Origin: Patescibacteria group bacterium
GTDB lineage: Bacteria; Patescibacteriota; Patescibacteriia; Patescibacteriales; UBA12465
NCBI GenBank assembly: GCA_041671365.1
Contig: JBAZBP010000001.1
Location: 325,518 to 389,517 of the forward strand
DNA length: 64,000 bases
Direction of reading: 5' to 3'
Part shown: positions 1 to 64,000 of the stretch, in pieces
Layout: each line of letters begins with the position of its first letter
Numbering within the stretch: the stretch's first letter is position 1
The notes under the pieces: model-generated
What the model saw: only the letters and a program-made list of their open reading frames with translations
Told to the model about the DNA's origin: nothing
Database searches by the model: none
Program-made: the position numbers and the translations under genes

Positions 1-11
1 TGTTTGGCGGT

Positions 12-812
12 TTGGCGGCCGGATTATTCGGCCTGTATTTATTAGTCGTTTTTTTGGCGGTTAGTTCGGGGGAATTGGCTTTAGCTAAATTAAAAGAATC
101 TTGGGAACAAGAAAAAATTTGCCATGAAGATTGCGCCCGCGCTCGCCAAGAGGCGGAAAAAGCTATTATGGCCGATATAAAAAATAATTTAAAAAATTTG
201 GAGCAGGCGCCGGTGGCCCACCGTCTAGAAGAATACTTTTTGGCCGGTTCAAGCAATCCGAAGTGGCAAGAGGAATTAATTAAAATTTGGCGTTTAGCTG
301 CCGGAGAAAATAATTTGCCGTCATATCTTAAAAATTATTTATCTGCCAGTAGCAGCAATCCTGTCGTTCAAGCTGCAATTATTAGCACTTTTAGTCCTCA
401 GACTTTGAGTTTTTCAAGCTCGTCAGATGCGTCGCCTTTAGTTTATTATTTTGATCTTTTGAGCGGCGACTACGATTTAGCTTTAAAACAAGCGGCGATT
501 ATGTCGCTCAGTAATTATTCCGATAAGAGCCAAGATTTTTCGCTTGATCAGTTATTGATGATCAAAAATTTAGTTTTGACCCCGGCGACCGATAATCGTC
601 TGCGCCAAGCCCTGGTTTTGCTGTTAAGCGATTATTATTCAATATTCCCGAGTGAAAGCGAGGAGATATTACGTGAAGTTTATGGAACTGATATTAGCGG
701 CGATGTAATTAGCCGAGCTTTCGCCGCCGATGTTTTAAATCGGCATTTGACGGAAGATTTAGTCTTGCCGGAAATTAGCGCCGCCGAGTGGCAAAAATAT
801 TATAATAATTAA
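12..812 (+). CDS. hypothetical membrane-anchored protein (reading frame stays open to the left window edge)
   Basis: Long ORF with a hydrophobic N-terminal segment (GLFGLYLLVVFLAV). The frame is open upstream of the TTG at 12, so the true start may lie outside the window. No motif recognised. Confidence 0.5.
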   Translation: MAAGLFGLYLLVVFLAVSSGELALAKLKESWEQEKICHEDCARARQEAEKAIMADIKNNLKNLEQAPVAHRLEEYFLAGSSNPKWQEELIKIWRLAAGENNLPSYLKNYLSASSSNPVVQAAIISTFSPQTLSFSSSSDASPLVYYFDLLSGDYDLALKQAAIMSLSNYSDKSQDFSLDQLLMIKNLVLTPATDNRLRQALVLLLSDYYSIFPSESEEILREVYGTDISGDVISRAFAADVLNRHLTEDLVLPEISAAEWQKYYNN

Positions 813-829
813 TTTAAATATATGGTGGC

Positions 830-930
830 TTAAGTGAAAACTATCTATCTTTCTGGCTGCGGAACTCGCGCGCTTCACACGGCGCGCTCAGACAGTCCTC
901 GCTGGCGAAAGCCAGATAGTTTCCACTTAA
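830..930. other. 101-nt nested GC-rich hairpin element (candidate structured RNA or MITE-like insert)
   Basis: A 17-nt terminal inverted repeat, ttaagtgaaaactatct / agatagtttccacttaa, has one mismatch. Inside it are gcgcgc-ttcacacg-gcgcgc (868-889) and ctggc-GAAA-gccag (902-915). An alternative partner ctggc lies at 853-857. The core is GC-rich in an AT-rich intergenic region. Confidence 0.4.
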
Positions 931-949
931 ATAAATCCATAAAAATATT

Positions 950-3900
950 ATGAAAAAAATAAAATACATCTTTGGTTTAATAGTTTTTAGTTTATTGTTA
1001 TTTGTTCCGGCACTGTGCCGCGCTATGCCGCCGGGGACGTTACTCTATAGAACATCGGGCGCCGGCAAAATGTATGGTTATAGCGCCGACCCCTTGATTT
1101 ATACGGAGAAGGGAATTTTAAAAGATATTTATGCCGGCCATGTCGGTATGTATATCGGTTCGGAAAACGGAGAAGATTATATTGTGGAGGCAATGAGTAA
1201 CGGAATAGTAAAAACTCCGGCCAAATATTTTGTCAATTCGTCGGCCGGGGAAGTTTTTTTGGGGGCGAAAATTCCGAGTGCGGCTAATGATTTGCAAACA
1301 GCAAAAGTTGTCGCCTTGGCTAAAAGTTTAGTCGGTAAAAATTTAGGCTATGATTTAGATTTTAAATATCAAAAAGGACCAAAGGACGGACAGTGGACCT
1401 GTGTGGGTCTAGCCGAAAAACTATATGAAAGTGCTAATATTTCTAATCCGAATAATTTAGCTGCCCTGGAATACGATTCGAATTATTATGCCGTTGATAT
1501 CACGCCCGACGGGTTTGATAATTATAGCGTCGTTAACGACGCCGGCGATTGTTTTTCCGCTGAACGAGAATATTCCAAAATTGCCCGGAAAAAGAATTTA
1601 CTTATTCCCGCGCCGGAACTGATCGGTTTTAATGTCGGGCTAGAGTATAACGGGGAGCGCTATATTTTTCTGCCTTATACTCAGTTTTTACAAAAAACCT
1701 TACAGTCTGTCGCCGTAGATATTACCGTTGCTTCTGAGTTTACGGGAGAAAATATTCGGGCCGCCCTTAATACCAATATTCTGGCTTTGCGTTGGAGTTT
1801 AATTAATAATCCGCTCTCTACCCTGAAAAATTTAGCTCAATCGGCCGCTACTTTTATTACTCAGACGGCCGTTAAAACCGGTGAACTGGCCAAGAGTTTA
1901 GGCACAAAAATTTTTGGTGAGAATTCGTTGGCGGAAATTACCTTAGATCCTGGAGCGATAAGCGGACCGAATTCGACCAGCACTAAAAAAACTGTTAAGA
2001 CTGCGGCGACCAGCACTAAAAAAACCACAGCAGTTAAAAGCCCTGCGAATTCAGCGGCGCCCGCGTCTTGGCCGGCGGTTAAAGTCAATAAAGCTACCGG
2101 TAATTTTGCGACCACTAAAGTCGTGACTCCAACTAAAACAACTGGCCAAACCTCATCTTCAACTAAAAAAACTAGCGTCGTTTCGTCGACGGTTAAGAAT
2201 ATTGCCGAGACCGCCAGCAAGACACCCTCTGCTAAATCGGCCAGTTCCTCAATAGTTAAGACGGGGGTAAACACTACTTATTATGCTCCTGCTGTTGCTA
2301 GTTCGGCCGCCAGTTCTCGGGGGAGCGGCGGAGGTGGCGGTAGTTCGTCTAATTCGGCCATAGTAGCAAATAATTGGTCTAAATTAGCTAAAATTAATAG
2401 AATATATGCAACCGGAAATAATGATTTTGTAGAATTAATTAATACTACTGATCATGACTTTGATTTAGCCGCCGCCGGTTATCGTTTAGAAAGGGCAAAA
2501 ACGGCGGATGACCCTAGCCTTATCATGCGCTTAGGAGATCTGGACGATGGGCTTTATCCCGGGGGGACAATCATTAAAGCCCATGGTAATTATTTAATTG
2601 CGCGCGCCGATGCTAATCCTTATTATAAAAATCAAGCCGCTGCGATTGCTTTGCGTGATGAATTTTCTTGGACCGGATCCGGCTATACTTTATATTTAGG
2701 CGTGGGGGCGATTAGTTCCAGCGTTGACCCGGACATTATCGATGCTGTCGGTTTTGGTTCCGACGCCACTTTTTTCCAAGGTAGTCGGCCGGCACCGGAT
2801 ATTAATGATAATTATATTTTACGAAGAGCGGCTTCTACCGGAGATAATTTTGTAGATTTTAATTTAGTTTTAACTGATGATCCGGAGGTTCTGGCGGCCA
2901 TGTCTGCCGCTCAATTAGCGACCACGACCGAAGAAATATCCACGTCCACTAATGATGTAGCGACCACGACCGAAGAAATATCCACGTCCACTAATGATGT
3001 AGCGACCACGACCGAAGAAATATCCACGTCCACTAATGATGTAGCGACGACAACCGAAGATGTTGCCTCTAGCAGCGAAAACGTTGCCAGTTCTACTAGT
3101 GGAACCGCTTCGACGACGGAGGCTGTAACTCCGGCGCCGCTTGCTCTAATAAATAAAATATATAGTACCGGCGATAATGATTGGCTGGAACTTTTTAATC
3201 CGACGGATAATGATTTTGATTTAGCAGCCGCTTTCTATCGTTTAGAAAAAACTAAAACCGCGGTTACTCCGAGCTTACTGATGCGCTTGGGTAATCCTGC
3301 CGATGGACTTTATCCTGGAGGAACGATTATTAAAGCCCGTGATAATTATTTAATTGTGCGCGATGATGCTAATGCTTATTATAAAAATCAAGCTGATGCT
3401 ATCGCTCTGCGCGATGATTTTACCTGGGACAACTCGGGTTATACTTTTTATTTGGGAACCGGAGCGATTAGTTCCAGTACTGACGTGAATATCCGAGATT
3501 TGGTCGGTTTTGGCACAGACGCGATTTATTGGCAGGGAGGCGGACCGGCGCCGGCAATTCCCGATAATTATATTTTAAATCGTTTATCGGCGACAAATAA
3601 TAACGCGTCCGATTTTAATTTAATTTTATCGGACGATCCGTCAATTATTTTTAACCCGCAGCCCGACGCTAATTTAAATTTGTTTGTTCAACCGGTTCCT
3701 ATATTATCGTCCGGTTTAACTAATGTTTGGCATTTTAATGAATGCTATGGTTCGGGGCGCTGGGCGGTCGGAAAGTGGGATTGCGCCCAAGAAGTCGGGT
3801 ATACTTATGATAAATTCAGCCGGCCGCTGGATACGCCGGCCAGTCTTAATAGTTTTTCTGCCAGTTTTTATTATAAAAAATCATCCCAGTTTCCGCGTTT

Positions 3901-4903
3901 AGATTTACATTTAACTAATTCCGGCACTGATCATTTATTGATGATTTTAGATCCGGGGATGATAACCATTGAGGGTTTGCCCAATTCTCAGTGGCGTTAT
4001 TATAAAACAGAAATGATGTTTGACGATAATTGGCATCAAGCGACTTTAGTAGTTAATCAAATCGCTGATTATTGGGCGGTCTATATTGATGGACGGGAAA
4101 TAATTAGAGAAAGTTTTTTTGCCGATTTGGCCTCGTTTTCCGGAGTTGAAATGTATGATGATAACGGTTCGGCCTTATTTGATGAATTAGTTATTTGGAA
4201 TCGCCCTTTGGCTTCGACTGAAGTTTTAGCCAATTACTTAACTGATGCGCCTTATAGTCCCTTAATAATTCGTGAACCGCAAAGTGCGCCCGAGTTGCTC
4301 CATTCTTGGAAATTTGAGGAAGATGCCGGCAGCTTAGCGGTTGATAGTTTTAGTAGTTCTACTTTAAGTGTTAATCCTGCCTCTTGGGTTGGTCGCAGCC
4401 ATGATAATTATGCTTTGCGGATAAGTCAAGGGAACAGTTATTCTTTAGATTTTAATGAACCGATAATTTCTCAAGATTTGTCTTTAGCTTTTTGGTGGCG
4501 TAATAGCGCTTATCCGAGTATGGGAAGAATTAATATTAATTTGAATGGCGGTCTTGATGGTGGTTCTAAAATTTTAGCGTTACTGGCCGATTATTATCGT
4601 TTAGGTTATTGGTTTAATAATCAATATGGAATTTTATCGGAGGGGGTTAACGAGGCCGTTCCTTATGATGACGCTTGGCACCACTTAGCCTTAGTTTATG
4701 ATTCGTATCGTTATAAGTTAAATTTCTATGTAGACGGAGAGGTTAAGGCCAGCTCCTCGCTGGTGCGCTTAAAAGACGGAGAAGCGGTTAAACGCTTGGA
4801 AATTTCCAGCGATAATTTTAACACGGAATTAGACGACTTAAATATATATTCCGGAGCTTTATCCGTCGCTCAAATAAGGCAGATTTATTTAGATACTAAA
4901 TAA
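950..4903 (+). CDS. large secreted multidomain surface protein: N-terminal permuted papain-like (YiiX/C92-type) amidase, S/T/K-rich linker, 2 x lamin-tail domain (LTD), 2 x LamG/concanavalin-like domain
   Basis: Signal peptide MKKIKYIFGLIVFSLLLFVPALCRA.
Motif order is His before Cys (GHVGMYIG ... QWTCVGLAEKLYE).
LTD-like INRIYATGNNDFVELINTTDHDFDL and INKIYSTGDNDWLELFNPTDNDFDL.
LamG_3-like endings DELVIWNRPLASTEVLANY and LDDLNIYSGALSVAQIRQIY. Confidence 0.85.
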   Translation: MKKIKYIFGLIVFSLLLFVPALCRAMPPGTLLYRTSGAGKMYGYSADPLIYTEKGILKDIYAGHVGMYIGSENGEDYIVEAMSNGIVKTPAKYFVNSSAGEVFLGAKIPSAANDLQTAKVVALAKSLVGKNLGYDLDFKYQKGPKDGQWTCVGLAEKLYESANISNPNNLAALEYDSNYYAVDITPDGFDNYSVVNDAGDCFSAEREYSKIARKKNLLIPAPELIGFNVGLEYNGERYIFLPYTQFLQKTLQSVAVDITVASEFTGENIRAALNTNILALRWSLINNPLSTLKNLAQSAATFITQTAVKTGELAKSLGTKIFGENSLAEITLDPGAISGPNSTSTKKTVKTAATSTKKTTAVKSPANSAAPASWPAVKVNKATGNFATTKVVTPTKTTGQTSSSTKKTSVVSSTVKNIAETASKTPSAKSASSSIVKTGVNTTYYAPAVASSAASSRGSGGGGGSSSNSAIVANNWSKLAKINRIYATGNNDFVELINTTDHDFDLAAAGYRLERAKTADDPSLIMRLGDLDDGLYPGGTIIKAHGNYLIARADANPYYKNQAAAIALRDEFSWTGSGYTLYLGVGAISSSVDPDIIDAVGFGSDATFFQGSRPAPDINDNYILRRAASTGDNFVDFNLVLTDDPEVLAAMSAAQLATTTEEISTSTNDVATTTEEISTSTNDVATTTEEISTSTNDVATTTEDVASSSENVASSTSGTASTTEAVTPAPLALINKIYSTGDNDWLELFNPTDNDFDLAAAFYRLEKTKTAVTPSLLMRLGNPADGLYPGGTIIKARDNYLIVRDDANAYYKNQADAIALRDDFTWDNSGYTFYLGTGAISSSTDVNIRDLVGFGTDAIYWQGGGPAPAIPDNYILNRLSATNNNASDFNLILSDDPSIIFNPQPDANLNLFVQPVPILSSGLTNVWHFNECYGSGRWAVGKWDCAQEVGYTYDKFSRPLDTPASLNSFSASFYYKKSSQFPRLDLHLTNSGTDHLLMILDPGMITIEGLPNSQWRYYKTEMMFDDNWHQATLVVNQIADYWAVYIDGREIIRESFFADLASFSGVEMYDDNGSALFDELVIWNRPLASTEVLANYLTDAPYSPLIIREPQSAPELLHSWKFEEDAGSLAVDSFSSSTLSVNPASWVGRSHDNYALRISQGNSYSLDFNEPIISQDLSLAFWWRNSAYPSMGRININLNGGLDGGSKILALLADYYRLGYWFNNQYGILSEGVNEAVPYDDAWHHLALVYDSYRYKLNFYVDGEVKASSSLVRLKDGEAVKRLEISSDNFNTELDDLNIYSGALSVAQIRQIYLDTK
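2918..3043 (+). repeat. perfect 42-bp x 3 in-frame tandem repeat (ATTTEEISTSTNDV x3) inside the surface-protein CDS
   Basis: The unit gcgaccacgaccgaagaaatatccacgtccactaatgatgta occurs at 2918-2959, 2960-3001 and 3002-3043. A degenerate partial unit follows from 3044. Confidence 0.95.
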
Positions 4904-4946
4904 AAATGGTTCTATTTATTAAAATTTTATTTAATTTTAGTAAAAA

Positions 4947-4980
4947 ATACCCCAAAGATAAACTCTTTGGGGTATTTAAA
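4947..4980 (+). terminator. intrinsic terminator after the surface-protein gene
   Basis: Hairpin ataccccaaag-ataaact-ctttggggtat followed by a tttaaaa tail. Confidence 0.6.
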
Positions 4981-5031
4981 ATCAGCCTTTTCATCTTGCT
5001 TTTTTTTATCTTTTATTGTAGTATAAAGGCG

Positions 5032-5466
5032 TTATTAGGGTAAGCGGGCGATTACTTCTTTTTTTAAAATAGTTGGTTATTTTAGAATTTGAAGAGGAAA
5101 GTCCGGACTTCAATCCGACGCTGGTAGCGTCGGTAAAACGATAGTGGGTAACGCCCACCGGTCCGTTTCAACGGATTAGGGAAAGTGCCACAGAGACAAT
5201 ACTAATTCTGAAATATTTAACAGAATAAAAGGTGAAAAGTAATTGGATGAGATAGCTCGTTTTCACTGGTTAGTGGAAGCGAGTGAAGGCTACCGATTTC
5301 GGCCTCCGGTGACGGAGTGGCCGTGGTAAACCCTATCAGAAGCAAGAGCAAACTGGTATTTATTTATAAATACCAAGACAAGTAGCTCGCTTGAGCCCGT
5401 TAGTAATGGCGGGCCTAGATAAATGATCGCTAGAACAGAATCCGGCTTACGGCTGCCCTGATAACA
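5032..5466 (+). ncRNA. rnpB: RNase P RNA, bacterial type A
   Basis: Conserved motifs gaggaaagtccgg (P4 5' strand), agtgccacagaga, ggtaacgcccacc and acagaatccggctta (P4 3' strand).
P1 pairing between ttattagggta (5032-) and ggctgccctgataa (5451-5464).
Ends are approximate. Confidence 0.9.
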
Positions 5467-5490
5467 CCGAGTTAATAAAATAGTTTATAT

Positions 5491-6906
5491 ATGAGAAAAA
5501 TTGAATCGTTTTTTTCTATTTTGTTTGTTCCGGTTGATTTTATTTTTTTAGTTTTAGCCGGTATTTCCGCTTATTATTTAAGATTTTCCGCTTGGTCGGC
5601 CAGTCATTGGCCGATAACTTTAAATTTGCCGTTTCCGGGCTATTTAAAATCGGTTTTGTTTATCGCTTTTTTGTGGATTATAATTTTTATACTGGCCGGT
5701 GTTTATCAAATTCACAGTTCTCGTCGTTTGGCTCAGGAACTGCAAAAAATATTTTTGGCTTGTTCTACGGGTTTAGCTTTAGTAGCGGTTATTATTTTTT
5801 GGCAACGCGAATTTTTTGATTCGCGTTTTATTGTTTTAGTCGGTTGGCTGCTGGCGATTATTTATCTCAGTTTGGCTCACATTTTTATCCGTTGGTTACA
5901 ACGTTTTTTATTTTCCTATGGAATCGGTGTTCACAAGGTTGTTTTGATCGGTAATTCTAAAACGACGGAAAATTTAATCGCGGAATTTGCGAGCAATAAA
6001 AAATCCGGTTTTGAAGTCGTAAAACGATTGCGGGATTTTTCTTTGGAAACCGCTCAAGAATTGGTGGAATTTATCCGTGATCATGAGGTTAATGAAGTTA
6101 TACAAAGTGATCCGAATCTAAGCAAGGTTGAAACTTTACGATTATATGATTTTGCCAATGAAAATCAGGTTACTTTTAAATATGTGGCCGATTTATTGGA
6201 AGTTAAGGTTTTACGCACCGAAGTGGCGGAAATTATTGGTATTCCGATTGTCGAAGTAAAGCGCACCACTCTGGAAGGTTGGGGAAGAATTTTTAAGCGA
6301 ATTTTTGATATTATTGTTTCCGGTTTTTTGATTGTTATTCTGTCGCCGATAATTTTATTGGCCGTTATCGCCATTACCTTGGATTCACGGGGATCATTAT
6401 TTTTTTCGCGTCGTGACGACGGTTCTTATGTAACCCGCATTGGCGAGGGCGGCGTGCCCTTTAAGTATTTTAAATTCCGTTCCATGGTTCCTAACTCCGA
6501 TAGCATGCGTTACAATGAGTTAGCAGATCGTAATTTACGGACCGACGGGCCGATGGTTAAAATTAAAGATGATCCGCGAGTGACGCGCGTCGGTAAAATT
6601 ATTCGTCGCTGGTCAATAGACGAATTGCCCGAATTATTTTTAGTTTTTATCGGGCGGATGAGCTTAGTGGGACCGCGGCCGCATTTGCCGGAAGAAGTCG
6701 CCAAATATGAGAATTATCATAAAAAAACTTTAACGATCAAGCCGGGAATTACCGGTTTGGCGCAAGTTTCCGGCCGTAGCGATCTTTTATTTGAAGAAGA
6801 GGTTAAGTTGGATATTTATTATATTGAAAATTGGTCCTTGCTCTTAGATATTTCTATTTTATTTAGAACTCCTCTGGCGGTATTTAAACATCGTCAAGCG
6901 GAGTAA
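5491..6906 (+). CDS. polyprenyl-phosphate sugar phosphotransferase (WbaP/bacterial sugar transferase family), initiating enzyme
   Basis: N-terminal TM bundle and a C-terminal domain with FKRIFDI...SPI, FKFRSM, DPRVTRVGKIIRRWSIDELPEL, MSLVGPRP and KPGITGLAQV. Confidence 0.9.
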   Translation: MRKIESFFSILFVPVDFIFLVLAGISAYYLRFSAWSASHWPITLNLPFPGYLKSVLFIAFLWIIIFILAGVYQIHSSRRLAQELQKIFLACSTGLALVAVIIFWQREFFDSRFIVLVGWLLAIIYLSLAHIFIRWLQRFLFSYGIGVHKVVLIGNSKTTENLIAEFASNKKSGFEVVKRLRDFSLETAQELVEFIRDHEVNEVIQSDPNLSKVETLRLYDFANENQVTFKYVADLLEVKVLRTEVAEIIGIPIVEVKRTTLEGWGRIFKRIFDIIVSGFLIVILSPIILLAVIAITLDSRGSLFFSRRDDGSYVTRIGEGGVPFKYFKFRSMVPNSDSMRYNELADRNLRTDGPMVKIKDDPRVTRVGKIIRRWSIDELPELFLVFIGRMSLVGPRPHLPEEVAKYENYHKKTLTIKPGITGLAQVSGRSDLLFEEEVKLDIYYIENWSLLLDISILFRTPLAVFKHRQAE

Positions 6907-6956
6907 ATATAAAAATTCGTCGGCTCGTCCGGGGCGCACGAATTATAATCGATTTT

Positions 6957-8087
6957 ATGAAAGTAGCTCTTATTCATGACCATTTGGCCCAGGACGGCGG
7001 CGCGGAGAAAGTTCTTCAGGTACTGGCGGGAATGTTTCCAGACGCCCCTATTTATACTTTGTTGTATGAGCCTGATAACGTCAATAAATATTTTAAAGAT
7101 CGCCACATTGAAACTTCAATTATTCAGAAATTGCCGGGCGGCGTTAAGCATTACCAGTGGTATTTATATTTTATGCCAATCGCCGTGGAGTTTTTTGATT
7201 TACGTAAATTTGATTTGGTTATTTCCGATACCAGCTCTTTTGCTAAAGGCGTAATTACTGCGCCCGATTGTTTGCATATTTGCTATTGCCATACTCCGAC
7301 TCGATATTTATGGAGCGATACGCACCAATATATTAATGAGTTAAAGTATAACCGTTGGTTTAAAAAAATTATTTCTCTGGTTTTGAATCGGATTAGACTC
7401 TGGGATCGGGCGGCCGCCGATCGAGTTGATTTATTTATCGCCAATTCACGCACGGTTGAACGGCGCATTACTAAATATTATCGGCGTGATTCAACGGTTA
7501 TTTATCCGCCGGTGGAAACGCATAAGTTTTTTATTAGCGATTTAAAAGATCAGCCCGTCAATGATCGTTATTTTTTAGCCGGTTGTCGTTTGGCGCCTTA
7601 TAAACGGATTGATTTAGTCGTTAACGCTTTTAAACAGTTAGGAGTAAATTATAAATTAAAAATTTTTGGCGATGGTGTCGATTTAGAACGTTTACGAGAA
7701 ATAGCAGGAGACAGTTCTAATATTGAATTTTTAGGCCGGGTGAGCGAGGAAGTTAAGGCTCGGCTATTCAGCGGTGCCCAGGCCTTCATTAATCCTCAAG
7801 AAGAAGATTTCGGTATTACCGTGGTGGAATCAATGGCAAGCGGTCGTCCGGTTATCGCTTATCGCCGCGGAGGCGCGACCGAAACCGTTATTGCCGGTAA
7901 AACCGGACTATTTTTTGACGAAGCGACTGCTGAATCGCTGGCGAATGTTATTCGAAATTTTCGCTCCGAGGCTTTCAATTCGGAGGAAATTAGTCGCCAC
8001 GCCGCCAATTTTTCCGTAGACAATTTTAAAACTAGTTTGCAAGATTTCATTAATCAACATAAAAAAAGTTATGATAATCGGGGTTGA
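6957..8087 (+). CDS. glycosyltransferase family 4 (GT-B, Glycos_transf_1)
   Basis: EDFGITVVESMASGRPVIAYRRGGATETV (EX7E-type C-terminal motif). N-terminus MKVALIHDHLAQDGGAEKVL. Confidence 0.85.
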   Translation: MKVALIHDHLAQDGGAEKVLQVLAGMFPDAPIYTLLYEPDNVNKYFKDRHIETSIIQKLPGGVKHYQWYLYFMPIAVEFFDLRKFDLVISDTSSFAKGVITAPDCLHICYCHTPTRYLWSDTHQYINELKYNRWFKKIISLVLNRIRLWDRAAADRVDLFIANSRTVERRITKYYRRDSTVIYPPVETHKFFISDLKDQPVNDRYFLAGCRLAPYKRIDLVVNAFKQLGVNYKLKIFGDGVDLERLREIAGDSSNIEFLGRVSEEVKARLFSGAQAFINPQEEDFGITVVESMASGRPVIAYRRGGATETVIAGKTGLFFDEATAESLANVIRNFRSEAFNSEEISRHAANFSVDNFKTSLQDFINQHKKSYDNRG

Positions 8088-9258
8088 TATTCGAGTTTTA
8101 ATGGATAAATATTATAGCGGGGTATCCGAATACGCCGCTAATTTATTAAAGGCAATTTTAGCGGTCGATAAAACCAATGATTATAAATTATTTTATAATT
8201 CCTATAGTAATCCGGAGGAAAAATTAAAATTATGGAACCGGGAGAATGCGCAGGTTATCGGAACTCATATTCCTAATAAAATTTTTAATTACATTTTTCA
8301 GAAAATTTTTCGTTATCCGAAGTTAGATCGGGTCTTGGGTGGAGCGGATATTTTTTGGTCGCCCCATTTTAATTTTACCCGGTTAAGCGGACCGACATCC
8401 GGTTTAAAAAAAATAATTACGGTTCATGATTTATCATTCTTAAGATATCCGGAATTTTTTAATGTTCGAAAAAATTTTTGGCACCGGGCTTTAGCCGTTA
8501 AGTCTGTTTTACTGGCGGCGGAGGCTATTATTGCCGTATCGGAGAATACCAAAAACGATATAATGGAATTAACGGGAGTGAAGTCGGAAAAAATTAAAGT
8601 TATTTATTCCGGAAATAATCTGGTTAAAAGGGAGGTGAGCGAAGCTGAAAAAAAAGAATTTTTAATTAAAAACGGACTCTCCGGCCGCTTAATTTTATAT
8701 CTCGGTAATATTGAACCGCGTAAAAATATTGCAGGATTAATCGCCGCTTTTAATCTTTTGCGCTCTCAAGACGCTCAGCTGGCAGGTGAAGACGGCAATC
8801 GTCTGACTGATGTTAAATTAGTGCTAGCCGGAGCCAGCGGCTGGAAAAATCGGCGGATTTACGAGGCTTGGCAAAAATCACCGTATAAAAATGATATTAA
8901 ATTCCTTGGCTATATTGATAAAACCGACCAGGCGGTTTTGTATAGTCTGTCGAGTGTTTTGGTTTACCCCTCATACTATGAGGGGTTTGGTTTCCCGCCC
9001 TTGGAAGCCATGACTTACGGCTTGCCGGTGGTCTGCTCTAATAATTCCAGTTTACCAGAGGTTGTCGGTAACGCCGCTTTGATGATTAATCCTTTTAAAG
9101 TCGAGGAAATAGCCGATGCGCTAAAAATAATTTTAACTGATGATGGCTTACGTCAACATTTAATTGCGCGCGGCCTTGAACAAGCTAAAAATTTTTCTTG
9201 GGAAAAAGCCGCCAAAGAATATTTACAGGTATTTCGAGACGTTTATGAAGATAAATAA
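8071..9258 (+). CDS. glycosyltransferase family 4
   Basis: YEGFGFPPLEAMTYGLPVVCSNNSSLPEVVG. Overlaps the upstream GT4 gene by 17 nt, which suggests translational coupling. Confidence 0.85.
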   Translation: MIIGVDIRVLMDKYYSGVSEYAANLLKAILAVDKTNDYKLFYNSYSNPEEKLKLWNRENAQVIGTHIPNKIFNYIFQKIFRYPKLDRVLGGADIFWSPHFNFTRLSGPTSGLKKIITVHDLSFLRYPEFFNVRKNFWHRALAVKSVLLAAEAIIAVSENTKNDIMELTGVKSEKIKVIYSGNNLVKREVSEAEKKEFLIKNGLSGRLILYLGNIEPRKNIAGLIAAFNLLRSQDAQLAGEDGNRLTDVKLVLAGASGWKNRRIYEAWQKSPYKNDIKFLGYIDKTDQAVLYSLSSVLVYPSYYEGFGFPPLEAMTYGLPVVCSNNSSLPEVVGNAALMINPFKVEEIADALKIILTDDGLRQHLIARGLEQAKNFSWEKAAKEYLQVFRDVYEDK

Positions 9259-10336
9259 GATTAAAAATAGTAAAATTAAAGTTTTAGTGGCGATGTCCGG
9301 AGGGGTTGATTCCAGCGTGGCGGCGCAGCTTTTAAAAAATCAGGGATATGAAGTCGCCGGAGTATTTTTACATTTTTGGAAAGATTCTTCGGACGGAGTG
9401 GAGAGAGAAAATGGCTGTTGTTCTTTGGCAGCCTGGTTGGACGCGCAGGCCGTAGCTAAAAAAATCGGTATTCCTTTATATACTTTTAATTTTTCCGATC
9501 CCTTTAAAGCGGCAGTGGTGGATAATTTTTTGCGTGAGTATTCGTCCGGCCGGACTCCTAACCCTTGCGTAGTTTGCAATAAGCGGGTGAAGATCGGTTT
9601 ATTATTGAAACAGGCCCGTCTTTTAGGTTTTGATTATGTAGCGACCGGACATTATTTGAAAATTAAACCGGTCGGACGCGAAATTCAACTATTTAAAGCG
9701 ACTGATAAAAAGAAGGATCAATCCTATTTTTTATATACCTTTACTCCCGCAGAATTAAAACATTTAATGTTTCCTCTGGGTGCTTATACTAAAGCTAGGG
9801 TCAGGGTTCTGGCCGAAAAATTTAAGTTAAAAGTCGCGACCAAACCGGAAAGCCAGGATATTTGCTTTGTGGCCGGTTCGCATAATGATTTTTTGAAGAG
9901 GCATTTAGATTTAAAGCCCGGCGATATTAGACTTTTGAGCGATAATAAAAAAATTGGTGAACATCAAGGTTTAGCCCTTTATACCCTTGGCCAGCGTCGG
10001 GGATTAGTTAATGGGGGCGGACCATATTATGTCGCCAAACTTGACCGGCGGAAAAATATTTTATATGTCGTTAAAAACTGGGATGAAAAAAATCTTTATC
10101 AAAATAAATTAATCGCTAACAAAGTAAACTGGTTGAGCGGCCAAGCGCCGCGCCGCGCTCTGAAATGCCAGGCGGTTATTCGCTATGGCCATCAGGCCGA
10201 ACTCTGCGTTGTTAGCCTGAGGAGTAAAAATAATTATGTCGTTAAATTTTCTCGACCGCAGCGAGTTATTACTTCCGGTCAAAGCGTGGTTTTTTATAAT
10301 AGAGCCAGACTGTTGGGCGGAGGGATTATTAAATAA
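9245..10336 (+). CDS. mnmA: tRNA 2-thiouridine(34) synthase MnmA
   Basis: PP-loop VAMSGGVDSSVAA, NPCVVCNKRVK and ATGHY. The ATG at 9245 is preferred over the track start at 9164, which lies inside the upstream GT gene. Confidence 0.9.
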   Translation: MKINKIKNSKIKVLVAMSGGVDSSVAAQLLKNQGYEVAGVFLHFWKDSSDGVERENGCCSLAAWLDAQAVAKKIGIPLYTFNFSDPFKAAVVDNFLREYSSGRTPNPCVVCNKRVKIGLLLKQARLLGFDYVATGHYLKIKPVGREIQLFKATDKKKDQSYFLYTFTPAELKHLMFPLGAYTKARVRVLAEKFKLKVATKPESQDICFVAGSHNDFLKRHLDLKPGDIRLLSDNKKIGEHQGLALYTLGQRRGLVNGGGPYYVAKLDRRKNILYVVKNWDEKNLYQNKLIANKVNWLSGQAPRRALKCQAVIRYGHQAELCVVSLRSKNNYVVKFSRPQRVITSGQSVVFYNRARLLGGGIIK

Positions 10337-10345
10337 GTAATTACT

Positions 10346-10377
10346 AAAAAATAGGCTGAAAATTTTAGCCTATTTTT
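10346..10377. terminator. bidirectional intrinsic terminator between convergent genes
   Basis: aaaaataggct-gaaaatttt-agcctattttt, with A and T tracts on both sides. Confidence 0.6.
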
Positions 10378-10392
10378 ATGTGCCTAAAGTTA

Positions 10393-11484
10393 TTATTTAA
10401 AAATTAATAAACCGATTTTTCCGGTTCCGTTGTAGTCGAAGACTAACTTTCGACCGTCGGATGACCAGCGGGGATGAGCGGCGAATTTTTTTCCGGAATT
10501 AGTAAGTTTAATTTGGCCGCTGCCGTCAGCGTTTATAGCATAAATATCCCACTCCAGTATATTCATCCCGTCGTCCTTTTCGACACTATAAGCAATTATA
10601 CTCCCGTCGGGAGACCAGGCGGCATCTCCAATTCCGGATTCGGTCGTAACCATCGTTTTCTCGGAGCCGTCAATATTCATTGTCATTAGTCGTCCGGGGG
10701 TTGTGTATTCGTGATAAACAATTTTAGTGCCATCGGGAGAGACGAGCGGGGCGGTAAAAGCGTCGCCGGTCAGTTTTTTAATTGTGCCATCTCGGGTAGC
10801 CGATTTGATGATGGATTCATTTCCGGCGCCGGTATCATTATCGAAAGTATAGAAAAAAATAGGCCTCCCATCATCTTTCTGATCCTTTTTAGCACCGTTT
10901 GTATCAATGACGGTAAAATTTTCAAGAGATGTTTTATTTTCATAAATAAACCCGATTTCATCACCGGAGATCCATTTCGGATATAAAATATTCGCCACCG
11001 GTCCAAAAATTTGTCTGACCTCTTTAGATTGGACATTAATAACATTCAGCACTTCCTCTCTTGATTCCGCCGGGGTATTTGCTGAGTTGAAAGTGACAAT
11101 AAAAATAAAATTTCCCTCCGGCGACCATTCATAGTCGTCAACCGCGGAAAGAGTGCCTTGATATAAATTTTTTAAGTTTGATCCATTAATATCGATTAGC
11201 CATAGCCCTTCGTTTTGTCCACGCGATTCAAAAAGAATTTTTTGGCCATCAGGAGAAAACCGGGGATGCGATCCGGCGATAGTTAGATCTAATTCTTTTG
11301 TTTCTTGAATAATTAAGTCGTCGGTTTTTTTAGGAATATTCAGTGGCGGCGAAATGGGGTTAGTTTGTGGTGTGATTATAATCGGTATTGTCGGTTTTTT
11401 TTCAAAAATAAAATATCCTATTATACCTAAGATTAGGATAATTATCGGGATAAAAATAATTTTCATCCAATTATTTTGTTTCAT
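10393..11484 (-). CDS. membrane-anchored PD40/TolB-like beta-propeller repeat protein
   Basis: Repeated SPDG/WSPDG/WSSDG motifs (FSPDGQKILF, WSPEGNFIF, VSPDGTKIVY, WSPDGSIIAY, WSSDGRKLVF). N-terminal TM segment. The start is set at MKQNNW because the longer track ORF runs into the tRNA-Leu gene. Confidence 0.75.
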   Translation of the reverse strand: MKQNNWMKIIFIPIIILILGIIGYFIFEKKPTIPIIITPQTNPISPPLNIPKKTDDLIIQETKELDLTIAGSHPRFSPDGQKILFESRGQNEGLWLIDINGSNLKNLYQGTLSAVDDYEWSPEGNFIFIVTFNSANTPAESREEVLNVINVQSKEVRQIFGPVANILYPKWISGDEIGFIYENKTSLENFTVIDTNGAKKDQKDDGRPIFFYTFDNDTGAGNESIIKSATRDGTIKKLTGDAFTAPLVSPDGTKIVYHEYTTPGRLMTMNIDGSEKTMVTTESGIGDAAWSPDGSIIAYSVEKDDGMNILEWDIYAINADGSGQIKLTNSGKKFAAHPRWSSDGRKLVFDYNGTGKIGLLIFK

Positions 11485-11486
11485 TG

Positions 11487-11570
11487 TGCCGCGAGAGGGA
11501 ATCGAACCCTCACTGAGTCGCCCCAACACGATTTTGAGTCGTGCGCGTCTACCAGTTCCGCCATCGCGGC
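11487..11570 (-). tRNA. tRNA-Leu (anticodon CAA), class II with long variable arm
   Basis: Reverse complement is gccgcgatggcggaactggtagacgcgcacgactcaaaatcgtgttggggcgactcagtgagggttcgattccctctcgcggca.
It folds as a cloverleaf with anticodon loop cuCAAaa and T-loop ggg-ttcgatt-ccc.
No encoded CCA. Confidence 0.92.
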
Positions 11571-11683
11571 TAAATCAATCTTGGATTATCGTTTGTTAAT
11601 TACGAGGCTTAGTATAATAAATAAATCATTAATTGTCAAAAACACTTTTTTAGTTTATAATATTTTTAGACAGGAAAAAATAT

Positions 11684-12448
11684 ATGAGTAAAATATTAGC
11701 CATCGTTAATCAAAAAGGCGGCGTCGGTAAAACTACGACCGCTGTTAATATTGGCGCTTATCTGGCCCATTTGGGTAAACAGGTGCTGCTCGTTGATATC
11801 GATCCGCAAGCGAATGCGACTTCCGGGCTGGGGATAGACCATCGAAATTTGGAAGCGGGAGTTTATGAGGCTTTAATCGGTACTAAAGAATTGTTAAGTG
11901 TTATTAAGAGAACCGTGCAATCCGGTTTAAAAATTGCCCCGGCCACTATTTCACTGGCCGGCGCCGGAGTGGAGCTGGTCGGTCTGGATAATCGGGAGTT
12001 TCGTTTAGCTAATATCTTAGAGGAAGTTAAAAAAGATTTCGATTATATTATTATTGACGGTCCGCCTTCTCTCGGACTCTTGACTATTAACAGTTTAGTG
12101 GCCGCCGATGAGGTTTTAATTCCGATTCAAAGCGAATATTATGCTTTAGAAGGTTTAAGCCAGTTGTTGGAAACTATCGGTTTGGTCCAGAACAATCTAA
12201 AACCTAGTTTAGGAATTATGGGAGCGATTATTACTATGTTTGATCGTCGGAATAAATTATCGGAATCCGTCATGGGGGAGCTTTATCAATATTTTCCCAA
12301 TCGGATTTTCCGTTCGGTCATTCCGCGCAGCGTCCGTTTAGCTGAGGCCCCGAGTTATGGTCGTTCTATTTTACATTACGATCCGAAGTCTAAAGGCGGT
12401 AAGGCTTATGAGGGTTTGGCTAAAGAAATTATCAGCTTAGAAAGATAA
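11684..12448 (+). CDS. parA: chromosome partitioning ATPase ParA/Soj
   Basis: Deviant Walker A box NQKGGVGKTTT. Typical length, and followed by parB. Confidence 0.92.
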   Translation: MSKILAIVNQKGGVGKTTTAVNIGAYLAHLGKQVLLVDIDPQANATSGLGIDHRNLEAGVYEALIGTKELLSVIKRTVQSGLKIAPATISLAGAGVELVGLDNREFRLANILEEVKKDFDYIIIDGPPSLGLLTINSLVAADEVLIPIQSEYYALEGLSQLLETIGLVQNNLKPSLGIMGAIITMFDRRNKLSESVMGELYQYFPNRIFRSVIPRSVRLAEAPSYGRSILHYDPKSKGGKAYEGLAKEIISLER

Positions 12449-12483
12449 GTGTTATAAATTAATAATTATTTGTTTTAAAATAT

Positions 12484-13362
12484 ATGCCTCAAGGTCTCGG
12501 CCGAGGACTCGGCTCGCTCATCCCTAAAAAAACTGTGACTTACGGTCAAAATCCGTTTAAAACCGGCACGACCGAAGAAGAAATAGTCGTGTTGCACGAT
12601 GGCGACCGAATTCTAAAAATTAATCCGGATAGAATCAGTATTAACCCGCAGCAGCCGCGGACGCATTTTTCGGAAGTTGCTCTAAACGATTTAGCCGAGT
12701 CAATTAAACAGCACGGCATTATCCAGCCGTTGATTGTGACAAAAAAAGATGATCATTTCGAACTGATTGCCGGCGAGCGGCGATTACGCAGTGCTAAGAT
12801 GATTGGGCTTCAGGAGGTGCCGGTAATTGTTCGAGCCGAACAGGAACAAAAAAAATTAGAACTAGCTCTGATTGAAAATTTACAGCGCGAGGATTTAAAT
12901 CCTCTGGAAAGTGCGCGAGCTTATCGCCGCCTGATCGAGGAATTCAATATTACCCAAGAAGAGGCGGCGCATAAACTGGGTAAAGCGCGTTCCAGCGTGG
13001 CCAACGCTTTACGTCTTTTAACTTTGCCGGCAGAAATTCAAGTCGCTCTGGAGAGCGGTAAAATTACCGAAGCGCACGCCAAGTATTTGTTAGGTTTGGA
13101 AGGCGAAGACCGACAACTTAATATGCTGAAGAAAATTTTACGTCAGAATTTGACCGTCGCCCAGACCGATCAAGAAATTAAAAGAATGGGCGGAACGAAA
13201 GCCGCTAAACAAAAGGATTATTTTGATCGCGCCAAAGAAGAAGAATTGGGAGAATTCTTAAGTACGAAAGTTGAACTTAAAAGGCAAGGGAAAGGTGGAA
13301 AAATTATAATTGATTTTTATAGCGAAGAGGAATTGAATGAGATAGTGAAGAAGATAAAATAG
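12484..13362 (+). CDS. parB: chromosome partitioning protein ParB/Spo0J
   Basis: ParB box LIAGERRLRSAKMIGLQEVPVIV and an HTH region QEEAAHKLGKARSSVANALRLL. Ends with TAG. Confidence 0.92.
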   Translation: MPQGLGRGLGSLIPKKTVTYGQNPFKTGTTEEEIVVLHDGDRILKINPDRISINPQQPRTHFSEVALNDLAESIKQHGIIQPLIVTKKDDHFELIAGERRLRSAKMIGLQEVPVIVRAEQEQKKLELALIENLQREDLNPLESARAYRRLIEEFNITQEEAAHKLGKARSSVANALRLLTLPAEIQVALESGKITEAHAKYLLGLEGEDRQLNMLKKILRQNLTVAQTDQEIKRMGGTKAAKQKDYFDRAKEEELGEFLSTKVELKRQGKGGKIIIDFYSEEELNEIVKKIK

Positions 13363-13371
13363 TTTAAAAAA

Positions 13372-14697
13372 TTAGAGTAAATGATTAATTTGATTTAGAT
13401 TATTTTTAATTGCTAAAGGCACTTTTGGCAGATTATGTTTAATATAATCTCGAGCCAAAGCGACGTTATTTTTACTTAAATCTACAATCAAAGCGTAGCG
13501 TATTTCCCAGGCGGCATCAGGATCAGAAGTAATTTTTTTAATAATTTTTTCAATATTTAGAGATAATATTTCTAAGTTTTTTGACCCTAAAGTTGTTGTC
13601 CAAACATTCTTAACAGCTGGTAGATTTTTAAGTCGTTGACTAATCTTTTCTAAATTATTCAGTAATTTAAGATTCTTTTCTTTTTTTAAGTCGATTGGAT
13701 TTTTAGTTAAAGTTTCATAAATTCTGAGAATAAAATTATCGTCTCGCACGACATAATTTTTATCGTATTCCGATTCCTCTGAAGAATCCGCAGAGTTATC
13801 GACGGTTGAACCAAAATCTACCAAATAAAAGTCGGCTATTCCTCCAGCTGAGTCATAAGTTAGCATAATATTACGTTCATGCAAATCTCGATGGTAAATA
13901 CCGTTTTTATTCAAATAATTAAGGGTTTTTTTAATTTTATTGAATTTTTCTACAGGTAGCTGAAAATCTTTATTTTGTAAAAATTTAATTATTTTTAAAT
14001 GATTGTCTCGGTCTATTTTATCGGTATTGATGGCATTGTCTTGTTGATCGTCGTAGGTTAAACCGACGAGAAAGCTAACCACTTCGTTAAGTCTGGTAAA
14101 ATCTGGTTGAGTTTTTCCGGTCTTAATTTCTTCGCGAAATTCAATCAGTTCGCGATCATTCAATAAATCTCGATCAGTCGCGCGCTTAATTATTTCTTTA
14201 TAAAGGTAAGAGCCGAAATCATCGCCGGGGATAAAATCCATTAGTAGTACATCACATTTTTTGCTGGACAAGTCTATGCCATCTGATTCTAATTTATTAC
14301 GGAGCACGGTATCGTTATTATTGATACTCAGCTGACGATAAAAATAGATTTGTGGGATTTTAATAAATTCTTCGGGATTTGTTTGATTTATTAAATTATA
14401 AGCCCGTTGCTGCATCTCAAACTCTTGTTTGCCGGCTCCAAATTGATAAATTTTTAAAATTTTAGTGGCCAATTCCAACGGTTCCTTGACTTTTATATTG
14501 GTATTTATTCGGTTAAGATTAAAGTTGATTTTCGCTGGTATATGATCTAAATTAACCATACCAATTATACCCTTATTACCCTCATTTATTTTTTTTGATT
14601 TTAGTAAAATTTCAGTTTTAAGATAATCTTCAAATTTCTTTTCGCTTTCGTTTGATTCCTGATTTGGTTCTGTTGTTTTTGTTTCAAAATTTCTCAT
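13372..14697 (-). CDS. protein kinase-like fold protein (ePK/APH-like), atypical
   Basis: Catalytic loop YHRDLHERNIM followed by LVDFGS (DFG). Candidate beta3 Lys in ATKILKIY and a hinge-like LLMDFIPGDDF. No clear Gly-rich loop. Confidence 0.6.
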   Translation of the reverse strand: MRNFETKTTEPNQESNESEKKFEDYLKTEILLKSKKINEGNKGIIGMVNLDHIPAKINFNLNRINTNIKVKEPLELATKILKIYQFGAGKQEFEMQQRAYNLINQTNPEEFIKIPQIYFYRQLSINNNDTVLRNKLESDGIDLSSKKCDVLLMDFIPGDDFGSYLYKEIIKRATDRDLLNDRELIEFREEIKTGKTQPDFTRLNEVVSFLVGLTYDDQQDNAINTDKIDRDNHLKIIKFLQNKDFQLPVEKFNKIKKTLNYLNKNGIYHRDLHERNIMLTYDSAGGIADFYLVDFGSTVDNSADSSEESEYDKNYVVRDDNFILRIYETLTKNPIDLKKEKNLKLLNNLEKISQRLKNLPAVKNVWTTTLGSKNLEILSLNIEKIIKKITSDPDAAWEIRYALIVDLSKNNVALARDYIKHNLPKVPLAIKNNLNQINHLL

Positions 14698-14816
14698 AAT
14701 TATAGATCCTTCGCTACGCTCAGGATGACAAAAAAGTAAAGTTTTTATTTAAATAAATATCGGCCATTTGCTATCCTAAAACAGTTATATTAAAATAATA
14801 GCATAAAATTAAATTC

Positions 14817-17114
14817 ATGTCTTTTGTCCATCTCCACAATCATAGTCATTATTCATTATTAGACGGCTTAACTAAGCTGGATGAAATGATAAACTACGCT
14901 AAAGAACAGGGTTCGCCGGCGGTTGCTTTAACAGATCACGGGTCGATGTATGGCATTATAGAATTCTATCAAAAGGCTAAAAAGGCCGGCATTAAGCCGA
15001 TTATCGGAGTAGAAACATATTTAGTTCCCGGTTCGCGCTGGGATAAAAATACCCGCGATGATCGCGGTTATCACTTATTACTATTGGCTAAAAATTTAGC
15101 CGGCTATCGTAATTTAATAAAATTGGTGTCCCTGGCTCACATTGAGGGCTTCTATTACAAGCCGCGCATTGATTGGGAAATCCTAGAAAAATATCATGAA
15201 GGTTTGATTGCCTCGACCGCTTGCCTGGCCGGGGAAATTCCGCGTTTAATCACCGCCGATAAGTCAGCGGTCGCCGCCCAAAGGATAAAAGAGTATCAAC
15301 AACTGTTCGGCAAGGGTAATTTTTATTTGGAAATTCAGGATCACCCCGAATTAGAGGACCAAATTAAAGTAAATCAGCAGTTGATTAAATTTTCCCGGGA
15401 GTTAAATATTCCATTGATAGCCACTAATGATGTTCATTATTTGCGTAAAGAAGACGCGGAAGCCCAAGATATTTTACTCTGCTTGCAGAATAAGAAAAAA
15501 ATTACCGATACTGATCGCATGAAAATGCTGGGGCATGGCGACTACTCCATGCGTTCCAATGTTGACATGATTAATGCCTTTAAGGAAACACCAGAAGCGA
15601 TTAAGAATACTTTAAAAATTGCGGAAGAATGTAATGTGGAAATTGAATTAGGAAATATTCAATTACCGCATTTTGAAGTACCGGTCGGTTATGACGGAAA
15701 TTCCTATTTACGTAAATGGTGCGAGGAGGGAATTAGTAAACGTTTTCCGGAAGCGGACTCCGAAGTTTTAACAAAAATTAAAGAACGTGTGGACTATGAG
15801 TTGGAAGTTATCGCCAAAATGGGCTGGCCGTCTTATTTTTTAATCGTGGCTGATTTTATTAACTGGGCGAAAGACAATAAAATAGTAGTCGGTCCGGGTC
15901 GCGGCTCGGCCGCCGGTTCGATGGTTTGTTTTTTAACGGGTATCACGAATCTTGATCCGCTTAAATATGATTTGTTGTTTGAACGATTTTTAAATCCGGA
16001 GCGTATTTCTATGCCCGATATCGATATGGATTTTGCCGATATTCGTCGGGCGGAAGTTTTAAATTATGTCGAGGAAAAGTATGGCCATGATCATGTGGCC
16101 CAAATTATTACTTTCGGGACAATGGCCGCCCGAGCCGCCGTTCGTGATGTCGGTCGTGTTTTAGATGAACCCTACGAATATTGCGATAAAATTTCTAAAA
16201 GTATTCCGATGTTCATGAAATTGGACGAAGCTCTTAAGGCCGTTCCCGAGCTAAGAGAAATGTATAGTAAAGAACCGGCCGCTAAGCGTATTTTAGATTA
16301 CGCCAAGCGTTTAGAAGGCGTGGCTCGCCATGCGTCTACTCATGCTTGCGGTGTCTTAATTACCAAGAATCCGTTAACTGAATATGTGCCGATTCAATAT
16401 GCTTCTTCGTCTGATCGCAGTATTATTTCTCAATATTCTTTGCATCCGATTGAGGATTTAGGTTTGTTGAAAATGGATTTTTTAGGTTTAAAAAATTTAA
16501 CAATCATTGAATCAACTCTTAAAATTATTAAAAATACCCGTGGTCTGGAAATAAACATTGATAATATTCCGTTAGACGATCCAGCCACCTATAAATTATT
16601 CCAAAACGGAGAAACAACCGGAGTATTCCAGTTTGAATCAACGGGCATGAAACGCTATCTGCGCGATTTAAAGCCGACGGAATTTGAGGATATTATTGCC
16701 ATGGTCGCTCTATATCGACCCGGACCGATGGAGTGGATTCCTGATTATATCGCCGGCAAGCATCAAACCAAAAAAGTTGTTTATTTGCATCAAAAATTAG
16801 CGCCGATTTTAGAGAAAACTTACGGCGTGGCTATTTATCAGGAACAGGTTATGCAAATCGCCCGTGATCTCGCCGGTTTCACTATGGGACAAGCTGATGT
16901 TTTGCGTAAAGCGATGGGTAAAAAAATTGCCTCTCTTTTGGCCGAACAAAAAGAAAAATTTATCGAAGGATGCGTTAAAAATGGTGTTTATCAGGAGTTA
17001 GGGGAAAAAGTTTTTTCTTTTATTGAACCGTTTGCCGGTTATGGTTTTAACCGCAGCCACGCCGCCTGCTACGCCATGATTGGTTATCAGACCGCTTTCT
17101 TAAAAGCGCATTAG
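14817..17114 (+). CDS. dnaE: DNA polymerase III alpha subunit DnaE, N-terminal 765 codons (PHP, palm and part of fingers), ending at an in-frame TAG
   Basis: PHP start FVHLHNHSHYSLLDG, PDIDMDF, GVARHASTHACGV and FNRSHAACYAMIGYQTAFLKAH. The TAG falls where DnaE orthologues have Tyr. Confidence 0.9.
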   Translation: MSFVHLHNHSHYSLLDGLTKLDEMINYAKEQGSPAVALTDHGSMYGIIEFYQKAKKAGIKPIIGVETYLVPGSRWDKNTRDDRGYHLLLLAKNLAGYRNLIKLVSLAHIEGFYYKPRIDWEILEKYHEGLIASTACLAGEIPRLITADKSAVAAQRIKEYQQLFGKGNFYLEIQDHPELEDQIKVNQQLIKFSRELNIPLIATNDVHYLRKEDAEAQDILLCLQNKKKITDTDRMKMLGHGDYSMRSNVDMINAFKETPEAIKNTLKIAEECNVEIELGNIQLPHFEVPVGYDGNSYLRKWCEEGISKRFPEADSEVLTKIKERVDYELEVIAKMGWPSYFLIVADFINWAKDNKIVVGPGRGSAAGSMVCFLTGITNLDPLKYDLLFERFLNPERISMPDIDMDFADIRRAEVLNYVEEKYGHDHVAQIITFGTMAARAAVRDVGRVLDEPYEYCDKISKSIPMFMKLDEALKAVPELREMYSKEPAAKRILDYAKRLEGVARHASTHACGVLITKNPLTEYVPIQYASSSDRSIISQYSLHPIEDLGLLKMDFLGLKNLTIIESTLKIIKNTRGLEINIDNIPLDDPATYKLFQNGETTGVFQFESTGMKRYLRDLKPTEFEDIIAMVALYRPGPMEWIPDYIAGKHQTKKVVYLHQKLAPILEKTYGVAIYQEQVMQIARDLAGFTMGQADVLRKAMGKKIASLLAEQKEKFIEGCVKNGVYQELGEKVFSFIEPFAGYGFNRSHAACYAMIGYQTAFLKAH

Positions 17115-17126
17115 CCGGTAGAATTC

Positions 17127-18380
17127 ATGGCGGCTCTTTTAACTTCCGATCAAGGCGACACCGATCGTGTGGCGATTGAAATTGAGGAATGCCGCAATAT
17201 GGGCATAAAAATTATGGCCCCGGATATTAACGAATCATACGCCACTTTTACAGTTGTCAGTGCGGGAGAAAAAAATAAAACTATTCGTTTCGGTTTGCAG
17301 GCGATTAAAAATGTCGGCGAACATATTATTACCGAAATTATTCGAGCTCGTAAAGAAGATGGTCATTATCAAGATGTTTTTGATTTACTCCAAAGAATTA
17401 CCGATAAAGATTTAAATAAAAAATCTTTAGAGAGCCTTATTAAAAGCGGTGCACTGGAAAGTTTCGGCGAACGCGGTCAGCTATTGGCCAATATTGAACG
17501 GCTTTTGAGTTTTAATAAAGAATTGGCCCGGTCTAAAGACAATAAGCAAAGCAGTTTATTCGCTGATTTGCCGCAAGTCGAAATAAATCATCTCAGTTTG
17601 AATCCCGCCCCGGCCGCGGAGCAAAATGAAAAATTAGTCTGGGAAAAAGAACTTCTGGGTTTGTATGTCAGCGAGCATCCTTATAATGTTTTCCGTCCTT
17701 ATTTAGTAAATTATGCCCCGCCGTTAGTGTCGTTAAAAAATCATAAAGGAGACGACCGGGTCGTAGTCGCCGGTATTATTTCCACGATTAAAAAAATTAT
17801 TACTCGTAAAGGAGAATCAATGTTGTTTGTTAAATTGGAAGATGCCACCAATACCGTAGAATTATTAATTTTTCCCAGATTACTCAAAGAAAATCCTGAT
17901 TTATGGATAGCCGGGCAGGCAATCATTACCGACGGCAAAATATCGGAAAAAGATCAGGACGTAAAAGTTTTAGTTAATCGAGCTCTTTCCTTAAATCCTT
18001 TGACACCTCAGAAATCAGTTGATGATTTTAAAAAACTTTTGCTCTCTCTGGGGCCGGTTAAGACTAATCGTTATAATAATTATAAATCCAAGCCCAATGA
18101 AACGGTGTCGGTTCTGAAAAAACCTGAAACGATGATCGTGCCCGGCAAATCAACAAAAAACATTTTACGCCTTATTTTTTTACAAGATTTAGCCGCTGCC
18201 GATCGGGAACGCCTTAAAGAAATTTTTTCTTTATTTCCCGGAGGCGACGAAGTGCGTTTAAAAATAATACAGAACGGCGAGGCGCAAATTATTAAAACTG
18301 CTTTTCTAGTCGATAACAATCAGAAATTACGAACTAAATTACAAATAGAATTTTCGACGATGATCAAATTAGTCGAATAA
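17127..18380 (+). CDS. dnaE: DNA polymerase III alpha subunit DnaE, C-terminal 417 codons, same frame as the upstream part
   Basis: Continuous with the upstream ORF through TAG-PVEF-MAALLTSD (compare E. coli KAHYPAEFMAAVMT). Contains IRFGLQAIKNVG and an OB-fold region. Confidence 0.9.
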   Translation: MAALLTSDQGDTDRVAIEIEECRNMGIKIMAPDINESYATFTVVSAGEKNKTIRFGLQAIKNVGEHIITEIIRARKEDGHYQDVFDLLQRITDKDLNKKSLESLIKSGALESFGERGQLLANIERLLSFNKELARSKDNKQSSLFADLPQVEINHLSLNPAPAAEQNEKLVWEKELLGLYVSEHPYNVFRPYLVNYAPPLVSLKNHKGDDRVVVAGIISTIKKIITRKGESMLFVKLEDATNTVELLIFPRLLKENPDLWIAGQAIITDGKISEKDQDVKVLVNRALSLNPLTPQKSVDDFKKLLLSLGPVKTNRYNNYKSKPNETVSVLKKPETMIVPGKSTKNILRLIFLQDLAAADRERLKEIFSLFPGGDEVRLKIIQNGEAQIIKTAFLVDNNQKLRTKLQIEFSTMIKLVE

Positions 18381-18493
18381 TTTCTTGTTAAATTGTTAGA
18401 AATCTAAAATTCTGTTATAATGGAATTGATAAATTAATTAGTCTAATTTTCATCTTCATAAATTTTCATAAAATTTTTAATTTTTTTGTTCTT

Positions 18494-20065
18494 ATGCCTA
18501 GAACTAAATTAGAGAAGGTCGCCACTAAGTCGACTCGCGCCAAAGTTGTAAAAAAAACTGTCATAAAAACTCTTCGTCCCAAAAAAAGAACCAGGTCGAT
18601 TTTGGTCGATGTAATCGAAGATGAGCCAATAAATTCCGATTCGTCCTGGCTGGCGCCGGAAGACAAGTTGGAAACTAAAAATTTAGAACCGCTTGAGGAA
18701 AAAAATGCAGTTTTGGAAACCGAGCTTGCTTCTCAAAAAAAACAGTCCGCGAATAATGAGACTGATACAGAAATTGATCGACAAAAAATTTTTTTTGAAG
18801 GTTTGGCCGCAAAAATAAAAAATAAAGGTCAGGAGTCGGAAAAATCCGAAGAAGGCCAAAAAAAATATCGGAGTGTCGGTCTGTATCGCCGCTTAGTGAT
18901 TAAATTTATAATTTTAGTGAGTATTTTAGCCGTCGTGGTTGTTTATTTTTCTTTTTCAAAATTAACGGTCACTATAAATTTAAAGGGAGAAACAATTAAT
19001 GACAGCCTGCTTTTGAAAGTTGTCGATAATAGCTTTAGTTTGGCCAGCACTAGCGTCGATATGGCTTCGAACTCGGCGGCAACTTCCGCGACCGTTAGCT
19101 TGATCGATCAAAACGATCCGCGAGAAACGGTTAACGGAACTATTAAAGAGATTAATACTAGCGTGGTTAAAACCTATCCGGCTAACGGCGAAACATTTAT
19201 CGGCAACGAAATAGTCGGTCGAGTTAATATTATCAATAACTATAATAAAGATCAGGCTCTCGTGGCTACAACGAGAATACTTAGTCCGGATAATAAATTA
19301 TATCGAATTAAAGAAGCAGTCAATGTTCCGGCCGGCGGACAAGTAGCGGTTGATATTTATGCGGACAAACCTAGCGCGGAAATGGTTAGCGGCGTGACCA
19401 CCTTTACCATTCCCGGATTATGGGCAGGTTTGCAGGATAAAATTTATGCTAAAAATGAGGCACCCTTTACTTTTAGCCAAAAAATAAAAAAATATGTTAA
19501 TTCCAGCGACCTGGCTTACGCGGCTCAAGATATTAATACGACTCTGGTCGCCGCCGCCAAAACTAAAGCCGCTGCCGATAATACTTTGGACCCGAATGTA
19601 GATTGGTTTTATATTACCAACGACCCGGCTATAATTACGATTAACGCTAAAGTGGGTGCTGAACAATCGGAATTTAAGGCTGAGGCGACGGGAAAAATAG
19701 TCGCGGTTTCCTTTTCAAAAAATGAAGTTGCTCGATTAGCCGCCGCTAAATTAAATTTAATTATTCCCGACGGCAAAGAGTTAACGGATTTTAATGCGGC
19801 TAATATTATTTATAGTCTTGATAGCTATGATTCGGTTTCTCGGACGGCGACCGTTAAGGCTACTTTTACCGGTACTATGGTGTTGACTGGCGATTCGGTT
19901 GTTGTCAATCCCGCGCAGCTATTGAATCTTACATCCGATCAAATAGACAGCTATTTAAAAAATCAGCCGGAAATAAGCAGTTATGCTTTAAAGTTTTTTC
20001 CGTCGTTTATAAAAAGAGCGCCGAGTTTAGTGGATCGGATTAAAATTATTATCAGCAAAAATTAA
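18494..20065 (+). CDS. hypothetical single-pass membrane protein (Lys-rich cytoplasmic N-terminus, large extracytoplasmic domain)
   Basis: Long ORF with one TM segment (LVIKFIILVSILAVVVVYFSF). No motif recognised. Confidence 0.5.
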   Translation: MPRTKLEKVATKSTRAKVVKKTVIKTLRPKKRTRSILVDVIEDEPINSDSSWLAPEDKLETKNLEPLEEKNAVLETELASQKKQSANNETDTEIDRQKIFFEGLAAKIKNKGQESEKSEEGQKKYRSVGLYRRLVIKFIILVSILAVVVVYFSFSKLTVTINLKGETINDSLLLKVVDNSFSLASTSVDMASNSAATSATVSLIDQNDPRETVNGTIKEINTSVVKTYPANGETFIGNEIVGRVNIINNYNKDQALVATTRILSPDNKLYRIKEAVNVPAGGQVAVDIYADKPSAEMVSGVTTFTIPGLWAGLQDKIYAKNEAPFTFSQKIKKYVNSSDLAYAAQDINTTLVAAAKTKAAADNTLDPNVDWFYITNDPAIITINAKVGAEQSEFKAEATGKIVAVSFSKNEVARLAAAKLNLIIPDGKELTDFNAANIIYSLDSYDSVSRTATVKATFTGTMVLTGDSVVVNPAQLLNLTSDQIDSYLKNQPEISSYALKFFPSFIKRAPSLVDRIKIIISKN

Positions 20066-20115
20066 CATTAATTTTTAAAAAACGCTTCAATATAAATCGG
20101 GAGCGTTTTTAATTT

Positions 20116-21069
20116 TTAGAATAATCCGAGAAATTTACTTTTTGCCTGGGAGCTTGTTTTTTTTAAATAAATATTATAAGCTTCGGCCGCATTTTTATTG
20201 TGAAAAATAATAGCACTTAAAGCGGCCGCGAGACGAGAGGCGTCTTCTAAGGAGCGTTGATGCAAGTTTCGACCCATGGCTAAACCATTGGTGCCGGAGA
20301 TCTTGATTTGGGCGGAGAGGTCTTCCAATAAGTTTTTGACGGTACGATAACTGCCGCCGACGCAAATAATTTTTGTTCGGCCGGCCGCTTGGGTTGCTTC
20401 TTGAAATTTTTTGGCGGTGGCCAGCCGGTTTTTAAGCGTCACAGGATATTTAACTTTGGCAAAATCAGCATCTAAAGCCGCCGCGACGCCCGCCCCGCCG
20501 GCGATAGTATGAATATTTTCTTCGTTTATTTTGGGGCCGCGCGGATAAACCCAGAGTATGGCGGTCAGTCCGGCCTGATGAGCCTGGTAAACGACTTGAG
20601 CAGCCGCAGCCAACATTTTAGCTTCATATCGTCCGCCTAAGTAGAGGGTATAACCAAGGCCGACAATTTTTAGACCGCTATCTTTTTTAAATTTAATAAT
20701 ATCCGCTACCGACCACCAGAGCCGGCTGGAGTTTGAGGCTTCGCCTTTGTTTAAGTTAGTTTTACCATTCAATTTTACAACATAAGGAACAGATCGATAG
20801 TCTTGGCCGTAACGGGCAATAAGCCCCAGATGAGTAGCCAAAACTCCGTGAGCTGAAGCCGCGGCAATTTTAAATAGATGTTCAGGATCATTATCTTCCG
20901 GGGAAATATCAACTCCGGAAAAGTCATCGTTTAAATGTTCAACTTTTTGGTCCCCGGCAATTAGCAGGAGGCGACCGGTACCGCCTGTCAGGATATGATA
21001 ATTTTTCTGATATTCATTTTTTTGGCTTCCCGGGACGCTCAGGGGTATTTGAATTTTTTGTTTAGTCAT
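20116..21069 (-). CDS. class I aldolase of the DhnA/FbaB (archaeal-type fructose-bisphosphate aldolase) family
   Basis: TIM-barrel-like pattern with LIAGDQKVEH, VVKLNG and DADFAKVKYP (candidate Schiff-base Lys). Family assignment is from motif memory. Confidence 0.7.
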   Translation of the reverse strand: MTKQKIQIPLSVPGSQKNEYQKNYHILTGGTGRLLLIAGDQKVEHLNDDFSGVDISPEDNDPEHLFKIAAASAHGVLATHLGLIARYGQDYRSVPYVVKLNGKTNLNKGEASNSSRLWWSVADIIKFKKDSGLKIVGLGYTLYLGGRYEAKMLAAAAQVVYQAHQAGLTAILWVYPRGPKINEENIHTIAGGAGVAAALDADFAKVKYPVTLKNRLATAKKFQEATQAAGRTKIICVGGSYRTVKNLLEDLSAQIKISGTNGLAMGRNLHQRSLEDASRLAAALSAIIFHNKNAAEAYNIYLKKTSSQAKSKFLGLF

Positions 21070-21135
21070 ATGGAATATTTATAAATTTGTAATAATATGA
21101 TATTATAAGAGCAATGAAAATATTATATCATAAAT

Positions 21136-22038
21136 ATGTCAAAAGAGGAAAATTTTAATAAAGACATTGATTTAAAAAAATATAACGATTCTGACGGTTT
21201 AAGTTTAAATAAGCTTGATTTTGGTTTGTGGTTATCGGAAAATAGAAAAAAAATACGTCAGCTCCTAACCCTTATTCTTATAATATTTTCTGTTTTGATT
21301 TTTTCTTTTTCGGCCTATAATTATTTTATTTATTTTAGCTCCGGCGACTTAAATAATCTGGCGGTCGAGGGCAGCGTGCCAATCTCGCCTCGGCAAGCAG
21401 TGTCCGACTTGGAGGTTGCCCCTCTGCAGGTTTTTAACGGTTTAGAAAGTAGCGATTTGGCGGTCAAGATAAACAATCCGAACGACAAATTCATGGTCAG
21501 TTTTAAATATTGTTTTACTTTGGACAAGCAGAACTTGGCCTGCGATCAAAATTATTTAATGCCCGGCGAAGGGAAGTATATCCTGGCTCTCGGGCAGGCT
21601 TTAAACGGTGATGCTGGCCAGATAGTCTTTAATATTTCTGATATTTCCTGGCAGAGAATCGATATACATTTAATCCCGAATTGGAATGATTATCTCGGCA
21701 GTCATTTAAATTTTCAAGTGACTAATTTAAAATTAACGCCCGCTCAGACGAGCAACTTATCTCAGAAAATCGGTTTGAATATTTTAGAATTTTCTATAAA
21801 AAATAAAACCGCTTACAGTTATTATAAAATACCGCTCAATCTTTTATTTTTTAGCGGTGAAAATTTAGTTGGCGTGCATCGTTTTTTCTTAGAAAATTTT
21901 TTAACCGGAGAGGCCAGGGACGTAAAAATTGTTTGGACCGGTAATTTGCCGAACGTCGACCAGACTCAAGTTCAGCCGGATATTAATTTGCTGGATAGTG
22001 GCGTTTATTTGCCCTATGGTCAAGCAAATTCCCATTAA
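21136..22038 (+). CDS. hypothetical membrane-anchored protein
   Basis: ORF with one TM segment (LLTLILIIFSVLIFSFSAYNYFIYF), directly upstream of the SEDS gene. Confidence 0.45.
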   Translation: MSKEENFNKDIDLKKYNDSDGLSLNKLDFGLWLSENRKKIRQLLTLILIIFSVLIFSFSAYNYFIYFSSGDLNNLAVEGSVPISPRQAVSDLEVAPLQVFNGLESSDLAVKINNPNDKFMVSFKYCFTLDKQNLACDQNYLMPGEGKYILALGQALNGDAGQIVFNISDISWQRIDIHLIPNWNDYLGSHLNFQVTNLKLTPAQTSNLSQKIGLNILEFSIKNKTAYSYYKIPLNLLFFSGENLVGVHRFFLENFLTGEARDVKIVWTGNLPNVDQTQVQPDINLLDSGVYLPYGQANSH

Positions 22039-22043
22039 TATTT

Positions 22044-23150
22044 ATGCTGAGCCGTTTAAAACTTTATATAAAAAATTTTGATTGGATTATTCTGGCCGCC
22101 GTTTTACTGCTGGTCAGTTTTGGTTTGATGGAAATTTATAGTGTCGCCTTGGGACAAAATAGTACTAATTTGCTATTTTTTAAAAAACAGTTAATCTTTG
22201 CTTTTAGCGGTTTTATCGGGTTATTTATTTTTTCTTTTCTTGATTCTTACTTTCTGAAAAGTCTCAGTCGTTATTTTTATTTTTTAAGCGTTATTTTTTT
22301 AGTAGCCGTATTGATTTTTGGTCATAATATTCGCGGTCATCAGGGCTGGATAGTTTTAGCCGGTTTTACAGTTCAACCCGTGGAATTGGTTAAAATTATT
22401 CTTATTTTATTTCTCGCCAATTTTTTTGCTAATTTAGCCACTAAAGTTAAAACTACCAGTCATTTTATTATTTCGACTTTAAGTGTTTGGTTTTTGATTT
22501 TTTTAGTTTTGTTGCAACCCGATCTCGGTTCGGCAATTATCTTGGGATCAATTTGGCTGATCATGGTCATGGCCGCCGGTTTTAATAAAAAATATTTTAT
22601 TATTATTATCATGGCGGTGGCTGTATTTTTCTTCGCTTCCTGGTTCTTAATGTTCAAAGATTATCAAAAAGCCAGAATTGTTAATTTTTTAAATCCCGGA
22701 GCGAATTCTCAGGAATCCGGCTATAACATTTCGCAGGCAATGATTGCCGTCGGTTCCGGCGGTTTAATTGGTAAAGGGGTGGGCGCCGGCTCGCAATCTC
22801 AGTTAAAATTCTTGCCGGAAGCTCATACAGATTTTATTTTTTCGGTTATCGCCGAAGAATTGGGTCTGGTCGGCGTTGTTTTGGTGATAACTTTTTATTT
22901 TATTTTCTTTTATCGTTGTTGGCGAGTTTTACACCAAATCAATAACGATTTCGGCATTTATTTCCTAATTGGCGGGGGTGGCTTGATTTTTGTGCAAATG
23001 TTTATTAATATAGGTATGAACTTGGGAATTATGCCGATAGTTGGCTTACCCTTGCCGTTTATAAGCTATGGCGGCAGTTCCTTGGTGTCCCTCTTAATTT
23101 TAGTGGGAATAATCGAGAATATTATTATTAAATCAAAGATTAGTTACTAA
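22044..23150 (+). CDS. SEDS-family peptidoglycan glycosyltransferase (FtsW/RodA/SpoVE)
   Basis: QPVELVKI, LQPDLGSAI, GSGGLIGKGVGAGSQSQLKFLPEAHTDFIFSVIAEELG and PLPFISYGGSS. Confidence 0.9.
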   Translation: MLSRLKLYIKNFDWIILAAVLLLVSFGLMEIYSVALGQNSTNLLFFKKQLIFAFSGFIGLFIFSFLDSYFLKSLSRYFYFLSVIFLVAVLIFGHNIRGHQGWIVLAGFTVQPVELVKIILILFLANFFANLATKVKTTSHFIISTLSVWFLIFLVLLQPDLGSAIILGSIWLIMVMAAGFNKKYFIIIIMAVAVFFFASWFLMFKDYQKARIVNFLNPGANSQESGYNISQAMIAVGSGGLIGKGVGAGSQSQLKFLPEAHTDFIFSVIAEELGLVGVVLVITFYFIFFYRCWRVLHQINNDFGIYFLIGGGGLIFVQMFINIGMNLGIMPIVGLPLPFISYGGSSLVSLLILVGIIENIIIKSKISY

Positions 23151-23154
23151 ATTT

Positions 23155-23802
23155 ATGACTATTAAATTAGGTGTTCAGGTGCGAGAACCGAAAGAAAAAT
23201 TAAATTCAGATTTTATTCCCGGAGTTTTATATGGCAAGGGGCGAGAAAATCAAAATTTAAAGATTAAAAAAACGGAATTTGATAAAGTTTTTAAAAGCGC
23301 CGGCGAGTCAAATTTAATTGATTTAGACTATGGTACCGGAGCCGTTAAGGTTCTCATTAAAGATACGCAGCGCGATGTCATGAAAAATTTTTTTACTCAT
23401 GTCGATTTCTATCAAGTCAATATGAAAGAAAAAATTATGACGGAAATTCCCCTGCATTTTATCGGAGAATCTAAAGCGATTAAAGAATTGGGCGGTGTCT
23501 TAATTAAAGATATGAGTATTTTGGAACTGGAGTGCTTGCCCGGTGATTTGGTTGATCATATCGATGTAGATATTTCGGTATTAAAAACTTTTGACGATAC
23601 TATTAGAATCAATGATTTAAAATTGCCGTCCGGTATGAGTTTAGTGCATCATACTAATGAAATGATTGCCGCCGTTAGAGAGCCGAAGGTTGAGGCGGAA
23701 CCGGAACCGACTCCGGCGGCCGTGGAGGCGGGAACCGGAACAGCTCCGGTAACAGGCGCCGCGTCAACGGGAGAGGTTAAAAAAGAAACGGACAAAAAAT
23801 AG
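23155..23802 (+). CDS. rplY: 50S ribosomal protein L25/general stress protein Ctc (long form)
   Basis: IPGVLYGKG, a VLIKDTQRD....HVDFYQV pattern, and an acidic/Pro-rich C-terminal tail. Ends with TAG. Confidence 0.85.
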   Translation: MTIKLGVQVREPKEKLNSDFIPGVLYGKGRENQNLKIKKTEFDKVFKSAGESNLIDLDYGTGAVKVLIKDTQRDVMKNFFTHVDFYQVNMKEKIMTEIPLHFIGESKAIKELGGVLIKDMSILELECLPGDLVDHIDVDISVLKTFDDTIRINDLKLPSGMSLVHHTNEMIAAVREPKVEAEPEPTPAAVEAGTGTAPVTGAASTGEVKKETDKK

Positions 23803-23833
23803 AACCAAAACTTAGAAAAACTAAAAATAAGAT

Positions 23834-23860
23834 AAAACCCCGGAATTAGCCGGGGTTTTT
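23834..23860. terminator. bidirectional terminator between rplY and prmC
   Basis: aaaaccccgg-aattag-ccggggtttt. Overlaps the prmC stop codon. Confidence 0.6.
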
Positions 23861-24739
23861 CATTATTAGTAGACGATTTTTTTTAGTTAGATCTTTGTAT
23901 ATTTTTAGTTCGGTTTTTAAAAATATCTTTTTGGCGGCGGTTTTAATTTTTGATGATTGTTTGGAGTCAATTTCGCACAGCACATAAGCGGGGAGATGAA
24001 GTGTTTTTAAATTTTTAAATAATTCTCGGTAATATTTTAAGCCATCCGAACCGCCGTTTAAAGCCAAGCGCGGTTCGCGGCTAATGCTCGGCGATTCTTT
24101 GATTTGTTTCGGGGTTAGATAAGGCAGGTTAGCGGTAATAAATAATCTATAATTCTTTATTTTTTTATGGTTTAGTTTTAAGGGATCCAGCAAATTACCG
24201 CGATAAAATTTTATTTTATTACCTAGTTTATAATTTTTGGCATTTTTTTTGGCAGTATTTAAGGCGGTGTAGGAAATATCGGTGGCCGCAAATTTAGTAT
24301 TTTTAAAAAGAGGGGGGAAGAGGCGCTTTAATTCTTGGGCGACGCTAATAATAATCGCTCCCGAACCCGTGCCGATATCTATTATATATGGTGTTTGTTT
24401 TACATTTAATGTGGTTTTAATATGTTCAATAATTTTATCAACCATCATTTCGGTTTCCGGGCGAGGAATTAAGACGGTCGAGCCGACTATAAAATTTAGA
24501 CCATAAAATTCTTTTTGACCGGTTAAGTAAGCGATTGGCCAATTATTTAAGCGTTTAATTTCTAGTGATTTAAATTTTTTATAGAGCCCGGGAGTTATTT
24601 TCGTTTCCGGGTGAGTTAATACGAATTCTCTGGTTTTATTTAATAAAAAAGAAACGAGAATTTCCGCCTCTAATCTAGGCAAGGAAGATTCTTTAAAAAT
24701 TAGGCTAATATTATATATTTTTTTCTTAAATATTGACAT
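23846..24739 (-). CDS. prmC: release factor glutamine N5-methyltransferase PrmC/HemK
   Basis: SAM motif IIDIGTGSGAI and the catalytic NPPY variant ANLPY. Located next to prfA. Confidence 0.88.
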   Translation of the reverse strand: MSIFKKKIYNISLIFKESSLPRLEAEILVSFLLNKTREFVLTHPETKITPGLYKKFKSLEIKRLNNWPIAYLTGQKEFYGLNFIVGSTVLIPRPETEMMVDKIIEHIKTTLNVKQTPYIIDIGTGSGAIIISVAQELKRLFPPLFKNTKFAATDISYTALNTAKKNAKNYKLGNKIKFYRGNLLDPLKLNHKKIKNYRLFITANLPYLTPKQIKESPSISREPRLALNGGSDGLKYYRELFKNLKTLHLPAYVLCEIDSKQSSKIKTAAKKIFLKTELKIYKDLTKKNRLLIMKNPG

Positions 24740-24826
24740 TTTATGATAAATATAGTAAATTTATTATAATAAATATCGTACATTTATTGTAATTAAATTT
24801 TTCTTTAACAAACAAGGATAAAGATC

Positions 24827-25111
24827 ATGCAAAATACTATTTTTAATTTTATGCCTGACAGAAAGAGTATAGTAAGGTGGATTCTTTTCGGGATATTAAC
24901 AAGTTCTTTCTCGTTTTGCTTTATAATTTCTAATGCTATTAAAATAATCAGGGGGGAAGAGATTTTTTTAGTCTTAGTAACTCCTACCGTTACTTTGCTC
25001 ATTGGGAGCTTGGGGTTTCTGTCTGGAATATTTATTGTTGTTATAAAAGTTGTAGAAATACTTGAGACCTTATATGATAGATTAGTAACAATAGATCAAA
25101 AAATAAAATAA
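24827..25111 (+). CDS. hypothetical small membrane protein
   Basis: 94-aa ORF with 2-3 hydrophobic segments. Lies on the opposite strand inside the prfA-prmC gap. Confidence 0.4.
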   Translation: MQNTIFNFMPDRKSIVRWILFGILTSSFSFCFIISNAIKIIRGEEIFLVLVTPTVTLLIGSLGFLSGIFIVVIKVVEILETLYDRLVTIDQKIK

Positions 25112-25125
25112 TACTGTAGGAGAAA

Positions 25126-25227
25126 ATGAAAATGAAAAAAACAGTTATTGCCGCTAAAGTGATCGTTGCAATTTTGTTAGCTCTTATCATTGCTGCCAAT
25201 GTCGGTAATATACCAATTAAGTTTTAA
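25126..25227 (+). CDS. candidate 33-aa hydrophobic peptide (MKMKKTVIAAKVIVAILLALIIAANVGNIPIKF)
   Basis: Not in the ORF track because it is under 60 aa. A strong SD (taggaga) lies 4-5 nt upstream of the ATG. One TM helix. A terminator follows. Confidence 0.3.
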   Translation: MKMKKTVIAAKVIVAILLALIIAANVGNIPIKF

Positions 25228-25258
25228 CCTGGGCCTTTGGAGCTCATAAGTTGAAACT

Positions 25259-25295
25259 AAACCGTTTGATGACGAAAGTCTAAACGGTTTTTTTA
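25259..25295. terminator. intrinsic terminator (aaaccgttt ... aaacggttt + T-tract)
   Basis: 9-bp stem with a 13-nt loop, followed by tttttt. Abuts the prfA stop codon. Confidence 0.55.
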
Positions 25296-26345
25296 TTATT
25301 TAACCACCTCCGCCTTGGCCGCTTTTTTTAAAGATAAGATCATCTCTTCAATTTCTCCATCCATGATTCTAATGATGCTGTGCCAAGAAATATTAATTCG
25401 ATGATCAGTGACTCGATCCTGAGGAAAATTATAGGTACGAATTTTATCGGCTCGATCGCCGGCACCGACTTGCGTTTGATGAGCGTTGGAGCTGGCCAGT
25501 CGACGTTCAGCTTCTTGCTGAGCTAAAAGTCGGGAACGCAGGACTTGAAAAGCTCGTTCTTTGTTCTGATGCTGGGACCTTTCGGTTTGCGAGCTAACCA
25601 TAATACCGGTCGGAATATGGACCAAACGAACGGCGGAATAAGTGGTATTAACACTTTGGCCGCCCGGACCGCTGGAACAGAAGGTGTCAATCCGGACATC
25701 GCCGGGTTTGATTTCAATATCAACTTCTTCGGCCTCTGGTAGAACCACCACTGTTGCCGTCGAGGTATGAACTCGTCCTTGTTTTTCGGTTTCTGGCACG
25801 CGTTGAACGCGATGCGTTCCGGCCTCGAATTTTAATAGACCATAGGCGCCGTCGCCTTTAACTTCAAAAATAATTTCTTTATAACCGCCGAGGCCGATTA
25901 CGTTGGAATCAATTAAGCTTAATTTCCAATTTTGACGTTCGCAATAACGCGAATACATCCGAAATAAGTCGCCGGCGAATAGAGCGGCTTCATCGCCGCC
26001 TGTACCGGCGCGAATTTCCAGAATAGCATTTTTTTTATCTTTCGGGCTGGCCGGGTGAATTTCTTCTTCTAGTTCCTCGCTTACTTTAATCGCATGAGCG
26101 TTTAATTCGTTTAACTCTTCTTGGGCCATGATTTTCATTTCCGTGTCCGATTCTTGAGAAATTATTTCATTATTTTGTTTAATATCTAAATTTATTTTTT
26201 CCAGCTTTAAAATCAACGTCAGGGCTTTTTTTAAAGCGGCGTGTTCCTGGGAAATCTTTATCAACATTTTTTGATCTTTTAGATTGGCCGGATCCATCAG
26301 TTTTTTTTCTAAATCAGCAAATTTTATCTTAATGTCTTCGTACAT
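25296..26345 (-). CDS. prfA: peptide chain release factor 1
   Basis: GGQ motif SGPGGQSVNTT. RF1-type PxT tripeptide region RVQRVPETEKQGRVHTS. The C-terminus is typical. Confidence 0.95.
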   Translation of the reverse strand: MYEDIKIKFADLEKKLMDPANLKDQKMLIKISQEHAALKKALTLILKLEKINLDIKQNNEIISQESDTEMKIMAQEELNELNAHAIKVSEELEEEIHPASPKDKKNAILEIRAGTGGDEAALFAGDLFRMYSRYCERQNWKLSLIDSNVIGLGGYKEIIFEVKGDGAYGLLKFEAGTHRVQRVPETEKQGRVHTSTATVVVLPEAEEVDIEIKPGDVRIDTFCSSGPGGQSVNTTYSAVRLVHIPTGIMVSSQTERSQHQNKERAFQVLRSRLLAQQEAERRLASSNAHQTQVGAGDRADKIRTYNFPQDRVTDHRINISWHSIIRIMDGEIEEMILSLKKAAKAEVVK

Positions 26346-26472
26346 ATGAATATTCTAATTAATTTATCTATATCGTTTACCAAGCGGTTAATAACAAAAA
26401 CAACTGACGATTATATAATTATTTTAGCATAAATACGCTTAATAATTAAAGCCAGTTGTTTTTTGGGGGCAA

Positions 26473-26808
26473 CTATTTTTTATTTAATTTCACTTGAGCG
26501 ATTTTCTTCAAATCTTTAGTTTTAACGACCACTTCTTTTTTAGCGCGAACTTCAGCGCGGATCGCTCGTTTAACTTTTTTACCCTTTTTGTCTTTAGCGA
26601 CGCCCTCTTTAGCGTTGACTTTAGAGGTGAATTTTTCGACTCGGCGGGCAGTGTCGACTAATTTTTGTTTGCCGGTATAAAAAGGATGACAAGCAGAACA
26701 GAGATCAACTTTAATTTCCGGTTCGGTTGATCCGGTTAAAAATGTATTACCACAGACGCAAGTAACCTTGCAGTTTGGATAGTATTTAGGATGAATATTA
26801 TTCTTCAT
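26473..26808 (-). CDS. rpmE: 50S ribosomal protein L31 with Lys-rich C-terminal extension
   Basis: [10 protein letters not shown]...CVCGN...[13 protein letters not shown] (Cys4 type). About 40 extra K/A/V-rich residues follow the conserved core. Confidence 0.9.
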
Positions 26809-26927
26809 AATTAGCCCAAAAAAATTTTATTGGTTATAAATAAAATTTCTATTATTATATTTATTTTTATTTTATGGTAATATGATGTTATCATAACTTT
26901 TAAATTTAATCAAGGACTGACCGACTT

Positions 26928-28397
26928 ATGACTAAAATTGTAAATATCGCTAAAAATACTTCATATTTAACTCTAGCCCTGATCTTTCAAAAGGTCATTT
27001 CTTTTACTTATTTTACCTTATTAGCTCGTTATGTCGGGCCGGTTAATCTCGGTAAATATTATTTAGCCATCTCTTTTACTTCAATTTTTGCTATATTTAT
27101 CGATATTGGTTTGTCCAATGTTTTGACGCGCGAAGTAGCTAAAGACGAGAAGCGGGCGGCGAGTTGGCTGGGGAATACAATTAGCATAAAAATTTTATTA
27201 GCCGGCCTGGCTTTAAGCGCGGTTTTTGTTTTAGTGAATATTTTACATTTTGACCCTTTAACTCGTTCTCTGGTTTATATTTCCGCCATTTCTATGGTTT
27301 TAGATTCTTTTACCAATACCTTTTTCGCGGTTATCCGCGGTTTTCATAATTTAAAATATGAAAGCATTTCCTCGATAATTTTTCAATTAATTGTTTTAAC
27401 TCTCGGCTACGGCGCCTTACTCTCCGGCGGGGGTTTGCAGTTAGCCATGGGCGCTTTAGCGTTTGCCAGTCTTTATAATTTTATTTTTTCTATTTCTATT
27501 ATTAAATATCGCTTAAAAATAGCGATACGCACCCTATTTGACCGCTTCGTAATTAAAGGTATTTTAATTATTGCTTGGCCATTTGGTATTTATGCTATTT
27601 TGCAAACTCTTTATACTTATTTAGACACGGTTTTTCTTTCAATTCTGGCCGGCAGCGAACAGGTCGGTTTATATCAAGTAGCTTTTAAAATTATTTTTGC
27701 TCTCCAATTTTTACCCATGGCTTTTAACGCTTCGTTATATCCGGCCATGAGTACTTATTGGCAGACGAATCGCGAACAACTAGCTATTTCTTTTGAGCGA
27801 GCCCTAAATTATTTAATTATTATTTCTTGTCCGCTGGTGGTCGGCGCCTTAGTTTTGGCTCCTAAATTCGCCTTGATCCTTAAGAGCGGTTATAGCGGAG
27901 CTGTTGTGCCAATGCAAATTTCTATTGTTTCCTTGTTTTTTATTTTTGTAAATTATCCTATCGGATCACTGCTTAACGCCTGCGACGCTCAACGTCGGAA
28001 TACTAAAAATATGGCCATCGTCGTTATTTTCAGTATCGGTATGAATCTATTGCTCATTCCTTATTGGCAGGCTAGAGGCGCCAGTTTGACCGTACTCGCT
28101 TCGAGCGGTCTAATGTTTATTCTCGGTTTGTATTATGTTAAAAAAATTATTGTTTATTCCATTAAAAAAAATTTATTGATATTGGGGAAAGTTTTTTTAG
28201 CTTCGCTGGCCATGGGAATACTTGTTTTTACGGGGCAAGCTTATTTAAATATTTTTGTTTTAACGATTCTGGGCGGTTTGCTTTATTTTTTATTTCTATT
28301 CTTTTTGGGCGGTTTCCGACAAGCCGATATTATCAGTATTTACCAATCTTTTAAAAAAAACGAGACCGCCATTAATGAAATTAACGGGAATTTATGA
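26928..28397 (+). CDS. MOP-superfamily oligosaccharide flippase (Wzx-like)
   Basis: About 14 predicted TM segments. N-terminus NTSYLTLALIFQKVISFTYFTLLARYVGPVNLGKY is typical of polysaccharide-biosynthesis flippases. Confidence 0.75.
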   Translation: MTKIVNIAKNTSYLTLALIFQKVISFTYFTLLARYVGPVNLGKYYLAISFTSIFAIFIDIGLSNVLTREVAKDEKRAASWLGNTISIKILLAGLALSAVFVLVNILHFDPLTRSLVYISAISMVLDSFTNTFFAVIRGFHNLKYESISSIIFQLIVLTLGYGALLSGGGLQLAMGALAFASLYNFIFSISIIKYRLKIAIRTLFDRFVIKGILIIAWPFGIYAILQTLYTYLDTVFLSILAGSEQVGLYQVAFKIIFALQFLPMAFNASLYPAMSTYWQTNREQLAISFERALNYLIIISCPLVVGALVLAPKFALILKSGYSGAVVPMQISIVSLFFIFVNYPIGSLLNACDAQRRNTKNMAIVVIFSIGMNLLLIPYWQARGASLTVLASSGLMFILGLYYVKKIIVYSIKKNLLILGKVFLASLAMGILVFTGQAYLNIFVLTILGGLLYFLFLFFLGGFRQADIISIYQSFKKNETAINEINGNL

Positions 28398-29479
28398 AAA
28401 CTTTACTTTTTACCTTAGAATTTCCGCCGTTTAAAGGAGGAATTGCGAATTATTATGGTAATTTAGCCGGTTACTGGCCCTTAGGCGAGGAATTGCAAAT
28501 TTTAAATAATAACGAAGGAAAGCTTAATCGTGGACACGCTTTTTTTTCTTGGCGTTATGCTTATGGCGCTTTAAAACGAAAAGTTAATAAAAGTAAAATT
28601 GATTATGTCATTGTCGGTCAAATTTTACCGTTAGGAACGGTCGCGATGTTTTTATCTTTTTTCCAACCTTTGAAATATGCGATATTTATACATGGCATGG
28701 ATTGGACCTGTGCTCTAAAAAGTTGGCGTAAGAAACGGTTAGTCGGGTTAATTCTTAAACGGGCCGATAAAATAATTTGCGCGAATAGTTATGTGGCTTC
28801 GCAAGTAAACGTTTTTTATCCGTTGGGCAGCGAAAAAATTGGTTTGGTTAATCCCGGTGTGGCCTCCGGCGCTCCTTATATTAACCCTCAAGATTTACAA
28901 GAATTACAAAAAATGTATCAATTGGAAAATAAAATTACCTTATTGAGTCTAGGCCGCTTAGTACAGCGCAAAGGCATTGATCAAACCATTAAAGCTTTAG
29001 CTCAAATTCCCGAACCATTACTTAATAATATTGTTTATTTTATTGCCGGTAGCGGTCAAGCCGAATCATATTTACGACAGTTAGTGCCGCCAGCCTTAAT
29101 AGATAAAATTATTTTTTTAGGAAACATAACAGAAAAAGAAAAATGGCTGTGGTTGAAACAGGCTGATATTTTTATTATGCCGGCAAGAGAAATTGACGGA
29201 GATTTTGAAGGTTTCGGCATCGTTTATTTAGAGGCTAATTTAAGCGGTTGCCCGGTTATCGCCGGGAACTCGGGCGGCGTACTTGACGCGGTAGTCGACG
29301 GCTATAATGGATTGTTAGTCGATCCTTTAGATATTATTAGCATTAAACAAGCGATAATTAAATTGGCGTCTGATTCTGATTTACGTCAAAAATTAGGCGA
29401 ACAGGGTCGAGTACGGGCAATTAGTGAATTTAACTGGGAAAAACAGACCGCCTCGCTTGTAAAATTAATAAAACCATAA
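28394..29479 (+). CDS. glycosyltransferase family 4
   Basis: FEGFGIVYLEANLSGCPVIAGNSGGVLDAV. ATGA overlap with the flippase gene. Confidence 0.85.
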   Translation: MKTLLFTLEFPPFKGGIANYYGNLAGYWPLGEELQILNNNEGKLNRGHAFFSWRYAYGALKRKVNKSKIDYVIVGQILPLGTVAMFLSFFQPLKYAIFIHGMDWTCALKSWRKKRLVGLILKRADKIICANSYVASQVNVFYPLGSEKIGLVNPGVASGAPYINPQDLQELQKMYQLENKITLLSLGRLVQRKGIDQTIKALAQIPEPLLNNIVYFIAGSGQAESYLRQLVPPALIDKIIFLGNITEKEKWLWLKQADIFIMPAREIDGDFEGFGIVYLEANLSGCPVIAGNSGGVLDAVVDGYNGLLVDPLDIISIKQAIIKLASDSDLRQKLGEQGRVRAISEFNWEKQTASLVKLIKP

Positions 29480-29485
29480 ATTTAT

Positions 29486-30196
29486 ATGATTTCGATCATT
29501 ATCCCGGTTTATAACCAAGCTCAAAAATTGATTAAGACTTTGGCCAGCCTAGCTAATCAAACTTATGCTGACTATGAAGTAATTATTGTTAATGACGGAT
29601 CAACCGATGGAGTTGAGTCGCTTTTCGTCGAGTATTATAAAAAATTAGTAAGCGATAATAAATATTTATTTATTAATCAAACTAATCAGGGTGCTCCGGC
29701 GGCTCGTAATCGGGGTTATCAAGAATCCCGTGGGGATTATTTATTTTTTTGCGATGCTGACGCCATTTTAAAAACCAACGCCCTGGAGATAATGTTGGAA
29801 GTTTTAACCAGCCATCCCGAAGCTAGTTATGCCTACCCCTCTTTTTACTGGGGAAGAAAGCTTTTTAAGGTCGGTGAATTTAGCCCTGAAAAATTAATCA
29901 GCGGACCGGGCATCCATACCATGGCTTTAATTCGTCGAGTCGATTTTCCGGCGAGCGGTTGGGATGTGAGTATTAAAAAGTTACAAGACTGGGATTTATG
30001 GTTAACCATGTTAGAGCAGGGAAAAGTTGGTTTCTGGATTAATCAGGTTTTATTTACCATTATTCCCGGCGGAACAATTAGTTCCTGGCTGCCATCCTTG
30101 GCCTATAAATTATTGCCGTTTTTACCGAGCGTTAAAAAGTATCGTTTAGCCGTTAAAATAATTAGAGAAAAACATGGCCTCAACCCCACTAATTAA
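29486..30196 (+). CDS. glycosyltransferase family 2
   Basis: ISIIIPVYNQAQKL...VIIVNDGSTDG and a DxD motif (FCDADA). Confidence 0.85.
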   Translation: MISIIIPVYNQAQKLIKTLASLANQTYADYEVIIVNDGSTDGVESLFVEYYKKLVSDNKYLFINQTNQGAPAARNRGYQESRGDYLFFCDADAILKTNALEIMLEVLTSHPEASYAYPSFYWGRKLFKVGEFSPEKLISGPGIHTMALIRRVDFPASGWDVSIKKLQDWDLWLTMLEQGKVGFWINQVLFTIIPGGTISSWLPSLAYKLLPFLPSVKKYRLAVKIIREKHGLNPTN

Positions 30197-30701
30197 AAAA
30201 AGATTAGCAGAACCCTTTTTTCTCTGGTTGATCGTATTGATTATTTTTTTGGGGATTTTATCTCTTATAATTGTTAAGACGTTTTCTAATGGTTTGGTTG
30301 ATAGAAGAATCAGTCACAATAAAATTACGCCAGCAGCGGTTAGAACCAAGATTCAAATTAATCAGCAGGTAATCAGTGCCGAAGTCGTGACAACTGCGGC
30401 GGCCATGTATCAGGGTTTAAGCAATCGCGAAATGTTATGTCCCGCTTGTGGTCTGCTCTTTGTCTTTGATAACCAACAAGAACGGAAATTTGTGATGCGT
30501 AATATGAAGATTCCCTTGGATATTATTTTTATTAATCAAGGACGAATTATTAAAATTTCCGATAATTTACCGCCGGAAGGCCAAACTCCTCAAATTATTT
30601 ATAAGAGCGGAGGGCCGGCCGATCAAGTTTTAGAGCTTAACGGCGGTTATGCTGAAAAACAGGGAATTAAAGTCGGTGATGAAGTGCTAATTTTCCCATA
30701 A
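30174..30701 (+). CDS. DUF192-family protein with N-terminal membrane anchor
   Basis: MRNMKIPLDIIFINQGRIIKI and VLELNGGYAEKQGIKVGD match my memory of the DUF192/COG1430 pattern. Confidence 0.7.
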   Translation: MASTPLIKKRLAEPFFLWLIVLIIFLGILSLIIVKTFSNGLVDRRISHNKITPAAVRTKIQINQQVISAEVVTTAAAMYQGLSNREMLCPACGLLFVFDNQQERKFVMRNMKIPLDIIFINQGRIIKISDNLPPEGQTPQIIYKSGGPADQVLELNGGYAEKQGIKVGDEVLIFP

Positions 30702-30714
30702 ATTATTTTTTATT

Positions 30715-32208
30715 ATGTCAAAAAATTCCCAAAAATTATTATTAATCCTGCTATCTTTTTTAATCATAGAAATTTTTTCATTTTTAGGTTCTCTTTTTCC
30801 CCTAGTCAATCAAATATTTTTTTTGATTTTGGTTTTTGCGACTCTCGCCTTGAGTCTTTATCATTTGGAATATGGTCTTTTGGTGGTGTTTGCTGAATTA
30901 TTTATCGGTTCGATGGGGCACTTATTTTATTTTACCGTCGGCGCCTATGAACTTCCAATTCGAATCGCTTTGTGGTTGGTAGTCATGGTGGTTTTCGGAG
31001 GAAAATTAATTCAACAATTAATAAAAGGAAAATCGTCCAGTCGTTACTGGATCAGTTTAAAAGGTTTTTCTGCTTGGAAAATTATCGGAGGATTATTTTT
31101 ATTCATTATTATCGGTATTATTAATGGCTTAGGGCGGCACAATGATTTAAATACCATTTTTTTAGATTTTAATTCTTGGCTATATTTTCTTTTAATTTTA
31201 CCGGCCGTAATAGTTTATGGATGCCGCGAAGAGCCGGTTATAACTCGTCTGCAGTCAGTCTTCTTGGCGGGCGCCCTGTGGTTAAGCATTAAAACCTTGT
31301 TTTTATTATTTATTTTTACTCACAATAACGCGTTAACCGCCGATATTTATCTATGGCTCCGTCAAACTATTGTCGGAGAGGTTACGCCGACCATCACCGG
31401 TTGGCCGCGAATTTTTATTCAGGGTCAAAGTTTTTCCGCCATTGCCTTCTTTCTATTTTTTTGGTTTAAAGCCGCTAATTTCAAATTTGGTGAATTTTTT
31501 AAACGACAAAACTTATTTATGTTAGTGGCCGCCGCCGCTTTTTTAAGCACAATCTTATTAAGTTTTTCTCGCAGTTTTTGGGTTGGTCTGCTTGGGACGT
31601 TAATTTTTAGTTTTATTTTAATTTGGCGCCGCCGTGGTTTTAAAAAAATGCTGACCGCCGGAGTTTGGGTTTTATCGGCCGGAGCTTTAAGTATCGCCTT
31701 GATTTATTTAGTGGCTGCTTGGCCGTACTGGCAGGTGAAGTCTACCGATTTTAGTCAAAGCTTTTTAGCGCGCACCGGCAGTGGTAACGACGCCGCCGTG
31801 GCTTCGCGCTGGTCATTGTTGCCAATTCTAACCCAAGCCGTTTTACGTGAACCGATTTTCGGTCAAGGCTTCGGTTCTGTCGTCACTTACGTATCTCGTG
31901 ATCCCCGAATATTACAACGCAATCCTAGCGGTCAATATACAACCTCCTCTTTTGAGTGGGGATATTTAAGTCTTTGGTTAAAAATTGGTTTAGCCGGTTT
32001 GGCCGTCTATTTATTATTCTTAGGTTTACTGATTAGGGATAGTTTGCGTTTGGCCGCTAAAACCAATAATTATTTATTTTACGCTTTGCCGGCAGGAATT
32101 TTGTTTTTAGCCCTAACCCATACTTTTACTCCTTATCTCAACCATCCGCTAGGCATCGGTTTTTTAGTTATTAGCTCTTGTCTAATTTGGCCAAATAGAG
32201 TATATTAA
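30715..32208 (+). CDS. O-antigen ligase/polymerase-like (Wzy_C) polytopic membrane protein
   Basis: About 11-12 TM segments. SFSRSFWVGLLGTLIF is followed by a large loop. Lies within a glycan cluster. Confidence 0.6.
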   Translation: MSKNSQKLLLILLSFLIIEIFSFLGSLFPLVNQIFFLILVFATLALSLYHLEYGLLVVFAELFIGSMGHLFYFTVGAYELPIRIALWLVVMVVFGGKLIQQLIKGKSSSRYWISLKGFSAWKIIGGLFLFIIIGIINGLGRHNDLNTIFLDFNSWLYFLLILPAVIVYGCREEPVITRLQSVFLAGALWLSIKTLFLLFIFTHNNALTADIYLWLRQTIVGEVTPTITGWPRIFIQGQSFSAIAFFLFFWFKAANFKFGEFFKRQNLFMLVAAAAFLSTILLSFSRSFWVGLLGTLIFSFILIWRRRGFKKMLTAGVWVLSAGALSIALIYLVAAWPYWQVKSTDFSQSFLARTGSGNDAAVASRWSLLPILTQAVLREPIFGQGFGSVVTYVSRDPRILQRNPSGQYTTSSFEWGYLSLWLKIGLAGLAVYLLFLGLLIRDSLRLAAKTNNYLFYALPAGILFLALTHTFTPYLNHPLGIGFLVISSCLIWPNRVY

Positions 32209-32241
32209 ACCTATTAATCTTGAATATTTAAGTCTAAAACT

Positions 32242-32700
32242 ATGAATGAACAAATTATTTCTCAAGAGGGCTATGATAAATTAAAAGATGAGTTAAATTT
32301 ACTCTCGACTGTTAGACGTAAAGAAATTGCGGAAAGAATCGAGCGCGCCAAAGAACTCGGCGATTTAAGCGAGAACGCCGAGTATAGTGAAGCTAAAGAT
32401 GCTCAAGCGCTTAACGAGGGTCGAGCTTTAGAGTTAATTAATATCTTAAAAAATGTTACCGTGGTTCAAGGTTCTAATTCCCATGAAGAGGTAAATATGG
32501 GATCGAGGGTTACGGTTAAGTCCAGCAACGGTGAAAAGAATTATGTAATTGTTAGTTTTAACGAAGCTGATCCGGCGAGCGGTAAAATTTCCAACGAATC
32601 TCCGCTGGGCGTCGCTTTTTTAAATAAACACAAGGGCGACCAGGTCGAAGTGGAAACGCCTAATGGCCGAGTTAAATATAAAATCATCAAAATAGATTAA
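32242..32700 (+). CDS. greA: transcription elongation factor GreA
   Basis: GYDKLKDELNLL...RRKEIAERIERAKELGDLSENAEYSEAKD, with a typical C-terminal domain. Confidence 0.92.
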   Translation: MNEQIISQEGYDKLKDELNLLSTVRRKEIAERIERAKELGDLSENAEYSEAKDAQALNEGRALELINILKNVTVVQGSNSHEEVNMGSRVTVKSSNGEKNYVIVSFNEADPASGKISNESPLGVAFLNKHKGDQVEVETPNGRVKYKIIKID

Positions 32701-32711
32701 TTTTTAATTAT

Positions 32712-34223
32712 ATGTCGGTTAATTCTGAATCTAATCCGGTTAACAACCTTCTGCCGCGAGTTGAAATCAGCGAGCATGAAGATCGTTTGAAAAAATTATC
32801 AGAGTTGGTTAAAGCGGGTATTAATCCTTATCCGGCCAAAGTTGAACGTGACCATGAAATTGCTGCGGTTATAAAAGATTTTGAAATCATGAGTACGGAT
32901 CAAAGTGTTTTTAATATTGTCGGGCGATTAAGATCCAAACGTGAACATGGTAATTTAACATTTGCAGATTTAGAGGATACTTCCGGTCGAATTCAGCTGG
33001 CTTTTTCCAAAAAAGATTTAGGGGTCGAGAACTATAAAAATTTTTTGAAATTTATTGATATTGCCGATTTTATCGCGGTCAGCGGCCAAGCTTTTTTAAC
33101 ACATAAAGGCGAGAAGAGCGTCATGGTAAAAAATTGGAAGTTGTTAACTAAAACTTTAAGACCGATTCCTGATTCTTGGTATGGATTAAAAGACGAAGAA
33201 GAGCGTTTGCGGAAACGTTATTTAGACATACTTTTAAATTCTGATGTTAAGGATATGATTTTAAAGCGGGCAAAATTTTGGCAAGCGACGAGAAATTTTT
33301 TATTAGCCAGAGGTTTTGTGGAAGTAGAAACTCCGGTTTTGGAAACTATGGCCGGCGGCGCGGATGCCAGACCGTTTCAGACTCATCACAACGCTTTAGA
33401 CCTTGATGTCTATTTAAGAATATCTACGGGTGAGTTATGGCAAAAAAAATTAATGGTGGCGGGATTTGAAAAAACCTTTGAAATTGGCCGCCAATTTAGG
33501 AATGAGGGCATGGATCCCGAACACTTACAGGATTATACCCAGATGGAATTTTATTGGGCTTACGCTGACTATAAAATGGGCATGGTTTTAACGGAAGAAA
33601 TGTATAAATATATTGCCCAAGAAACTTTTGGTACTCTTAAATTTAAAATTAAGAATTTTGAGATAGATTTGGGTAAAAAATGGGAAATCTATGATTACCG
33701 AGAGACGGTTAAAAAAATGACCGGTATTGACGTTTTAAGCGCCAGCGAAACAGAAATTGTTAGCAAATTGAAAGAATTAAAAGTTGAATATGATAAGAAA
33801 GGATTTAATATTACCAGAGCGGTAGATAATCTTTGGAAATACTGTCGAAAACAGATTGCCGGGCCAGGGTTTTTAGTCGGTACGCCGATAAGCGTTTCTC
33901 CTTTAGCCAAGCGTGATGAGAAGAATGATGCAGTTGCTCAAAGATTTCAGATTATTATCGCCGGCTCAGAAAATGGTAATGGTTATAGCGAGTTAAACAA
34001 TCCGCTTGATCAGGAGGAAAGATTTAAGGAACAACAAAAACTAAAAGAAGCAGGGGACGAGGAAGCTCAGAGTCATGATTATGATTTTGTGGAAGCTTTA
34101 GAATATGGTATGCCGCCAACCTGCGGTTTTGGATTTAGCGAGCGTCTATTTAGTTTTTTAATGGATAAATCGGTACGCGAATGTCAGATTTTTCCGTTGC
34201 TGCGTCCGAAAAAGGAAGATTAA
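32712..34223 (+). CDS. lysS: lysine--tRNA ligase, class II
   Basis: Class II motifs: FVEVETPVL, IGRQFRNEG and GMPPTCGFGFSERL. An OB anticodon-binding region lies at the N-terminus. Confidence 0.95.
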   Translation: MSVNSESNPVNNLLPRVEISEHEDRLKKLSELVKAGINPYPAKVERDHEIAAVIKDFEIMSTDQSVFNIVGRLRSKREHGNLTFADLEDTSGRIQLAFSKKDLGVENYKNFLKFIDIADFIAVSGQAFLTHKGEKSVMVKNWKLLTKTLRPIPDSWYGLKDEEERLRKRYLDILLNSDVKDMILKRAKFWQATRNFLLARGFVEVETPVLETMAGGADARPFQTHHNALDLDVYLRISTGELWQKKLMVAGFEKTFEIGRQFRNEGMDPEHLQDYTQMEFYWAYADYKMGMVLTEEMYKYIAQETFGTLKFKIKNFEIDLGKKWEIYDYRETVKKMTGIDVLSASETEIVSKLKELKVEYDKKGFNITRAVDNLWKYCRKQIAGPGFLVGTPISVSPLAKRDEKNDAVAQRFQIIIAGSENGNGYSELNNPLDQEERFKEQQKLKEAGDEEAQSHDYDFVEALEYGMPPTCGFGFSERLFSFLMDKSVRECQIFPLLRPKKED

Positions 34224-34252
34224 AAATGATCGAAATCAAAATAAAAAATAAT

Positions 34253-34323
34253 TCGGGGATCGTCTAACGGTAGGACTCCAGGTTCTGGTCCTGGCTATTG
34301 GGGTTCGAATCCCTATCCCCGAG
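34253..34323 (+). tRNA. tRNA-Gln (anticodon CUG)
   Basis: tcggggatcgtctaacggtaggactccaggttCTGgtcctggctattggggttcgaatccctatccccgag.
U1:A72 pair and G73 discriminator, as in bacterial tRNA-Gln.
No encoded CCA. Confidence 0.9.
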
Positions 34324-34328
34324 CTTAT

Positions 34329-34366
34329 AAAACAAAAAGGAATACAAACGTATTCCTTTTTGTTTT
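34329..34366 (+). terminator. intrinsic terminator after lysS/tRNA-Gln
   Basis: Perfect 17-bp stem aaaacaaaaaggaatac-aaac-gtattcctttttgtttt. Confidence 0.7.
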
Positions 34367-34381
34367 ATCATGTTTGAGATT

Positions 34382-34547
34382 TAGGGATTCGAACAGGTTG
34401 GAAGCGAGGCGCGAGAGACGGCGGAAGCCGGAACGAGCGGACGAGCGTCGACGAGCCCGAGCTGGCGTAGGGCTCGGCGCCAACTCAGGACAAGTGAGCT
34501 TTTCGCATTCCGGCGAAAAGCGAGCGCGATAATCCCTATCCCCGAGC
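34382..34547. other. GC-rich hairpin-dense element bracketed by tRNA-Gln-derived repeats (unknown function)
   Basis: Left end tagggattcgaac is an exact inverted copy of tRNA positions 34303-34315.
Right end aatccctatccccgagc is an exact direct copy of 34308-34324.
Internal hairpins lie at 34419-34430, 34452-34476 and 34498-34521.
The composition contrasts strongly with the flanks. Confidence 0.4.
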
Positions 34548-34553
34548 ATTATG

Positions 34554-34581
34554 AAAACAGCCCTGAAATAGGGCTGTTTTT
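34554..34581 (+). terminator. intrinsic terminator after the second tRNA 3'-end copy
   Basis: aaaacagccc-tgaaata-gggctgttttt. Confidence 0.65.
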
Positions 34582-34642
34582 AGCAGGGATTATTGAAACT
34601 TGGAACTAGTAATGCTAATATTAAAATAAATAATAAAATATT

Positions 34643-35041
34643 ATGTCTCAAATAATTATCGCTTCCGGCCCAGTTATAGTAGAAAATAATAAAGTTTTAT
34701 TAAACAAAGACGAGAAAGATAATTTTTGGAAGTTTTGCGGTGGCCGGATTGAAGAAAATGACGCCAATTTAAAAGATACCGCCAAAAGAGAGGCCAAAGA
34801 AGAAATGGGAATAGAGCTGGAAATATCGGACAATGATCCTTATTTCTTTTATACTGAAAAAGAAAAAGAGGGGAAGATGATTAGCATAGTACTAGTCCAT
34901 TTTCTTGCTAAAAGAAATGGCGAAATAATTCCTGGTCAAGAAACGAAAGAATGGCGCTGGTTTGATGTGAATAATTTAAACGGAGAGAATCTGGCTCCCA
35001 ATATTAAGCCGACTTTAAAATATTTCGGCTTTTTGAGATAA
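34643..35041 (+). CDS. NUDIX hydrolase
   Basis: Nudix box GGRIEENDANLKDTAKREAKEEMGIEL (GX5EX7REUXEEXGU). Confidence 0.85.
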   Translation: MSQIIIASGPVIVENNKVLLNKDEKDNFWKFCGGRIEENDANLKDTAKREAKEEMGIELEISDNDPYFFYTEKEKEGKMISIVLVHFLAKRNGEIIPGQETKEWRWFDVNNLNGENLAPNIKPTLKYFGFLR

Positions 35042-35123
35042 AGTTGTAAAAGGCCTGTTTTTTCATAATCTTCTTTAAAAATTGAAGGTCCTAAAGAAAG
35101 ATTTATCTATATTAAAATATATC

Positions 35124-35164
35124 TTGACACTAAGGTTATCTTTTGTTAAACTATAGTTAACCTT
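35124..35164 (+). promoter_or_regulatory. sigma70-like promoter with flanking 8-bp inverted repeat (candidate TA operator)
   Basis: TTGACA (35124-35129), 17 nt, then TAAACT (35147-35152). The inverted repeat taaggtta (35131-35138) / taacctta (35157-35164) brackets the -10. Confidence 0.5.
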
Positions 35165-35186
35165 AATCATTTAAATTCAAAAATAT

Positions 35187-35402
35187 ATGGAAAGTCTAAT
35201 CGCTCTAAAAGATTTACGACTTAATATGGACAAATATGCCACTGAAGTGAAAGCCGGCAAATCTTTTATTGTTTTAAAACAAAGTAAGCCTCTTTTTAAA
35301 TTAAGCCCCGTCGACGAAGATAGTAGTTGGGAAGAGGTTATTAACTTCGCTAAAATTAAAAAGGGTGGCGTTAATATTGATGAACTTTTAGCTGTTTTAT
35401 AA
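35187..35402 (+). CDS. type II antitoxin (Phd/YefM-like)
   Basis: 71 aa. The N-terminal pattern LKDLRLNMDKYATEVKAGKSFIVLKQSKPLFKLSPV is typical of Phd/YefM antitoxins. The next gene follows after a 4-nt gap. Confidence 0.7.
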   Translation: MESLIALKDLRLNMDKYATEVKAGKSFIVLKQSKPLFKLSPVDEDSSWEEVINFAKIKKGGVNIDELLAVL

Positions 35403-35406
35403 TATT

Positions 35407-35652
35407 ATGGATAAAATCGCTAAAGCGTTAAAAAGTTTGTCAGTAAAAGAAAGAAAAATAATAAAGGGCATTCTTTTAAAAATAAAGAACGGTTCTTTGT
35501 CTGGGCTTGATTTAAAGAAACTGAAAAATTGCGATGATATTTTTCGTGTTAGAAGGGGAAAATTAAGAATAATTTTTAAAAAGCAGAACAATGGTCAATA
35601 TTTCATTTTAACTATTGAGAGAAGATCGGACAAAACATATAATAATTATTAA
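35407..35652 (+). CDS. type II toxin, RelE/ParE superfamily
   Basis: 81 aa. FRVRRGKLRIIFKK...FILTIERRSDKTY resembles the RelE/StbE core. My own reading of the printed sequence puts the stop 3 nt later (35655); the track coordinate is kept. Confidence 0.7.
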   Translation: MDKIAKALKSLSVKERKIIKGILLKIKNGSLSGLDLKKLKNCDDIFRVRRGKLRIIFKKQNNGQYFILTIERRSDKTYNNY

Positions 35653-35685
35653 ATAACCGTTCCAACCATATCACAAGCTCCGAGC

Positions 35686-35725
35686 TATAAAAATAAAACT
35701 AGCACAATGTGCTAGTTTTATTTTA
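35686..35725 (+). terminator. intrinsic terminator after the TA pair
   Basis: ataaaaataaaactagcac-aat-gtgctagttttattttat, extended by the outer pairing tcacaag (35670-35676) / cttgtga (35729-35735). Confidence 0.6.
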
Positions 35726-35868
35726 TCATCTTGTGAGTTGGGGATTCGAGTCCGAAAATATTGTTATATTTTTACTATTTTAGCAAACATATTGATTTTA
35801 TTGACCTAAAAAGTTCGAATTCATTCCACTATTTTTAAAATATTTGTTATAAGATATAATTAATTTAT

Positions 35869-36698
35869 ATGAATACAATACTTATAACTCCAAAAATTAA
35901 TCCAGATTTAGACGGTGTAGCCTGCGCCTATGTTTAATTAAAGATGGTCTTATTTTTAACCCAAAAATGGAGTTTGATAAATTCATTATTGTTGATGCTA
36001 GCGATATTAAAGGCATGCCAGAAGTAATTCGGGCTAAGGATGTAGTAGAAGTGATTGACCATCGCGAAACTCATAAAGCTAAGGAAGTATTTCCTAATGC
36101 AAAAATTCAAATAGAATTAGTTGGAGCTGCAGCTACTTTAATTTTTGAAAAAATGAGGGACGTTAAATTTCCCATAAACTCTAATAACATATTTTTACTT
36201 TTTGGTGCTATTTTTTCAAACACACTTAATTTTAAATCAGATATAGCCGGCGAGAGAGATTTAGGGGCAGTTAAGTCTCTAAAAGATAATTACGGAGTGA
36301 TTATTCCGTCAAATTTGATCGATGATATGTTTAAATACAAAACGGAGTATATAGCAAACAATTTAGAGGAAGTTATTAATGGTGATTTTAAAACTTTCGA
36401 TGGCGGCCTAGGTGTTGCTCAATTGGAGGGTTTTGATTTGCAGAACTTAATCGGTGACAAAATTGAAAATATAAAAGAAATTTTGAAAAAAATTAAAGAA
36501 AAATTTAATTTGGAATATATATTTTTGACGGCTGCAGATATAAAAAATGAATATAACATCTTTGTCGTTATAGATAAAAAAACAAATTCATTACTTTCTA
36601 AATCGATAGGCTTGTCTTTTAATGACAAGGGAGTCGCTAAAAACAATAAACTTTTTTTAAGAAAACAACTCCTACCTCTATTGATTAATCAACTCTAA
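35869..36698 (+). pseudogene. DHH-family phosphoesterase (family II pyrophosphatase-like), disrupted
   Basis: A 22-codon N-terminal piece MNTILITPKINPDLDGVACAYV ends at TAA (35935-35937). The main ORF 35967-36698 is in another frame and carries VIDHRETH (a DHH-motif variant). About 40 residues expected between the two pieces are missing. Confidence 0.55.
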
Positions 36699-36910
36699 TT
36701 TTTTTTTCATAGTTAGCTATTGAAGTTCGAAAGCAGTTCCTCTGGGCGAGCCAACATATTTTTTGTGCCGTTGATCGACATATTTATAATGTAGAAATAA
36801 TTTCTTTGGGCCAGAAAGTTTATCAATATATAAAAACGGTAGAACTTTTTAGCAAAAAATGATATGATTATTGGAGAGTTGGTGTATATAATTAATCTAA
36901 TTATAAAAAT

Positions 36911-37069
36911 ATGGTGAGGGGAAACTTTATCGGTGCGGCGATTGTGGCCGTAATCTACACGGTTTTTATTTTAATAAATCCCTTGCCGGCAAAATGGCAA
37001 ACGGCGTTGCTATTGGTGGTTCTTAATGCTTTAACTATTGTGTTGCTATCTTTTGCGTTTAAAAAGTAA
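36911..37069 (+). CDS. candidate 52-aa two-TM peptide
   Basis: ATG-initiated ORF MVRGNFIGAAIVAVIYTVFILINPLPAKWQTALLLVVLNALTIVLLSFAFKK. No clear SD sequence. Confidence 0.25.
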   Translation: MVRGNFIGAAIVAVIYTVFILINPLPAKWQTALLLVVLNALTIVLLSFAFKK

Positions 37070-37249
37070 AGACAAAATAAAAATTTGCCTTTTGTCCCTG
37101 GGTATTTTATTAGGTTTATATTTTTATGATTTGCTCTTAGGGTTTATATGGTTATGGTGGACATTATTCGTAGCAACGGCCATCTATTTTATTATTAGAG
37201 TTGTAAATGAAAAATAATTAATTTATTTTTCTTATTAATAAAAAAGCAT

Positions 37250-37933
37250 ATGGCAAGCGCTAAAAATAAAATTGATGTCGATACCTTAATTATTTCCGAT
37301 ACGCATCTCGGCGATGATTCTGCTCGCTGTCAAAAAATAATAGAGTTATTAAATACTTATCGTTTTAAAAAATTAATTTTAAACGGAGATATTGTCGATG
37401 GGGTAAATTTCCAAAGATTTCATTCGGATCATTGGCAGGTTTTTTCTGTTTTTCGACGACTTTCCAAATATCATGAAGTAATCTGGGTGCATGGTAACCA
37501 TGATGGAGCGACCAATATAATATCACGTTTACTCGGTATTAATACCTGCAATAAATATATCTGGGAAAACGGAGGAAAGAAGTTTTTAGCGATTCATGGC
37601 CATCAATATGACCGTTTTATGAATAATAATGCGGTCATTAGTTATCTGGCTTTTGCCTTCTATAGTTTTTTGAAAAAAGTGGACAAAACAGAATTATTGG
37701 TTAAGTTTATAGGGGGTAGAAAAAGATGGTTGAGAAATTCTTTAGGAGTCGAAAATGGTGCAGTAAAATATGGAAAAAATCTTGGAGTAGATTATGTTTT
37801 TTGCGGCCACACACACCAGATATATCACTCCAAAAAAGAGGGTATAGAGTATTTTAATACTGGCTGCTGGGTTGAGGATGTTTCTGGATATGTTATTATT
37901 AAAAAAGGAGAAGTGAATCAGTATACAGTTTAA
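37250..37933 (+). CDS. calcineurin-like metallophosphoesterase (LpxH/YbbF-like)
   Basis: Motifs ISDTHLG, NGDIVDG, VHGNHD, IHGHQYD and CGHTH. Confidence 0.85.
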   Translation: MASAKNKIDVDTLIISDTHLGDDSARCQKIIELLNTYRFKKLILNGDIVDGVNFQRFHSDHWQVFSVFRRLSKYHEVIWVHGNHDGATNIISRLLGINTCNKYIWENGGKKFLAIHGHQYDRFMNNNAVISYLAFAFYSFLKKVDKTELLVKFIGGRKRWLRNSLGVENGAVKYGKNLGVDYVFCGHTHQIYHSKKEGIEYFNTGCWVEDVSGYVIIKKGEVNQYTV

Positions 37934-38061
37934 GCGTTTTGATCAGGCATGGTATAATTAAGACAATTTTTATTATGTAAATTATATCCCAAATATCGAG
38001 CAATTTTAAATAGGAAGTTTGTTGCCTTGGAACGATATAATATAATTATAATATAATAAAT

Positions 38062-38418
38062 ATGAAATTTTCTAATCTTATTCTTTACTTCATAACGGGC
38101 GGATTATTTACTACTCTGATCGTGGTTTTGGAAGAAAACAATCAGACAATATTGTCAGGACTGGCTACTTTAATTCCGGTTTTTACTTTGGTAGCTTATT
38201 TTTTTATCGGTCAAACCGAGGGCGGCGAATCCGTTGGTCGGCATGCCTGGTTTGTTCTGTTTGGAACGATTATTTCTTGGATACCGTATATGTTGGCCGT
38301 GGCCTACCTTTCGCCTAAGATTGGATCATCTAAGGCAATTCTCCTGGGCTTAGTTATATTTTTTGTCTTGGCCTTAATTTATATAAGTTTTGTTAGCCGT
38401 TTTAAACTATTTCAATAA
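38062..38418 (+). CDS. small 4-TM membrane protein
   Basis: 118 aa with four hydrophobic segments. No confident family assignment. Confidence 0.5.
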   Translation: MKFSNLILYFITGGLFTTLIVVLEENNQTILSGLATLIPVFTLVAYFFIGQTEGGESVGRHAWFVLFGTIISWIPYMLAVAYLSPKIGSSKAILLGLVIFFVLALIYISFVSRFKLFQ

Positions 38419-38493
38419 CCTTGCTGCTTGCCAGCTGGTTTATTCTATCTTCCGAGTAAATACGAACTCGACTAATGTCGAACTTTTTTATTA

Positions 38494-38522
38494 TTGACTA
38501 TTGTTTCAATCAATTATATAAT
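38494..38522 (+). promoter_or_regulatory. near-consensus sigma70 promoter upstream of the AbrB-HlyD-MFS operon
   Basis: TTGACT (38494-38499), 17 nt, then TATAAT (38517-38522). The palindrome cctacttgtagg lies downstream at about 38541-38552. Confidence 0.5.
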
Positions 38523-38570
38523 GCGTTTGACCATATTTCCTACTTGTAGGATAAAGTTAATATAATAAAT

Positions 38571-38804
38571 ATGAAAAATCTTGATAAATTTTTTGGATCG
38601 ACTACGATCGGAAAAAAGGGACAAGTAGTGATTCCGATGGAAACAAGGAAAAAAATGCTTTGGAAAGAAGGGGACAAGCTACTCGTGTTCGGCTTAGAGA
38701 ATGGCGTCGTAGCCATTACTAAGCTGGGTAAATTAAAAGAGTTTGCCAGTCATCTGGAAAAAAAGATGAATAAAGTTAAGCAATATATTAAGAAAGCTAT
38801 TTAA
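38571..38804 (+). CDS. AbrB/MazE/SpoVT-family DNA-binding protein
   Basis: TTIGKKGQVVIPMETRKKMLWKEGDKLLVF matches the swapped-hairpin SpoVT-AbrB pattern. Confidence 0.75.
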   Translation: MKNLDKFFGSTTIGKKGQVVIPMETRKKMLWKEGDKLLVFGLENGVVAITKLGKLKEFASHLEKKMNKVKQYIKKAI

Positions 38805-38810
38805 TTTTTT

Positions 38811-39503
38811 ATGGAAAATCAAAACAATAAAGTCATAATTGAAACGGGAGCCGGAAATCAGGTGCCAAAAAATCCTCAAAATTTTTTAGCGCGTTTAAAA
38901 ATTACTCCGGCTAAAATTAAAAAGGTTTTAATGATTTTTTTAGTTTTAGGAGTCATTATCGGCGTTTATTATTGGTTTACGATAAGTCAGAGGGTTTATA
39001 GCGATAAAGCCGAGATATTTGCTCCCTTAATAACTCTTAGCGCCGAGCAGCCGGGCGTACTACAAAAAATATTAGTTAAAGAGGGGGATAAAATTCGTCT
39101 GAATCAAGCGGTGGCCAAACTTGATCAGGGCGGTTTTGTTATCGCTAAGCAGGATGGTATTGCCGTCAAGCTGAATAACCAAGTGGGTAAATTATTTTCT
39201 CCCGGCGAACCGATAGTTACCATGATAAATCCGGAAGATTTACGCTTGATTGTTCATGTGGCGGAAAACAAAGGATTAAATTCAGTTAATATCGGTCAGA
39301 GAGTAATATTTACCGTTGATGCTTTTGATTCTAAAGAATTTTATGGAACGGTGGAAGAAATTTCCCAAACTTCAGACCAATCATCCGTGGTATTTTCTAT
39401 TTCCGACAAAAGAGACGAGAAAAATTTTTCCATTAAAGTTAAATATGGAAATTACCCGGAACTTCTTAACGGGATGTCGGCTAAAGCTTGGATTTATAAG
39501 TAA
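38811..39503 (+). CDS. HlyD/EmrA-like membrane fusion (periplasmic adaptor) protein, short form
   Basis: N-terminal TM segment and a lipoyl-like segment GVLQKILVKEGDKIRLNQAVAKLD. Immediately upstream of the DHA2 MFS pump gene. Confidence 0.7.
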   Translation: MENQNNKVIIETGAGNQVPKNPQNFLARLKITPAKIKKVLMIFLVLGVIIGVYYWFTISQRVYSDKAEIFAPLITLSAEQPGVLQKILVKEGDKIRLNQAVAKLDQGGFVIAKQDGIAVKLNNQVGKLFSPGEPIVTMINPEDLRLIVHVAENKGLNSVNIGQRVIFTVDAFDSKEFYGTVEEISQTSDQSSVVFSISDKRDEKNFSIKVKYGNYPELLNGMSAKAWIYK

Positions 39504-39505
39504 AT

Positions 39506-40996
39506 ATGTCAGAAAAAATAATGACCCCGACGAATCAATGGCTCGTTTTAATAACGGTTATAGTCGGAACGTTTTTGGGTCGTCTAGATCAGACAATTGT
39601 TAACTTGGCTTTGCCCAAAATAATTCAGGATTTCGGTATTACCGTTTCTTCGGCCGGTTGGATTGCGACCGCCTATATTTTGGCCAATGCGATATTCGTA
39701 CCGATTTGGGGAAAATTAGGCGATACCATCGGACGAAAAAAGGTCTATATTTTAGGTTTTGTCATTTTTATTTTTGGTTCGGTTTTGGCCGGACTATCCT
39801 GGAATTTAAGTTCCATGATTGTTTTTCGAATTATCCAGGCGATTGCCGGTTCGGCGGACTATCCCACAGCGATGGCCATTATTGCCGTCACATTTCCGGC
39901 CGGTAAACAACGCACTCAAGCTCTAGGTCTATGGTCGGCCTCCTTTGCCGCGGCAGCTGTGTTCGGCCCGCTTATCGGCGGACCGCTGATTGATAATTTT
40001 AGTTGGCGCGCGGTTTTTTTAATAAATTTACCGGTCGGAGTTATCGGTTTGGTTATGGCCATGGCCTATATTAAAGAATCGGTTTCTGAAAAAAAATCAG
40101 CTATTTTTGATTGGTGGGGAGCGATTACTTTAGGAATTTCTCTCTCGGCCTTGGTCTTGGTTTTGGATAGGGGAATAGATTGGGGCTGGTTTTCCTTAAA
40201 CAGTTTTCTGGCCTATGGCTGCATGATATTATTTTTTATTATTTTTTATAGAATTGAGAAAAGCATTTCGGAGCCTATTATTGATTTTAAATTTTTTGAA
40301 ATCGGCACCTTTGTCAATACGTTGGTGAATAATTTTGTCGTTTTTATGGGAATGATGGGAGGAATATTTTTAATTCCAATATTCGCTTCGACTTATCTGG
40401 GTTTAGATGCCACCAGAACCGGATTATTATTTATTCCAATGGCCTTTATGATGATGGTTTCCTCTCCTTTGGGCGGACATTTTGCCGGCAAGGTACAACC
40501 GCGATATATTATTGCTATTAGCACGGCGGTGGCGTCCTTGGGTCTGTTTTTATTTTCGTTTCTTGATCCCAAATCTACGGTTTGGGACATAATTATTCCG
40601 CTTAGTATTATGGCCTTTGGTTTGGGTTTTGGTATGGCGCAGCGTACCAGTTTAATTGCATCAATTGTTCCGGAAAATGAAGTAGGAATTGCCTCATCGA
40701 TATTGGCTTTAGTCAGGAACATCGCCGGAGCTTTTGGGATTGCATTTTTTGGTACAATTTTGTCCAGCGCCACGGAAAATAATGTTTTGAATATTGCTCA
40801 TAATAGTATTTTACACACCACCGACCCGGCAACTATCGCTCAGTTTACTTCTTTGGTAATATTAAAGGCTCAAGTATTGGCGTATTCGACTGTTTTTCAA
40901 ATTTCCGCCTTGATTGTTTTAGTCGGTGCCGGTTTAGCTCTGCTTATCAAAGTGGAACAAAATAAAAATAAAGGGAGCGAGATTTTTATAGATTAG
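39506..40996 (+). CDS. MFS transporter, DHA2 (EmrB/QacA) 14-TMS family
   Basis: LDQTIVNLALPKI, GKLGDTIGRKKV and 14 hydrophobic segments. Ends with TAG. Confidence 0.9.
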   Translation: MSEKIMTPTNQWLVLITVIVGTFLGRLDQTIVNLALPKIIQDFGITVSSAGWIATAYILANAIFVPIWGKLGDTIGRKKVYILGFVIFIFGSVLAGLSWNLSSMIVFRIIQAIAGSADYPTAMAIIAVTFPAGKQRTQALGLWSASFAAAAVFGPLIGGPLIDNFSWRAVFLINLPVGVIGLVMAMAYIKESVSEKKSAIFDWWGAITLGISLSALVLVLDRGIDWGWFSLNSFLAYGCMILFFIIFYRIEKSISEPIIDFKFFEIGTFVNTLVNNFVVFMGMMGGIFLIPIFASTYLGLDATRTGLLFIPMAFMMMVSSPLGGHFAGKVQPRYIIAISTAVASLGLFLFSFLDPKSTVWDIIIPLSIMAFGLGFGMAQRTSLIASIVPENEVGIASSILALVRNIAGAFGIAFFGTILSSATENNVLNIAHNSILHTTDPATIAQFTSLVILKAQVLAYSTVFQISALIVLVGAGLALLIKVEQNKNKGSEIFID

Positions 40997-41034
40997 AAAA
41001 ATAATACTTAAATTAACTTGACGACTAAATAAAA

Positions 41035-41079
41035 AAGCTTCCACGTATAAATAATACTGGAAGCTTAAAAATTTTTTTA
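41035..41079 (+). terminator. intrinsic terminator after the MFS gene
   Basis: aagcttcca-(14 nt)-tggaagctt followed by aaaaattttttt. Confidence 0.5.
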
Positions 41080-41089
41080 GACGGGGTTA

Positions 41090-41203
41090 TTACCATTTAT
41101 AATAGGTACATATACCGGAGAAAATTATTGAAATAACGATAATCAGGATTATTATGATCCCCGATTTAATTGTTGCCTGTCTGTCGATTGCTTTCTTATT
41201 CAT
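41090..41203 (-). CDS. candidate 37-aa hydrophobic peptide (MNKKAIDRQATIKSGIIIILIIVISIIFSGICTYYKW)
   Basis: Small ORF found by eye on the minus strand. It has a single TM helix. No strong SD sequence. Confidence 0.3.
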   Translation of the reverse strand: MNKKAIDRQATIKSGIIIILIIVISIIFSGICTYYKW

Positions 41204-41461
41204 GTTCACGGAAACCTCAAATTTGAAATTATTATTTTTTATTTTAAAGACCTGTAAAACACAATAACATATTTTCTCTAATAAGGCAATAGTGATGAAA
41301 TATTGTAATTTTTATATAATTAAAAGGCTGCGATAATTAAAGATAATATTGATGTTTAATTGTATATTGGGGTATAATTAGTTCAAAGAGGAGAGGGTAA
41401 AAAAATACTAATTAAATAAGATTAAACGGTTATTCAAAATTTTTTTATTCAAGTAATTAAA

Positions 41462-42232
41462 ATGGCCATTATCCAGATTATTTATTTATTTGGAGTTTTT
41501 TTCATCTTTGGAGTCATATTATCTAAAATTCAAACGGCTACCCAGAAAAATTATAGTAATTCGGTCGGTTGGCGCGGGATACTTTGGACAGCCTGGCTAG
41601 GGACGCCGGTGCATGAATACAGCCATGCTTTTTTTGCCTTATTATTTCGGCATAAAATTACCGATATCGTTTTATTTTCGCCCGATGTAAATACCGGAGA
41701 ATTAGGCCACGTTAATCATTCTTATAATCCTCGGAATTTCTATCAAAACTTGGGTAATTTTTTTATCGGTTTGGCTCCTTTAATTTTCGGACCGTTACTT
41801 TTGGTCGGACTGCTTTATGTTTTGGTTCCTCAGGGTCAAGAAATTTTTTATTCATTAGCCGGCAATCTAAATTCGTTTTCTTCAGTGTTGACCGGTATTC
41901 AGAAATTTTTGTTGTCTTTATTTTCTCTCGGTAATTTTAAAAGTTATAGTTTTTGGATTTTTCTTTACATTTCTTTTTGTATCGCCTCTCATTTAGCTCC
42001 CAGTAAAGCTGATCGCCAGGGCGCTTGGCGGGGCGGAGCTGTAATCCTTAGCTTTCTATTATTTCTTAATATTTTAGGTTTGTGGCTGCATTGGGAAGTA
42101 ACCGAGTATGTGGTTAATTTTTCACATTTTTTTGCCGGTCTGATCGTGGTTTATATTTATGCCCTCATAATCTCTTTAATTCATTTTTTGTTTTCTTATT
42201 TAATTCTTTGGCCGTGGCGGAGAAAATACTAA
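41462..42232 (+). CDS. polytopic membrane protein with HExxH motif (putative zinc metalloprotease)
   Basis: GTPVHEYSHAFFA (HExxH) next to TM segments. 6-7 TM helices. Confidence 0.55.
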   Translation: MAIIQIIYLFGVFFIFGVILSKIQTATQKNYSNSVGWRGILWTAWLGTPVHEYSHAFFALLFRHKITDIVLFSPDVNTGELGHVNHSYNPRNFYQNLGNFFIGLAPLIFGPLLLVGLLYVLVPQGQEIFYSLAGNLNSFSSVLTGIQKFLLSLFSLGNFKSYSFWIFLYISFCIASHLAPSKADRQGAWRGGAVILSFLLFLNILGLWLHWEVTEYVVNFSHFFAGLIVVYIYALIISLIHFLFSYLILWPWRRKY

Positions 42233-42279
42233 TGTCTACTTTCTTAAACTTTAGCTATTTGATTGGTTATAATAAATAA

Positions 42280-42876
42280 ATGGCCGTAGAAACTCATATT
42301 TATGATAATAGATTTTTTCGGAATACTATAAAACTCGAGGCGAGTTCGGCTTTTGAATTTACTGCATTGGTGCTCAAATATTATACTCCGGCCAGTCTGG
42401 TTGATATTGGTTGCGGAGCCGGTATATATCTCAAGGAATTTAATAAGAAAGGAATAAAAAATCTCTTGGGTCTCGACGGATCGCCGGCGGCCGGAGAGGA
42501 ATTTTTATTAGACAAACATAAGTTAGTTATTTTTGATTTGGCCAAAAAATATAAATTTAAAAAGAAATATGATTTGGCGCTTTGTTTAGAAGTGGCCGAA
42601 CATTTGCGAGAAAAAGATGCGGACGTTTTGATTGAGACCATCACCGAAGCGGCGGATAACATAATTTTTAGTGCCGCCGTCCCCGGCCAAGGGTCGAGAA
42701 GTATCGGTCATATTAACGAGCAGCCGCACAACTATTGGATCGAAAAATTTAAAAATAAAAATTTTTCTTATCTTAAACTTAGAACAGAAAAAATGAGGGC
42801 AGAAATGAAGGCTAGGGGAGTGGTTTGGTGGATTGTTAATAATTTAATGATTTTTGAATTAAAACGAACAGCCTGA
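42280..42876 (+). CDS. class I SAM-dependent methyltransferase
   Basis: Motif I LVDIGCGAGIYL and post-I LLGLDGS. Acidic-loop region CLEVAEHL. Confidence 0.75.
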   Translation: MAVETHIYDNRFFRNTIKLEASSAFEFTALVLKYYTPASLVDIGCGAGIYLKEFNKKGIKNLLGLDGSPAAGEEFLLDKHKLVIFDLAKKYKFKKKYDLALCLEVAEHLREKDADVLIETITEAADNIIFSAAVPGQGSRSIGHINEQPHNYWIEKFKNKNFSYLKLRTEKMRAEMKARGVVWWIVNNLMIFELKRTA

Positions 42877-42982
42877 GAGGTTTTAATGTAGATTGGCCGA
42901 GTATTTGACAAAAATATAATATAATATTAATGTAGTTATTAGTATTTTTAACAAATTATTCAATAAAGAAAAGGAACAAAAA

Positions 42983-43561
42983 ATGAAAAACGATTATAGA
43001 GTTCACAAGCAAGTAGACATCCTTATGCGCTTAATCGATGGAGGGCGTAGTCTGACGTTAAAGGCGTTAGACGGAAAAAGATTGATTTATAAATCGTCCA
43101 ATATATTTCAATTCGATTCGGATGATACATCATTCGTCGACTTGGGTTTAAATAAGCCGGGCGTGGCCACGCCGACGACGCTCGTTCAGGTTAATGAGGT
43201 TGTTAGTGACGGCTCACACTTTGATATCTTTAATTCATTTTTTGGTCCGTGGAGCAAAAAATGGCTTTCGCAGACACAAATTATTGAATTTTGCGAGGTA
43301 TATCCCGGTTTATTGATAGGGGGCGGTATATCGAATTTATTTTTATCTAAAATTGATGAAAATCTTCCGATAGACGAGAACGCCCCTCAAAGCAATCTCG
43401 TCGTTGTTAGTGTTTTTAATGCAAAAGATCTAAGAGTCGGAGTTCGACGATTGGCACAAACACCAATTTGGCGTGGACACAGTCATCGCCGGGTGATTAC
43501 TCCGGAGCTGATAACCAGAGAAGACCTAAGCCAGGCCTTCTCAACTCTAGGAATTATGTAA
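42983..43561 (+). CDS. hypothetical protein
   Basis: 192-aa ORF preceded by aaggaacaaaaa before the ATG. No motif recognised. Confidence 0.5.
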   Translation: MKNDYRVHKQVDILMRLIDGGRSLTLKALDGKRLIYKSSNIFQFDSDDTSFVDLGLNKPGVATPTTLVQVNEVVSDGSHFDIFNSFFGPWSKKWLSQTQIIEFCEVYPGLLIGGGISNLFLSKIDENLPIDENAPQSNLVVVSVFNAKDLRVGVRRLAQTPIWRGHSHRRVITPELITREDLSQAFSTLGIM

Positions 43562-43580
43562 AATAATTCATAAAGAAGTA

Positions 43581-43607
43581 AAAGCCGTTCAAAAAGCGGC
43601 TTTTTTT
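43581..43607 (+). terminator. intrinsic terminator
   Basis: aaagccg-ttcaaaaag-cggcttt followed by tttt. Confidence 0.6.
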
Positions 43608-43613
43608 AATCGC

Positions 43614-43642
43614 TTGACATTAATTATATAATATGCTATAGT
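43614..43642 (+). promoter_or_regulatory. near-consensus sigma70 promoter
   Basis: TTGACA (43614-43619), 17 nt, then TATAGT (43637-43642). Confidence 0.5.
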
Positions 43643-43692
43643 CGAATCACGTTTAATTAATCATAATAGTTCATTAATGAAGGAAAAAAGCA

Positions 43693-43821
43693 ATGGAAGA
43701 AATGAGCAGAACGAAGACATTTTTGTTAAAGGCTAGGAATATAGCATTCCTGCTTTTAGCGGGAGTAATTGTTTTTTATGTAGTCACCGCTATGATACAG
43801 TGGGTGAACTTACCTAAATAA
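43693..43821 (+). CDS. candidate 42-aa single-TM peptide (MEEMSRTKTFLLKARNIAFLLLAGVIVFYVVTAMIQWVNLPK)
   Basis: Small ORF downstream of the promoter at 43614, with an SD-like aaggaaaaa sequence upstream. Confidence 0.35.
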   Translation: MEEMSRTKTFLLKARNIAFLLLAGVIVFYVVTAMIQWVNLPK

Positions 43822-43940
43822 ACAAGAATACGGGGTCAGAGTAATTTCTGGTCCTTCTTCATATATTTCCTTCATTTTTTAAAATTTTCAGAGTATAATT
43901 AGAGTCTAATATATTTATCAATATAAATTATTAAAATCAT

Positions 43941-45617
43941 ATGGCCAACTCATCCCTGGATAAATTCAATAGTTTTTTGCAAGACGAAAAAACTAAGGAA
44001 TCCGAGCAACAAAATTTAGATAAACAGAGTAAAGAAGAGGCGAGACAGGCTAAGATGGCCGCACTAAAAAATGAACTCCCTGTTCTTACTACCGAATTAA
44101 CGGGCTCACAGAGCAAGCATAAAGAAACGAATTCTAATCTGAACGAGTCTTTAGAGCAACGGAAGCAAGTTAAAGCGGACGGACGAAACACGCTAGCTAA
44201 AGCGAAAGAGTTGGGGAAGGTAGAATTATTGCGATCTAAATCACAAGAGTTTTTTGGTGAAAATATAGCAAAATTAAAAAATATAAAAGAGAGCGTTAAT
44301 AAAGACAGGGACTCTTTGCGTGAAAATCAGGAGAAATTGAGAGAATTGAAAACGGAAGTTAAACAGAAGCAAGAAGAATTAACTCGTTTAGAGAACGAGC
44401 CGGTTACCGAAAGGATTCAGGAATTGGAAAATAAGTTTTTAGCTCTAAGCTCGGAATATAAAGAATTAGGGTTAAGTCTGGAAAAAAAACGGGCCGAGCG
44501 TGATTTAATCGGAATCAGTGAGGGCTATGACGGCGCGCCTCGGTTCGCTCGCGGAGACGGTTACGGTCCCAGTCCGGAGTTTATAGATAACTATAAGAAT
44601 TTATCCGCCAAAGAAAAAATAAAGTCCGAACAAGAGCGATCCCCGATTAAAAAAGTGCTTGATATTTTTGTAGGTTCATTGTCTTCGGACCGGCAGCAGC
44701 AGCTGAGAGATAATCGTAATAGTTATGACGTCCTGCAAGGATTATTATTATCCGAGATTAGCAATAAAACCGATGAAGAACGCTTGATAAATCAAATAAG
44801 CTCTAACAATAATTTATCCCGGGAAACCGTTGCGGCGGTTAGAGATTTAGTTGCTCGATATGAAAAAATGGGAAAAGAGGGCGAAGAAATAAAAGTTGGT
44901 CAGGATAAGCTTTGGGATGAGATGAATAAAATGCAGGCAGAAAAGGCGCAGAAGTCCCGCGGCTTGGGAGCTAGCCTCGAAGAGCATTTTAATTCATTAA
45001 AAGATAATTTATCTGGTCATAAAAGATCTTTGGAAATGCGTTTGCAGGCGATAAAATATTATGAAGACAATCTTAAGAAGATTGATCAGGAAAAAACAGA
45101 ATTAAACTTAAGTGCCCAAAAACAAACCGATGATTTTAAACGAAGCTTGGAGGAGGTCGCCAAGTTTAATTTTAATATTAATGAAAATTCGTTAGCCAGT
45201 TATAAACCGACACTGGATATTCTCAGCGCTTATTTAGAGAAAATCCGTGACAATATAAAAAAGAAAGGGAGCGATATTCGAGAATTGGAAAATAAAAAAA
45301 TTATAATCAATAAAAAAGGAAAAATTGAAGAGATAAATCAAGAAATTATCAGCGAAAGAGAGCAGGAAAAAGAAGTGGTTTCATTCTGGAAAAGTTTTTC
45401 GGAAGCCTCCTTAAAATTTCAAGAGATTAAGAAAGAAATTGATAAAAAAAATAAAGAATATATTGGAACAGGAGATCAGATGAATTCAAATAATGAAGAA
45501 ATTGTAAACCTTACTCAATCGATAAAAGATTTAGAAAAAAAGATAAACGAAGAAAAAGAAAAAGTAATTGAAGTCAAGGCTTGGTCGCAGGCTAAATTTG
45601 AAAAAATTAAAGATTGA
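43941..45617 (+). CDS. hypothetical 558-aa K/E-rich coiled-coil protein
   Basis: Long ORF with pervasive heptad-like charged repeats. No signal peptide or TM segment. No catalytic motif recognised. Confidence 0.6.
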   Translation: MANSSLDKFNSFLQDEKTKESEQQNLDKQSKEEARQAKMAALKNELPVLTTELTGSQSKHKETNSNLNESLEQRKQVKADGRNTLAKAKELGKVELLRSKSQEFFGENIAKLKNIKESVNKDRDSLRENQEKLRELKTEVKQKQEELTRLENEPVTERIQELENKFLALSSEYKELGLSLEKKRAERDLIGISEGYDGAPRFARGDGYGPSPEFIDNYKNLSAKEKIKSEQERSPIKKVLDIFVGSLSSDRQQQLRDNRNSYDVLQGLLLSEISNKTDEERLINQISSNNNLSRETVAAVRDLVARYEKMGKEGEEIKVGQDKLWDEMNKMQAEKAQKSRGLGASLEEHFNSLKDNLSGHKRSLEMRLQAIKYYEDNLKKIDQEKTELNLSAQKQTDDFKRSLEEVAKFNFNINENSLASYKPTLDILSAYLEKIRDNIKKKGSDIRELENKKIIINKKGKIEEINQEIISEREQEKEVVSFWKSFSEASLKFQEIKKEIDKKNKEYIGTGDQMNSNNEEIVNLTQSIKDLEKKINEEKEKVIEVKAWSQAKFEKIKD

Positions 45618-45646
45618 GAAGATCTTATTATTTAGGTTATTTTTAT

Positions 45647-45856
45647 ATGGATTTAAATAAAAACATTCAAGGGAAAGCCTTGGATTGCGCTGAAAATTTT
45701 AGTCAAATAATTAACGATTTGGGTGATGATCAAATTAAGTTAAGTAATTTCATTGAATCCTTCGGAAAAAATTTGCCGCTTGAAATTAAGAAACAATTTT
45801 CCGATTACCTAAGTTTTTCTAAAAATCATATTCGGTCGACCGGAATTAAATCGTAA
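45647..45856 (+). CDS. hypothetical 69-aa protein
   Basis: The ATG at 45647 (MDLNKNIQGK) is preferred over the TTG track start at 45614. Confidence 0.4.
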   Translation: MDLNKNIQGKALDCAENFSQIINDLGDDQIKLSNFIESFGKNLPLEIKKQFSDYLSFSKNHIRSTGIKS

Positions 45857-45866
45857 TTAAAATGCT

Positions 45867-47165
45867 ATGCCTAATTTTGAAATTTGTAAAAATAATCAGA
45901 CAGTGAAAGCCTCCGAAGGAAAGATTATTGTTCCGAAAGAATCTGGAGAAAAACAAAATAATATCGAACAGCTTAAAAATTCTTTGCATAGTTTATTGAT
46001 CGACACTAAAGAAAAAAGCAATGAGGCGATAGATTTTGTTTTGAAAAATTTGCCGAAATCCGCTAAGTCGAAATTTTTGATGTTTTTAACCGCTTGGTCG
46101 CTAGGCGCCCCGTCTCTGACGGCTGAAACCGAAGGTTTCCAACTACCATCTAATACGGAAATCAGTTTAGCTATCGCATCCGAATCAGAAAATAGCAAAG
46201 TAGAGACTGAAAATGCTAAAGCGTATTATTGGAATATCGTCGATATCTGCAATCGATTAGATAAAATAATGGCGGAAACGACGCCTTATGAGGTCAGTAT
46301 CAAATTACAGGAAAAGGTTAAAGATGTCGAAGCATTTTTAAACGGATCGGACGTAAAAAATATTTATAAATTAAAAGATCAGCTCCAAGTACTCGATTAT
46401 CAAATATATAAGCGAGCGGAAAATTATTTATTAATTAAATATTCGGTAAAAATTGGTAATGATACTTATGAAATTATCGCCAATGTTTACTATCCGGAAG
46501 GTGATAAGTCGAATTTTATTGACATAGTTATGCCGGACGGTAAAATATTTTCCAATTTTGTAAAAAATCCGGAACTGGGCATAGATAACGGCGAAAATGA
46601 TTTTGTTTTGTTAGGTTTCGGTCATGAGGTTGATAAATTTAATGATGACGAAATACCTCCCGAGATGTCCTATTTTGAATATTTTTATCAGAAAGTTTTT
46701 AATTATGATGAATTAGCTAAAAAATATAGTGATTTTTATACGGCTGATAAGAAATTAAAAGGCTGGGGCAGACAATCTTCGGAAAATCAAAAAGTTATCG
46801 ATGATTTTTTTCTTACTAAAAAAAATTATTTAGATGCTCATCAAGAATATTATTTGGCAAAATCCGAACTTTCTTCCTTAGAAATTAACAACAAAAAGCT
46901 TACAACCTTAATTGGCGCGGTAGAACAGGCCTTAATTAAACAAGACATCCCTAAATTCCAAGAGCAATTGAAAACATTAAAAAAAGAGGAAGCTGTTATT
47001 AGCGAAAAATTATTAATAGCCAAAAAAAGGGTGGAAGAAGAAAAAATTAAAGTTGAACAATGCCGGAAACCCTTTGATAAATTAATTGATGAAAATGAAA
47101 AAATAGAAGATCGAGAGGACGCCTTGACCGACTTGGCCGACACTTTCAGGCCAGTTTATAAATAA
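45867..47165 (+). CDS. hypothetical 432-aa protein with C-terminal coiled coil
   Basis: Long ORF starting 10 nt after the previous gene. No motif recognised. Confidence 0.55.
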   Translation: MPNFEICKNNQTVKASEGKIIVPKESGEKQNNIEQLKNSLHSLLIDTKEKSNEAIDFVLKNLPKSAKSKFLMFLTAWSLGAPSLTAETEGFQLPSNTEISLAIASESENSKVETENAKAYYWNIVDICNRLDKIMAETTPYEVSIKLQEKVKDVEAFLNGSDVKNIYKLKDQLQVLDYQIYKRAENYLLIKYSVKIGNDTYEIIANVYYPEGDKSNFIDIVMPDGKIFSNFVKNPELGIDNGENDFVLLGFGHEVDKFNDDEIPPEMSYFEYFYQKVFNYDELAKKYSDFYTADKKLKGWGRQSSENQKVIDDFFLTKKNYLDAHQEYYLAKSELSSLEINNKKLTTLIGAVEQALIKQDIPKFQEQLKTLKKEEAVISEKLLIAKKRVEEEKIKVEQCRKPFDKLIDENEKIEDREDALTDLADTFRPVYK

Positions 47166-47281
47166 GTTTGTTCTCTTTATTGAGGTAATCACCGAAAGGT
47201 GCTAAAATATAGACAGACGTTAAAATAAAAAATAATTCTCTATTTTTCGTATTTATGAAAAAATGAGAATTTTAATTACTT

Positions 47282-47482
47282 ATGGAAAAATTATCTAACG
47301 AATCAATCGAGGAAGAAGTCATTAGTAATTTTGTTTCCCATGATACCAAGACTTTTAAATGGAAAATAGGCAAAGTTTTAGCCTCGTCTTTATCCGGGTT
47401 TATCGCCGGTATTATAGTTACCGTAATTTTCTTTTTAACTGTTTTTGACCTGGTTTTCAAAGGAAATAATCCCGGTTTTTAA
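47282..47482 (+). CDS. hypothetical small C-terminally anchored membrane protein
   Basis: 66 aa with one TM helix (LASSLSGFIAGIIVTVIFFLTVF). Confidence 0.4.
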   Translation: MEKLSNESIEEEVISNFVSHDTKTFKWKIGKVLASSLSGFIAGIIVTVIFFLTVFDLVFKGNNPGF

Positions 47483-47545
47483 AATCTTTTAGACGCACAA
47501 ATCGTTTTTTATTGAAAAATATGGAGACGAGAAAAGAAATTTATT

Positions 47546-48673
47546 ATGTCAGCTACTGATAAAAATAAAGATTTTATTCAAAAATTATTGGCTTTCGTCG
47601 AAATAACTATTAATGGCGGCCGTCCCGGCGACATTCAGGTTCATGACGATCGTTTTTATGGGGCGGTTTTGAGCCGCGGCACGCTAGGTTTGGGTGAAGC
47701 CTATATGGACGGTTGGTGGGATGCGCAATCTTTAGACGATTTTTTTTATCGAGTCATCAAAGCGGATTTAGAATCTAAAATTAAACTGGATTTTAAAACC
47801 TCTTTTTTTATTTTAAAAAATTTATTGTTCAATCAACAGAGAAAAAAGAAAGCCTTTGAGGTCGGCCGGAAACATTACGATATCGGCAATGATTTATATA
47901 CGGCCATGCTCGGCTCAACCATGGCTTATAGCTGCGCTTACTGGTCTGAGAAAACTGAAAACCTTGATCAGGCGCAAGAAGCGAAATTAGACTTAATTTG
48001 TCGCAAACTGAATTTACAGCCGGGCAATAAAGTTTTAGACATCGGCGGCGGCTGGGGCAGTTTTGCTAAATATGCGGCTGAAAAATACGGTGTTCACGTC
48101 GACGTGATAACTGTTTCTAAGGAGCAAGTAGCCTTGGGTAAAAAATTCTGCGCCGGTTTGGACGTTAATTTTATTTTGCAGGATTATCGGAAAATTGACG
48201 GTCTTTATGATCATATTGTTTCCGTCGGCATGATTGAGCACGTCGGCTATAAGAATTACCGCACTTATATGGAGGTGGCCGCCAAGCATCTAAAAGATGA
48301 GGGTTTATTTCTTTTACATACTATCGGCGGCAATAAGTCGGTGAAGAGCACAGAACCTTGGATAGAGAAGTATATTTTTACTAATTCGATGCTGCCCTCC
48401 ATTAAACAGCTAGCCAGAGCAGCGGAAAAAATTTTTGTCGTTGAGGATTTGCATAATTTTGGTTTTTATTACGATCAGACTTTAATGGCTTGGTACCGGA
48501 ATTTTGAAAAAAGTTGGCCGACTTTGAAAGAGAAATATGGCGAGCGGTTTTATCGTCTATGGAAATATTATTTGCTTTCCTGCGCGGGCTCTTTTCGGGC
48601 TAGAAAAAATCAACTCTGGCAGATTGTCTTATCCAAAAAAGGCGTTCCGGGCGGTTATATATCCGTCCGCTGA
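47546..48673 (+). CDS. cfa: cyclopropane-fatty-acyl-phospholipid synthase
   Basis: HYDIGNDLY, VLDIGGGWGSFAKYAAEKYG, GMIEHVG and YYLLSCAGSFRAR. Confidence 0.9.
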   Translation: MSATDKNKDFIQKLLAFVEITINGGRPGDIQVHDDRFYGAVLSRGTLGLGEAYMDGWWDAQSLDDFFYRVIKADLESKIKLDFKTSFFILKNLLFNQQRKKKAFEVGRKHYDIGNDLYTAMLGSTMAYSCAYWSEKTENLDQAQEAKLDLICRKLNLQPGNKVLDIGGGWGSFAKYAAEKYGVHVDVITVSKEQVALGKKFCAGLDVNFILQDYRKIDGLYDHIVSVGMIEHVGYKNYRTYMEVAAKHLKDEGLFLLHTIGGNKSVKSTEPWIEKYIFTNSMLPSIKQLARAAEKIFVVEDLHNFGFYYDQTLMAWYRNFEKSWPTLKEKYGERFYRLWKYYLLSCAGSFRARKNQLWQIVLSKKGVPGGYISVR

Positions 48674-48721
48674 AAATAAAAAAGGCAGCTGGTTCATTAG
48701 CTGCCTTAAGATTTTGTACCG

Positions 48722-49201
48722 TCACTCCGGATCTTTAGTTTTTTGGCTGGTAGTAGTTTTAAAGAGATTAGTAAATTCTTCCAGTGCTCTTTCGTAACTA
48801 GATCTTTCGATCTCTTCTAGCCAATATTCTCCATTTCGCGCGGTCATTCTTATATGGTGAGAACCATCCTCATTGTCTTTAAACGACATTCTCACCGATG
48901 TCGTCAATATGGAACTGGCGACGCCAATGTATGTCTCCAAACTGTTAATTTCTTCGCATAAATCGCTGCAATTGCAGGGACGATTTTCTTGATCGATAGG
49001 AAGTTTTTCCCGTTCCTTTACGAGTTTGTCAAATTCTCGGCACAATTTTGTTACGACAATATACAATTTTTTTTCCTCCAAATTCATAAGTCGGATTTTT
49101 TTTGTTTTATGTTGGTTCGCATCCTCGGGTGCAAACTCAATCTGATCTAACGCCGATACGGCGTTCATTTGTTCGGTGAGCCAATTGATAAAGAGCAACA
49201 T
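48722..49201 (-). CDS. hypothetical protein
   Basis: The start at 49201 (MLLFINWL) has an agagg SD-like sequence 5 nt upstream. The longer track start at 49327 would run through the divergent promoter of the next gene. Confidence 0.5.
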   Translation of the reverse strand: MLLFINWLTEQMNAVSALDQIEFAPEDANQHKTKKIRLMNLEEKKLYIVVTKLCREFDKLVKEREKLPIDQENRPCNCSDLCEEINSLETYIGVASSILTTSVRMSFKDNEDGSHHIRMTARNGEYWLEEIERSSYERALEEFTNLFKTTTSQKTKDPE

Positions 49202-49330
49202 AAGAACCTCTGTTTTTTGTGTTGTGAAAATATGGTGTAATTGTATTAAGAAAATAGCATATAAATATTGTAATGTCAATAGTAAAATAAAGACAAAATT
49301 ATTAGGATTAAAATATGGTATAATCATTAA

Positions 49331-50563
49331 ATGACAAGATACGACGTGGTAGTTATTGGCGGCGGACCGGCCGGATTAATGGCGGCGGGACGAGCAGCAG
49401 AGCTCGACGCGCGAGTTTTGCTATTGGAAAAAAATCAAAAATTAGGAATTAAATTATTAATGACGGGTGGCGGGCGTTGTAATTTTACCAATAATTCTCC
49501 GACGCGTTTACTGGCCGAGGCTTATGGCGTTAACGGCTCTTGGCTACTGGCCGGCTTAAGTCGATTCGGTCCCACTGAAATTATTAAATTCCTAGAAGAA
49601 CGCGGCGTCAGAACTCGGTTAGAGGACGGAGGTCGGATATTTCCGCAGAGTAATCAGGCGAGCGAGATTTTAAAGGTTTTAACTGATTACGTTAAAAGCA
49701 ACGGTACTAAGATAAAAACTAAATCTCCGGTGGTAAAAATAATTAAAGAGCGTAATAGAATTATTAAAGTTGTCTTAGCGGATCAGACGGAAATTACGGC
49801 GACTAATTTTATAATCGCCGCCGGCGGTAAATCTTATCCGCTTTCGGGGTCGAGTGGCGATGCCTATACTTGGCTTAGTGAACTTGGTCATAAAGTCGTC
49901 AATCCGCAGGCTGGACTATGTTTAATAAAAGTTAAAGAGAATGTTAAAGAATTAGAGGGACTAAGTTTAAGCGGGGCGCAGATAAAACTATATCTGGATA
50001 TTAAAAAAATTAGCGCCGAAGCCGGTGATTTTATTTTTACCAGCCGCGGTCTGAGCGGTCCGGCGGCTTTAAATTTAAGCCGGATTATTGCGCGTCAGGG
50101 AATCGGCAACTTAAAAATTAAAATAGATTTTTCTCCCGATGAGACCACGGAAGATTTAGATAGAAAAATTCAAAGGCTACTGGTCGAAAATAAGCAAATG
50201 GCTATAAAAAATATTTTAAGTAAACTTTATCCGGCCAGACTAGTAATTTTTGCTTTAACGCAGACTAAAATTAATCCGGCTAAAAAAGGCAACGGCTTGA
50301 CTCGTTTGGAGCGGAAAGCCTTAGTAAGTTTTTTTAAAGAATTTAATTTACAAATCATGAGCCTGGGTGGATTTAATGAGGCGATGATTACCGTTGGCGG
50401 GGTCGATTTAAAGGAAGTTGATCCGAAAACTATGGTTTCTAAAATTATCTCTAATTTATATTTGGCCGGGGAAGTTTTAAATTTAGACGGTCCGACCGGC
50501 GGCTATAACTTACAGATTGCCTGGACGACCGGATATTTAGCCGGAGACAACGCAGCTAAATGA
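49331..50563 (+). CDS. HI0933-like NAD(P)/FAD-dependent oxidoreductase
   Basis: YDVVVIGGGPAGLMAA...LLLEKN...GGGRCNFTN, with a C-terminal GGYNLQIAWTTG. Confidence 0.85.
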   Translation: MTRYDVVVIGGGPAGLMAAGRAAELDARVLLLEKNQKLGIKLLMTGGGRCNFTNNSPTRLLAEAYGVNGSWLLAGLSRFGPTEIIKFLEERGVRTRLEDGGRIFPQSNQASEILKVLTDYVKSNGTKIKTKSPVVKIIKERNRIIKVVLADQTEITATNFIIAAGGKSYPLSGSSGDAYTWLSELGHKVVNPQAGLCLIKVKENVKELEGLSLSGAQIKLYLDIKKISAEAGDFIFTSRGLSGPAALNLSRIIARQGIGNLKIKIDFSPDETTEDLDRKIQRLLVENKQMAIKNILSKLYPARLVIFALTQTKINPAKKGNGLTRLERKALVSFFKEFNLQIMSLGGFNEAMITVGGVDLKEVDPKTMVSKIISNLYLAGEVLNLDGPTGGYNLQIAWTTGYLAGDNAAK

Positions 50564-50634
50564 CGGCCGGACTTTGTGAACAAAAGATGATTATGCTATA
50601 ATATAATCAACAATAAATTAATTTTATAAATTTT

Positions 50635-52764
50635 ATGTTAAGCCAAAAAGCGGGAAAGTTTTTATTTTTAGCGTTATTTTTATTTTTACCTTGGCCGAGC
50701 TTGGCCAGCGGGACAGCGGTTTCCAGCAGTATTACTAACCCGATCTGGACGACGGAGAATAGTCCTTATGTCGTGACCGGAACAATTGAGGTAACTAAGG
50801 GTGCGGTTTTGAAAATTGAGGCCGGGACAGAAGTTCGTTTTAATCCGGGAGCAAAAATTTTAATTAACGGCGAACTCCAAGTTTTAGGAACCGCGGAAAA
50901 TCCGGTTACGATGACTTTAGCGCCAACCGCTTCGAGTACCGGCGCCTGGAATGGACTGGAATTTACTCCTGATTCCGTCGATGCTACGGTTAAGGACGGC
51001 CAATATGTTTCCGGCAGTATAATTACCCATACAATAATAAAATATGGCCAAGGAATAAAATGCGATGACGCCAGTCCTTATATTAGTGATAATCAGATAA
51101 CGAATAATAATATCGGCCTGCAAATAGTCGGTAATAAAGGCTCGCTCGGCGGGGCGACGATGGATTCCTCAGCCTCCAATCCTAATATCGGAGTGGTGGT
51201 GCCGATGTATGTTAAAAATAATATTTTTACCGAGAATACAACGGGCATTGTTATTAACCGTAATAACGGACAAAAATATATCGTGACTCCGGCCAATTAT
51301 TCTTATGTCGGCCAAGCGGTAGCGACGGCGGTAATTGAAGCTAACGCCTTTAATAGCAATACGGTCGGCATAAATATCGTTAACGGTGATAATAATGTAA
51401 TTTTAGATAATACGTTAAAATATAATTCTGCCGCCGGTATTTTAGCAGCGGCCGCCAGCCGCGCCAATGTGATTGAAAAAAATAATATTAGCAATAATGA
51501 AATCGGGCTCGATAGCGCTTCGTCCGATCTGATTATGATGCAGAATACGGTTAAGAATAATTTTAATTATGGTTTGCGCTTGGCCGCTCGCCCGAATGTA
51601 TTTCGCTTAAATAATATTTATAACAATAAAAATTATAATTTGAAAAATACCGTTTATGGTTTAGAAGCGGCTAATAATTATTGGGGCACGACGAATGAAG
51701 CTCAGATTGACGCTACCTTTTTAAAAACCGCCGCAGCTTCATCGACCGATACTCTAATTTATCAAGTCGTTTTTAAACCTTTCTTAACGGCGGAAAATAG
51801 CTTGGCGATAACGGTGGCGCCGATTCTTAGTGATTATAGCACTACAACTATTGCGTCATCGATGGAGTTATCGGGTGTTAAACCGGTCGGTTCGGTCGTT
51901 TTTATAGATGGTCGGGTAGTGGCTAGCGATCGCAACGCTTCAAATTGGTCCTATCGGATAAATCTAGGTCTCGGCGATAATAGTTTTTCGATTTATTATC
52001 AGGATATTTCTTCCCAGCAAAGCGATCGTTTGTCCGTTTATATTCGTCGTAATAATGAATTGGCCGCGCCAACCATCACCTCCTCTTTAAGCACGACCAC
52101 GGCGGCGAGTCTGGTTATGAGCGGAATTAAACCGGCGGGAGCGAGTGTTTTAATAAACGGACAGGAAGCGGTCGCGGCCAATGATTTAGAAACCTGGTCT
52201 TATACCGTGGCTTTATTTTTAGGAACAAATAGTTTTGAATTGGCCGCTAAAGACGCCGACGGTCAATACAGTGTTTCCGTAAACGCGAACGTCGTTCGCG
52301 TTAAGTTTACGGCCGCCGACGTTATCGATCAGGAGAAAAAACTGTCCGGGAATACTCTTGATCCTAAATTGGCGCTAAAACTGGCCGGACGCTTACTGCT
52401 GCAAGTCGAAACGAAAGGTTATATCTGGTATGTCAGTCCGAAAGACAATAAACGCTATTATATCAGCCAGGACAACGCTCTGAGTACTTTTAGAACTTTG
52501 GCGCTGGGGATAACCGAAGCTAATCTTAATCTTATTCCGACCAAAGAAAGCGGTCAGAAAGGGAATGCGGCTTTGCGTAATCGTCTAAAAGGATTTTTGT
52601 TGTTACGAGTCGAGAAAGGCGGCCAGATAAGTTATATCGATATCGACGGGTATCGCCATGATATTTTACAGTCTAATTTAATGAACATTTTCCGAACGCT
52701 GAGTTTAGGCATTAGCGATGTTAATTTAAGAAAAATTGATATCGGTCTGGCGGCGGCGGAATAA
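50635..52764 (+). CDS. secreted right-handed beta-helix (NosD/PBH1-like) repeat protein with duplicated Ig-like and duplicated C-terminal modules
   Basis: Signal peptide.
Repeated N-rich beta-helix rungs (NNIGLQIVGN, NTTGIVINRN, NTVGINIVNG, NSAAGILAAA, NEIGLDSAS, NFNYGLRLAA).
Two modules of about 85 aa and two C-terminal modules of about 60 aa. Confidence 0.75.
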   Translation: MLSQKAGKFLFLALFLFLPWPSLASGTAVSSSITNPIWTTENSPYVVTGTIEVTKGAVLKIEAGTEVRFNPGAKILINGELQVLGTAENPVTMTLAPTASSTGAWNGLEFTPDSVDATVKDGQYVSGSIITHTIIKYGQGIKCDDASPYISDNQITNNNIGLQIVGNKGSLGGATMDSSASNPNIGVVVPMYVKNNIFTENTTGIVINRNNGQKYIVTPANYSYVGQAVATAVIEANAFNSNTVGINIVNGDNNVILDNTLKYNSAAGILAAAASRANVIEKNNISNNEIGLDSASSDLIMMQNTVKNNFNYGLRLAARPNVFRLNNIYNNKNYNLKNTVYGLEAANNYWGTTNEAQIDATFLKTAAASSTDTLIYQVVFKPFLTAENSLAITVAPILSDYSTTTIASSMELSGVKPVGSVVFIDGRVVASDRNASNWSYRINLGLGDNSFSIYYQDISSQQSDRLSVYIRRNNELAAPTITSSLSTTTAASLVMSGIKPAGASVLINGQEAVAANDLETWSYTVALFLGTNSFELAAKDADGQYSVSVNANVVRVKFTAADVIDQEKKLSGNTLDPKLALKLAGRLLLQVETKGYIWYVSPKDNKRYYISQDNALSTFRTLALGITEANLNLIPTKESGQKGNAALRNRLKGFLLLRVEKGGQISYIDIDGYRHDILQSNLMNIFRTLSLGISDVNLRKIDIGLAAAE

Positions 52765-52813
52765 TCGGTTTAATTTTCTTTATACTTATTTTTTAGAAAT
52801 AAAAAAAATTAAT

Positions 52814-53104
52814 ATGCCTGAACCGAAGTTTGAAAAATTTAAGGGAAATAATATTCCGGAAAAAAAACCGGGCAATGATCAGTATGAATTGGATTTTGAC
52901 AAAAATGTGCCGGTGCCGCCGACTTCTCTGAAGATAATAAAGGAAGACGAGAAAATGAAAAAAAGAGAGAAGAATGAAGAAGATATTAATTCTGAAGGAA
53001 AAGACGTAGATGATCCGTCCTACCTTTATCACCCTAATCCGGCGATTGTGGCCGAGTTAGAAGAAAAGGCTCGGTTAAATAAAATGGCGAGAAAAAAAAT
53101 CTAA
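52814..53104 (+). CDS. hypothetical 96-aa K/E-rich protein
   Basis: The ATG at 52814 (MPEPKFEKF) is preferred. The track start at 52736 overlaps the previous gene. Confidence 0.4.
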   Translation: MPEPKFEKFKGNNIPEKKPGNDQYELDFDKNVPVPPTSLKIIKEDEKMKKREKNEEDINSEGKDVDDPSYLYHPNPAIVAELEEKARLNKMARKKI

Positions 53105-53141
53105 GAACAGATTAAATTAATAGTAAGAGAGATAAATTAAA

Positions 53142-53164
53142 AGTCCGCCGAAAGCGGGCTTTTT
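53142..53164. terminator. intrinsic terminator (usable on both strands)
   Basis: agtccgc-cgaaa-gcgggct followed by tttt, and preceded by aaaa. Confidence 0.6.
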
Positions 53165-53353
53165 GATAATCAGCCGGAGTATTATCGGCGTTCACTGGCC
53201 GTTAATCCCGTTTCCAGCTCAACCTCAAGTTTCATCATGATTATCCCGCCTCCGACTATCGGCGGACGGCGGATTTTTCCTTTTTGTTTGACTTTGTGCC
53301 TATAAAATGGTTTAATATTTAGAGTAATTTAGTTTAATGTACTTTTCAGACTC

Positions 53354-54316
53354 ATGGACACAAAGACTTTGATTTCTATAGTTATACCAATTTATAACGA
53401 GACTTCTAACATCCCCGGATTTTTTGTTGCTCTAAAAAAAATTTTAATCGGTATATCGGGAAATTATTCCTGGGAAATTATTTTCATTAACGACGGGAGC
53501 AGCGACAATTCTCAGTTCGAATTGATAAAACTTAGCCGGGAAAATCAGAGCGAAGGAATAAGCCTGAAAATTTTAGAATTTTCCCGTAATTTCGGAAAAG
53601 AAGCGGCGCTTTCGGCCGGCCTGAAGGAGGCACGCGGCGAGGCGGCCTTGATGATTGATGCGGATTTTCAGCACCCGTTAGAACTTATTCCGGAATTTAT
53701 CAAGAAATGGACGGAGGGAAACGAGGTTATTATCGGAGTCAGAAAAAAGAACAAGAACTGCGGACTGATTAAGCGTTGCGGTTCTTTTTTGTTTTATAAG
53801 ATTATCGGCGGAATTTCTAAATTAGAGATGCGTCCGAACGAAACCGATTTTAGACTGGTAGATCGGGAAGTTATCGACGCTTTTAACGGCTTGCAAGAGC
53901 ATAATCGCATGACGAGAGCGTTAATTGATTGGCTGGGCTTCAAGCGGGAACATATTTTTTTTGAGGCGAACGAACGGGCTGACGGCCAGGCCGGCTATAA
54001 TTTAGGAAAATTAATAGGCTTGGCGATGAACAGTTTCGTTTCTTTGAGCCTGCTACCTTTAAAATTAGCCGGTTATTTAGGTATTTTTATTATTTTTACC
54101 GACGGTCCATTCGGACTATATATTTTTCTGGGAAAATATTTTTTTGACTGGCCGTATGCCAACAGTTTTTCCGGACCGGCGCAATTGGCCTTTTTAACCA
54201 CTTTCCTGATCGGCATAGTTTTAGCTTCGCTCGGTTTAGTCGCTCTGTATATCGCCCATATTCATGCCGAGGTCTTGAGACGTCCGCTTTATATTATTAG
54301 AAAAAGGAAAAATTAA
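53354..54316 (+). CDS. GT2 polyprenol-phosphate glycosyltransferase (GtrB/CsbB/DPM1-like)
   Basis: ISIVIPIYNETSNI...IFINDGSSD and MIDADFQHP, with two C-terminal TM helices typical of GtrB-type enzymes. Confidence 0.88.
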   Translation: MDTKTLISIVIPIYNETSNIPGFFVALKKILIGISGNYSWEIIFINDGSSDNSQFELIKLSRENQSEGISLKILEFSRNFGKEAALSAGLKEARGEAALMIDADFQHPLELIPEFIKKWTEGNEVIIGVRKKNKNCGLIKRCGSFLFYKIIGGISKLEMRPNETDFRLVDREVIDAFNGLQEHNRMTRALIDWLGFKREHIFFEANERADGQAGYNLGKLIGLAMNSFVSLSLLPLKLAGYLGIFIIFTDGPFGLYIFLGKYFFDWPYANSFSGPAQLAFLTTFLIGIVLASLGLVALYIAHIHAEVLRRPLYIIRKRKN

Positions 54317-54344
54317 AATATGACCTTATCCTGATGTATAAACA

Positions 54345-54369
54345 AAAAATAAAGAATTTCTTTATTTTT
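54345..54369 (+). terminator. AT-rich hairpin terminator
   Basis: aaaaataaagaa-t-ttctttattttt palindrome. Confidence 0.45.
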
Positions 54370-54468
54370 ATAAATTTGCCTTTGTTTATTTGATTAATCT
54401 TAGCAAAAGTGGTTTAATAATTAGATAAATTATATAGATAAGACAATGGAGTGTTTTAGAAATAACAT

Positions 54469-55527
54469 ATGAGAATTCTAATTTTTTGTCTGCCAGGAAT
54501 AGGCGATGCGCTCATGGCGACGCCGATGATTAAGTTATTGAAAAAAAATTTTCCGGAAGCCGAGGTTGATGTTGCCTGCATGTTTTCCGGCGTGGAATAT
54601 GTTTTTAACCATAATGAAAAAATAAACAAAATTTATAGATTGTCATTATATTCTGGCAACAAATGGCAAGGTTTTAAGCAGCTTTTAAGTTTACGAAAAG
54701 AAAAATACAACATTTCAATTTTAGCTTTTCCTTGTTACCGCAGAGAATATAATTTTGTTCATTGGCTAGTCGGTGCTAAAAAAAGAATCGCCCATAAATT
54801 TAATAAAGGTTTTTATAGAGAATTTCATTTTTTAAATACTGACTTAGTTGAAGTTGATGAAAGCGATCATAATGTTATTAATAATTTAAATCTTTTAAAA
54901 CCTTTGGGTATAAACTGGCAAGACAGATTCAAAAAAGAAGATTTACATTATGTCTTAAAATTAAATCAAAAAGATATTGATTTTGGAAAAGATTATATAA
55001 AACAGCTGAGTTGGGAAAATGAAAAAATAATAGCCATTCATCCTGGTTCAACTAACTCTCCAGCCGCCTTATTAAGACGTTGGCCAATTGAACGCTATGC
55101 TGCGGTGGCTAAATTTTTAATTAAAGATAAAAAAAGTAGGATTTTAATTTTTGCGGGGTCAGATGAAAAAGAGCTTGGGCAAGAATTAAATATGCTTATT
55201 AATGATAATATAGATTGTAAATTAGTTACGGGAACTAATTTTGGTCAATCTTTAGGAATACTAAATTATATTAATTTACTAATTTGCAATGAGAATGGAT
55301 TTTCTCATTTAGCGGTTGCATTGGGAAAAAAAACAATCATGCTAGAAGCGTCAACTAATCCAGTTTGGAGTGCGCCATTTGACAGTAATCTGTTAACAGT
55401 TATAAGACCTGATAATTTTAAACCATGGTATCGATATGATTTAAAAAGGACTGTTCCTGTTGGTGCCGAAGGTGGCATAGATAAAATAACTATAAAAGAT
55501 GTCTTAATTTTACTAAATGAACGATAA
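54469..55527 (+). CDS. glycosyltransferase family 9 (heptosyltransferase-like)
   Basis: MRILIFCLPGIGDALMATPMIKLLKKNFPEAEVDV and a HPGSTN...RRWP pattern characteristic of GT9. Confidence 0.85.
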   Translation: MRILIFCLPGIGDALMATPMIKLLKKNFPEAEVDVACMFSGVEYVFNHNEKINKIYRLSLYSGNKWQGFKQLLSLRKEKYNISILAFPCYRREYNFVHWLVGAKKRIAHKFNKGFYREFHFLNTDLVEVDESDHNVINNLNLLKPLGINWQDRFKKEDLHYVLKLNQKDIDFGKDYIKQLSWENEKIIAIHPGSTNSPAALLRRWPIERYAAVAKFLIKDKKSRILIFAGSDEKELGQELNMLINDNIDCKLVTGTNFGQSLGILNYINLLICNENGFSHLAVALGKKTIMLEASTNPVWSAPFDSNLLTVIRPDNFKPWYRYDLKRTVPVGAEGGIDKITIKDVLILLNER

Positions 55528-58090
55528 TTTTTTAGTTTCAGTAATCATACCGACGATAAATTCCTCAAAAAAACTTGAGGAATGTTTGGAATCTATAAAA
55601 AAGCAAAGTTACAATCTTATTGAGGTAATTGTTGTTATACCCAAAGAGGATGCTGAATTTAATCTATTGTCTAAAAAATATAATTTTAATTTGATCTATT
55701 GTGATCAGGGGAAAAATGCTTCCCGTAACAAGGGGGCGGAAAATTCACACGGAGATTACTTATTGCATATAGATGACGACATGAGGCTTTCGAAAGATGT
55801 TATTTTAGAGTGTATAGATTTGGCTTCAAAGGAAAATTATAAAGCAGTAGTTATCCCAGAAACAGAAGAAAGATTACGTAGCTTTTATAATAAAATAAGA
55901 ATTTTAGAAAAATTTGTTGCTTCTTATGATATTTATATAGTTTCGCCACGCTTTGTAAAGAAAGATATTTTTAATCAATTTGGGAAAATTGATGTGAGGC
56001 TGGACCCTATAGATGAAGGAGATATGAAAATAAAGTTAGTAGAAATGGGAATATCTTACGGAACAACGAAAGCTATTATTTATATTTCAAGTGAAAACAG
56101 ACAATCATCTTTAATAAGTCGTTGGTCACATATGTATGATAGAGGTAAAAAAATGCCTTTATTCAACTTTTTACATCCAACATCCAACCAACTTAGGCCA
56201 TTCAAAAGAATTGATCCTTATATACAAAAATTTAAAATAATATTCAAAAGACCCGCAGTTGGACTTTCTCTTATTTTTATAAAAATGGTCGATTTAGTAT
56301 TTTTGTATATAGGGGCATTAAATATTTCTAATGAAGATAAAAAGATTATTGCCCGTTTAAAAAATATAAGTATTTTTGAAAATGAAGCCGGAACATATCA
56401 AAAAGATTTTTTTGAGAATACGCTTGGCGCAAGATATGTAGATAAAAAAGAAAAAGGGATAGTTGAAAAATACTTAAAAGATGTTGATAAAAATTCTTAT
56501 ATTAATATTCTTGATATTGGTCCGGGTGGAGGTCGTTGGAGTGAATTAATGCTTGACTATTTCCCAAATTCCGAAGTATTTGCTTGTGATCTATCAAAAG
56601 GAATGATAAAAGATCTTGAACAAAAATTTAGAGATGAACCTCGATTACATGTGGCAGTGGGAGATATGCAGAATTTACCTTATGAAGATAGTTTTTTTGA
56701 TTTAATTATAAGTATTCGTGCTATTAAATACGCAACTGATCAGAAAAAAGTTTTTCAAGAGATTTCTCGTGTCTTAAAATTCGGAGGAAAATCTATTGTT
56801 GAGCTTCCATATTTTAATTTTATTTACAGGTTGATTAAGAAAATTAAATTATTTGGTAAATTAAGCGAATATGCTAATAGGATTAATTTACTTAGCAAAT
56901 CCGAGATTACTAAAATGTTAAGGGCTAGTAATTTTTTAATCAATAATTTCGAAGTTGAATTTTCGATACCAGCCACTTTTTATAAAAAAATAAAAAATAG
57001 ATTTGTTTTAAAGTTAATTAATATAATCAATTATTTATTACCTAAATCTATTTTAGGAAGAAGTAATTTTATTTCACTAACAAGTGATGGTTCTAATGTG
57101 TTTAATGGCAATATAATTGGAACGATTTCAATCATACTGGTAAATTATAATGGTAAGAAATGGTTGAATAAATGTCTTGATTCTTTATATAATCAAACAT
57201 ATAAAGATTTTGAGATTATTTTTGTTGATAATAATTCTGAAGATGACAGCATAAAATTTGTTGAGGAAAATTACCCTGCTATAAGAATCATAAAAAGTGA
57301 TAAAAATTTAGGATTTGCGGGGGGTAACAATCTCGGAATTAATAATTCTAAAGGAGATTATATTCTTCTTTTGAATTCAGATACTTGGTTGGACGGAAAT
57401 TTTTTAGAAAAAATAAAAGATGAGTTTGAAATAAATGATTTAAACGTACTTTCACCTGTTGAGGTCGATTACAATGGTCAATATTTAAACAATTCAATCT
57501 TTAGAACAATTGATATCTTTGGGCATACATATTTTAATAACAATAATAAAAAAAGTTTTTACCTTCAGGGAATTTGTTTATTTTTTAAAAAAAGTTTTTA
57601 TCTAAGTACTTGTGGGCTAGATAATAATTTTTTTATGTATTCTGAGGAAACAGACTGGTTTTGGCGACTTAATTTGCTTAATAAAAAATTTGGGGTCGTG
57701 AAAAATATATATGTCAATCATAGTGGTGCCGGTTCTTCCGGACAGGGAATTAAATATCTTGTATTTTTATGGCGAAACCAAAACACTCTACAAATGCTTT
57801 TTAAAAATTATAAATTTTATAACTTATTATGGATATTACCGATCTATTTCATTCAAAATATTATTGAAATATTATTTTTTCTTTTGATATTTAAACCAAA
57901 GATTTCATTGTCTTATATTCAAGGATGGTGGTTTAATATAAAGAATATTAAAAAGATTTTCAAAAAAAGAAAATGGGTACAAGAAAATAGGCTTAAGTCT
58001 GATTTACAAATAATGAGGAAAATGTATATTGGATCGGGTAAATTAGTCCATCTTATTGGATATTTTTCTAAAAATAATAAGATAATATGA
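55517..58090 (+). CDS. tri-domain fusion: GT2 - class I SAM methyltransferase - GT2
   Basis: N-terminal VSVIIPTINSSKKLEECLESIKKQSY...HIDDD.
Central ILDIGPGGGRW...ACDLSKGMI...FDLIISIRAIKY...LKFGGKSIV.
C-terminal ISIILVNYNGKKWL...IIFVDNNSEDDS...GFAGGNNLG. Confidence 0.85.
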   Translation: MNDNFLVSVIIPTINSSKKLEECLESIKKQSYNLIEVIVVIPKEDAEFNLLSKKYNFNLIYCDQGKNASRNKGAENSHGDYLLHIDDDMRLSKDVILECIDLASKENYKAVVIPETEERLRSFYNKIRILEKFVASYDIYIVSPRFVKKDIFNQFGKIDVRLDPIDEGDMKIKLVEMGISYGTTKAIIYISSENRQSSLISRWSHMYDRGKKMPLFNFLHPTSNQLRPFKRIDPYIQKFKIIFKRPAVGLSLIFIKMVDLVFLYIGALNISNEDKKIIARLKNISIFENEAGTYQKDFFENTLGARYVDKKEKGIVEKYLKDVDKNSYINILDIGPGGGRWSELMLDYFPNSEVFACDLSKGMIKDLEQKFRDEPRLHVAVGDMQNLPYEDSFFDLIISIRAIKYATDQKKVFQEISRVLKFGGKSIVELPYFNFIYRLIKKIKLFGKLSEYANRINLLSKSEITKMLRASNFLINNFEVEFSIPATFYKKIKNRFVLKLINIINYLLPKSILGRSNFISLTSDGSNVFNGNIIGTISIILVNYNGKKWLNKCLDSLYNQTYKDFEIIFVDNNSEDDSIKFVEENYPAIRIIKSDKNLGFAGGNNLGINNSKGDYILLLNSDTWLDGNFLEKIKDEFEINDLNVLSPVEVDYNGQYLNNSIFRTIDIFGHTYFNNNNKKSFYLQGICLFFKKSFYLSTCGLDNNFFMYSEETDWFWRLNLLNKKFGVVKNIYVNHSGAGSSGQGIKYLVFLWRNQNTLQMLFKNYKFYNLLWILPIYFIQNIIEILFFLLIFKPKISLSYIQGWWFNIKNIKKIFKKRKWVQENRLKSDLQIMRKMYIGSGKLVHLIGYFSKNNKII

Positions 58091-58716
58091 ATAAATATAA
58101 AACAAAAAATATTCCTAACAACCATTTCTATTCAACAAAAAATATAATATTTAGAGAACTTGGTTGTGGAAATACCGTTCTTGATATTGGATGTAATGAT
58201 GGGTATTACGGGAAATTTGACAAAAATAATATATACTATGGGATTGATTATTCAAATGAGGTTCTCAAAGAAGCCAGGGGATATTATAAAGAAGTGCTAT
58301 TTTATAATCTGGATAATTTGCGAAAATTACCTTGGAATATTAAATTTGATATAATAATCCTGGCGGACGTATTGGAACATGTTTTAGAGCCCGGCGAGGT
58401 ACTCGATTTTTTTGTTAAAAATTACTTGGAGGATAACGGAAAAGTAATAATATCTTTGCCAAACATAGCTAATTGGCAAATTAGACTTAATTTATTGTTT
58501 GGAAAATTTGATTACACAGAGACTGGAATAATGGATAAGACTCATTTGCATTTATATACATTCAAGAGTGCCAAATTGTTGGTTTCTAATAACAATTTAT
58601 TGGCAGTTAAAGTTTTGGAAGGTGCTTCAATCCTTGGTTCAATTATAAAAATAATTCCATTTTTAAAATACCTTCTTGCTACTAATATAATCATAATTGG
58701 AAGAAAAATAAAATGA
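58087..58716 (+). CDS. class I SAM-dependent methyltransferase
   Basis: VLDIGCNDGYYG, IILADVLEHV and GKVIISLPN. Confidence 0.8.
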   Translation: MNKYKTKNIPNNHFYSTKNIIFRELGCGNTVLDIGCNDGYYGKFDKNNIYYGIDYSNEVLKEARGYYKEVLFYNLDNLRKLPWNIKFDIIILADVLEHVLEPGEVLDFFVKNYLEDNGKVIISLPNIANWQIRLNLLFGKFDYTETGIMDKTHLHLYTFKSAKLLVSNNNLLAVKVLEGASILGSIIKIIPFLKYLLATNIIIIGRKIK

Positions 58717-60890
58717 TTATATTTCTTAAAAAATATAAATATTTACTATTCTTAATCATAATTGCTTTCGTTAGCCATTTGCAGTGGTTTAATCCGTTTT
58801 CTATTTTAAATTCTTCCGATTGGACTTATTGGCCAGACGAAGCTGTTAAGCAGCTATATAACTCTTATGGTGCGTGGATTAATTTCTTTAATCTTGGTTC
58901 AGTAAATATTCAGATACCTTTTAATTTTTTCAATTCAATCTGGTCATTGATTACTAATCTGTGTTTTTCTTATGATTTCTCGACTAAAATAACCTTTTTG
59001 ATACCGATTGCTATTTTGGGGTTTATTTCTCCCTATATTTTGTTTAAAAAATTAACAAAAAATGAATTTATTTCTTTCATCACGGCCTTATTTTATGGAA
59101 CGACAACGCATTTCTTACTTCGACAAACAGCACATATGCCAATCGCTTTCGTTTATGCATTAGCACCTTTAATATTTTATTGTTTTGTTGACGCATTAAA
59201 AAAAAACAAATTCGTAAATTGGTTAATTTTTATTCTAATATTTTTTGTCGGGATATGTTATGAAATAAGGATAATGTACATAATATGTTTTATACTATTT
59301 TTCTATTTTCTATTTTTTCATCTTAAAGAAATAAAAAAATATTTTAAGATGGTGTTTTTACCAATAATTTTATTTATTTTTTTGAATTTATTTTGGCTTT
59401 TACCTGTTTTTTTTGGTGGATTTGTTACTAATATTCAAGAAGTGGCTAACAGGGGTCTCTTTGGGAATTTTTTACATGATTTAAGAAATTCTTTTACACT
59501 TTCTGAATCTCTTTGGACCGGTGGCCTTCCTAATAATCAATTTGTAAAACAACCAGTAATTTGGTATTTTTGGTTTCTTCCGATAATTGTTTTTTGTGGT
59601 TTTTTATTTAAAAAAGATAGCAAATACAAAAAAGAAATTTTATTATTCGGATTAATCTCTTTAATTGGAATATTTTTAACCAAACAGTCTGCAGAACCGC
59701 TACCCGGTACTTATTTATGGCTGTATAATAATTTCCCCGGCTTTAACTTATTTAGGGAATCTTATAAATTTTATTTGATTATTGCCATTGGATACGCAGG
59801 ATTATTAGCATATACACTGCTTTTATTAAAAGAAAATAAAAATAAAATTTTAAATAAATATATATTTTATATTTTTTCAATTGTCATAGTTTTTATTGCT
59901 ATCTTTAATGTTAAACCTTTAATAACAGGTGAGGTAAGAACTATGTTTATTTCTAAACATATTCCTCAAGATTATTTTGTCTTGAAGGGTTTTGTGTTAA
60001 ACCAAACAGAATATTTTAGAACGATGTGGATCCCAAGAGATTCCCATTGGGGTATCTATACTAATCAAAAGCCTAAAATTAATGATATAAACACAGTTCA
60101 AGGAGATTGGAAAAATTTTGTTGATTATCAAGGGCATAGTAATAAATGGTTGGTTCAGGAACAAATTTTGGATGTATTAAGAAAAGATTTTTCTAATCAA
60201 TTATTTAATGTTTCTTCCATAAAATATGTAATTGTTCCTCTGCAAGACAAGGCTAATGATGATGATTTTTTTATTAAATATGGCGGTGATAAAAATATAA
60301 ATATCCGTCAGTGGTATATCGATCAGCTTAATAAAATAAAATGGTTACATAAAATTAATATCGATACCAAAGATTTAGTCGTTTATGAAAATCAAAATTA
60401 TCGGCCCCATTTGTATTTGACTAAGCAGTTGGAAACTATTTATAAAGATCTATCTTTTACCGCGATTGACTGGCAGTTTAAGAATCCCACGAAATATACA
60501 ATTAAGTTAAATAATATTTCTCAACCGGTCTTCCTAAATTTTTCGGAAGCTTATCACCCAAATTGGAAATTACGCCTCGGAAAGATTAACTGGTTTTCTG
60601 TCTTGTTGGATAAAAATTATTTTATCCCCGACAGCGACCATTTTAAGAATGATGCGACGCTTAATTCTTTTTATTTAGATCTGGCGCAAATTTGTGTCGG
60701 AAATAAATGTGAGAGAAATAGTGATGGCTCTTATAATTTAGAATTAACTCTTTACTTCCAACCCCAATCCTATTTCTACTTAGGTTTAATTATTTCCGGC
60801 ACGACCTTAGTGGGATGTTTGGGATATTTGGGGTGGGATTTTGTAAAAAGGAGAAAGAAGAAAAAAGAGGAATCTGAGAACATCGGATAA
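58713..60890 (+). CDS. polytopic membrane protein with YfhO-like/GT-C architecture (putative polyprenol-P-sugar dependent glycosyltransferase)
   Basis: About 12 N-terminal TM helices, a soluble domain of about 300 aa, one C-terminal TM helix and a basic tail. The assignment is based on architecture only. Confidence 0.5.
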   Translation: MIIFLKKYKYLLFLIIIAFVSHLQWFNPFSILNSSDWTYWPDEAVKQLYNSYGAWINFFNLGSVNIQIPFNFFNSIWSLITNLCFSYDFSTKITFLIPIAILGFISPYILFKKLTKNEFISFITALFYGTTTHFLLRQTAHMPIAFVYALAPLIFYCFVDALKKNKFVNWLIFILIFFVGICYEIRIMYIICFILFFYFLFFHLKEIKKYFKMVFLPIILFIFLNLFWLLPVFFGGFVTNIQEVANRGLFGNFLHDLRNSFTLSESLWTGGLPNNQFVKQPVIWYFWFLPIIVFCGFLFKKDSKYKKEILLFGLISLIGIFLTKQSAEPLPGTYLWLYNNFPGFNLFRESYKFYLIIAIGYAGLLAYTLLLLKENKNKILNKYIFYIFSIVIVFIAIFNVKPLITGEVRTMFISKHIPQDYFVLKGFVLNQTEYFRTMWIPRDSHWGIYTNQKPKINDINTVQGDWKNFVDYQGHSNKWLVQEQILDVLRKDFSNQLFNVSSIKYVIVPLQDKANDDDFFIKYGGDKNINIRQWYIDQLNKIKWLHKINIDTKDLVVYENQNYRPHLYLTKQLETIYKDLSFTAIDWQFKNPTKYTIKLNNISQPVFLNFSEAYHPNWKLRLGKINWFSVLLDKNYFIPDSDHFKNDATLNSFYLDLAQICVGNKCERNSDGSYNLELTLYFQPQSYFYLGLIISGTTLVGCLGYLGWDFVKRRKKKKEESENIG

Positions 60891-60899
60891 ACCAATAAC

Positions 60900-62609
60900 A
60901 TGAACCTAATAAATAAATTAAAACCTAAAAATTTATCAGCCTCATTTTGGGGTTATGCCTTAGTTATTTTGGCGATTATCGCTCCCTGGTTTTTAAAGCC
61001 TGGTTATTTATTTATGACCGATATGGTTTGGGGACCGAAAATTAACCTTGATTGGACCGGTTCCTGGTTTTTATTTAATTTACTGGTTAAAAGTTTATCT
61101 TTTATTTTTCCCATAGATTTTCTGGAGAAAATATTTATTAGCGGCGTCCTTATTTTAATTTTGCTGGGCGGTAGTTTATTGACCAAAACGATTTTAGAAT
61201 TTGACGAGGTCGAAATGGCTGTTCCGGCCGCTCCAGCCCGCGGTCTGGTCTTTATTCTTAGCTTATTCGCCCTATTTAATCCTTTTGTTTATGACCGGGC
61301 GCTTTATGGCCAATTCGGGGTCATTCTTTCCTATGGCTGTTTATTATTTGTGGCCGCTTATCTCCTGCGGGTTTACCGGAATTTAGATTTTAAAAGTCTT
61401 TATGCGGCGGCAATTTTTACGGCTCTCGCTTTATTATTTTCTGTTCATTTTATTTTTCTGCTCGCTCCTTTTTATATTTTATTTTTAGGCGCGCTATTCT
61501 TGAAACGACAAGAAATTAAAGCTGGCGGAAAAAGCAAAAAATTCTGGCTCGCTTTGTTTTTTTCTTTCCTTATAGTTTTAATTATAAACGCTAATTGGCT
61601 GTTAGCTATCGCCGTTAAAGCTTCGCCTCTGGCTACTTTCGTTCAGCAGGGAATTACCGCCCAGGATCTGGCTGCTTTCCAGACGGCCGGCAAAACTCCG
61701 CTTCAAACTTTTACTAACGTTCTTTTGATGAGCGGTTTTTGGGGGAAAGATCAATTTCGTTATTTTGATTTGACGACCGCGCCGAATTGGCAATTCAGTT
61801 TTATTTTTCTGGCGCCCGTAATTTTTTATGGAGTTTATTTAAGTTTTAGGCGTCGGAGCCGGCGGGAAAAAATTATGAGTGCCGTCCTATTAGTAATTTT
61901 TAGTTTAGCGGTTTATCTCGCCGTAGGCATTAAATCTCCGTTGACCGGCGGCTTGACGATATTTTTATATAATTACTTGCCTTTATATAAAGGATTGCGC
62001 GAGCCGCAAAAATGGGTCGCGGTCATTATCCCGATTTATTTATTTTATTTGACTCTTGGCACTCGCCGTTTAAAAGACAGTAAGCTTATTTCTAAAAATA
62101 TTCCGGTCAGTGCGTTTATTTTTTCGGCCGTTATAATTATGGCGGCGCCGTCTTTGTTCTGGAGTTTTAACCGCCAGGCCGTGCCCACGCCTTATCCGCA
62201 AGACTGGTACTCTGTAAATCAATTACTTCTTAATCGTTCCGCTCAGTCTTATGGTTGTAATGATAGAATTTTATTTTTACCCTGGCATATGTATATGAGT
62301 TTTAATTGGGTCGGGAAGATAATCGCTAATCCCGCTTCGACTTTTTTTAGTTGTCCGGTTTTAAGCGGAACGAATATGGAGTGGGGCGGAATCTATGATA
62401 ATAGCCGGAGCGTTGACGGCGCGGCCGTTTCCGCCTGGCTCGCGGCGCAAGGGAAGAGCGGTTCTCCGGTTTTGTCGGTAACACCTATTCGTTATATTAT
62501 TTTAGCGAAAGAACTGGATTTCCGTTCTTATCTTTGGATTAATAATTTATCCTATATTCGGCCTCTTTTAGAAACGCCGACATTACTGGTTTATGAAATT
62601 AAACCTTAA
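60900..62609 (+). CDS. polytopic membrane protein (GT-C-like, function unknown)
   Basis: Many TM helices followed by a soluble C-terminal region. Lies within a glycan cluster. Confidence 0.45.
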   Translation: MNLINKLKPKNLSASFWGYALVILAIIAPWFLKPGYLFMTDMVWGPKINLDWTGSWFLFNLLVKSLSFIFPIDFLEKIFISGVLILILLGGSLLTKTILEFDEVEMAVPAAPARGLVFILSLFALFNPFVYDRALYGQFGVILSYGCLLFVAAYLLRVYRNLDFKSLYAAAIFTALALLFSVHFIFLLAPFYILFLGALFLKRQEIKAGGKSKKFWLALFFSFLIVLIINANWLLAIAVKASPLATFVQQGITAQDLAAFQTAGKTPLQTFTNVLLMSGFWGKDQFRYFDLTTAPNWQFSFIFLAPVIFYGVYLSFRRRSRREKIMSAVLLVIFSLAVYLAVGIKSPLTGGLTIFLYNYLPLYKGLREPQKWVAVIIPIYLFYLTLGTRRLKDSKLISKNIPVSAFIFSAVIIMAAPSLFWSFNRQAVPTPYPQDWYSVNQLLLNRSAQSYGCNDRILFLPWHMYMSFNWVGKIIANPASTFFSCPVLSGTNMEWGGIYDNSRSVDGAAVSAWLAAQGKSGSPVLSVTPIRYIILAKELDFRSYLWINNLSYIRPLLETPTLLVYEIKP

Positions 62610-63900
62610 ACAATTATTGAGTGATAAGTTTGTGCGGGGAACCTTTTGGCTGACGGCGGTCAGTTTTATTGGTTCAGTTTTTAATTATCTGGTCCATCCG
62701 ATTTTGACTCGCCATCTGGCCATTGCCGAATATGGTGATTTCCAGGCGATTTTATCTTTTATGACGATAGTTGGCGTTATTAGCACTGTAGTTTCTACGA
62801 CTTTGACTAAAAAAATATCCTCCTTGGCCGCCGAACACCCGGAAGAAATTGATGCCTTGCGTCGTCGGGCTTCTTTTAGATTGTTTTTTGTCGGTTTGAC
62901 CGCTTTCGTTTTAATTGTTATTTTTTCCAGCCCTTTGAATAGTTTGTTGAAAATCAGTGAACCGGCAGTTTTAATTATTTCTTCTTTGAGCTTGCTTTAT
63001 GTTTTTCCCTTAATCGTTAATCGCGCGACTCTAACCGGTTTGCAGGTTTTTTCCGCTTTATCTCTGAGCAGCTTGCTTGATGCCGCCAGTCGTTTGTTGC
63101 TGACTGTCGTCTTTGTAGCAATTTTTCCTTGGGGACTTCTAGGCGCCTCATATTCTTTGGCTCTCGCCGGCCTGGCCGCCTTTTTAATTATTTTTTGGCA
63201 AATTAAAAAATTAAAATTAACTCCGGCGTCCGCCGATTATAAACCTTCACTCCGGATAATGTGGCGTTATGCTTTATTAGTATTATGGTTTACGGCTCTT
63301 TACCAATTTTTTTATAACTTCGATATGCTGTTCGTCAAATCCTTTTTTAGTCCGGAAGAAGCCGGATTGTATGGCGCCTTGCTCACTATCGGTCGGATAA
63401 TTTACTTTATCGGCGGCTCTGTTCCGTTGGTGATGTTTCCGGTTTTGGCCGGCTTAAAAGATGATCAGGGTAATCGCCGCCATGCCATCCTGGGAAAGTC
63501 TCTGCTTTTGATGTCCGGCTTAACTGTTCCGACCTATCTCGTTATCGCTCTTTTCCCTGAATTTGTAATTAAAATAATTGTCGGAGTTAAATATTTGAGC
63601 CTGGTTATTTATTTGCCGAGTTTCGCTCTGGTTATTCTTCTCCTGACTATCTTAACGGTTTTGTCCCAATATTTCTTGGCTCTGGCCAAGCGGCGCGGGC
63701 TCGTCGTTTTGTCGTTCGCCGCTTTACTAGAAATTATTTTGTTGATATTGTGGCATGATAATATTTGGGAAATTATCCATTCGTTGACTGTAGTTTTCGG
63801 CGGCGCGTCATTAGCTTTAATTATTTTATTTATGTTTGACTTACGCCCGTCTCGAAAAATAATTAAGAATTCTGCGGTCGAAGGAATTAATATTTTATGA
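62593..63900 (+). CDS. MOP-superfamily oligosaccharide flippase (Wzx-like)
   Basis: About 12-14 TM helices. The N-terminus FVRGTFWLTAVSFIGSVFNYLVHPILTRHLAIAEYGDF is typical of flippases. Confidence 0.7.
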   Translation: MKLNLKQLLSDKFVRGTFWLTAVSFIGSVFNYLVHPILTRHLAIAEYGDFQAILSFMTIVGVISTVVSTTLTKKISSLAAEHPEEIDALRRRASFRLFFVGLTAFVLIVIFSSPLNSLLKISEPAVLIISSLSLLYVFPLIVNRATLTGLQVFSALSLSSLLDAASRLLLTVVFVAIFPWGLLGASYSLALAGLAAFLIIFWQIKKLKLTPASADYKPSLRIMWRYALLVLWFTALYQFFYNFDMLFVKSFFSPEEAGLYGALLTIGRIIYFIGGSVPLVMFPVLAGLKDDQGNRRHAILGKSLLLMSGLTVPTYLVIALFPEFVIKIIVGVKYLSLVIYLPSFALVILLLTILTVLSQYFLALAKRRGLVVLSFAALLEIILLILWHDNIWEIIHSLTVVFGGASLALIILFMFDLRPSRKIIKNSAVEGINIL

Positions 63901-64000
63901 AAGAAAAAATTGATCTTAAAATTTTACAAGAGGAACTGAATTCGCGAATAAGGGAATTTTATCCTTATTTCTTAGGCTTCTATCTTTTATCTCTTATTGT
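63897..64000 (+). CDS. hypothetical protein, 3'-truncated by the window edge
   Basis: ATGA start/stop overlap with the flippase gene. MKEKIDLKILQEELNSRIREFYPYFLGFYLLSLI... Confidence 0.3.
   Translation, partial: MKEKIDLKILQEELNSRIREFYPYFLGFYLLSLI

Follow-up and report, generated by a model that had tools for sequence, protein, structure and literature searches.

A single in-frame TAG in the dnaE gene of a Candidatus Falkowbacteria MAG is probably a consensus error

The 64-kb stretch of DNA analysed here (hereafter, the window) belongs to the MAG of an uncultured, groundwater-type bacterium of the Candidatus Falkowbacteria and carries, at positions 14817-18380 of the forward strand, a dnaE gene of 1187 codons with one in-frame TAG at 17112-17114 (codon 766). 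The stop divides the gene into a 5' part (14817-17114, 765 codons plus the TAG) encoding the PHP, Pol3-alpha palm, and finger domains, and a 3' continuation in the same frame (17115-18380) encoding the HhH, the OB fold, and the C-terminal tail. The public record, identical to the window, presents the gene as two CDSs of 765 aa (MFA6995109.1) and 417 aa (MFA6995110.1), the latter annotated from the ATG at 17127. The Pfam domains PF02811, PF07733, and PF17657 are found in the first and PF14579 and PF01336 in the second and, when the two ORFs (14817-17114 and 17127-18380) are read through, the domains follow each other in the normal order (PHP, Pol3-alpha, finger, HhH, and OB-fold). An earlier note on this DNA had recognized two same-frame ORFs split by one TAG that together form a full-length DnaE, and this description is confirmed in all its parts. 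The product matches the solved E. coli alpha subunit at 1e-48 and shares the order PHP, palm, fingers, HhH, and OB with the DnaE structures of E. coli (PDB 2HNH, 5FKV) and T. aquaticus (2HPI), the sequence on either side of the site being highly conserved; in contrast with these enzymes, the window ORF is interrupted at codon 766. The TAG aligns with Tyr778 of E. coli Pol III alpha, within the segment LKAHYPAEFMAA of the fingers domain, and the ATG at 17127 corresponds to the conserved Met of the PVEFMAALL motif.

The earlier note placed the TAG on a conserved tyrosine and proposed to align the segment with orthologues from related genomes. In the 79 readable Falkowbacteria relatives, the codon at the stop site is TGG in 73 cases, TAT or TAC in five, and TTT in one, and none of the 79 has a stop at dnaE codon 766. 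On this alignment, the site is best described as a conserved aromatic position rather than a conserved tyrosine, Trp being the residue in most relatives, although the idea that one base of a Tyr codon was changed holds for this particular lineage, the two closest sequences having TAT. The nearest sister allele (P0001/L081), with 92% amino acid identity, the same length of 1187 codons, and the same gene order, has TAT at the site and is read as a single uninterrupted frame, which the window dnaE is not. We also noticed a TTC codon (17097-17099) encoding Phe761, where the 80 relatives examined have Tyr. Because Phe is also present in the same-strain contig that has TAT at the stop site (see below), it is a real substitution of the lineage, unrelated to the stop. 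E. coli DnaE has Trp at this position. Another peculiarity of DnaE in the window lineage is one loop that is 10 residues shorter than in other Falkowbacteria.

A second, independent assembly of the strain exists among the Logan assemblies (read set SRR18595301, possibly the read set of the MAG itself). Three of its contigs differ from the window by only six bases over 38,402 nt, with zero indels (99.984% identity), and therefore represent the same strain as the MAG. Contig SRR18595301_54946 (L096; 9,789 nt) covers positions 16898-26686 of the window with three mismatches and passes through 17114 unbroken. Along its overlap with dnaE (16898-18380), base 17114 is the sole difference, T in the Logan contig and G in the window, so that the codon is TAT (Tyr) and the covered part of the gene is a single uninterrupted frame. 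TAT or TAC in reads or sister genomes was the observation that the earlier note had named as the sign of a sequencing artefact and an ordinary intact dnaE, and TAT is what both the same-strain assembly and the sister L081 carry. The other differences affect a methyltransferase (one synonymous change and V30L, adjoining a junction of Logan contigs that overlap by 30 nt), residue 279 of the release factor RF1 (25509-25510, Ala in the window and Glu in Logan), and a HI0933-like protein that ends with TGA in the window where Logan has AGA, so that the Logan product runs 9 aa further at a C-terminus that is variable. The window bases at these sites are AG at 25509-25510 and T at 42363, 42367, and 50561. 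We considered this TGA as a possible premature stop but rejected it, since the orthologues end at the TGA position. To judge from their nature, these five differences look like genuine neutral polymorphisms. Each assembly may thus derive from a slightly different true genotype, and the plausibility of a real single-nucleotide variant at 17114 rises accordingly. The strain was found only in the MAG and in this one Logan run: the 765-aa and 417-aa products, looked up as exact sequences, yielded no match in the contig index and, in the protein collection, only the entries from the MAG itself; a scan of JGI metagenomes with the variable C-terminal tail detected nothing closer than 55% and no further contigs of the species; and the C-terminal fragment from Logan, used as a protein query, retrieved no second near-identical fragment.

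Apart from the TAG, dnaE shows no defect. At four alignment columns that are otherwise invariant it has a residue of its own, a number inside the range of its relatives (the most deviant has 13). Compared with L081, the whole gene differs synonymously in 329 codons and non-synonymously in 93, of which 108 and 58, respectively, belong to the part 3' of the stop (17115-18380). Decay of this downstream half was considered and rejected, as synonymous changes prevail and the same-strain Logan contig lacks the lesion. A gene with only one lesion and its constraint kept does not have the traits of a decaying pseudogene, and the strain-level comparison indicates that the lesion is very recent. No other broken gene was detected among the ~50 genes of the 64-kb window, nor any frameshift; therefore, the MAG is not generally error-prone. 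The region 35041-35967 (926 nt devoid of long ORFs) was examined as a second broken gene and discarded because it holds two small ORFs which, read from sequence alone, resemble a toxin-antitoxin pair. Likewise, two 544-aa C-terminal DnaE fragments from different sources raised the possibility of a recurrent natural split of dnaE in the clade, which we rejected: one results from a frameshift in an A-homopolymer of a long-read-style contig (L098) and the other from truncation by a contig end (L099).

TAG operates as a normal terminator in this genome. It ends four other ORFs of the window, among them parB, rplY, and a gene encoding an MFS protein; in ParB and L25 (rplY), it is found at the same residue where orthologues end with TAA, and reading through it yields short out-of-family extensions in both. 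An in-frame TAG between long open segments occurs, within the 64-kb window, in dnaE only. The gene prfA (25296-26345, reverse strand) encodes an RF1 of 349 aa with canonical motifs, namely a PET tripeptide (PxT-type) and GGQ. The TAG at the end of parB, rplY, and the MFS gene and the presence of prfA had led the earlier note to reject a genome-wide reassignment of TAG; all four features are indeed visible in the window, and the rejection is upheld by the termination of ParB and L25 at the orthologue ends and by the canonical RF1. We also evaluated whether an E279A change in RF1 weakens UAG termination and abandoned the idea, since the residue aligned with Ala279 is likewise Ala in the RF1 of both E. 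coli and T. thermophilus. A search for a tRNA with a CUA anticodon in the 64-kb window retrieved none, the tRNAs encoded there being tRNA-Leu(CAA) and tRNA-Gln(CUG) only. Similarly, no stimulatory RNA fold was found downstream of the stop: the 100 nt starting at 17106 have a folding energy of -29.1 kcal/mol, with z = -0.67 relative to shuffled sequences.

The gene dnaE is essential, and cells with a null allele of their only replicative polymerase should not survive. A fixed null allele is implausible because the 765-aa product would lack the HhH, the OB-fold, and the C-terminal tail of this essential enzyme. With high confidence, the dnaE of the population is intact and ordinary and the TAG is devoid of biological function; judging from the alleles compared, the stop is almost certainly a property of this one assembly and not of the organism. 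It is probably a T-to-G consensus or base-call error: the G at 17114 would have originated as an artefact of base-calling, assembly, or polishing in a single MAG consensus, whereas the organism itself would have TAT, encoding Tyr766 in an uninterrupted Pol III alpha subunit of 1187 aa, and neither recoding nor suppression nor a split polymerase would be involved. That the G of the MAG is an error as opposed to a real rare variant is a step that we infer and hold to be reasonably probable. The "pseudogenes" with internal stops that are met in assemblies often result from the assembly itself (Cooley & Wright 2024, BMC Genomics 25:365, PMC11017572). With the spurious cases of that work the window shares a conserved gene stopped by a single base, two annotated fragments, and the existence of a near-identical assembly that lacks the stop, although those cases are tied to generally poor or low-coverage assemblies whereas that of the window is otherwise clean over 64 kb. 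A different explanation, possible but distinctly less probable, is that the TAG is a real, functionless nonsense allele present in some cells and picked by the assembler, either from a recent, non-viable, or declining genotype or from one chromosome copy of a hypothetically polyploid cell in which another, intact copy would compensate for it. The natural, near-neutral aspect of the five other differences between both assemblies agrees with such an allele, as do the Logan junction beside one of these polymorphisms, which indicates real microdiversity, and the lack of any other sign of sequencing error in the MAG across the 64 kb. However, the expected lethality of the allele should make it rare, assemblers normally take the majority path, and the Logan contig continues unbroken across 17114, so that no strong second allele was retained in SRR18595301. 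A base-call or assembly error and a minority nonsense allele are thus the two of the four options listed in the earlier note that survive, in contrast with readthrough or suppression and with stop-restart.

Recoding, stop-restart, and a change of genetic code are all unsupported and, even taken together, very improbable. Readthrough of UAG would require a viable TAG allele translated by a suppressor tRNA (CUA) encoded elsewhere or by a near-cognate tRNA-Tyr or tRNA-Gln, helped by a weak UAG-C context and yielding enough full-length DnaE, an enzyme required at very few copies per cell. The stop lies exactly on a sense position, one base away from a Tyr codon, and the next base is C, which is a poor termination context after a stop in E. 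coli; moreover, a tRNA-Gln(CUG) gene is present in the window, and our tRNA search spans only 64 kb of the genome. Despite these points we consider readthrough very unlikely, given the TAT of the same strain and the sister and a stop shared with none of the 79 relatives, hence not conserved, the absence from the window of both a tRNA with a CUA anticodon and a fold downstream of the stop better than those of the shuffles, an intact RF1 with a canonical Ala at its one differing position, the termination of parB and rplY by TAG at the orthologue ends, and the restriction of in-frame TAG to dnaE among the genes of the window. Amber suppression and programmed readthrough are mechanisms of the kind needed if the window allele were real and fixed, but they differ from this case in the same respects, namely its non-conserved stop, its lack of a suppressor tRNA in the window and of downstream structure, and the sense codon in the same strain. 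No more credible is the particular situation of a G allele both real and dominant in the source population of the MAG, in which the bacterium would replicate thanks to low-level readthrough of a UAG placed on an aromatic residue of the DnaE fingers; this would constitute a natural case of an essential gene dependent on amber readthrough. Restart of translation at the ATG at 17127, 12 nt past the stop and in frame, to produce a second polypeptide that would assemble with residues 1-765 into a functional polymerase is extremely unlikely. The absence of a Shine-Dalgarno sequence is no objection by itself, since only 5 of 45 genes have one, but this ATG simply encodes the conserved Met of PVEFMAALL, which every relative has, and its 20-nt leader, with 50% A+T, is unlike those of the 45 real starts in the window, which average 82% and do not go below 55%. 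In addition, the break would interrupt an invariant helix of the fingers and cost the protein its conserved PVEF, the junction contains neither an intein nor any other additional sequence, the strain has an intact TAT allele, and no relative is split at codon 766, the split entries of the clade being the frameshift and the contig-end truncation mentioned above. Cyanobacteria also have dnaE as two ORFs. Their DnaE-n and DnaE-c are encoded at separate loci, carry intein halves, and are joined by a split intein. By contrast, the two ORFs of the window continue each other in frame past a single stop, no sequence being inserted (1187 codons, as in L081), and none of the relatives has this split. 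The least probable of all these explanations, to the point of being negligible, is that TAG has been reassigned to sense or become ambiguous genome-wide in the lineage; nothing besides the single in-frame TAG of dnaE speaks for it, and it is refuted at the scale of the 64-kb window by the four other ORFs that TAG ends, two of them (ParB and L25) at the residue of TAA-using orthologues, by the RF1 with its PxT-type and GGQ motifs, and by the lack of any other long ORF broken by TAG.

The main value of this case lies in quality control, since the public record (also that in IMG) shows an essential replicase as two proteins. Entries of this type make pseudogenes or split genes of CPR genomes seem more numerous than they are and can wrongly suggest recoding or genome decay in bacteria with reduced genomes. 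The case also shows that a doubtful single-base lesion of a MAG can be resolved with independent Logan assemblies of public read sets, with no recourse to the reads. One of the two dnaE entries is named merely "OB-fold nucleic acid binding domain-containing protein".

The window is part of a metagenome-assembled genome (MAG) of Candidatus Falkowbacteria (Patescibacteria/CPR) and has a G+C content of 37 %; NCBI lists its proteins as 'MAG: Patescibacteria group bacterium' (529,534-nt contig, locus tags WC249_), and JGI/IMG has them too. Its dnaE gene occupies two ORFs of the plus strand lying in the same frame: 14817-17114 (765 aa; PHP, Pol3-alpha, and finger domains), ending at a TAG (17112-17114), and 17127-18380 (417 aa; HhH and OB-fold domains). 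They were entered separately in the public record, as MFA6995109.1 and MFA6995110.1. An earlier note had placed one in-frame TAG between these ORFs, accurately, and DnaE measures 1187 codons when it is read through. In the alignment with E. coli Pol III alpha, the stop falls on Tyr778, in the part of the fingers domain that reads LKAHYPAEFMAA.

Exact-product look-ups with the neighbouring genes retrieved three contigs of read set SRR18595301 from Logan, the assemblies of public read sets. They span window positions 16898-26686 and 35388-64000 with six base differences and no indels in 38,402 nt (99.984 % identity) and thus belong to the same strain as the MAG. One of them, SRR18595301_54946, begins 215 nt 5' of the stop and continues through the site, where it reads AFLKAH-TAT-CCG, that is, a Tyr codon. 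Base 17114 (T in Logan, G in the window) is the sole dnaE difference in the overlap (16898-18380), so that one base from an independent same-strain assembly restores an uninterrupted frame to what is otherwise an ordinary DnaE-type Pol III alpha, with all its defining domains. The earlier note had held that TAT or TAC here, in reads or sister genomes, would mean an intact gene, and on those terms the same-strain TAT speaks for an ordinary dnaE. The interruption is almost certainly no real biological feature of dnaE, and the entries MFA6995109.1 and MFA6995110.1 should be joined into a single DnaE with Tyr at residue 766.

The relatives agree. A search with this DnaE segment found 80 related loci, all from Falkowbacteria or Patescibacteria MAGs. 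The codon was TGG in 73, TAT in four, TAC in one, and TTT in one of the 79 of 80 Falkowbacteria loci with a readable motif, and a stop in none of these 79. This spread identifies a conserved aromatic residue, mostly Trp in the clade, in place of the 'conserved tyrosine' of the earlier note. The closest protein in a collection of 5.8 billion, P0001, shares 92 % identity with the window DnaE and matches its read-through length of 1187 aa exactly; it is encoded on contig L081 (Logan SRR25490548), which keeps the gene order of the window and has TAT at the site. Window and L081 differ by 329 synonymous and 93 non-synonymous codons over the whole dnaE, and by 108 and 58, respectively, 3' of the stop. 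Moreover, the window DnaE deviates uniquely at four columns invariant in 36 complete relatives, within the range of those relatives, which reach 13. The gene thus has one lesion only and shows no sign of decay. Phe761 (TTC, 17097-17099), where the 80 relatives examined have Tyr and E. coli has Trp, also occurs in SRR18595301_54946 and is therefore a genuine substitution unrelated to the stop. Like Phe761, a loop of this DnaE at ~17265-17270 is specific to the lineage: it lacks 10 residues relative to other Falkowbacteria and resembles the short E. coli loop; since L081 also has 1187 codons, it likely shares this deletion.

As for the origin of the G at 17114, we lean towards a consensus artefact, the closest known phenomenon being the spurious pseudogenes that internal stops produce in genome assemblies; in assembled sequence, such stops are frequently artefacts (Cooley & Wright 2024, PMC11017572), a general prior that weighs against a real variant. 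That the TAG is instead a real, non-functional minority allele is possible but rather doubtful: loss of the sole replicative polymerase should be lethal, which should keep such an allele rare, assemblers take the path with majority support, and the Logan contig is unbroken across 17114. In favour of a real variant, all other genes of the 64-kb window are unbroken, so that errors are not general in this MAG, and the five other differing bases look like near-neutral natural polymorphisms. The MAG and Logan assemblies therefore probably sample slightly different genotypes within one population, which keeps a real variant at 17114 among the candidates. Two of these bases form an adjacent change (25509-25510) in the RF1 gene prfA (25296-26345, minus strand), codon 279 being GCT (Ala) in the window and GAA (Glu) in Logan. 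The window RF1 is canonical here, as E. coli and T. thermophilus RF1 also have Ala at the aligned position; the change is probably a neutral multi-nucleotide polymorphism, and its location within the UAG-reading factor appears to be a coincidence. In a methyltransferase gene (42280-42876), base 42363 (window T, Logan C) is synonymous (Thr28) and base 42367, 4 bp away, exchanges Leu30 (window T) for Val30 (Logan G), a conservative change. Both lie ~180 nt upstream of the junction (42546-42575) of two Logan contigs overlapping by 30 nt, suggestive of an assembly-graph branch and of real strain microdiversity. Finally, at base 50561 of an HI0933-like flavoprotein gene (49331-50563), the window has TGA and Logan AGA, giving 410 aa (the usual orthologue length) and 419 aa (tail RRPDFVNKR), respectively. 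A further premature stop of the MAG was rejected here because orthologues also end at or near NAAK; the window TGA is thus the normal stop, and in Logan a variable terminus is 9 aa longer.

Readings in which the TAG is functional fare worse. Readthrough, one of the options listed in the earlier note, is very unlikely: the stop is conserved in no relative, the 100 nt from it form no more stable a fold than shuffles do (z = -0.67), and the 64-kb window holds no suppressor tRNA, its only tRNAs being tRNA-Leu(CAA) and tRNA-Gln(CUG). In conservation and structure, the gene differs from cases of programmed readthrough, and it likewise lacks the features of codon reassignment, split-intein dnaE, and decaying pseudogenes that were tested. 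Translation as two polypeptides by stop-restart, another option in the earlier note, is hardly credible. ATG 17127 is a conserved Met within PVEFMAALL, its leader has 50 % A+T (mean 82 %, minimum 55 % for 45 real starts), and a split would break an invariant helix and remove PVEF. The missing Shine-Dalgarno sequence says little, as a core match of at least 4 nt precedes only 5 of 45 gene starts in the window (20-nt leaders); this rarity and the very A+T-rich leaders suggest Shine-Dalgarno-independent initiation in this genome. A recurrent natural dnaE split, to which two 544-aa C-terminal fragments might have pointed, was also rejected: in L099 the gene is cut off by the contig end, and L098 (ENA ERZ21831265 contig ctg82030c, 911 kb, long-read-style) carries a Falkowbacteria dnaE as 661- and 544-aa ORFs through a frameshift inside an A-homopolymer (4900-5010, CATAAAAAAAGAAAG), probably a long-read indel error. 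Reassignment of TAG has a negligible probability, in line with the doubts of the earlier note. TAG ends five of 50 window ORFs (TAA 35, TGA 10), those of ParB and L25 falling at the exact residue where the orthologues of L081 and of another relative, L082, end with TAA; reading through them would append only 4-10 unrelated residues. RF1 is encoded, with its GGQ motif and PET tripeptide. When the window was scanned for pairs of open segments, at least 100 codons long, that meet at one stop, dnaE was the sole TAG case; the two TAA cases were distinct adjacent genes. The stop-recognition tripeptide PET of this RF1 corresponds to PAT in E. coli and PVT in T. thermophilus.

Elsewhere, a part of the window without a long ORF contains two small adjoining ORFs (35187-35652; 71 and 81 aa), which from their sequences alone can be read as a putative Phd-like antitoxin and RelE/ParE-like toxin. 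A 243-aa protein (35967-36698) has a DHHA2 domain only (residues 120-239), with no recognisable preceding DHH domain; the Logan contig has the same 243-aa gene, so this is not an assembly break. Two large adjoining proteins (58713-62609; 725 and 569 aa), without a Pfam match, lie inside a glycosyltransferase/polysaccharide cluster. Ribosomal protein L31 (26473-26808, minus strand; 111 aa) carries an unexplained C-terminal extension of ~48 aa past its Pfam domain (residues 1-63), and next to an RNase P RNA gene (5036-5464) is encoded a protein of 1317 aa (950-4903) that has lamin-tail and LamG-like domains.

Follow-up and report, generated by a model that had tools for sequence, protein, structure and literature searches.

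In tRNA-associated islands of the tycheposon type, fragments of the tRNA 3' end recur along the island, cargo genes lie between these fragments and heterogeneity peaks beside the tRNA gene (bioRxiv 10.1101/2020.12.28.424599). The locus described here, next to a tRNA-Gln gene in a 64,000-nt stretch of Patescibacteria DNA (hereafter the window), shares these properties, with the recurring tRNA-end sequences termed O and motif B, and a relative, L023, has a recombinase-bearing element at the same tRNA. Unlike in such islands, the repeat-flanked segment is just 206 bp long and gene-less, its interior being a covarying structure; the direct copy of the tRNA end pairs with an inverted one; the unit bearing the repeat is also found away from tRNA-Gln; and the L023 recombinase belongs to the large serine recombinases and is no tyrosine integrase.

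Integron attC sites and the attP site of CTX phage are folded single strands that rebuild a double-stranded att site; in attC, the core sites R'' (RYYYAAC) and R' (GTTRRRY) are held in a bulged hairpin of 57–141 nt. Like these sites (for attC, PMC2727003), the unit studied here has imperfect inverted repeats around a variable central structure, conserved ends, variable interiors and strand-specific folding, and it further resembles attC in that cassettes form arrays, each cassette having such a site after it. The unit however lacks the RYYYAAC...GTTRRRY core sites: its ends (GTTCGAATCCCTA...TAGGGATTCGAAC, i.e. GTTC...GAAC) have the opposite polarity to AAC...GTT, and this reversed polarity together with the branched interior places it outside attC as delimited by the consensus. 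Furthermore, no link to IntI or Xer was found in the 4–10 kb covered per locus, the centre is a conserved multi-branch fold with conserved junctions rather than a freely varying loop, and the cassettes have their own promoters and terminators.

With the tRNA-like non-coding RNAs (the tRNA-like domain of tmRNA, YrlA, mascRNA and viral examples, including those modelled in Rfam), the unit shares a 3' end made up of the acceptor 3' strand and discriminator, with a T-stem-like helix adjoining, and some copies also have a matching 5' acceptor strand. In contrast to these RNAs, the T loop is replaced by a core of ~120–150 nt, there is no D or anticodon arm, tag ORF or Rfam match, and the acceptor pairing is degenerate in many copies, the window copy included. 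The sso of rolling-circle replicons and the minus-strand origins of filamentous phages are likewise non-coding, ~130–300 nt long, hairpin-dense and orientation-specific, keep structure over sequence and come in several interchangeable types, and a Rep is encoded at the same tRNA site in L023; the present units differ from sso in being chromosomal, with no Rep or double-strand origin nearby, and in being closed by tRNA-derived sequence. Finally, the orphan GC-rich RNA motifs obtained with the GC-IGR approach (PMC6429828, PMC8632094, PMC11109978) are covarying GC-rich intergenic islands in AT-rich genomes, as is the element found here. The element is, however, not in Rfam 15, and its tRNA-end closing helix, its terminator-to-GAGC unit and its arrays are unusual for such motifs.

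Positions 34382–34547 of the window constitute one member of an unannotated family of elements conserved in structure. The features of the locus are listed below.

34253–34324, + strand: tRNA-Gln(CTG), called by ARAGORN and matched by the Rfam tRNA model with 53.9 bits
34308–34324, + strand: left copy of the repeat O, the last 17 nt of tRNA-Gln
34327–34368, + strand: T1, an AT-rich 19-bp hairpin with A and T tracts and the shape of a bidirectional terminator; it starts the module
34369–34381, + strand: leader, including TTTGAGA (34373–34379), which is imperfectly complementary to the acceptor 3' strand TCCCCGA and is separated from X' by a 2-nt linker
34382–34394, + strand: X' (TAGGGATTCGAAC), comprising the 5' strand of helix P1 (34382–34389) and a conserved CGAAC junction
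34396–34485, + strand: helix P2 (34396–34401 with 34480–34485), enclosing P3 and P4; both-sided changes in 5/6 pairs, ~95% of cells pair
34404–34446, + strand: P3, with a GCGAG...CGAGC base containing tandem G·A, an inner stem and a GGAA tetraloop (34423–34426)
34447–34480, + strand: P4, CGAGCCC/GGGCTCG (34452–34476) on a GCG/CGC base; both-sided changes in 10/11 pairs
34494–34525, + strand: P5, GTGAGC-TTTTCGC-ATTCCG-GCGAAAA-GCGAGC, forming a 9-bp stem whose base contains a tandem G·A motif (individual folds)
34531–34547, + strand: right copy of O (AATCCCTATCCCCGAGC), comprising the 3' strand of P1 (34531–34538) and a 9-nt tail
34554–34580, + strand: T2, a GC-cored hairpin followed by a T run, homologous to the post-element hairpins in L003 and L008
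34585–34606, + strand: degenerate X'-like motif (AGGGATTATTGAAAC) and, after it, a TTGGAAC box, inside the predicted NUDIX promoter
34643–35041, + strand: NUDIX hydrolase gene (Pfam PF00293, E = 1e-16), the first protein cassette of a small island
35187–35652, + strand: two small ORFs (35187–35402 and 35407–35652), toxin-antitoxin-like, with a weak Phd/YefM match of 17.7 bits, below the Pfam cutoff
35659–35685, + strand: motif B (GTTCCAACCATATCACAAGCTCCGAGC), 27 nt resembling a tRNA 3' end; it closes the island and aligns with the tRNA-Gln 3' end of L012
35686–35753, + strand: 'empty' module without a core, consisting of the hairpin T3 (35686–35726), a leader and TTGGGGATTCGAGTCC (35738–35753)

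All repeats, hairpins and compositional features listed in an earlier note on this DNA were found where it had placed them. The 17-nt direct repeat is exact between 34308–34324 and 34531–34547 (shuffled controls gave 0.15 matches even with ≤3 mismatches permitted), and the 9-nt tail of O is identical to the acceptor 3' strand of tRNA-Gln, the discriminator G and the next C. Equally exact is the 13-nt inverted copy (34303–34315 against 34382–34394), and 34382–34389 pairs with 34531–34538 over 8 bp. The internal hairpins CGGC-GGAA-GCCG (34419–34430), CGAGCCC/GGGCTCG (34452–34476) and GCTTTTCGC/GCGAAAAGC (34498–34521) can be read directly. The insert has a GC content of 0.63–0.74 compared to 0.37 for the genome and is indeed the GC-richest part of the window, where the 80-nt maximum of 0.74 lies at 34368–34549 (window mean 0.37); this island is intergenic, and the two highest of the other GC-rich islands inspected in the window lie inside coding regions. 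The unit is 60% purine on the + strand, in line with the reported skew. Each tRNA-end copy is followed by a hairpin (34327–34368 with a 19-bp stem; 34554–34580 with an 11-bp stem and a T run), neither of which was called by a simple terminator scan because of the scan's own criteria. The second copy is not preceded by an exact TCGGGGA, with the degenerate TTTGAGA (34373–34379) alone in that place, pairing 5/7 by eye; the RNA duplex of TTTGAGA with the acceptor strand in the window copy (−3.2 kcal/mol) is not significant against shuffles. That this copy is not a second tRNA was confirmed by ARAGORN and cmscan, which call just 34253–34324. On either strand, the folded region is more stable than its shuffled versions (z = −4.2 and −4.5). 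The independent ENA assembly L001 contains an identical copy of the element, which makes an artefact confined to a single assembly less likely.

The family comprises 16 copies in 11 genomic contexts, all from Patescibacteria MAGs or metagenome contigs; loci are labelled L001–L027, with letters (L002a–d, L007A/B) for separate copies within one locus. Pattern scans anchored on both conserved ends gave copies in 5 metagenome and 5 genome contigs, and covariance-model searches added those in L017 and L025; as the scans were end-anchored and the copies come from one bacterial group, diversity and distribution are under-sampled. The elements are 135–178 nt long and 59–85% identical to the window copy. 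None of the 4227 models of Rfam 15 matched any copy at gathering thresholds, the cmscan search proposed in the earlier note found nothing overlapping the window core even at E up to 10, and scans of eight other unit-bearing loci against Rfam gave no match on the unit. IMG/VR, phage and plasmid collections held no match to the unit, motif B or the L023 recombinase; the bare 17-mer matched two unrelated high-GC viral contigs (L026 and L027), both without the unit. Literature searches for integrons or tRNA-like RNAs of Patescibacteria yielded no relevant report. Our own covariance model, R1, matches real tRNAs solely via P1 and the tail.

Common to all copies are the ends, 5' TAGGGAT(TC/GA)GAAC and 3' (A)ATCCCTATCCCCGAG(C). 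X' is kept almost throughout, L017 and L025 having variants of it, and O is present in all copies, with substitutions in L002d, L007B, L009 and L025; in L025 (CCCTG) and L009 (GAGA), O tracks the local tRNA-Gln variant. Leader-tail pairing, weak in the window copy, is strong in L009, L007A, L010, L002d and L011; the L007B leader is a perfect 9-mer complement (GCTCGGGGA), and a matching 5' acceptor strand is found in L007B (9/9) and L009 (7/7). Elements with tRNA-like ends also occur at sites without tRNA-Gln (L003, L004, L007, L008 and L010). In L008 the tRNA that precedes the Gln-type ends is His-like and contains a group I intron, in L003, L002b/c and L010 they come after protein genes and motif B, and tandem copies were found in L002c/d, L007 and L009. 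From the comparison of copies, the tRNA-like ends belong to the element itself: the tRNA-derived 'repeats' are the element's own conserved ends and not local duplications. The 13-nt copy, previously read as an inverted duplicate of the neighbouring tRNA, is instead the 5' strand of P1 and is present wherever the element is.

The 120–150 nt between the ends vary in sequence and keep one branched fold (P1–P5). The closing helix P1 (TAGGGATT/AATCCCTA) encloses a GA-rich branched core, in which P2 bears the hairpins P3 and P4, and P5 forms a separate hairpin. Structural alignments were built from Infernal models, and RNAalifold identified compensatory changes in 19/37 pairs using 7 sequences. Across 13 distinct sequences, 93.4% of cells pair, compared to 32–39% with partners slid; both-sided changes occur in 23 of the 37 modelled pairs, and the covariation score was reached by 0/500 shuffles. 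All six modelled pairs of P3 covary (helices 3 and 4). Compensatory examples in P4 include GAAGCTCC/GGAGCTTC, GACCTGCC/GGCAGGTC and AAGCCCGCC/GGCGGGCTT, and P5 variants seen by eye in alignment A7 are TTTGGCGC/GCGCCAA in L011, CTCCGCCC/GGGCGGAG in L025 and GCGGAC/GTCCGC in L002d. The alignments thus indicate the compensatory, conserved structure that generically marks a structured non-coding RNA, and the 136-nt core is under selection for structure, which speaks against an inert scar. As for the strand, the + strand has the lower MFE in 8/8 units, G·U outnumber A·C pairs by 7 to 3 (thin strand evidence), and GNRA loops (GGAA, GAGA, GAAA, GGGA, GCAA) and CGAG-context tandem G·A pairs are found on the + strand only; GNRA-type loops and sheared G·A pairs are stable in DNA too.

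The element sits in a module of ~225 bp comprising the AT-rich hairpin T1, the leader, the element and a terminal ...GAGC, the last of which bounds both sides exactly. Among relatives this module is present, absent or swapped, and it is duplicated in tandem or to another site: L002a and L002c, at two sites, are near-identical precisely from one GAGC boundary to the next, and L009 contains a perfect 226-bp tandem. The T-hairpin and leader are almost identical in L003, L008 and L025 despite cores of different subtypes; the NUDIX proteins of L003 and L008, the one flanking protein compared, are 73% identical. The outer arms of T1 are conserved, and the inner stem of L002a/c is altered by complementary changes (flanks compared by eye). 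Distinct subtypes are conserved between genomes, and three of them stand side by side in the L002 array. The alignment shows that the hairpin and promoter stretch 3' of the second O copy is conserved in L003 and L008 as well; the NUDIX promoter predicted after T2 by a promoter scan is TTGAAA-17-TAATAT.

Motif B occurs once in the window and in 17 copies in islands of 9 contexts, nearly always in the order gene end, B, hairpin. In L024, tRNA-Gln is followed by the same empty-module arrangement, and the DNA just 3' of the empty module in the window is homologous to the DNA after tRNA-Gln in L012. Among relatives, tRNA-Gln is a synteny break. An empty site, which the earlier note had suggested looking for, exists in L012–L016 (relatives with LysRS ~83–85% identical), which have tRNA-Gln and a terminator and no element; the T stem of tRNA-Gln differs in L012 and L016. 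Of the other relatives in this LysRS range, L017 carries a divergent element at the same tRNA-Gln, where L023, which is closest by LysRS (85%), encodes a 512-aa large serine recombinase, the gene end of which overlaps the antisense of tRNA-Gln, as well as a Rep of the rolling-circle or inovirus type (PF23343). The L023 contig, which ends before the far junction of its element, yielded no unit. With relatives having an empty site, another subtype or a recombinase/Rep element, the tRNA-Gln locus is an integration hotspot. A scan of ~30 neighbouring proteins (4–10 kb per locus) revealed no tyrosine recombinase, and no recombinase or Rep was found inside the sampled unit-bearing islands.

The earlier note had offered three candidate explanations of the insert, of which a small non-coding RNA with a T-arm/acceptor mimic fits best, given the strong base-pair covariation and the conserved tRNA-Gln-like ends. 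The att scar holds in part: it suits the locus, with its synteny break at tRNA-Gln and the recombinase and Rep of L023, but not the insert, whose core is under structural selection and whose ends travel. Direct repeats of a tRNA 3' fragment are indeed present (34308–34324 and 34531–34547), with B closing the larger island, but a recombinase or its remnant is not, as the 206-bp segment has no conserved ORF and the island encodes the NUDIX protein and the toxin-antitoxin-like pair. The third candidate, a foreign high-GC fragment, is dealt with below.

The reading we prefer, and to which we give an even chance of being right, is a structured small RNA whose carrier, a terminator-to-GAGC module of ~225 bp, spreads at sites resembling a tRNA 3' end, transcription being presumed. 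Within the family, the elements would most likely be small RNAs read from the + strand, like tRNA-Gln. The module may spread by recombination at sequences resembling the tRNA-Gln 3' end (O, motif B and other tRNA ends), and as a copy of the tRNA end is part of the module, the target would be regenerated and arrays would become possible. Read-through or polycistronic transcripts would yield the RNA, possibly through tRNA-type end processing where the leader-tail stem is good, and the RNA could act in trans, for the host or for mobile elements using this tRNA site. The weak points lie in expression and in the ends. The promoter scan found no recognisable or canonical sigma-70 promoter for the unit, the element begins just ~13 nt after the terminator-like hairpin upstream of it, and a −10-like TATCAT is present in some copies only; TTCGAA-16-TATAAA was abandoned as a unit promoter because the transcript would begin inside T1. 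The P1 5' strand moreover complements the tRNA 3' region in full, T-loop bases included (16 bp in L004, 9+8 bp in L007B), which resembles a double-stranded att copy more than tRNA mimicry.

The main rival, unlikely in our view but a genuine contender, is a folded single-stranded DNA site (att or origin) of a mobile element targeting tRNA-Gln. On the single-stranded + strand, X' and the leader would anneal with O into a double-stranded att copy of the tRNA-Gln 3' end, the branched core would be a variable terminal structure or a complementary-strand origin (sso-like), and full elements would have given rise to the short modules, either as solo ends or as miniature derivatives. Together, the leader and X' do repeat the tRNA 3' end in full and in inverted orientation, perfectly in L007B and with an extension into T-loop/T-stem bases in L004, and the complementarity across the T hairpin of L007 exceeds the tRNA-derived bases (CCCGC/GCGGG). 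The serine recombinase and Rep of L023 at the same tRNA-Gln, the lack of an evident unit promoter, the strand-asymmetric fold, the mosaic, interchangeable modules and the same 10 nt after O in L010 and after tRNA-Gln in L023 point the same way. Serine recombinases, however, cleave both strands of duplex DNA, which they are well established to require, and a hairpin substrate would give no normal product. The sampled islands free of recombinase and Rep, the absence of a unit from the L023 contig (as far as that contig reaches, short of the far junction), the collections of viruses, phages and plasmids without a match and the divergence from the integron core-site consensus also weigh against such a site, and the conserved junctions and the three subtypes in the L002 array would be unexpected for a mere spacer. 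More doubtful is a tRNA-Gln-anchored, integron-like cassette system in Patescibacteria, with protein-gene or folded non-coding cassettes each ending in O or motif B, a hairpin and X'; the folded strand would rebuild a double-stranded att around the branched core, insertions would regenerate the target, and arrays could grow without a linked integrase via a recombinase acting in trans, e.g. one of the L023 serine type.

The order of structured domain, terminator hairpin and same-strand gene could suggest a cis-regulatory leader (riboswitch or attenuator) of the downstream gene with T2 as expression platform, and NUDIX genes adjoin the element in the window, L003, L008 and L002 (there on the opposite strand). 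We consider this very unlikely, as elsewhere the downstream genes are unrelated (PEP-utilizers, inositol monophosphatase, TfoX_N), include a small ORF without a Pfam match (membrane-like by sequence) or lie on the opposite strand, a promoter-like site follows T2, and tandem copies have no gene between them. A functional link to NUDIX was rejected since five NUDIX-homologue loci lack the unit; the NUDIX proteins of the window and L008 have the Nudix box alone in common. It is highly improbable that the insert is an inert att scar or a decaying tRNA-Gln fragment with no function of its own, which the tRNA 3'-end direct repeat around a short gene-less segment at an integration hotspot might suggest: compensatory substitutions maintain five helices in copies 59–85% identical to the window copy, which contradicts decay, the same ends are found away from tRNA-Gln, and distinct subtypes are conserved between genomes. 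Scarcely credible, finally, is a captured high-GC fragment, a chimeric assembly or a small protein gene (a 74-aa ORF on the − strand, 34325–34549, or a 52-aa ORF on the + strand, 34374–34532), despite these open frames and the GC content of 0.63–0.74 in a 0.37 genome. The identical sequence in a second assembly contradicts it, and 15 further homologues lie in AT-rich Patescibacteria contigs, so that the core is not the random high-GC fragment that the earlier note considered. There is no conserved reading frame among units, no + frame is consistently open, indels between close copies are not multiples of 3 and neither are the length differences among units; open − frames are expected on the pyrimidine-rich strand.

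Other known classes were considered as well. ARAGORN called no tmRNA, standard or permuted, in the window or the other scanned loci, and several copies per genome also speak against one. A tRNA identity is opposed by the presence of a T-stem-like helix and acceptor 3' strand only, with no cloverleaf called. No conserved internal-loop segment fits the target flanks as in a bridge-RNA/omega-RNA-like guide, with no IS110, IscB or TnpB nearby, and a reverse transcriptase, as in a retron or DGR, was not seen in any locus.

To our knowledge, the non-coding RNA content of the candidate phyla radiation is almost unexplored. If the element is an RNA, it would be a new structured RNA class from this radiation, and of unusual design: the tRNA-Gln 3' end, paired with its complement, forms a duplex that clamps the branched GA-rich core. 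Should the element instead be a DNA-level site, it would represent a new kind of folded recombination or replication signal and would account for the building of small flexible islands beside tRNA genes in reduced genomes. The units are predicted to be confined to genomes whose tRNA-Gln ends in AATCCCTRTCCCCGAG. Either reading yields a covariance model, defined module boundaries and a second conserved motif of 27 nt (B), which together would allow systematic mapping of such islands and testing of their mobility.

The interval between the LysRS and NUDIX genes in the window holds tRNA-Gln and a 419-nt spacer, and the folded segment closed by tRNA-Gln-like ends (the element, 34382-34547) lies within the latter. 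Its 5' end (34382-34394) is referred to as X', its 3' end, a copy of the tRNA-Gln 3' end (34531-34547), as O, and the part between them as the core.

Genes around the element in the window
32712-34223, lysyl-tRNA synthetase (LysRS) gene, upstream of tRNA-Gln
34253-34324, tRNA-Gln(CTG), between the LysRS and NUDIX genes
34643-35041, NUDIX gene

The 17-nt direct repeat of the tRNA end described in the earlier note was found to be exact (34308-34324 and 34531-34547), and three internal hairpins, two flanking AT/T-tract hairpins and the 8-bp pairing between the downstream copies are likewise present, all at the coordinates given there. The insert had also been called strikingly GC-rich; its 80-nt GC maximum of 0.74 is the top value in the AT-rich window (37% GC), and the two highest-GC islands read elsewhere (23646-23797 and 62362-62498) fall within coding regions. 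The segment folded more stably than its shuffles (z about -4.2 to -4.5). An independent ENA contig of 693 nt (L001) is identical to the window sequence; its assembly break falls exactly within X' (window 34389), as would fit a repeat at this point or a polymorphism in the population. A search of the core against Rfam returned zero family matches, even at E up to 10, and a tRNA, a tmRNA or an Rfam family was ruled out, with no such call on the element. An ordinary class A RNase P RNA (5036-5464, 179 bits) and an ordinary tRNA-Leu(CAA) (11486-11570, minus strand) are found elsewhere in the window.

A pattern scan that specified just the two tRNA-like ends and left a gap of about 100-160 nt free between them gave five metagenome loci with six matches (eight copies on inspection) and five loci in species-representative genomes, all in Patescibacteria MAGs, one labelled Falkowbacteria and one probably mis-binned as Gammaproteobacteria. 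Loci carry L numbers, with suffixes for separate copies. With seven copies as its basis, a covariance model found exactly one copy within the 64-kb window; elsewhere it brought in divergent copies from L004, L017 and L007 (the second there), plus a strong one from L025, bringing the total to 16 copies in 11 contexts. The element thus represents a family rather than a one-off. The copies are 135-178 nt long with a GC content of 0.56-0.68, and share from 85% (L002a) down to 59% (L004) identity with the window copy. All keep the 5' end TAGGGAT(TC/GA)GAAC, which L017 and L025 have in variant form, and the 3' end (A)ATCCCTATCCCCGAG(C), with single-base variants in L007B and L025.

The copies share a conserved, strand-specific and branched fold. 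RNAalifold predicted 37 pairs from seven copies, 19 of them with compensatory changes. The covariation statistics are based on the model alignment, which comprises 13 distinct copies (11 in an earlier version). In it, standard pairs occupied 93.4% of cells, compared to 32-39% after shifting the 3' partners by 1-3 columns and 77.7% after column shuffling; both sides changed in 23/37 pairs, and the observed covariation score was reached by none of 500 shuffles.

Helices of the element (window coordinates)
P1, 34382-89 with 34531-38, closing helix
P2, 34396-401 with 34480-85, encloses P3 and P4
P3, 34404-46, GCGAG...CGAGC base and GGAA loop
P4, 34447-80, 10/11 pairs covary
P5, 34494-525, separate hairpin

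5'-GA-3'/3'-AG-5' mismatches, set in CGAG contexts, break up many of the helices. They are candidates for tandem sheared G·A pairs and account for the recurrent GCGAG/GTGAG/ACGAG words and for the purine skew of the plus strand pointed out previously, seen across the copies (55-63% purine). GNRA sequences are common among the terminal loops (GGAA, GAGA, GAAA, GGGA, GCAA). The plus strand was the more stable in 8/8 copies tested and G·U exceeded A·C by 7 to 3; we conclude that the plus strand is the folded one.

The earlier note regarded X' as a 13-nt inverted copy of the tRNA T-arm (34303-34315). The match is exact, but X' belongs to the element itself as the 5' strand of its closing helix, as the same ends recur in tandem settings (L002c-d, L007A-B, L009) and away from tRNA-Gln: Gln-type ends occur downstream of protein genes in L003, L002b/c and L010, and after a His-like tRNA with a group I intron in L008. 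The tRNA-like ends are part of the element. The L008 intron (4096-4397, on a contig shared with L006 2437-2740; RF00028, 86 bits) occupies the anticodon loop of the His-like tRNA (GTG) in a Patescibacteria MAG; this tRNA was missed by ARAGORN, and the Gln-type element lies directly 3' of it.

Upstream of every element come an AT-rich hairpin (T) and a leader of about 13 nt. The leader complements the acceptor 3' strand with varying degrees of degeneracy, so that leader and X' together amount to the entire tRNA-Gln 3' end in inverted orientation. The match is 9/9 in L007B (plus an extra hairpin) and 7/7 in L009, good in L007A, L010, L002d and L011, and poor in the window copy; in L004 the complement extends into the T-stem 5' strand, with a closing helix of about 16 bp. 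In L007 complementarity crosses the upstream hairpin into non-tRNA bases (CCCGC/GCGGG), giving two alternative pairings. O tracks the local tRNA: both carry CCCTG instead of CCCTA in L025, and both end in GAGA in L009.

Hairpin, leader and element together are organized as a module with precise ...GAGC boundaries. The near-identity of L002a and L002c, one after tRNA-Gln and the other after a protein gene, starts and stops exactly at ...GAGC| and |...GAGC, and L009 has a perfect 226-bp tandem. Hairpin and leader are practically identical in L003, L008 and L025 despite different core subtypes and although the flanking NUDIX proteins compared between L003 and L008 share just 73% identity, which indicates recent exchange. 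This shared stretch, TAAATAAAAATAGAGGCTAaTAGCCTCTATTTTTATTTCATCTT, is located at about 3960-4010 (L003), about 4445-4494 (L008) and 8126-8174 (L025). The element is polymorphic in presence/absence and in subtype; orthologous sites carry an a-type copy in L002 and a b-type copy in L011 (upstream proteins 79-86% identical). A second terminator class, GAGC-AAaTAGACAAaAaTACCAC...GTGGTATTTTTGTTAT, follows both O and motif B, a 27-nt tRNA-3'-end-like motif, in L002, L008, L011 and L017.

The upstream gene order GT-GT2-DUF192-Wzy_C-GreA-LysRS is common to the window genome and its relatives, and divergence begins immediately 3' of tRNA-Gln, an integration hotspot. The earlier note proposed to seek an empty site in relatives; tRNA-Gln without the element was found in L012-L016, where the tRNA T stem differs.

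What follows tRNA-Gln in relatives
L012-L016, element absent, tRNA T stem also different
L024, hairpin, leader and TGGGGATTCGAG..., no core
L017, divergent element
L025, a-type element
L023 (LysRS identity 85%), 512-aa large serine recombinase and rolling-circle/inovirus-type Rep

In L023, the closest LysRS relative, the serine recombinase (Resolvase+Recombinase+Zn_ribbon) and an ORF2/G2P-type Rep (4393-7824) are integrated directly at tRNA-Gln; at its end the recombinase gene runs into the tRNA antisense, and the contig stops short of the far junction. The 10 nt after O in L010 (3029-3038, ATTGAAGAAA) equal those after tRNA-Gln in L023 (4454-4463), where the recombinase gene ends, and may be a remnant of integration beside the element. 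Among the empty sites, L016 has a tandem 26-nt duplication, CGAGCCAACGTAGATTAAGCGAGGTT, immediately 3' of tRNA-Gln (5583-5640), and L012 a hairpin with a T-loop-like loop, GTAAAACTG-ATTCGAA-CAGTTTTAC (5637-5661), followed by a stray GTTCGAATCC (5694-5707) that also occurs at about 35814 in the window.

The homologue of the post-tRNA-Gln DNA of L012 sits at about 35760-35870 in the window, behind motif B (35659-35685), a hairpin and a leader/X'-like stretch that is empty. This displacement shows that the window holds a 1.4-kb island, containing the element, the NUDIX gene and a toxin-antitoxin-like pair. The latter consists of two small ORFs (35187-35652), the first with a weak Phd/YefM match under the Pfam cutoff. 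Motif B (GTTCCAAnnnTATCCCAAnCTCsGAGC) resembles the 3' end of tRNA-Gln carrying a short insertion. It has 17 copies in islands of nine contexts, a single one in the 64-kb window, nearly always in the order gene end, B, terminator hairpin, and its loci (the window, L002, L003, L007, L008, L010, L011 and L017) are confined to islands near elements. NUDIX genes from three different subfamilies adjoin elements in four contexts; NUDIX-homologue loci elsewhere lack the element, and the adjacency could be accidental, reflect a bias in island cargo or mark a real link.

NUDIX genes beside elements
Window, 34643-35041
L002, 6651-7094, minus strand
L003, 3190-3723, minus strand
L008, 4695-5270

The GC island in an AT-rich genome, the GNRA loops, the G·A motifs, the conserved junctions and the distinct subtypes side by side lead us to predict, at about even confidence, that the element is an RNA. 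Such an RNA would arise from read-through transcripts, tRNA-type processing would trim it in copies with an acceptor-like stem, and the module would spread via recombination at tRNA-3'-end-like sites. A main weakness of the RNA reading is that no promoter for the element was found. A folded single-stranded DNA att or origin site is possible at a clearly lower probability: in the closing helix the tRNA 3' region is present in fully double-stranded form, as expected of a folded single-strand att site, and GNRA-type loops and sheared G·A pairs are compatible with single-stranded DNA too. The likeness to a folded att site lies in this helix, without the element being a member; the core-site pattern of integron attC is absent from the element, and no integrase was found inside the segment flanked by the repeats. 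A cis-regulatory leader or an inert scar is each very improbable, and hardly more can be said for a foreign fragment or small ORF; against the latter, no reading frame is conserved among the copies, and indels between close copies are not multiples of three.

The islands and their motif B copies are similar to tRNA-seeded islands with partial-tRNA repeats (bioRxiv 10.1101/2020.12.28.424599) but, unlike those, include a conserved repeat of their own and non-coding structured units as 'cargo'. The element behaves like an orphan GC-rich structured RNA motif and like a miniature passenger of an integrative system that targets tRNAs, without belonging to either. We rate it as a new family of structured elements, with a tRNA-end clamp that is unusual and a cassette-like spread, of real interest for specialists in RNA motifs and mobile elements.
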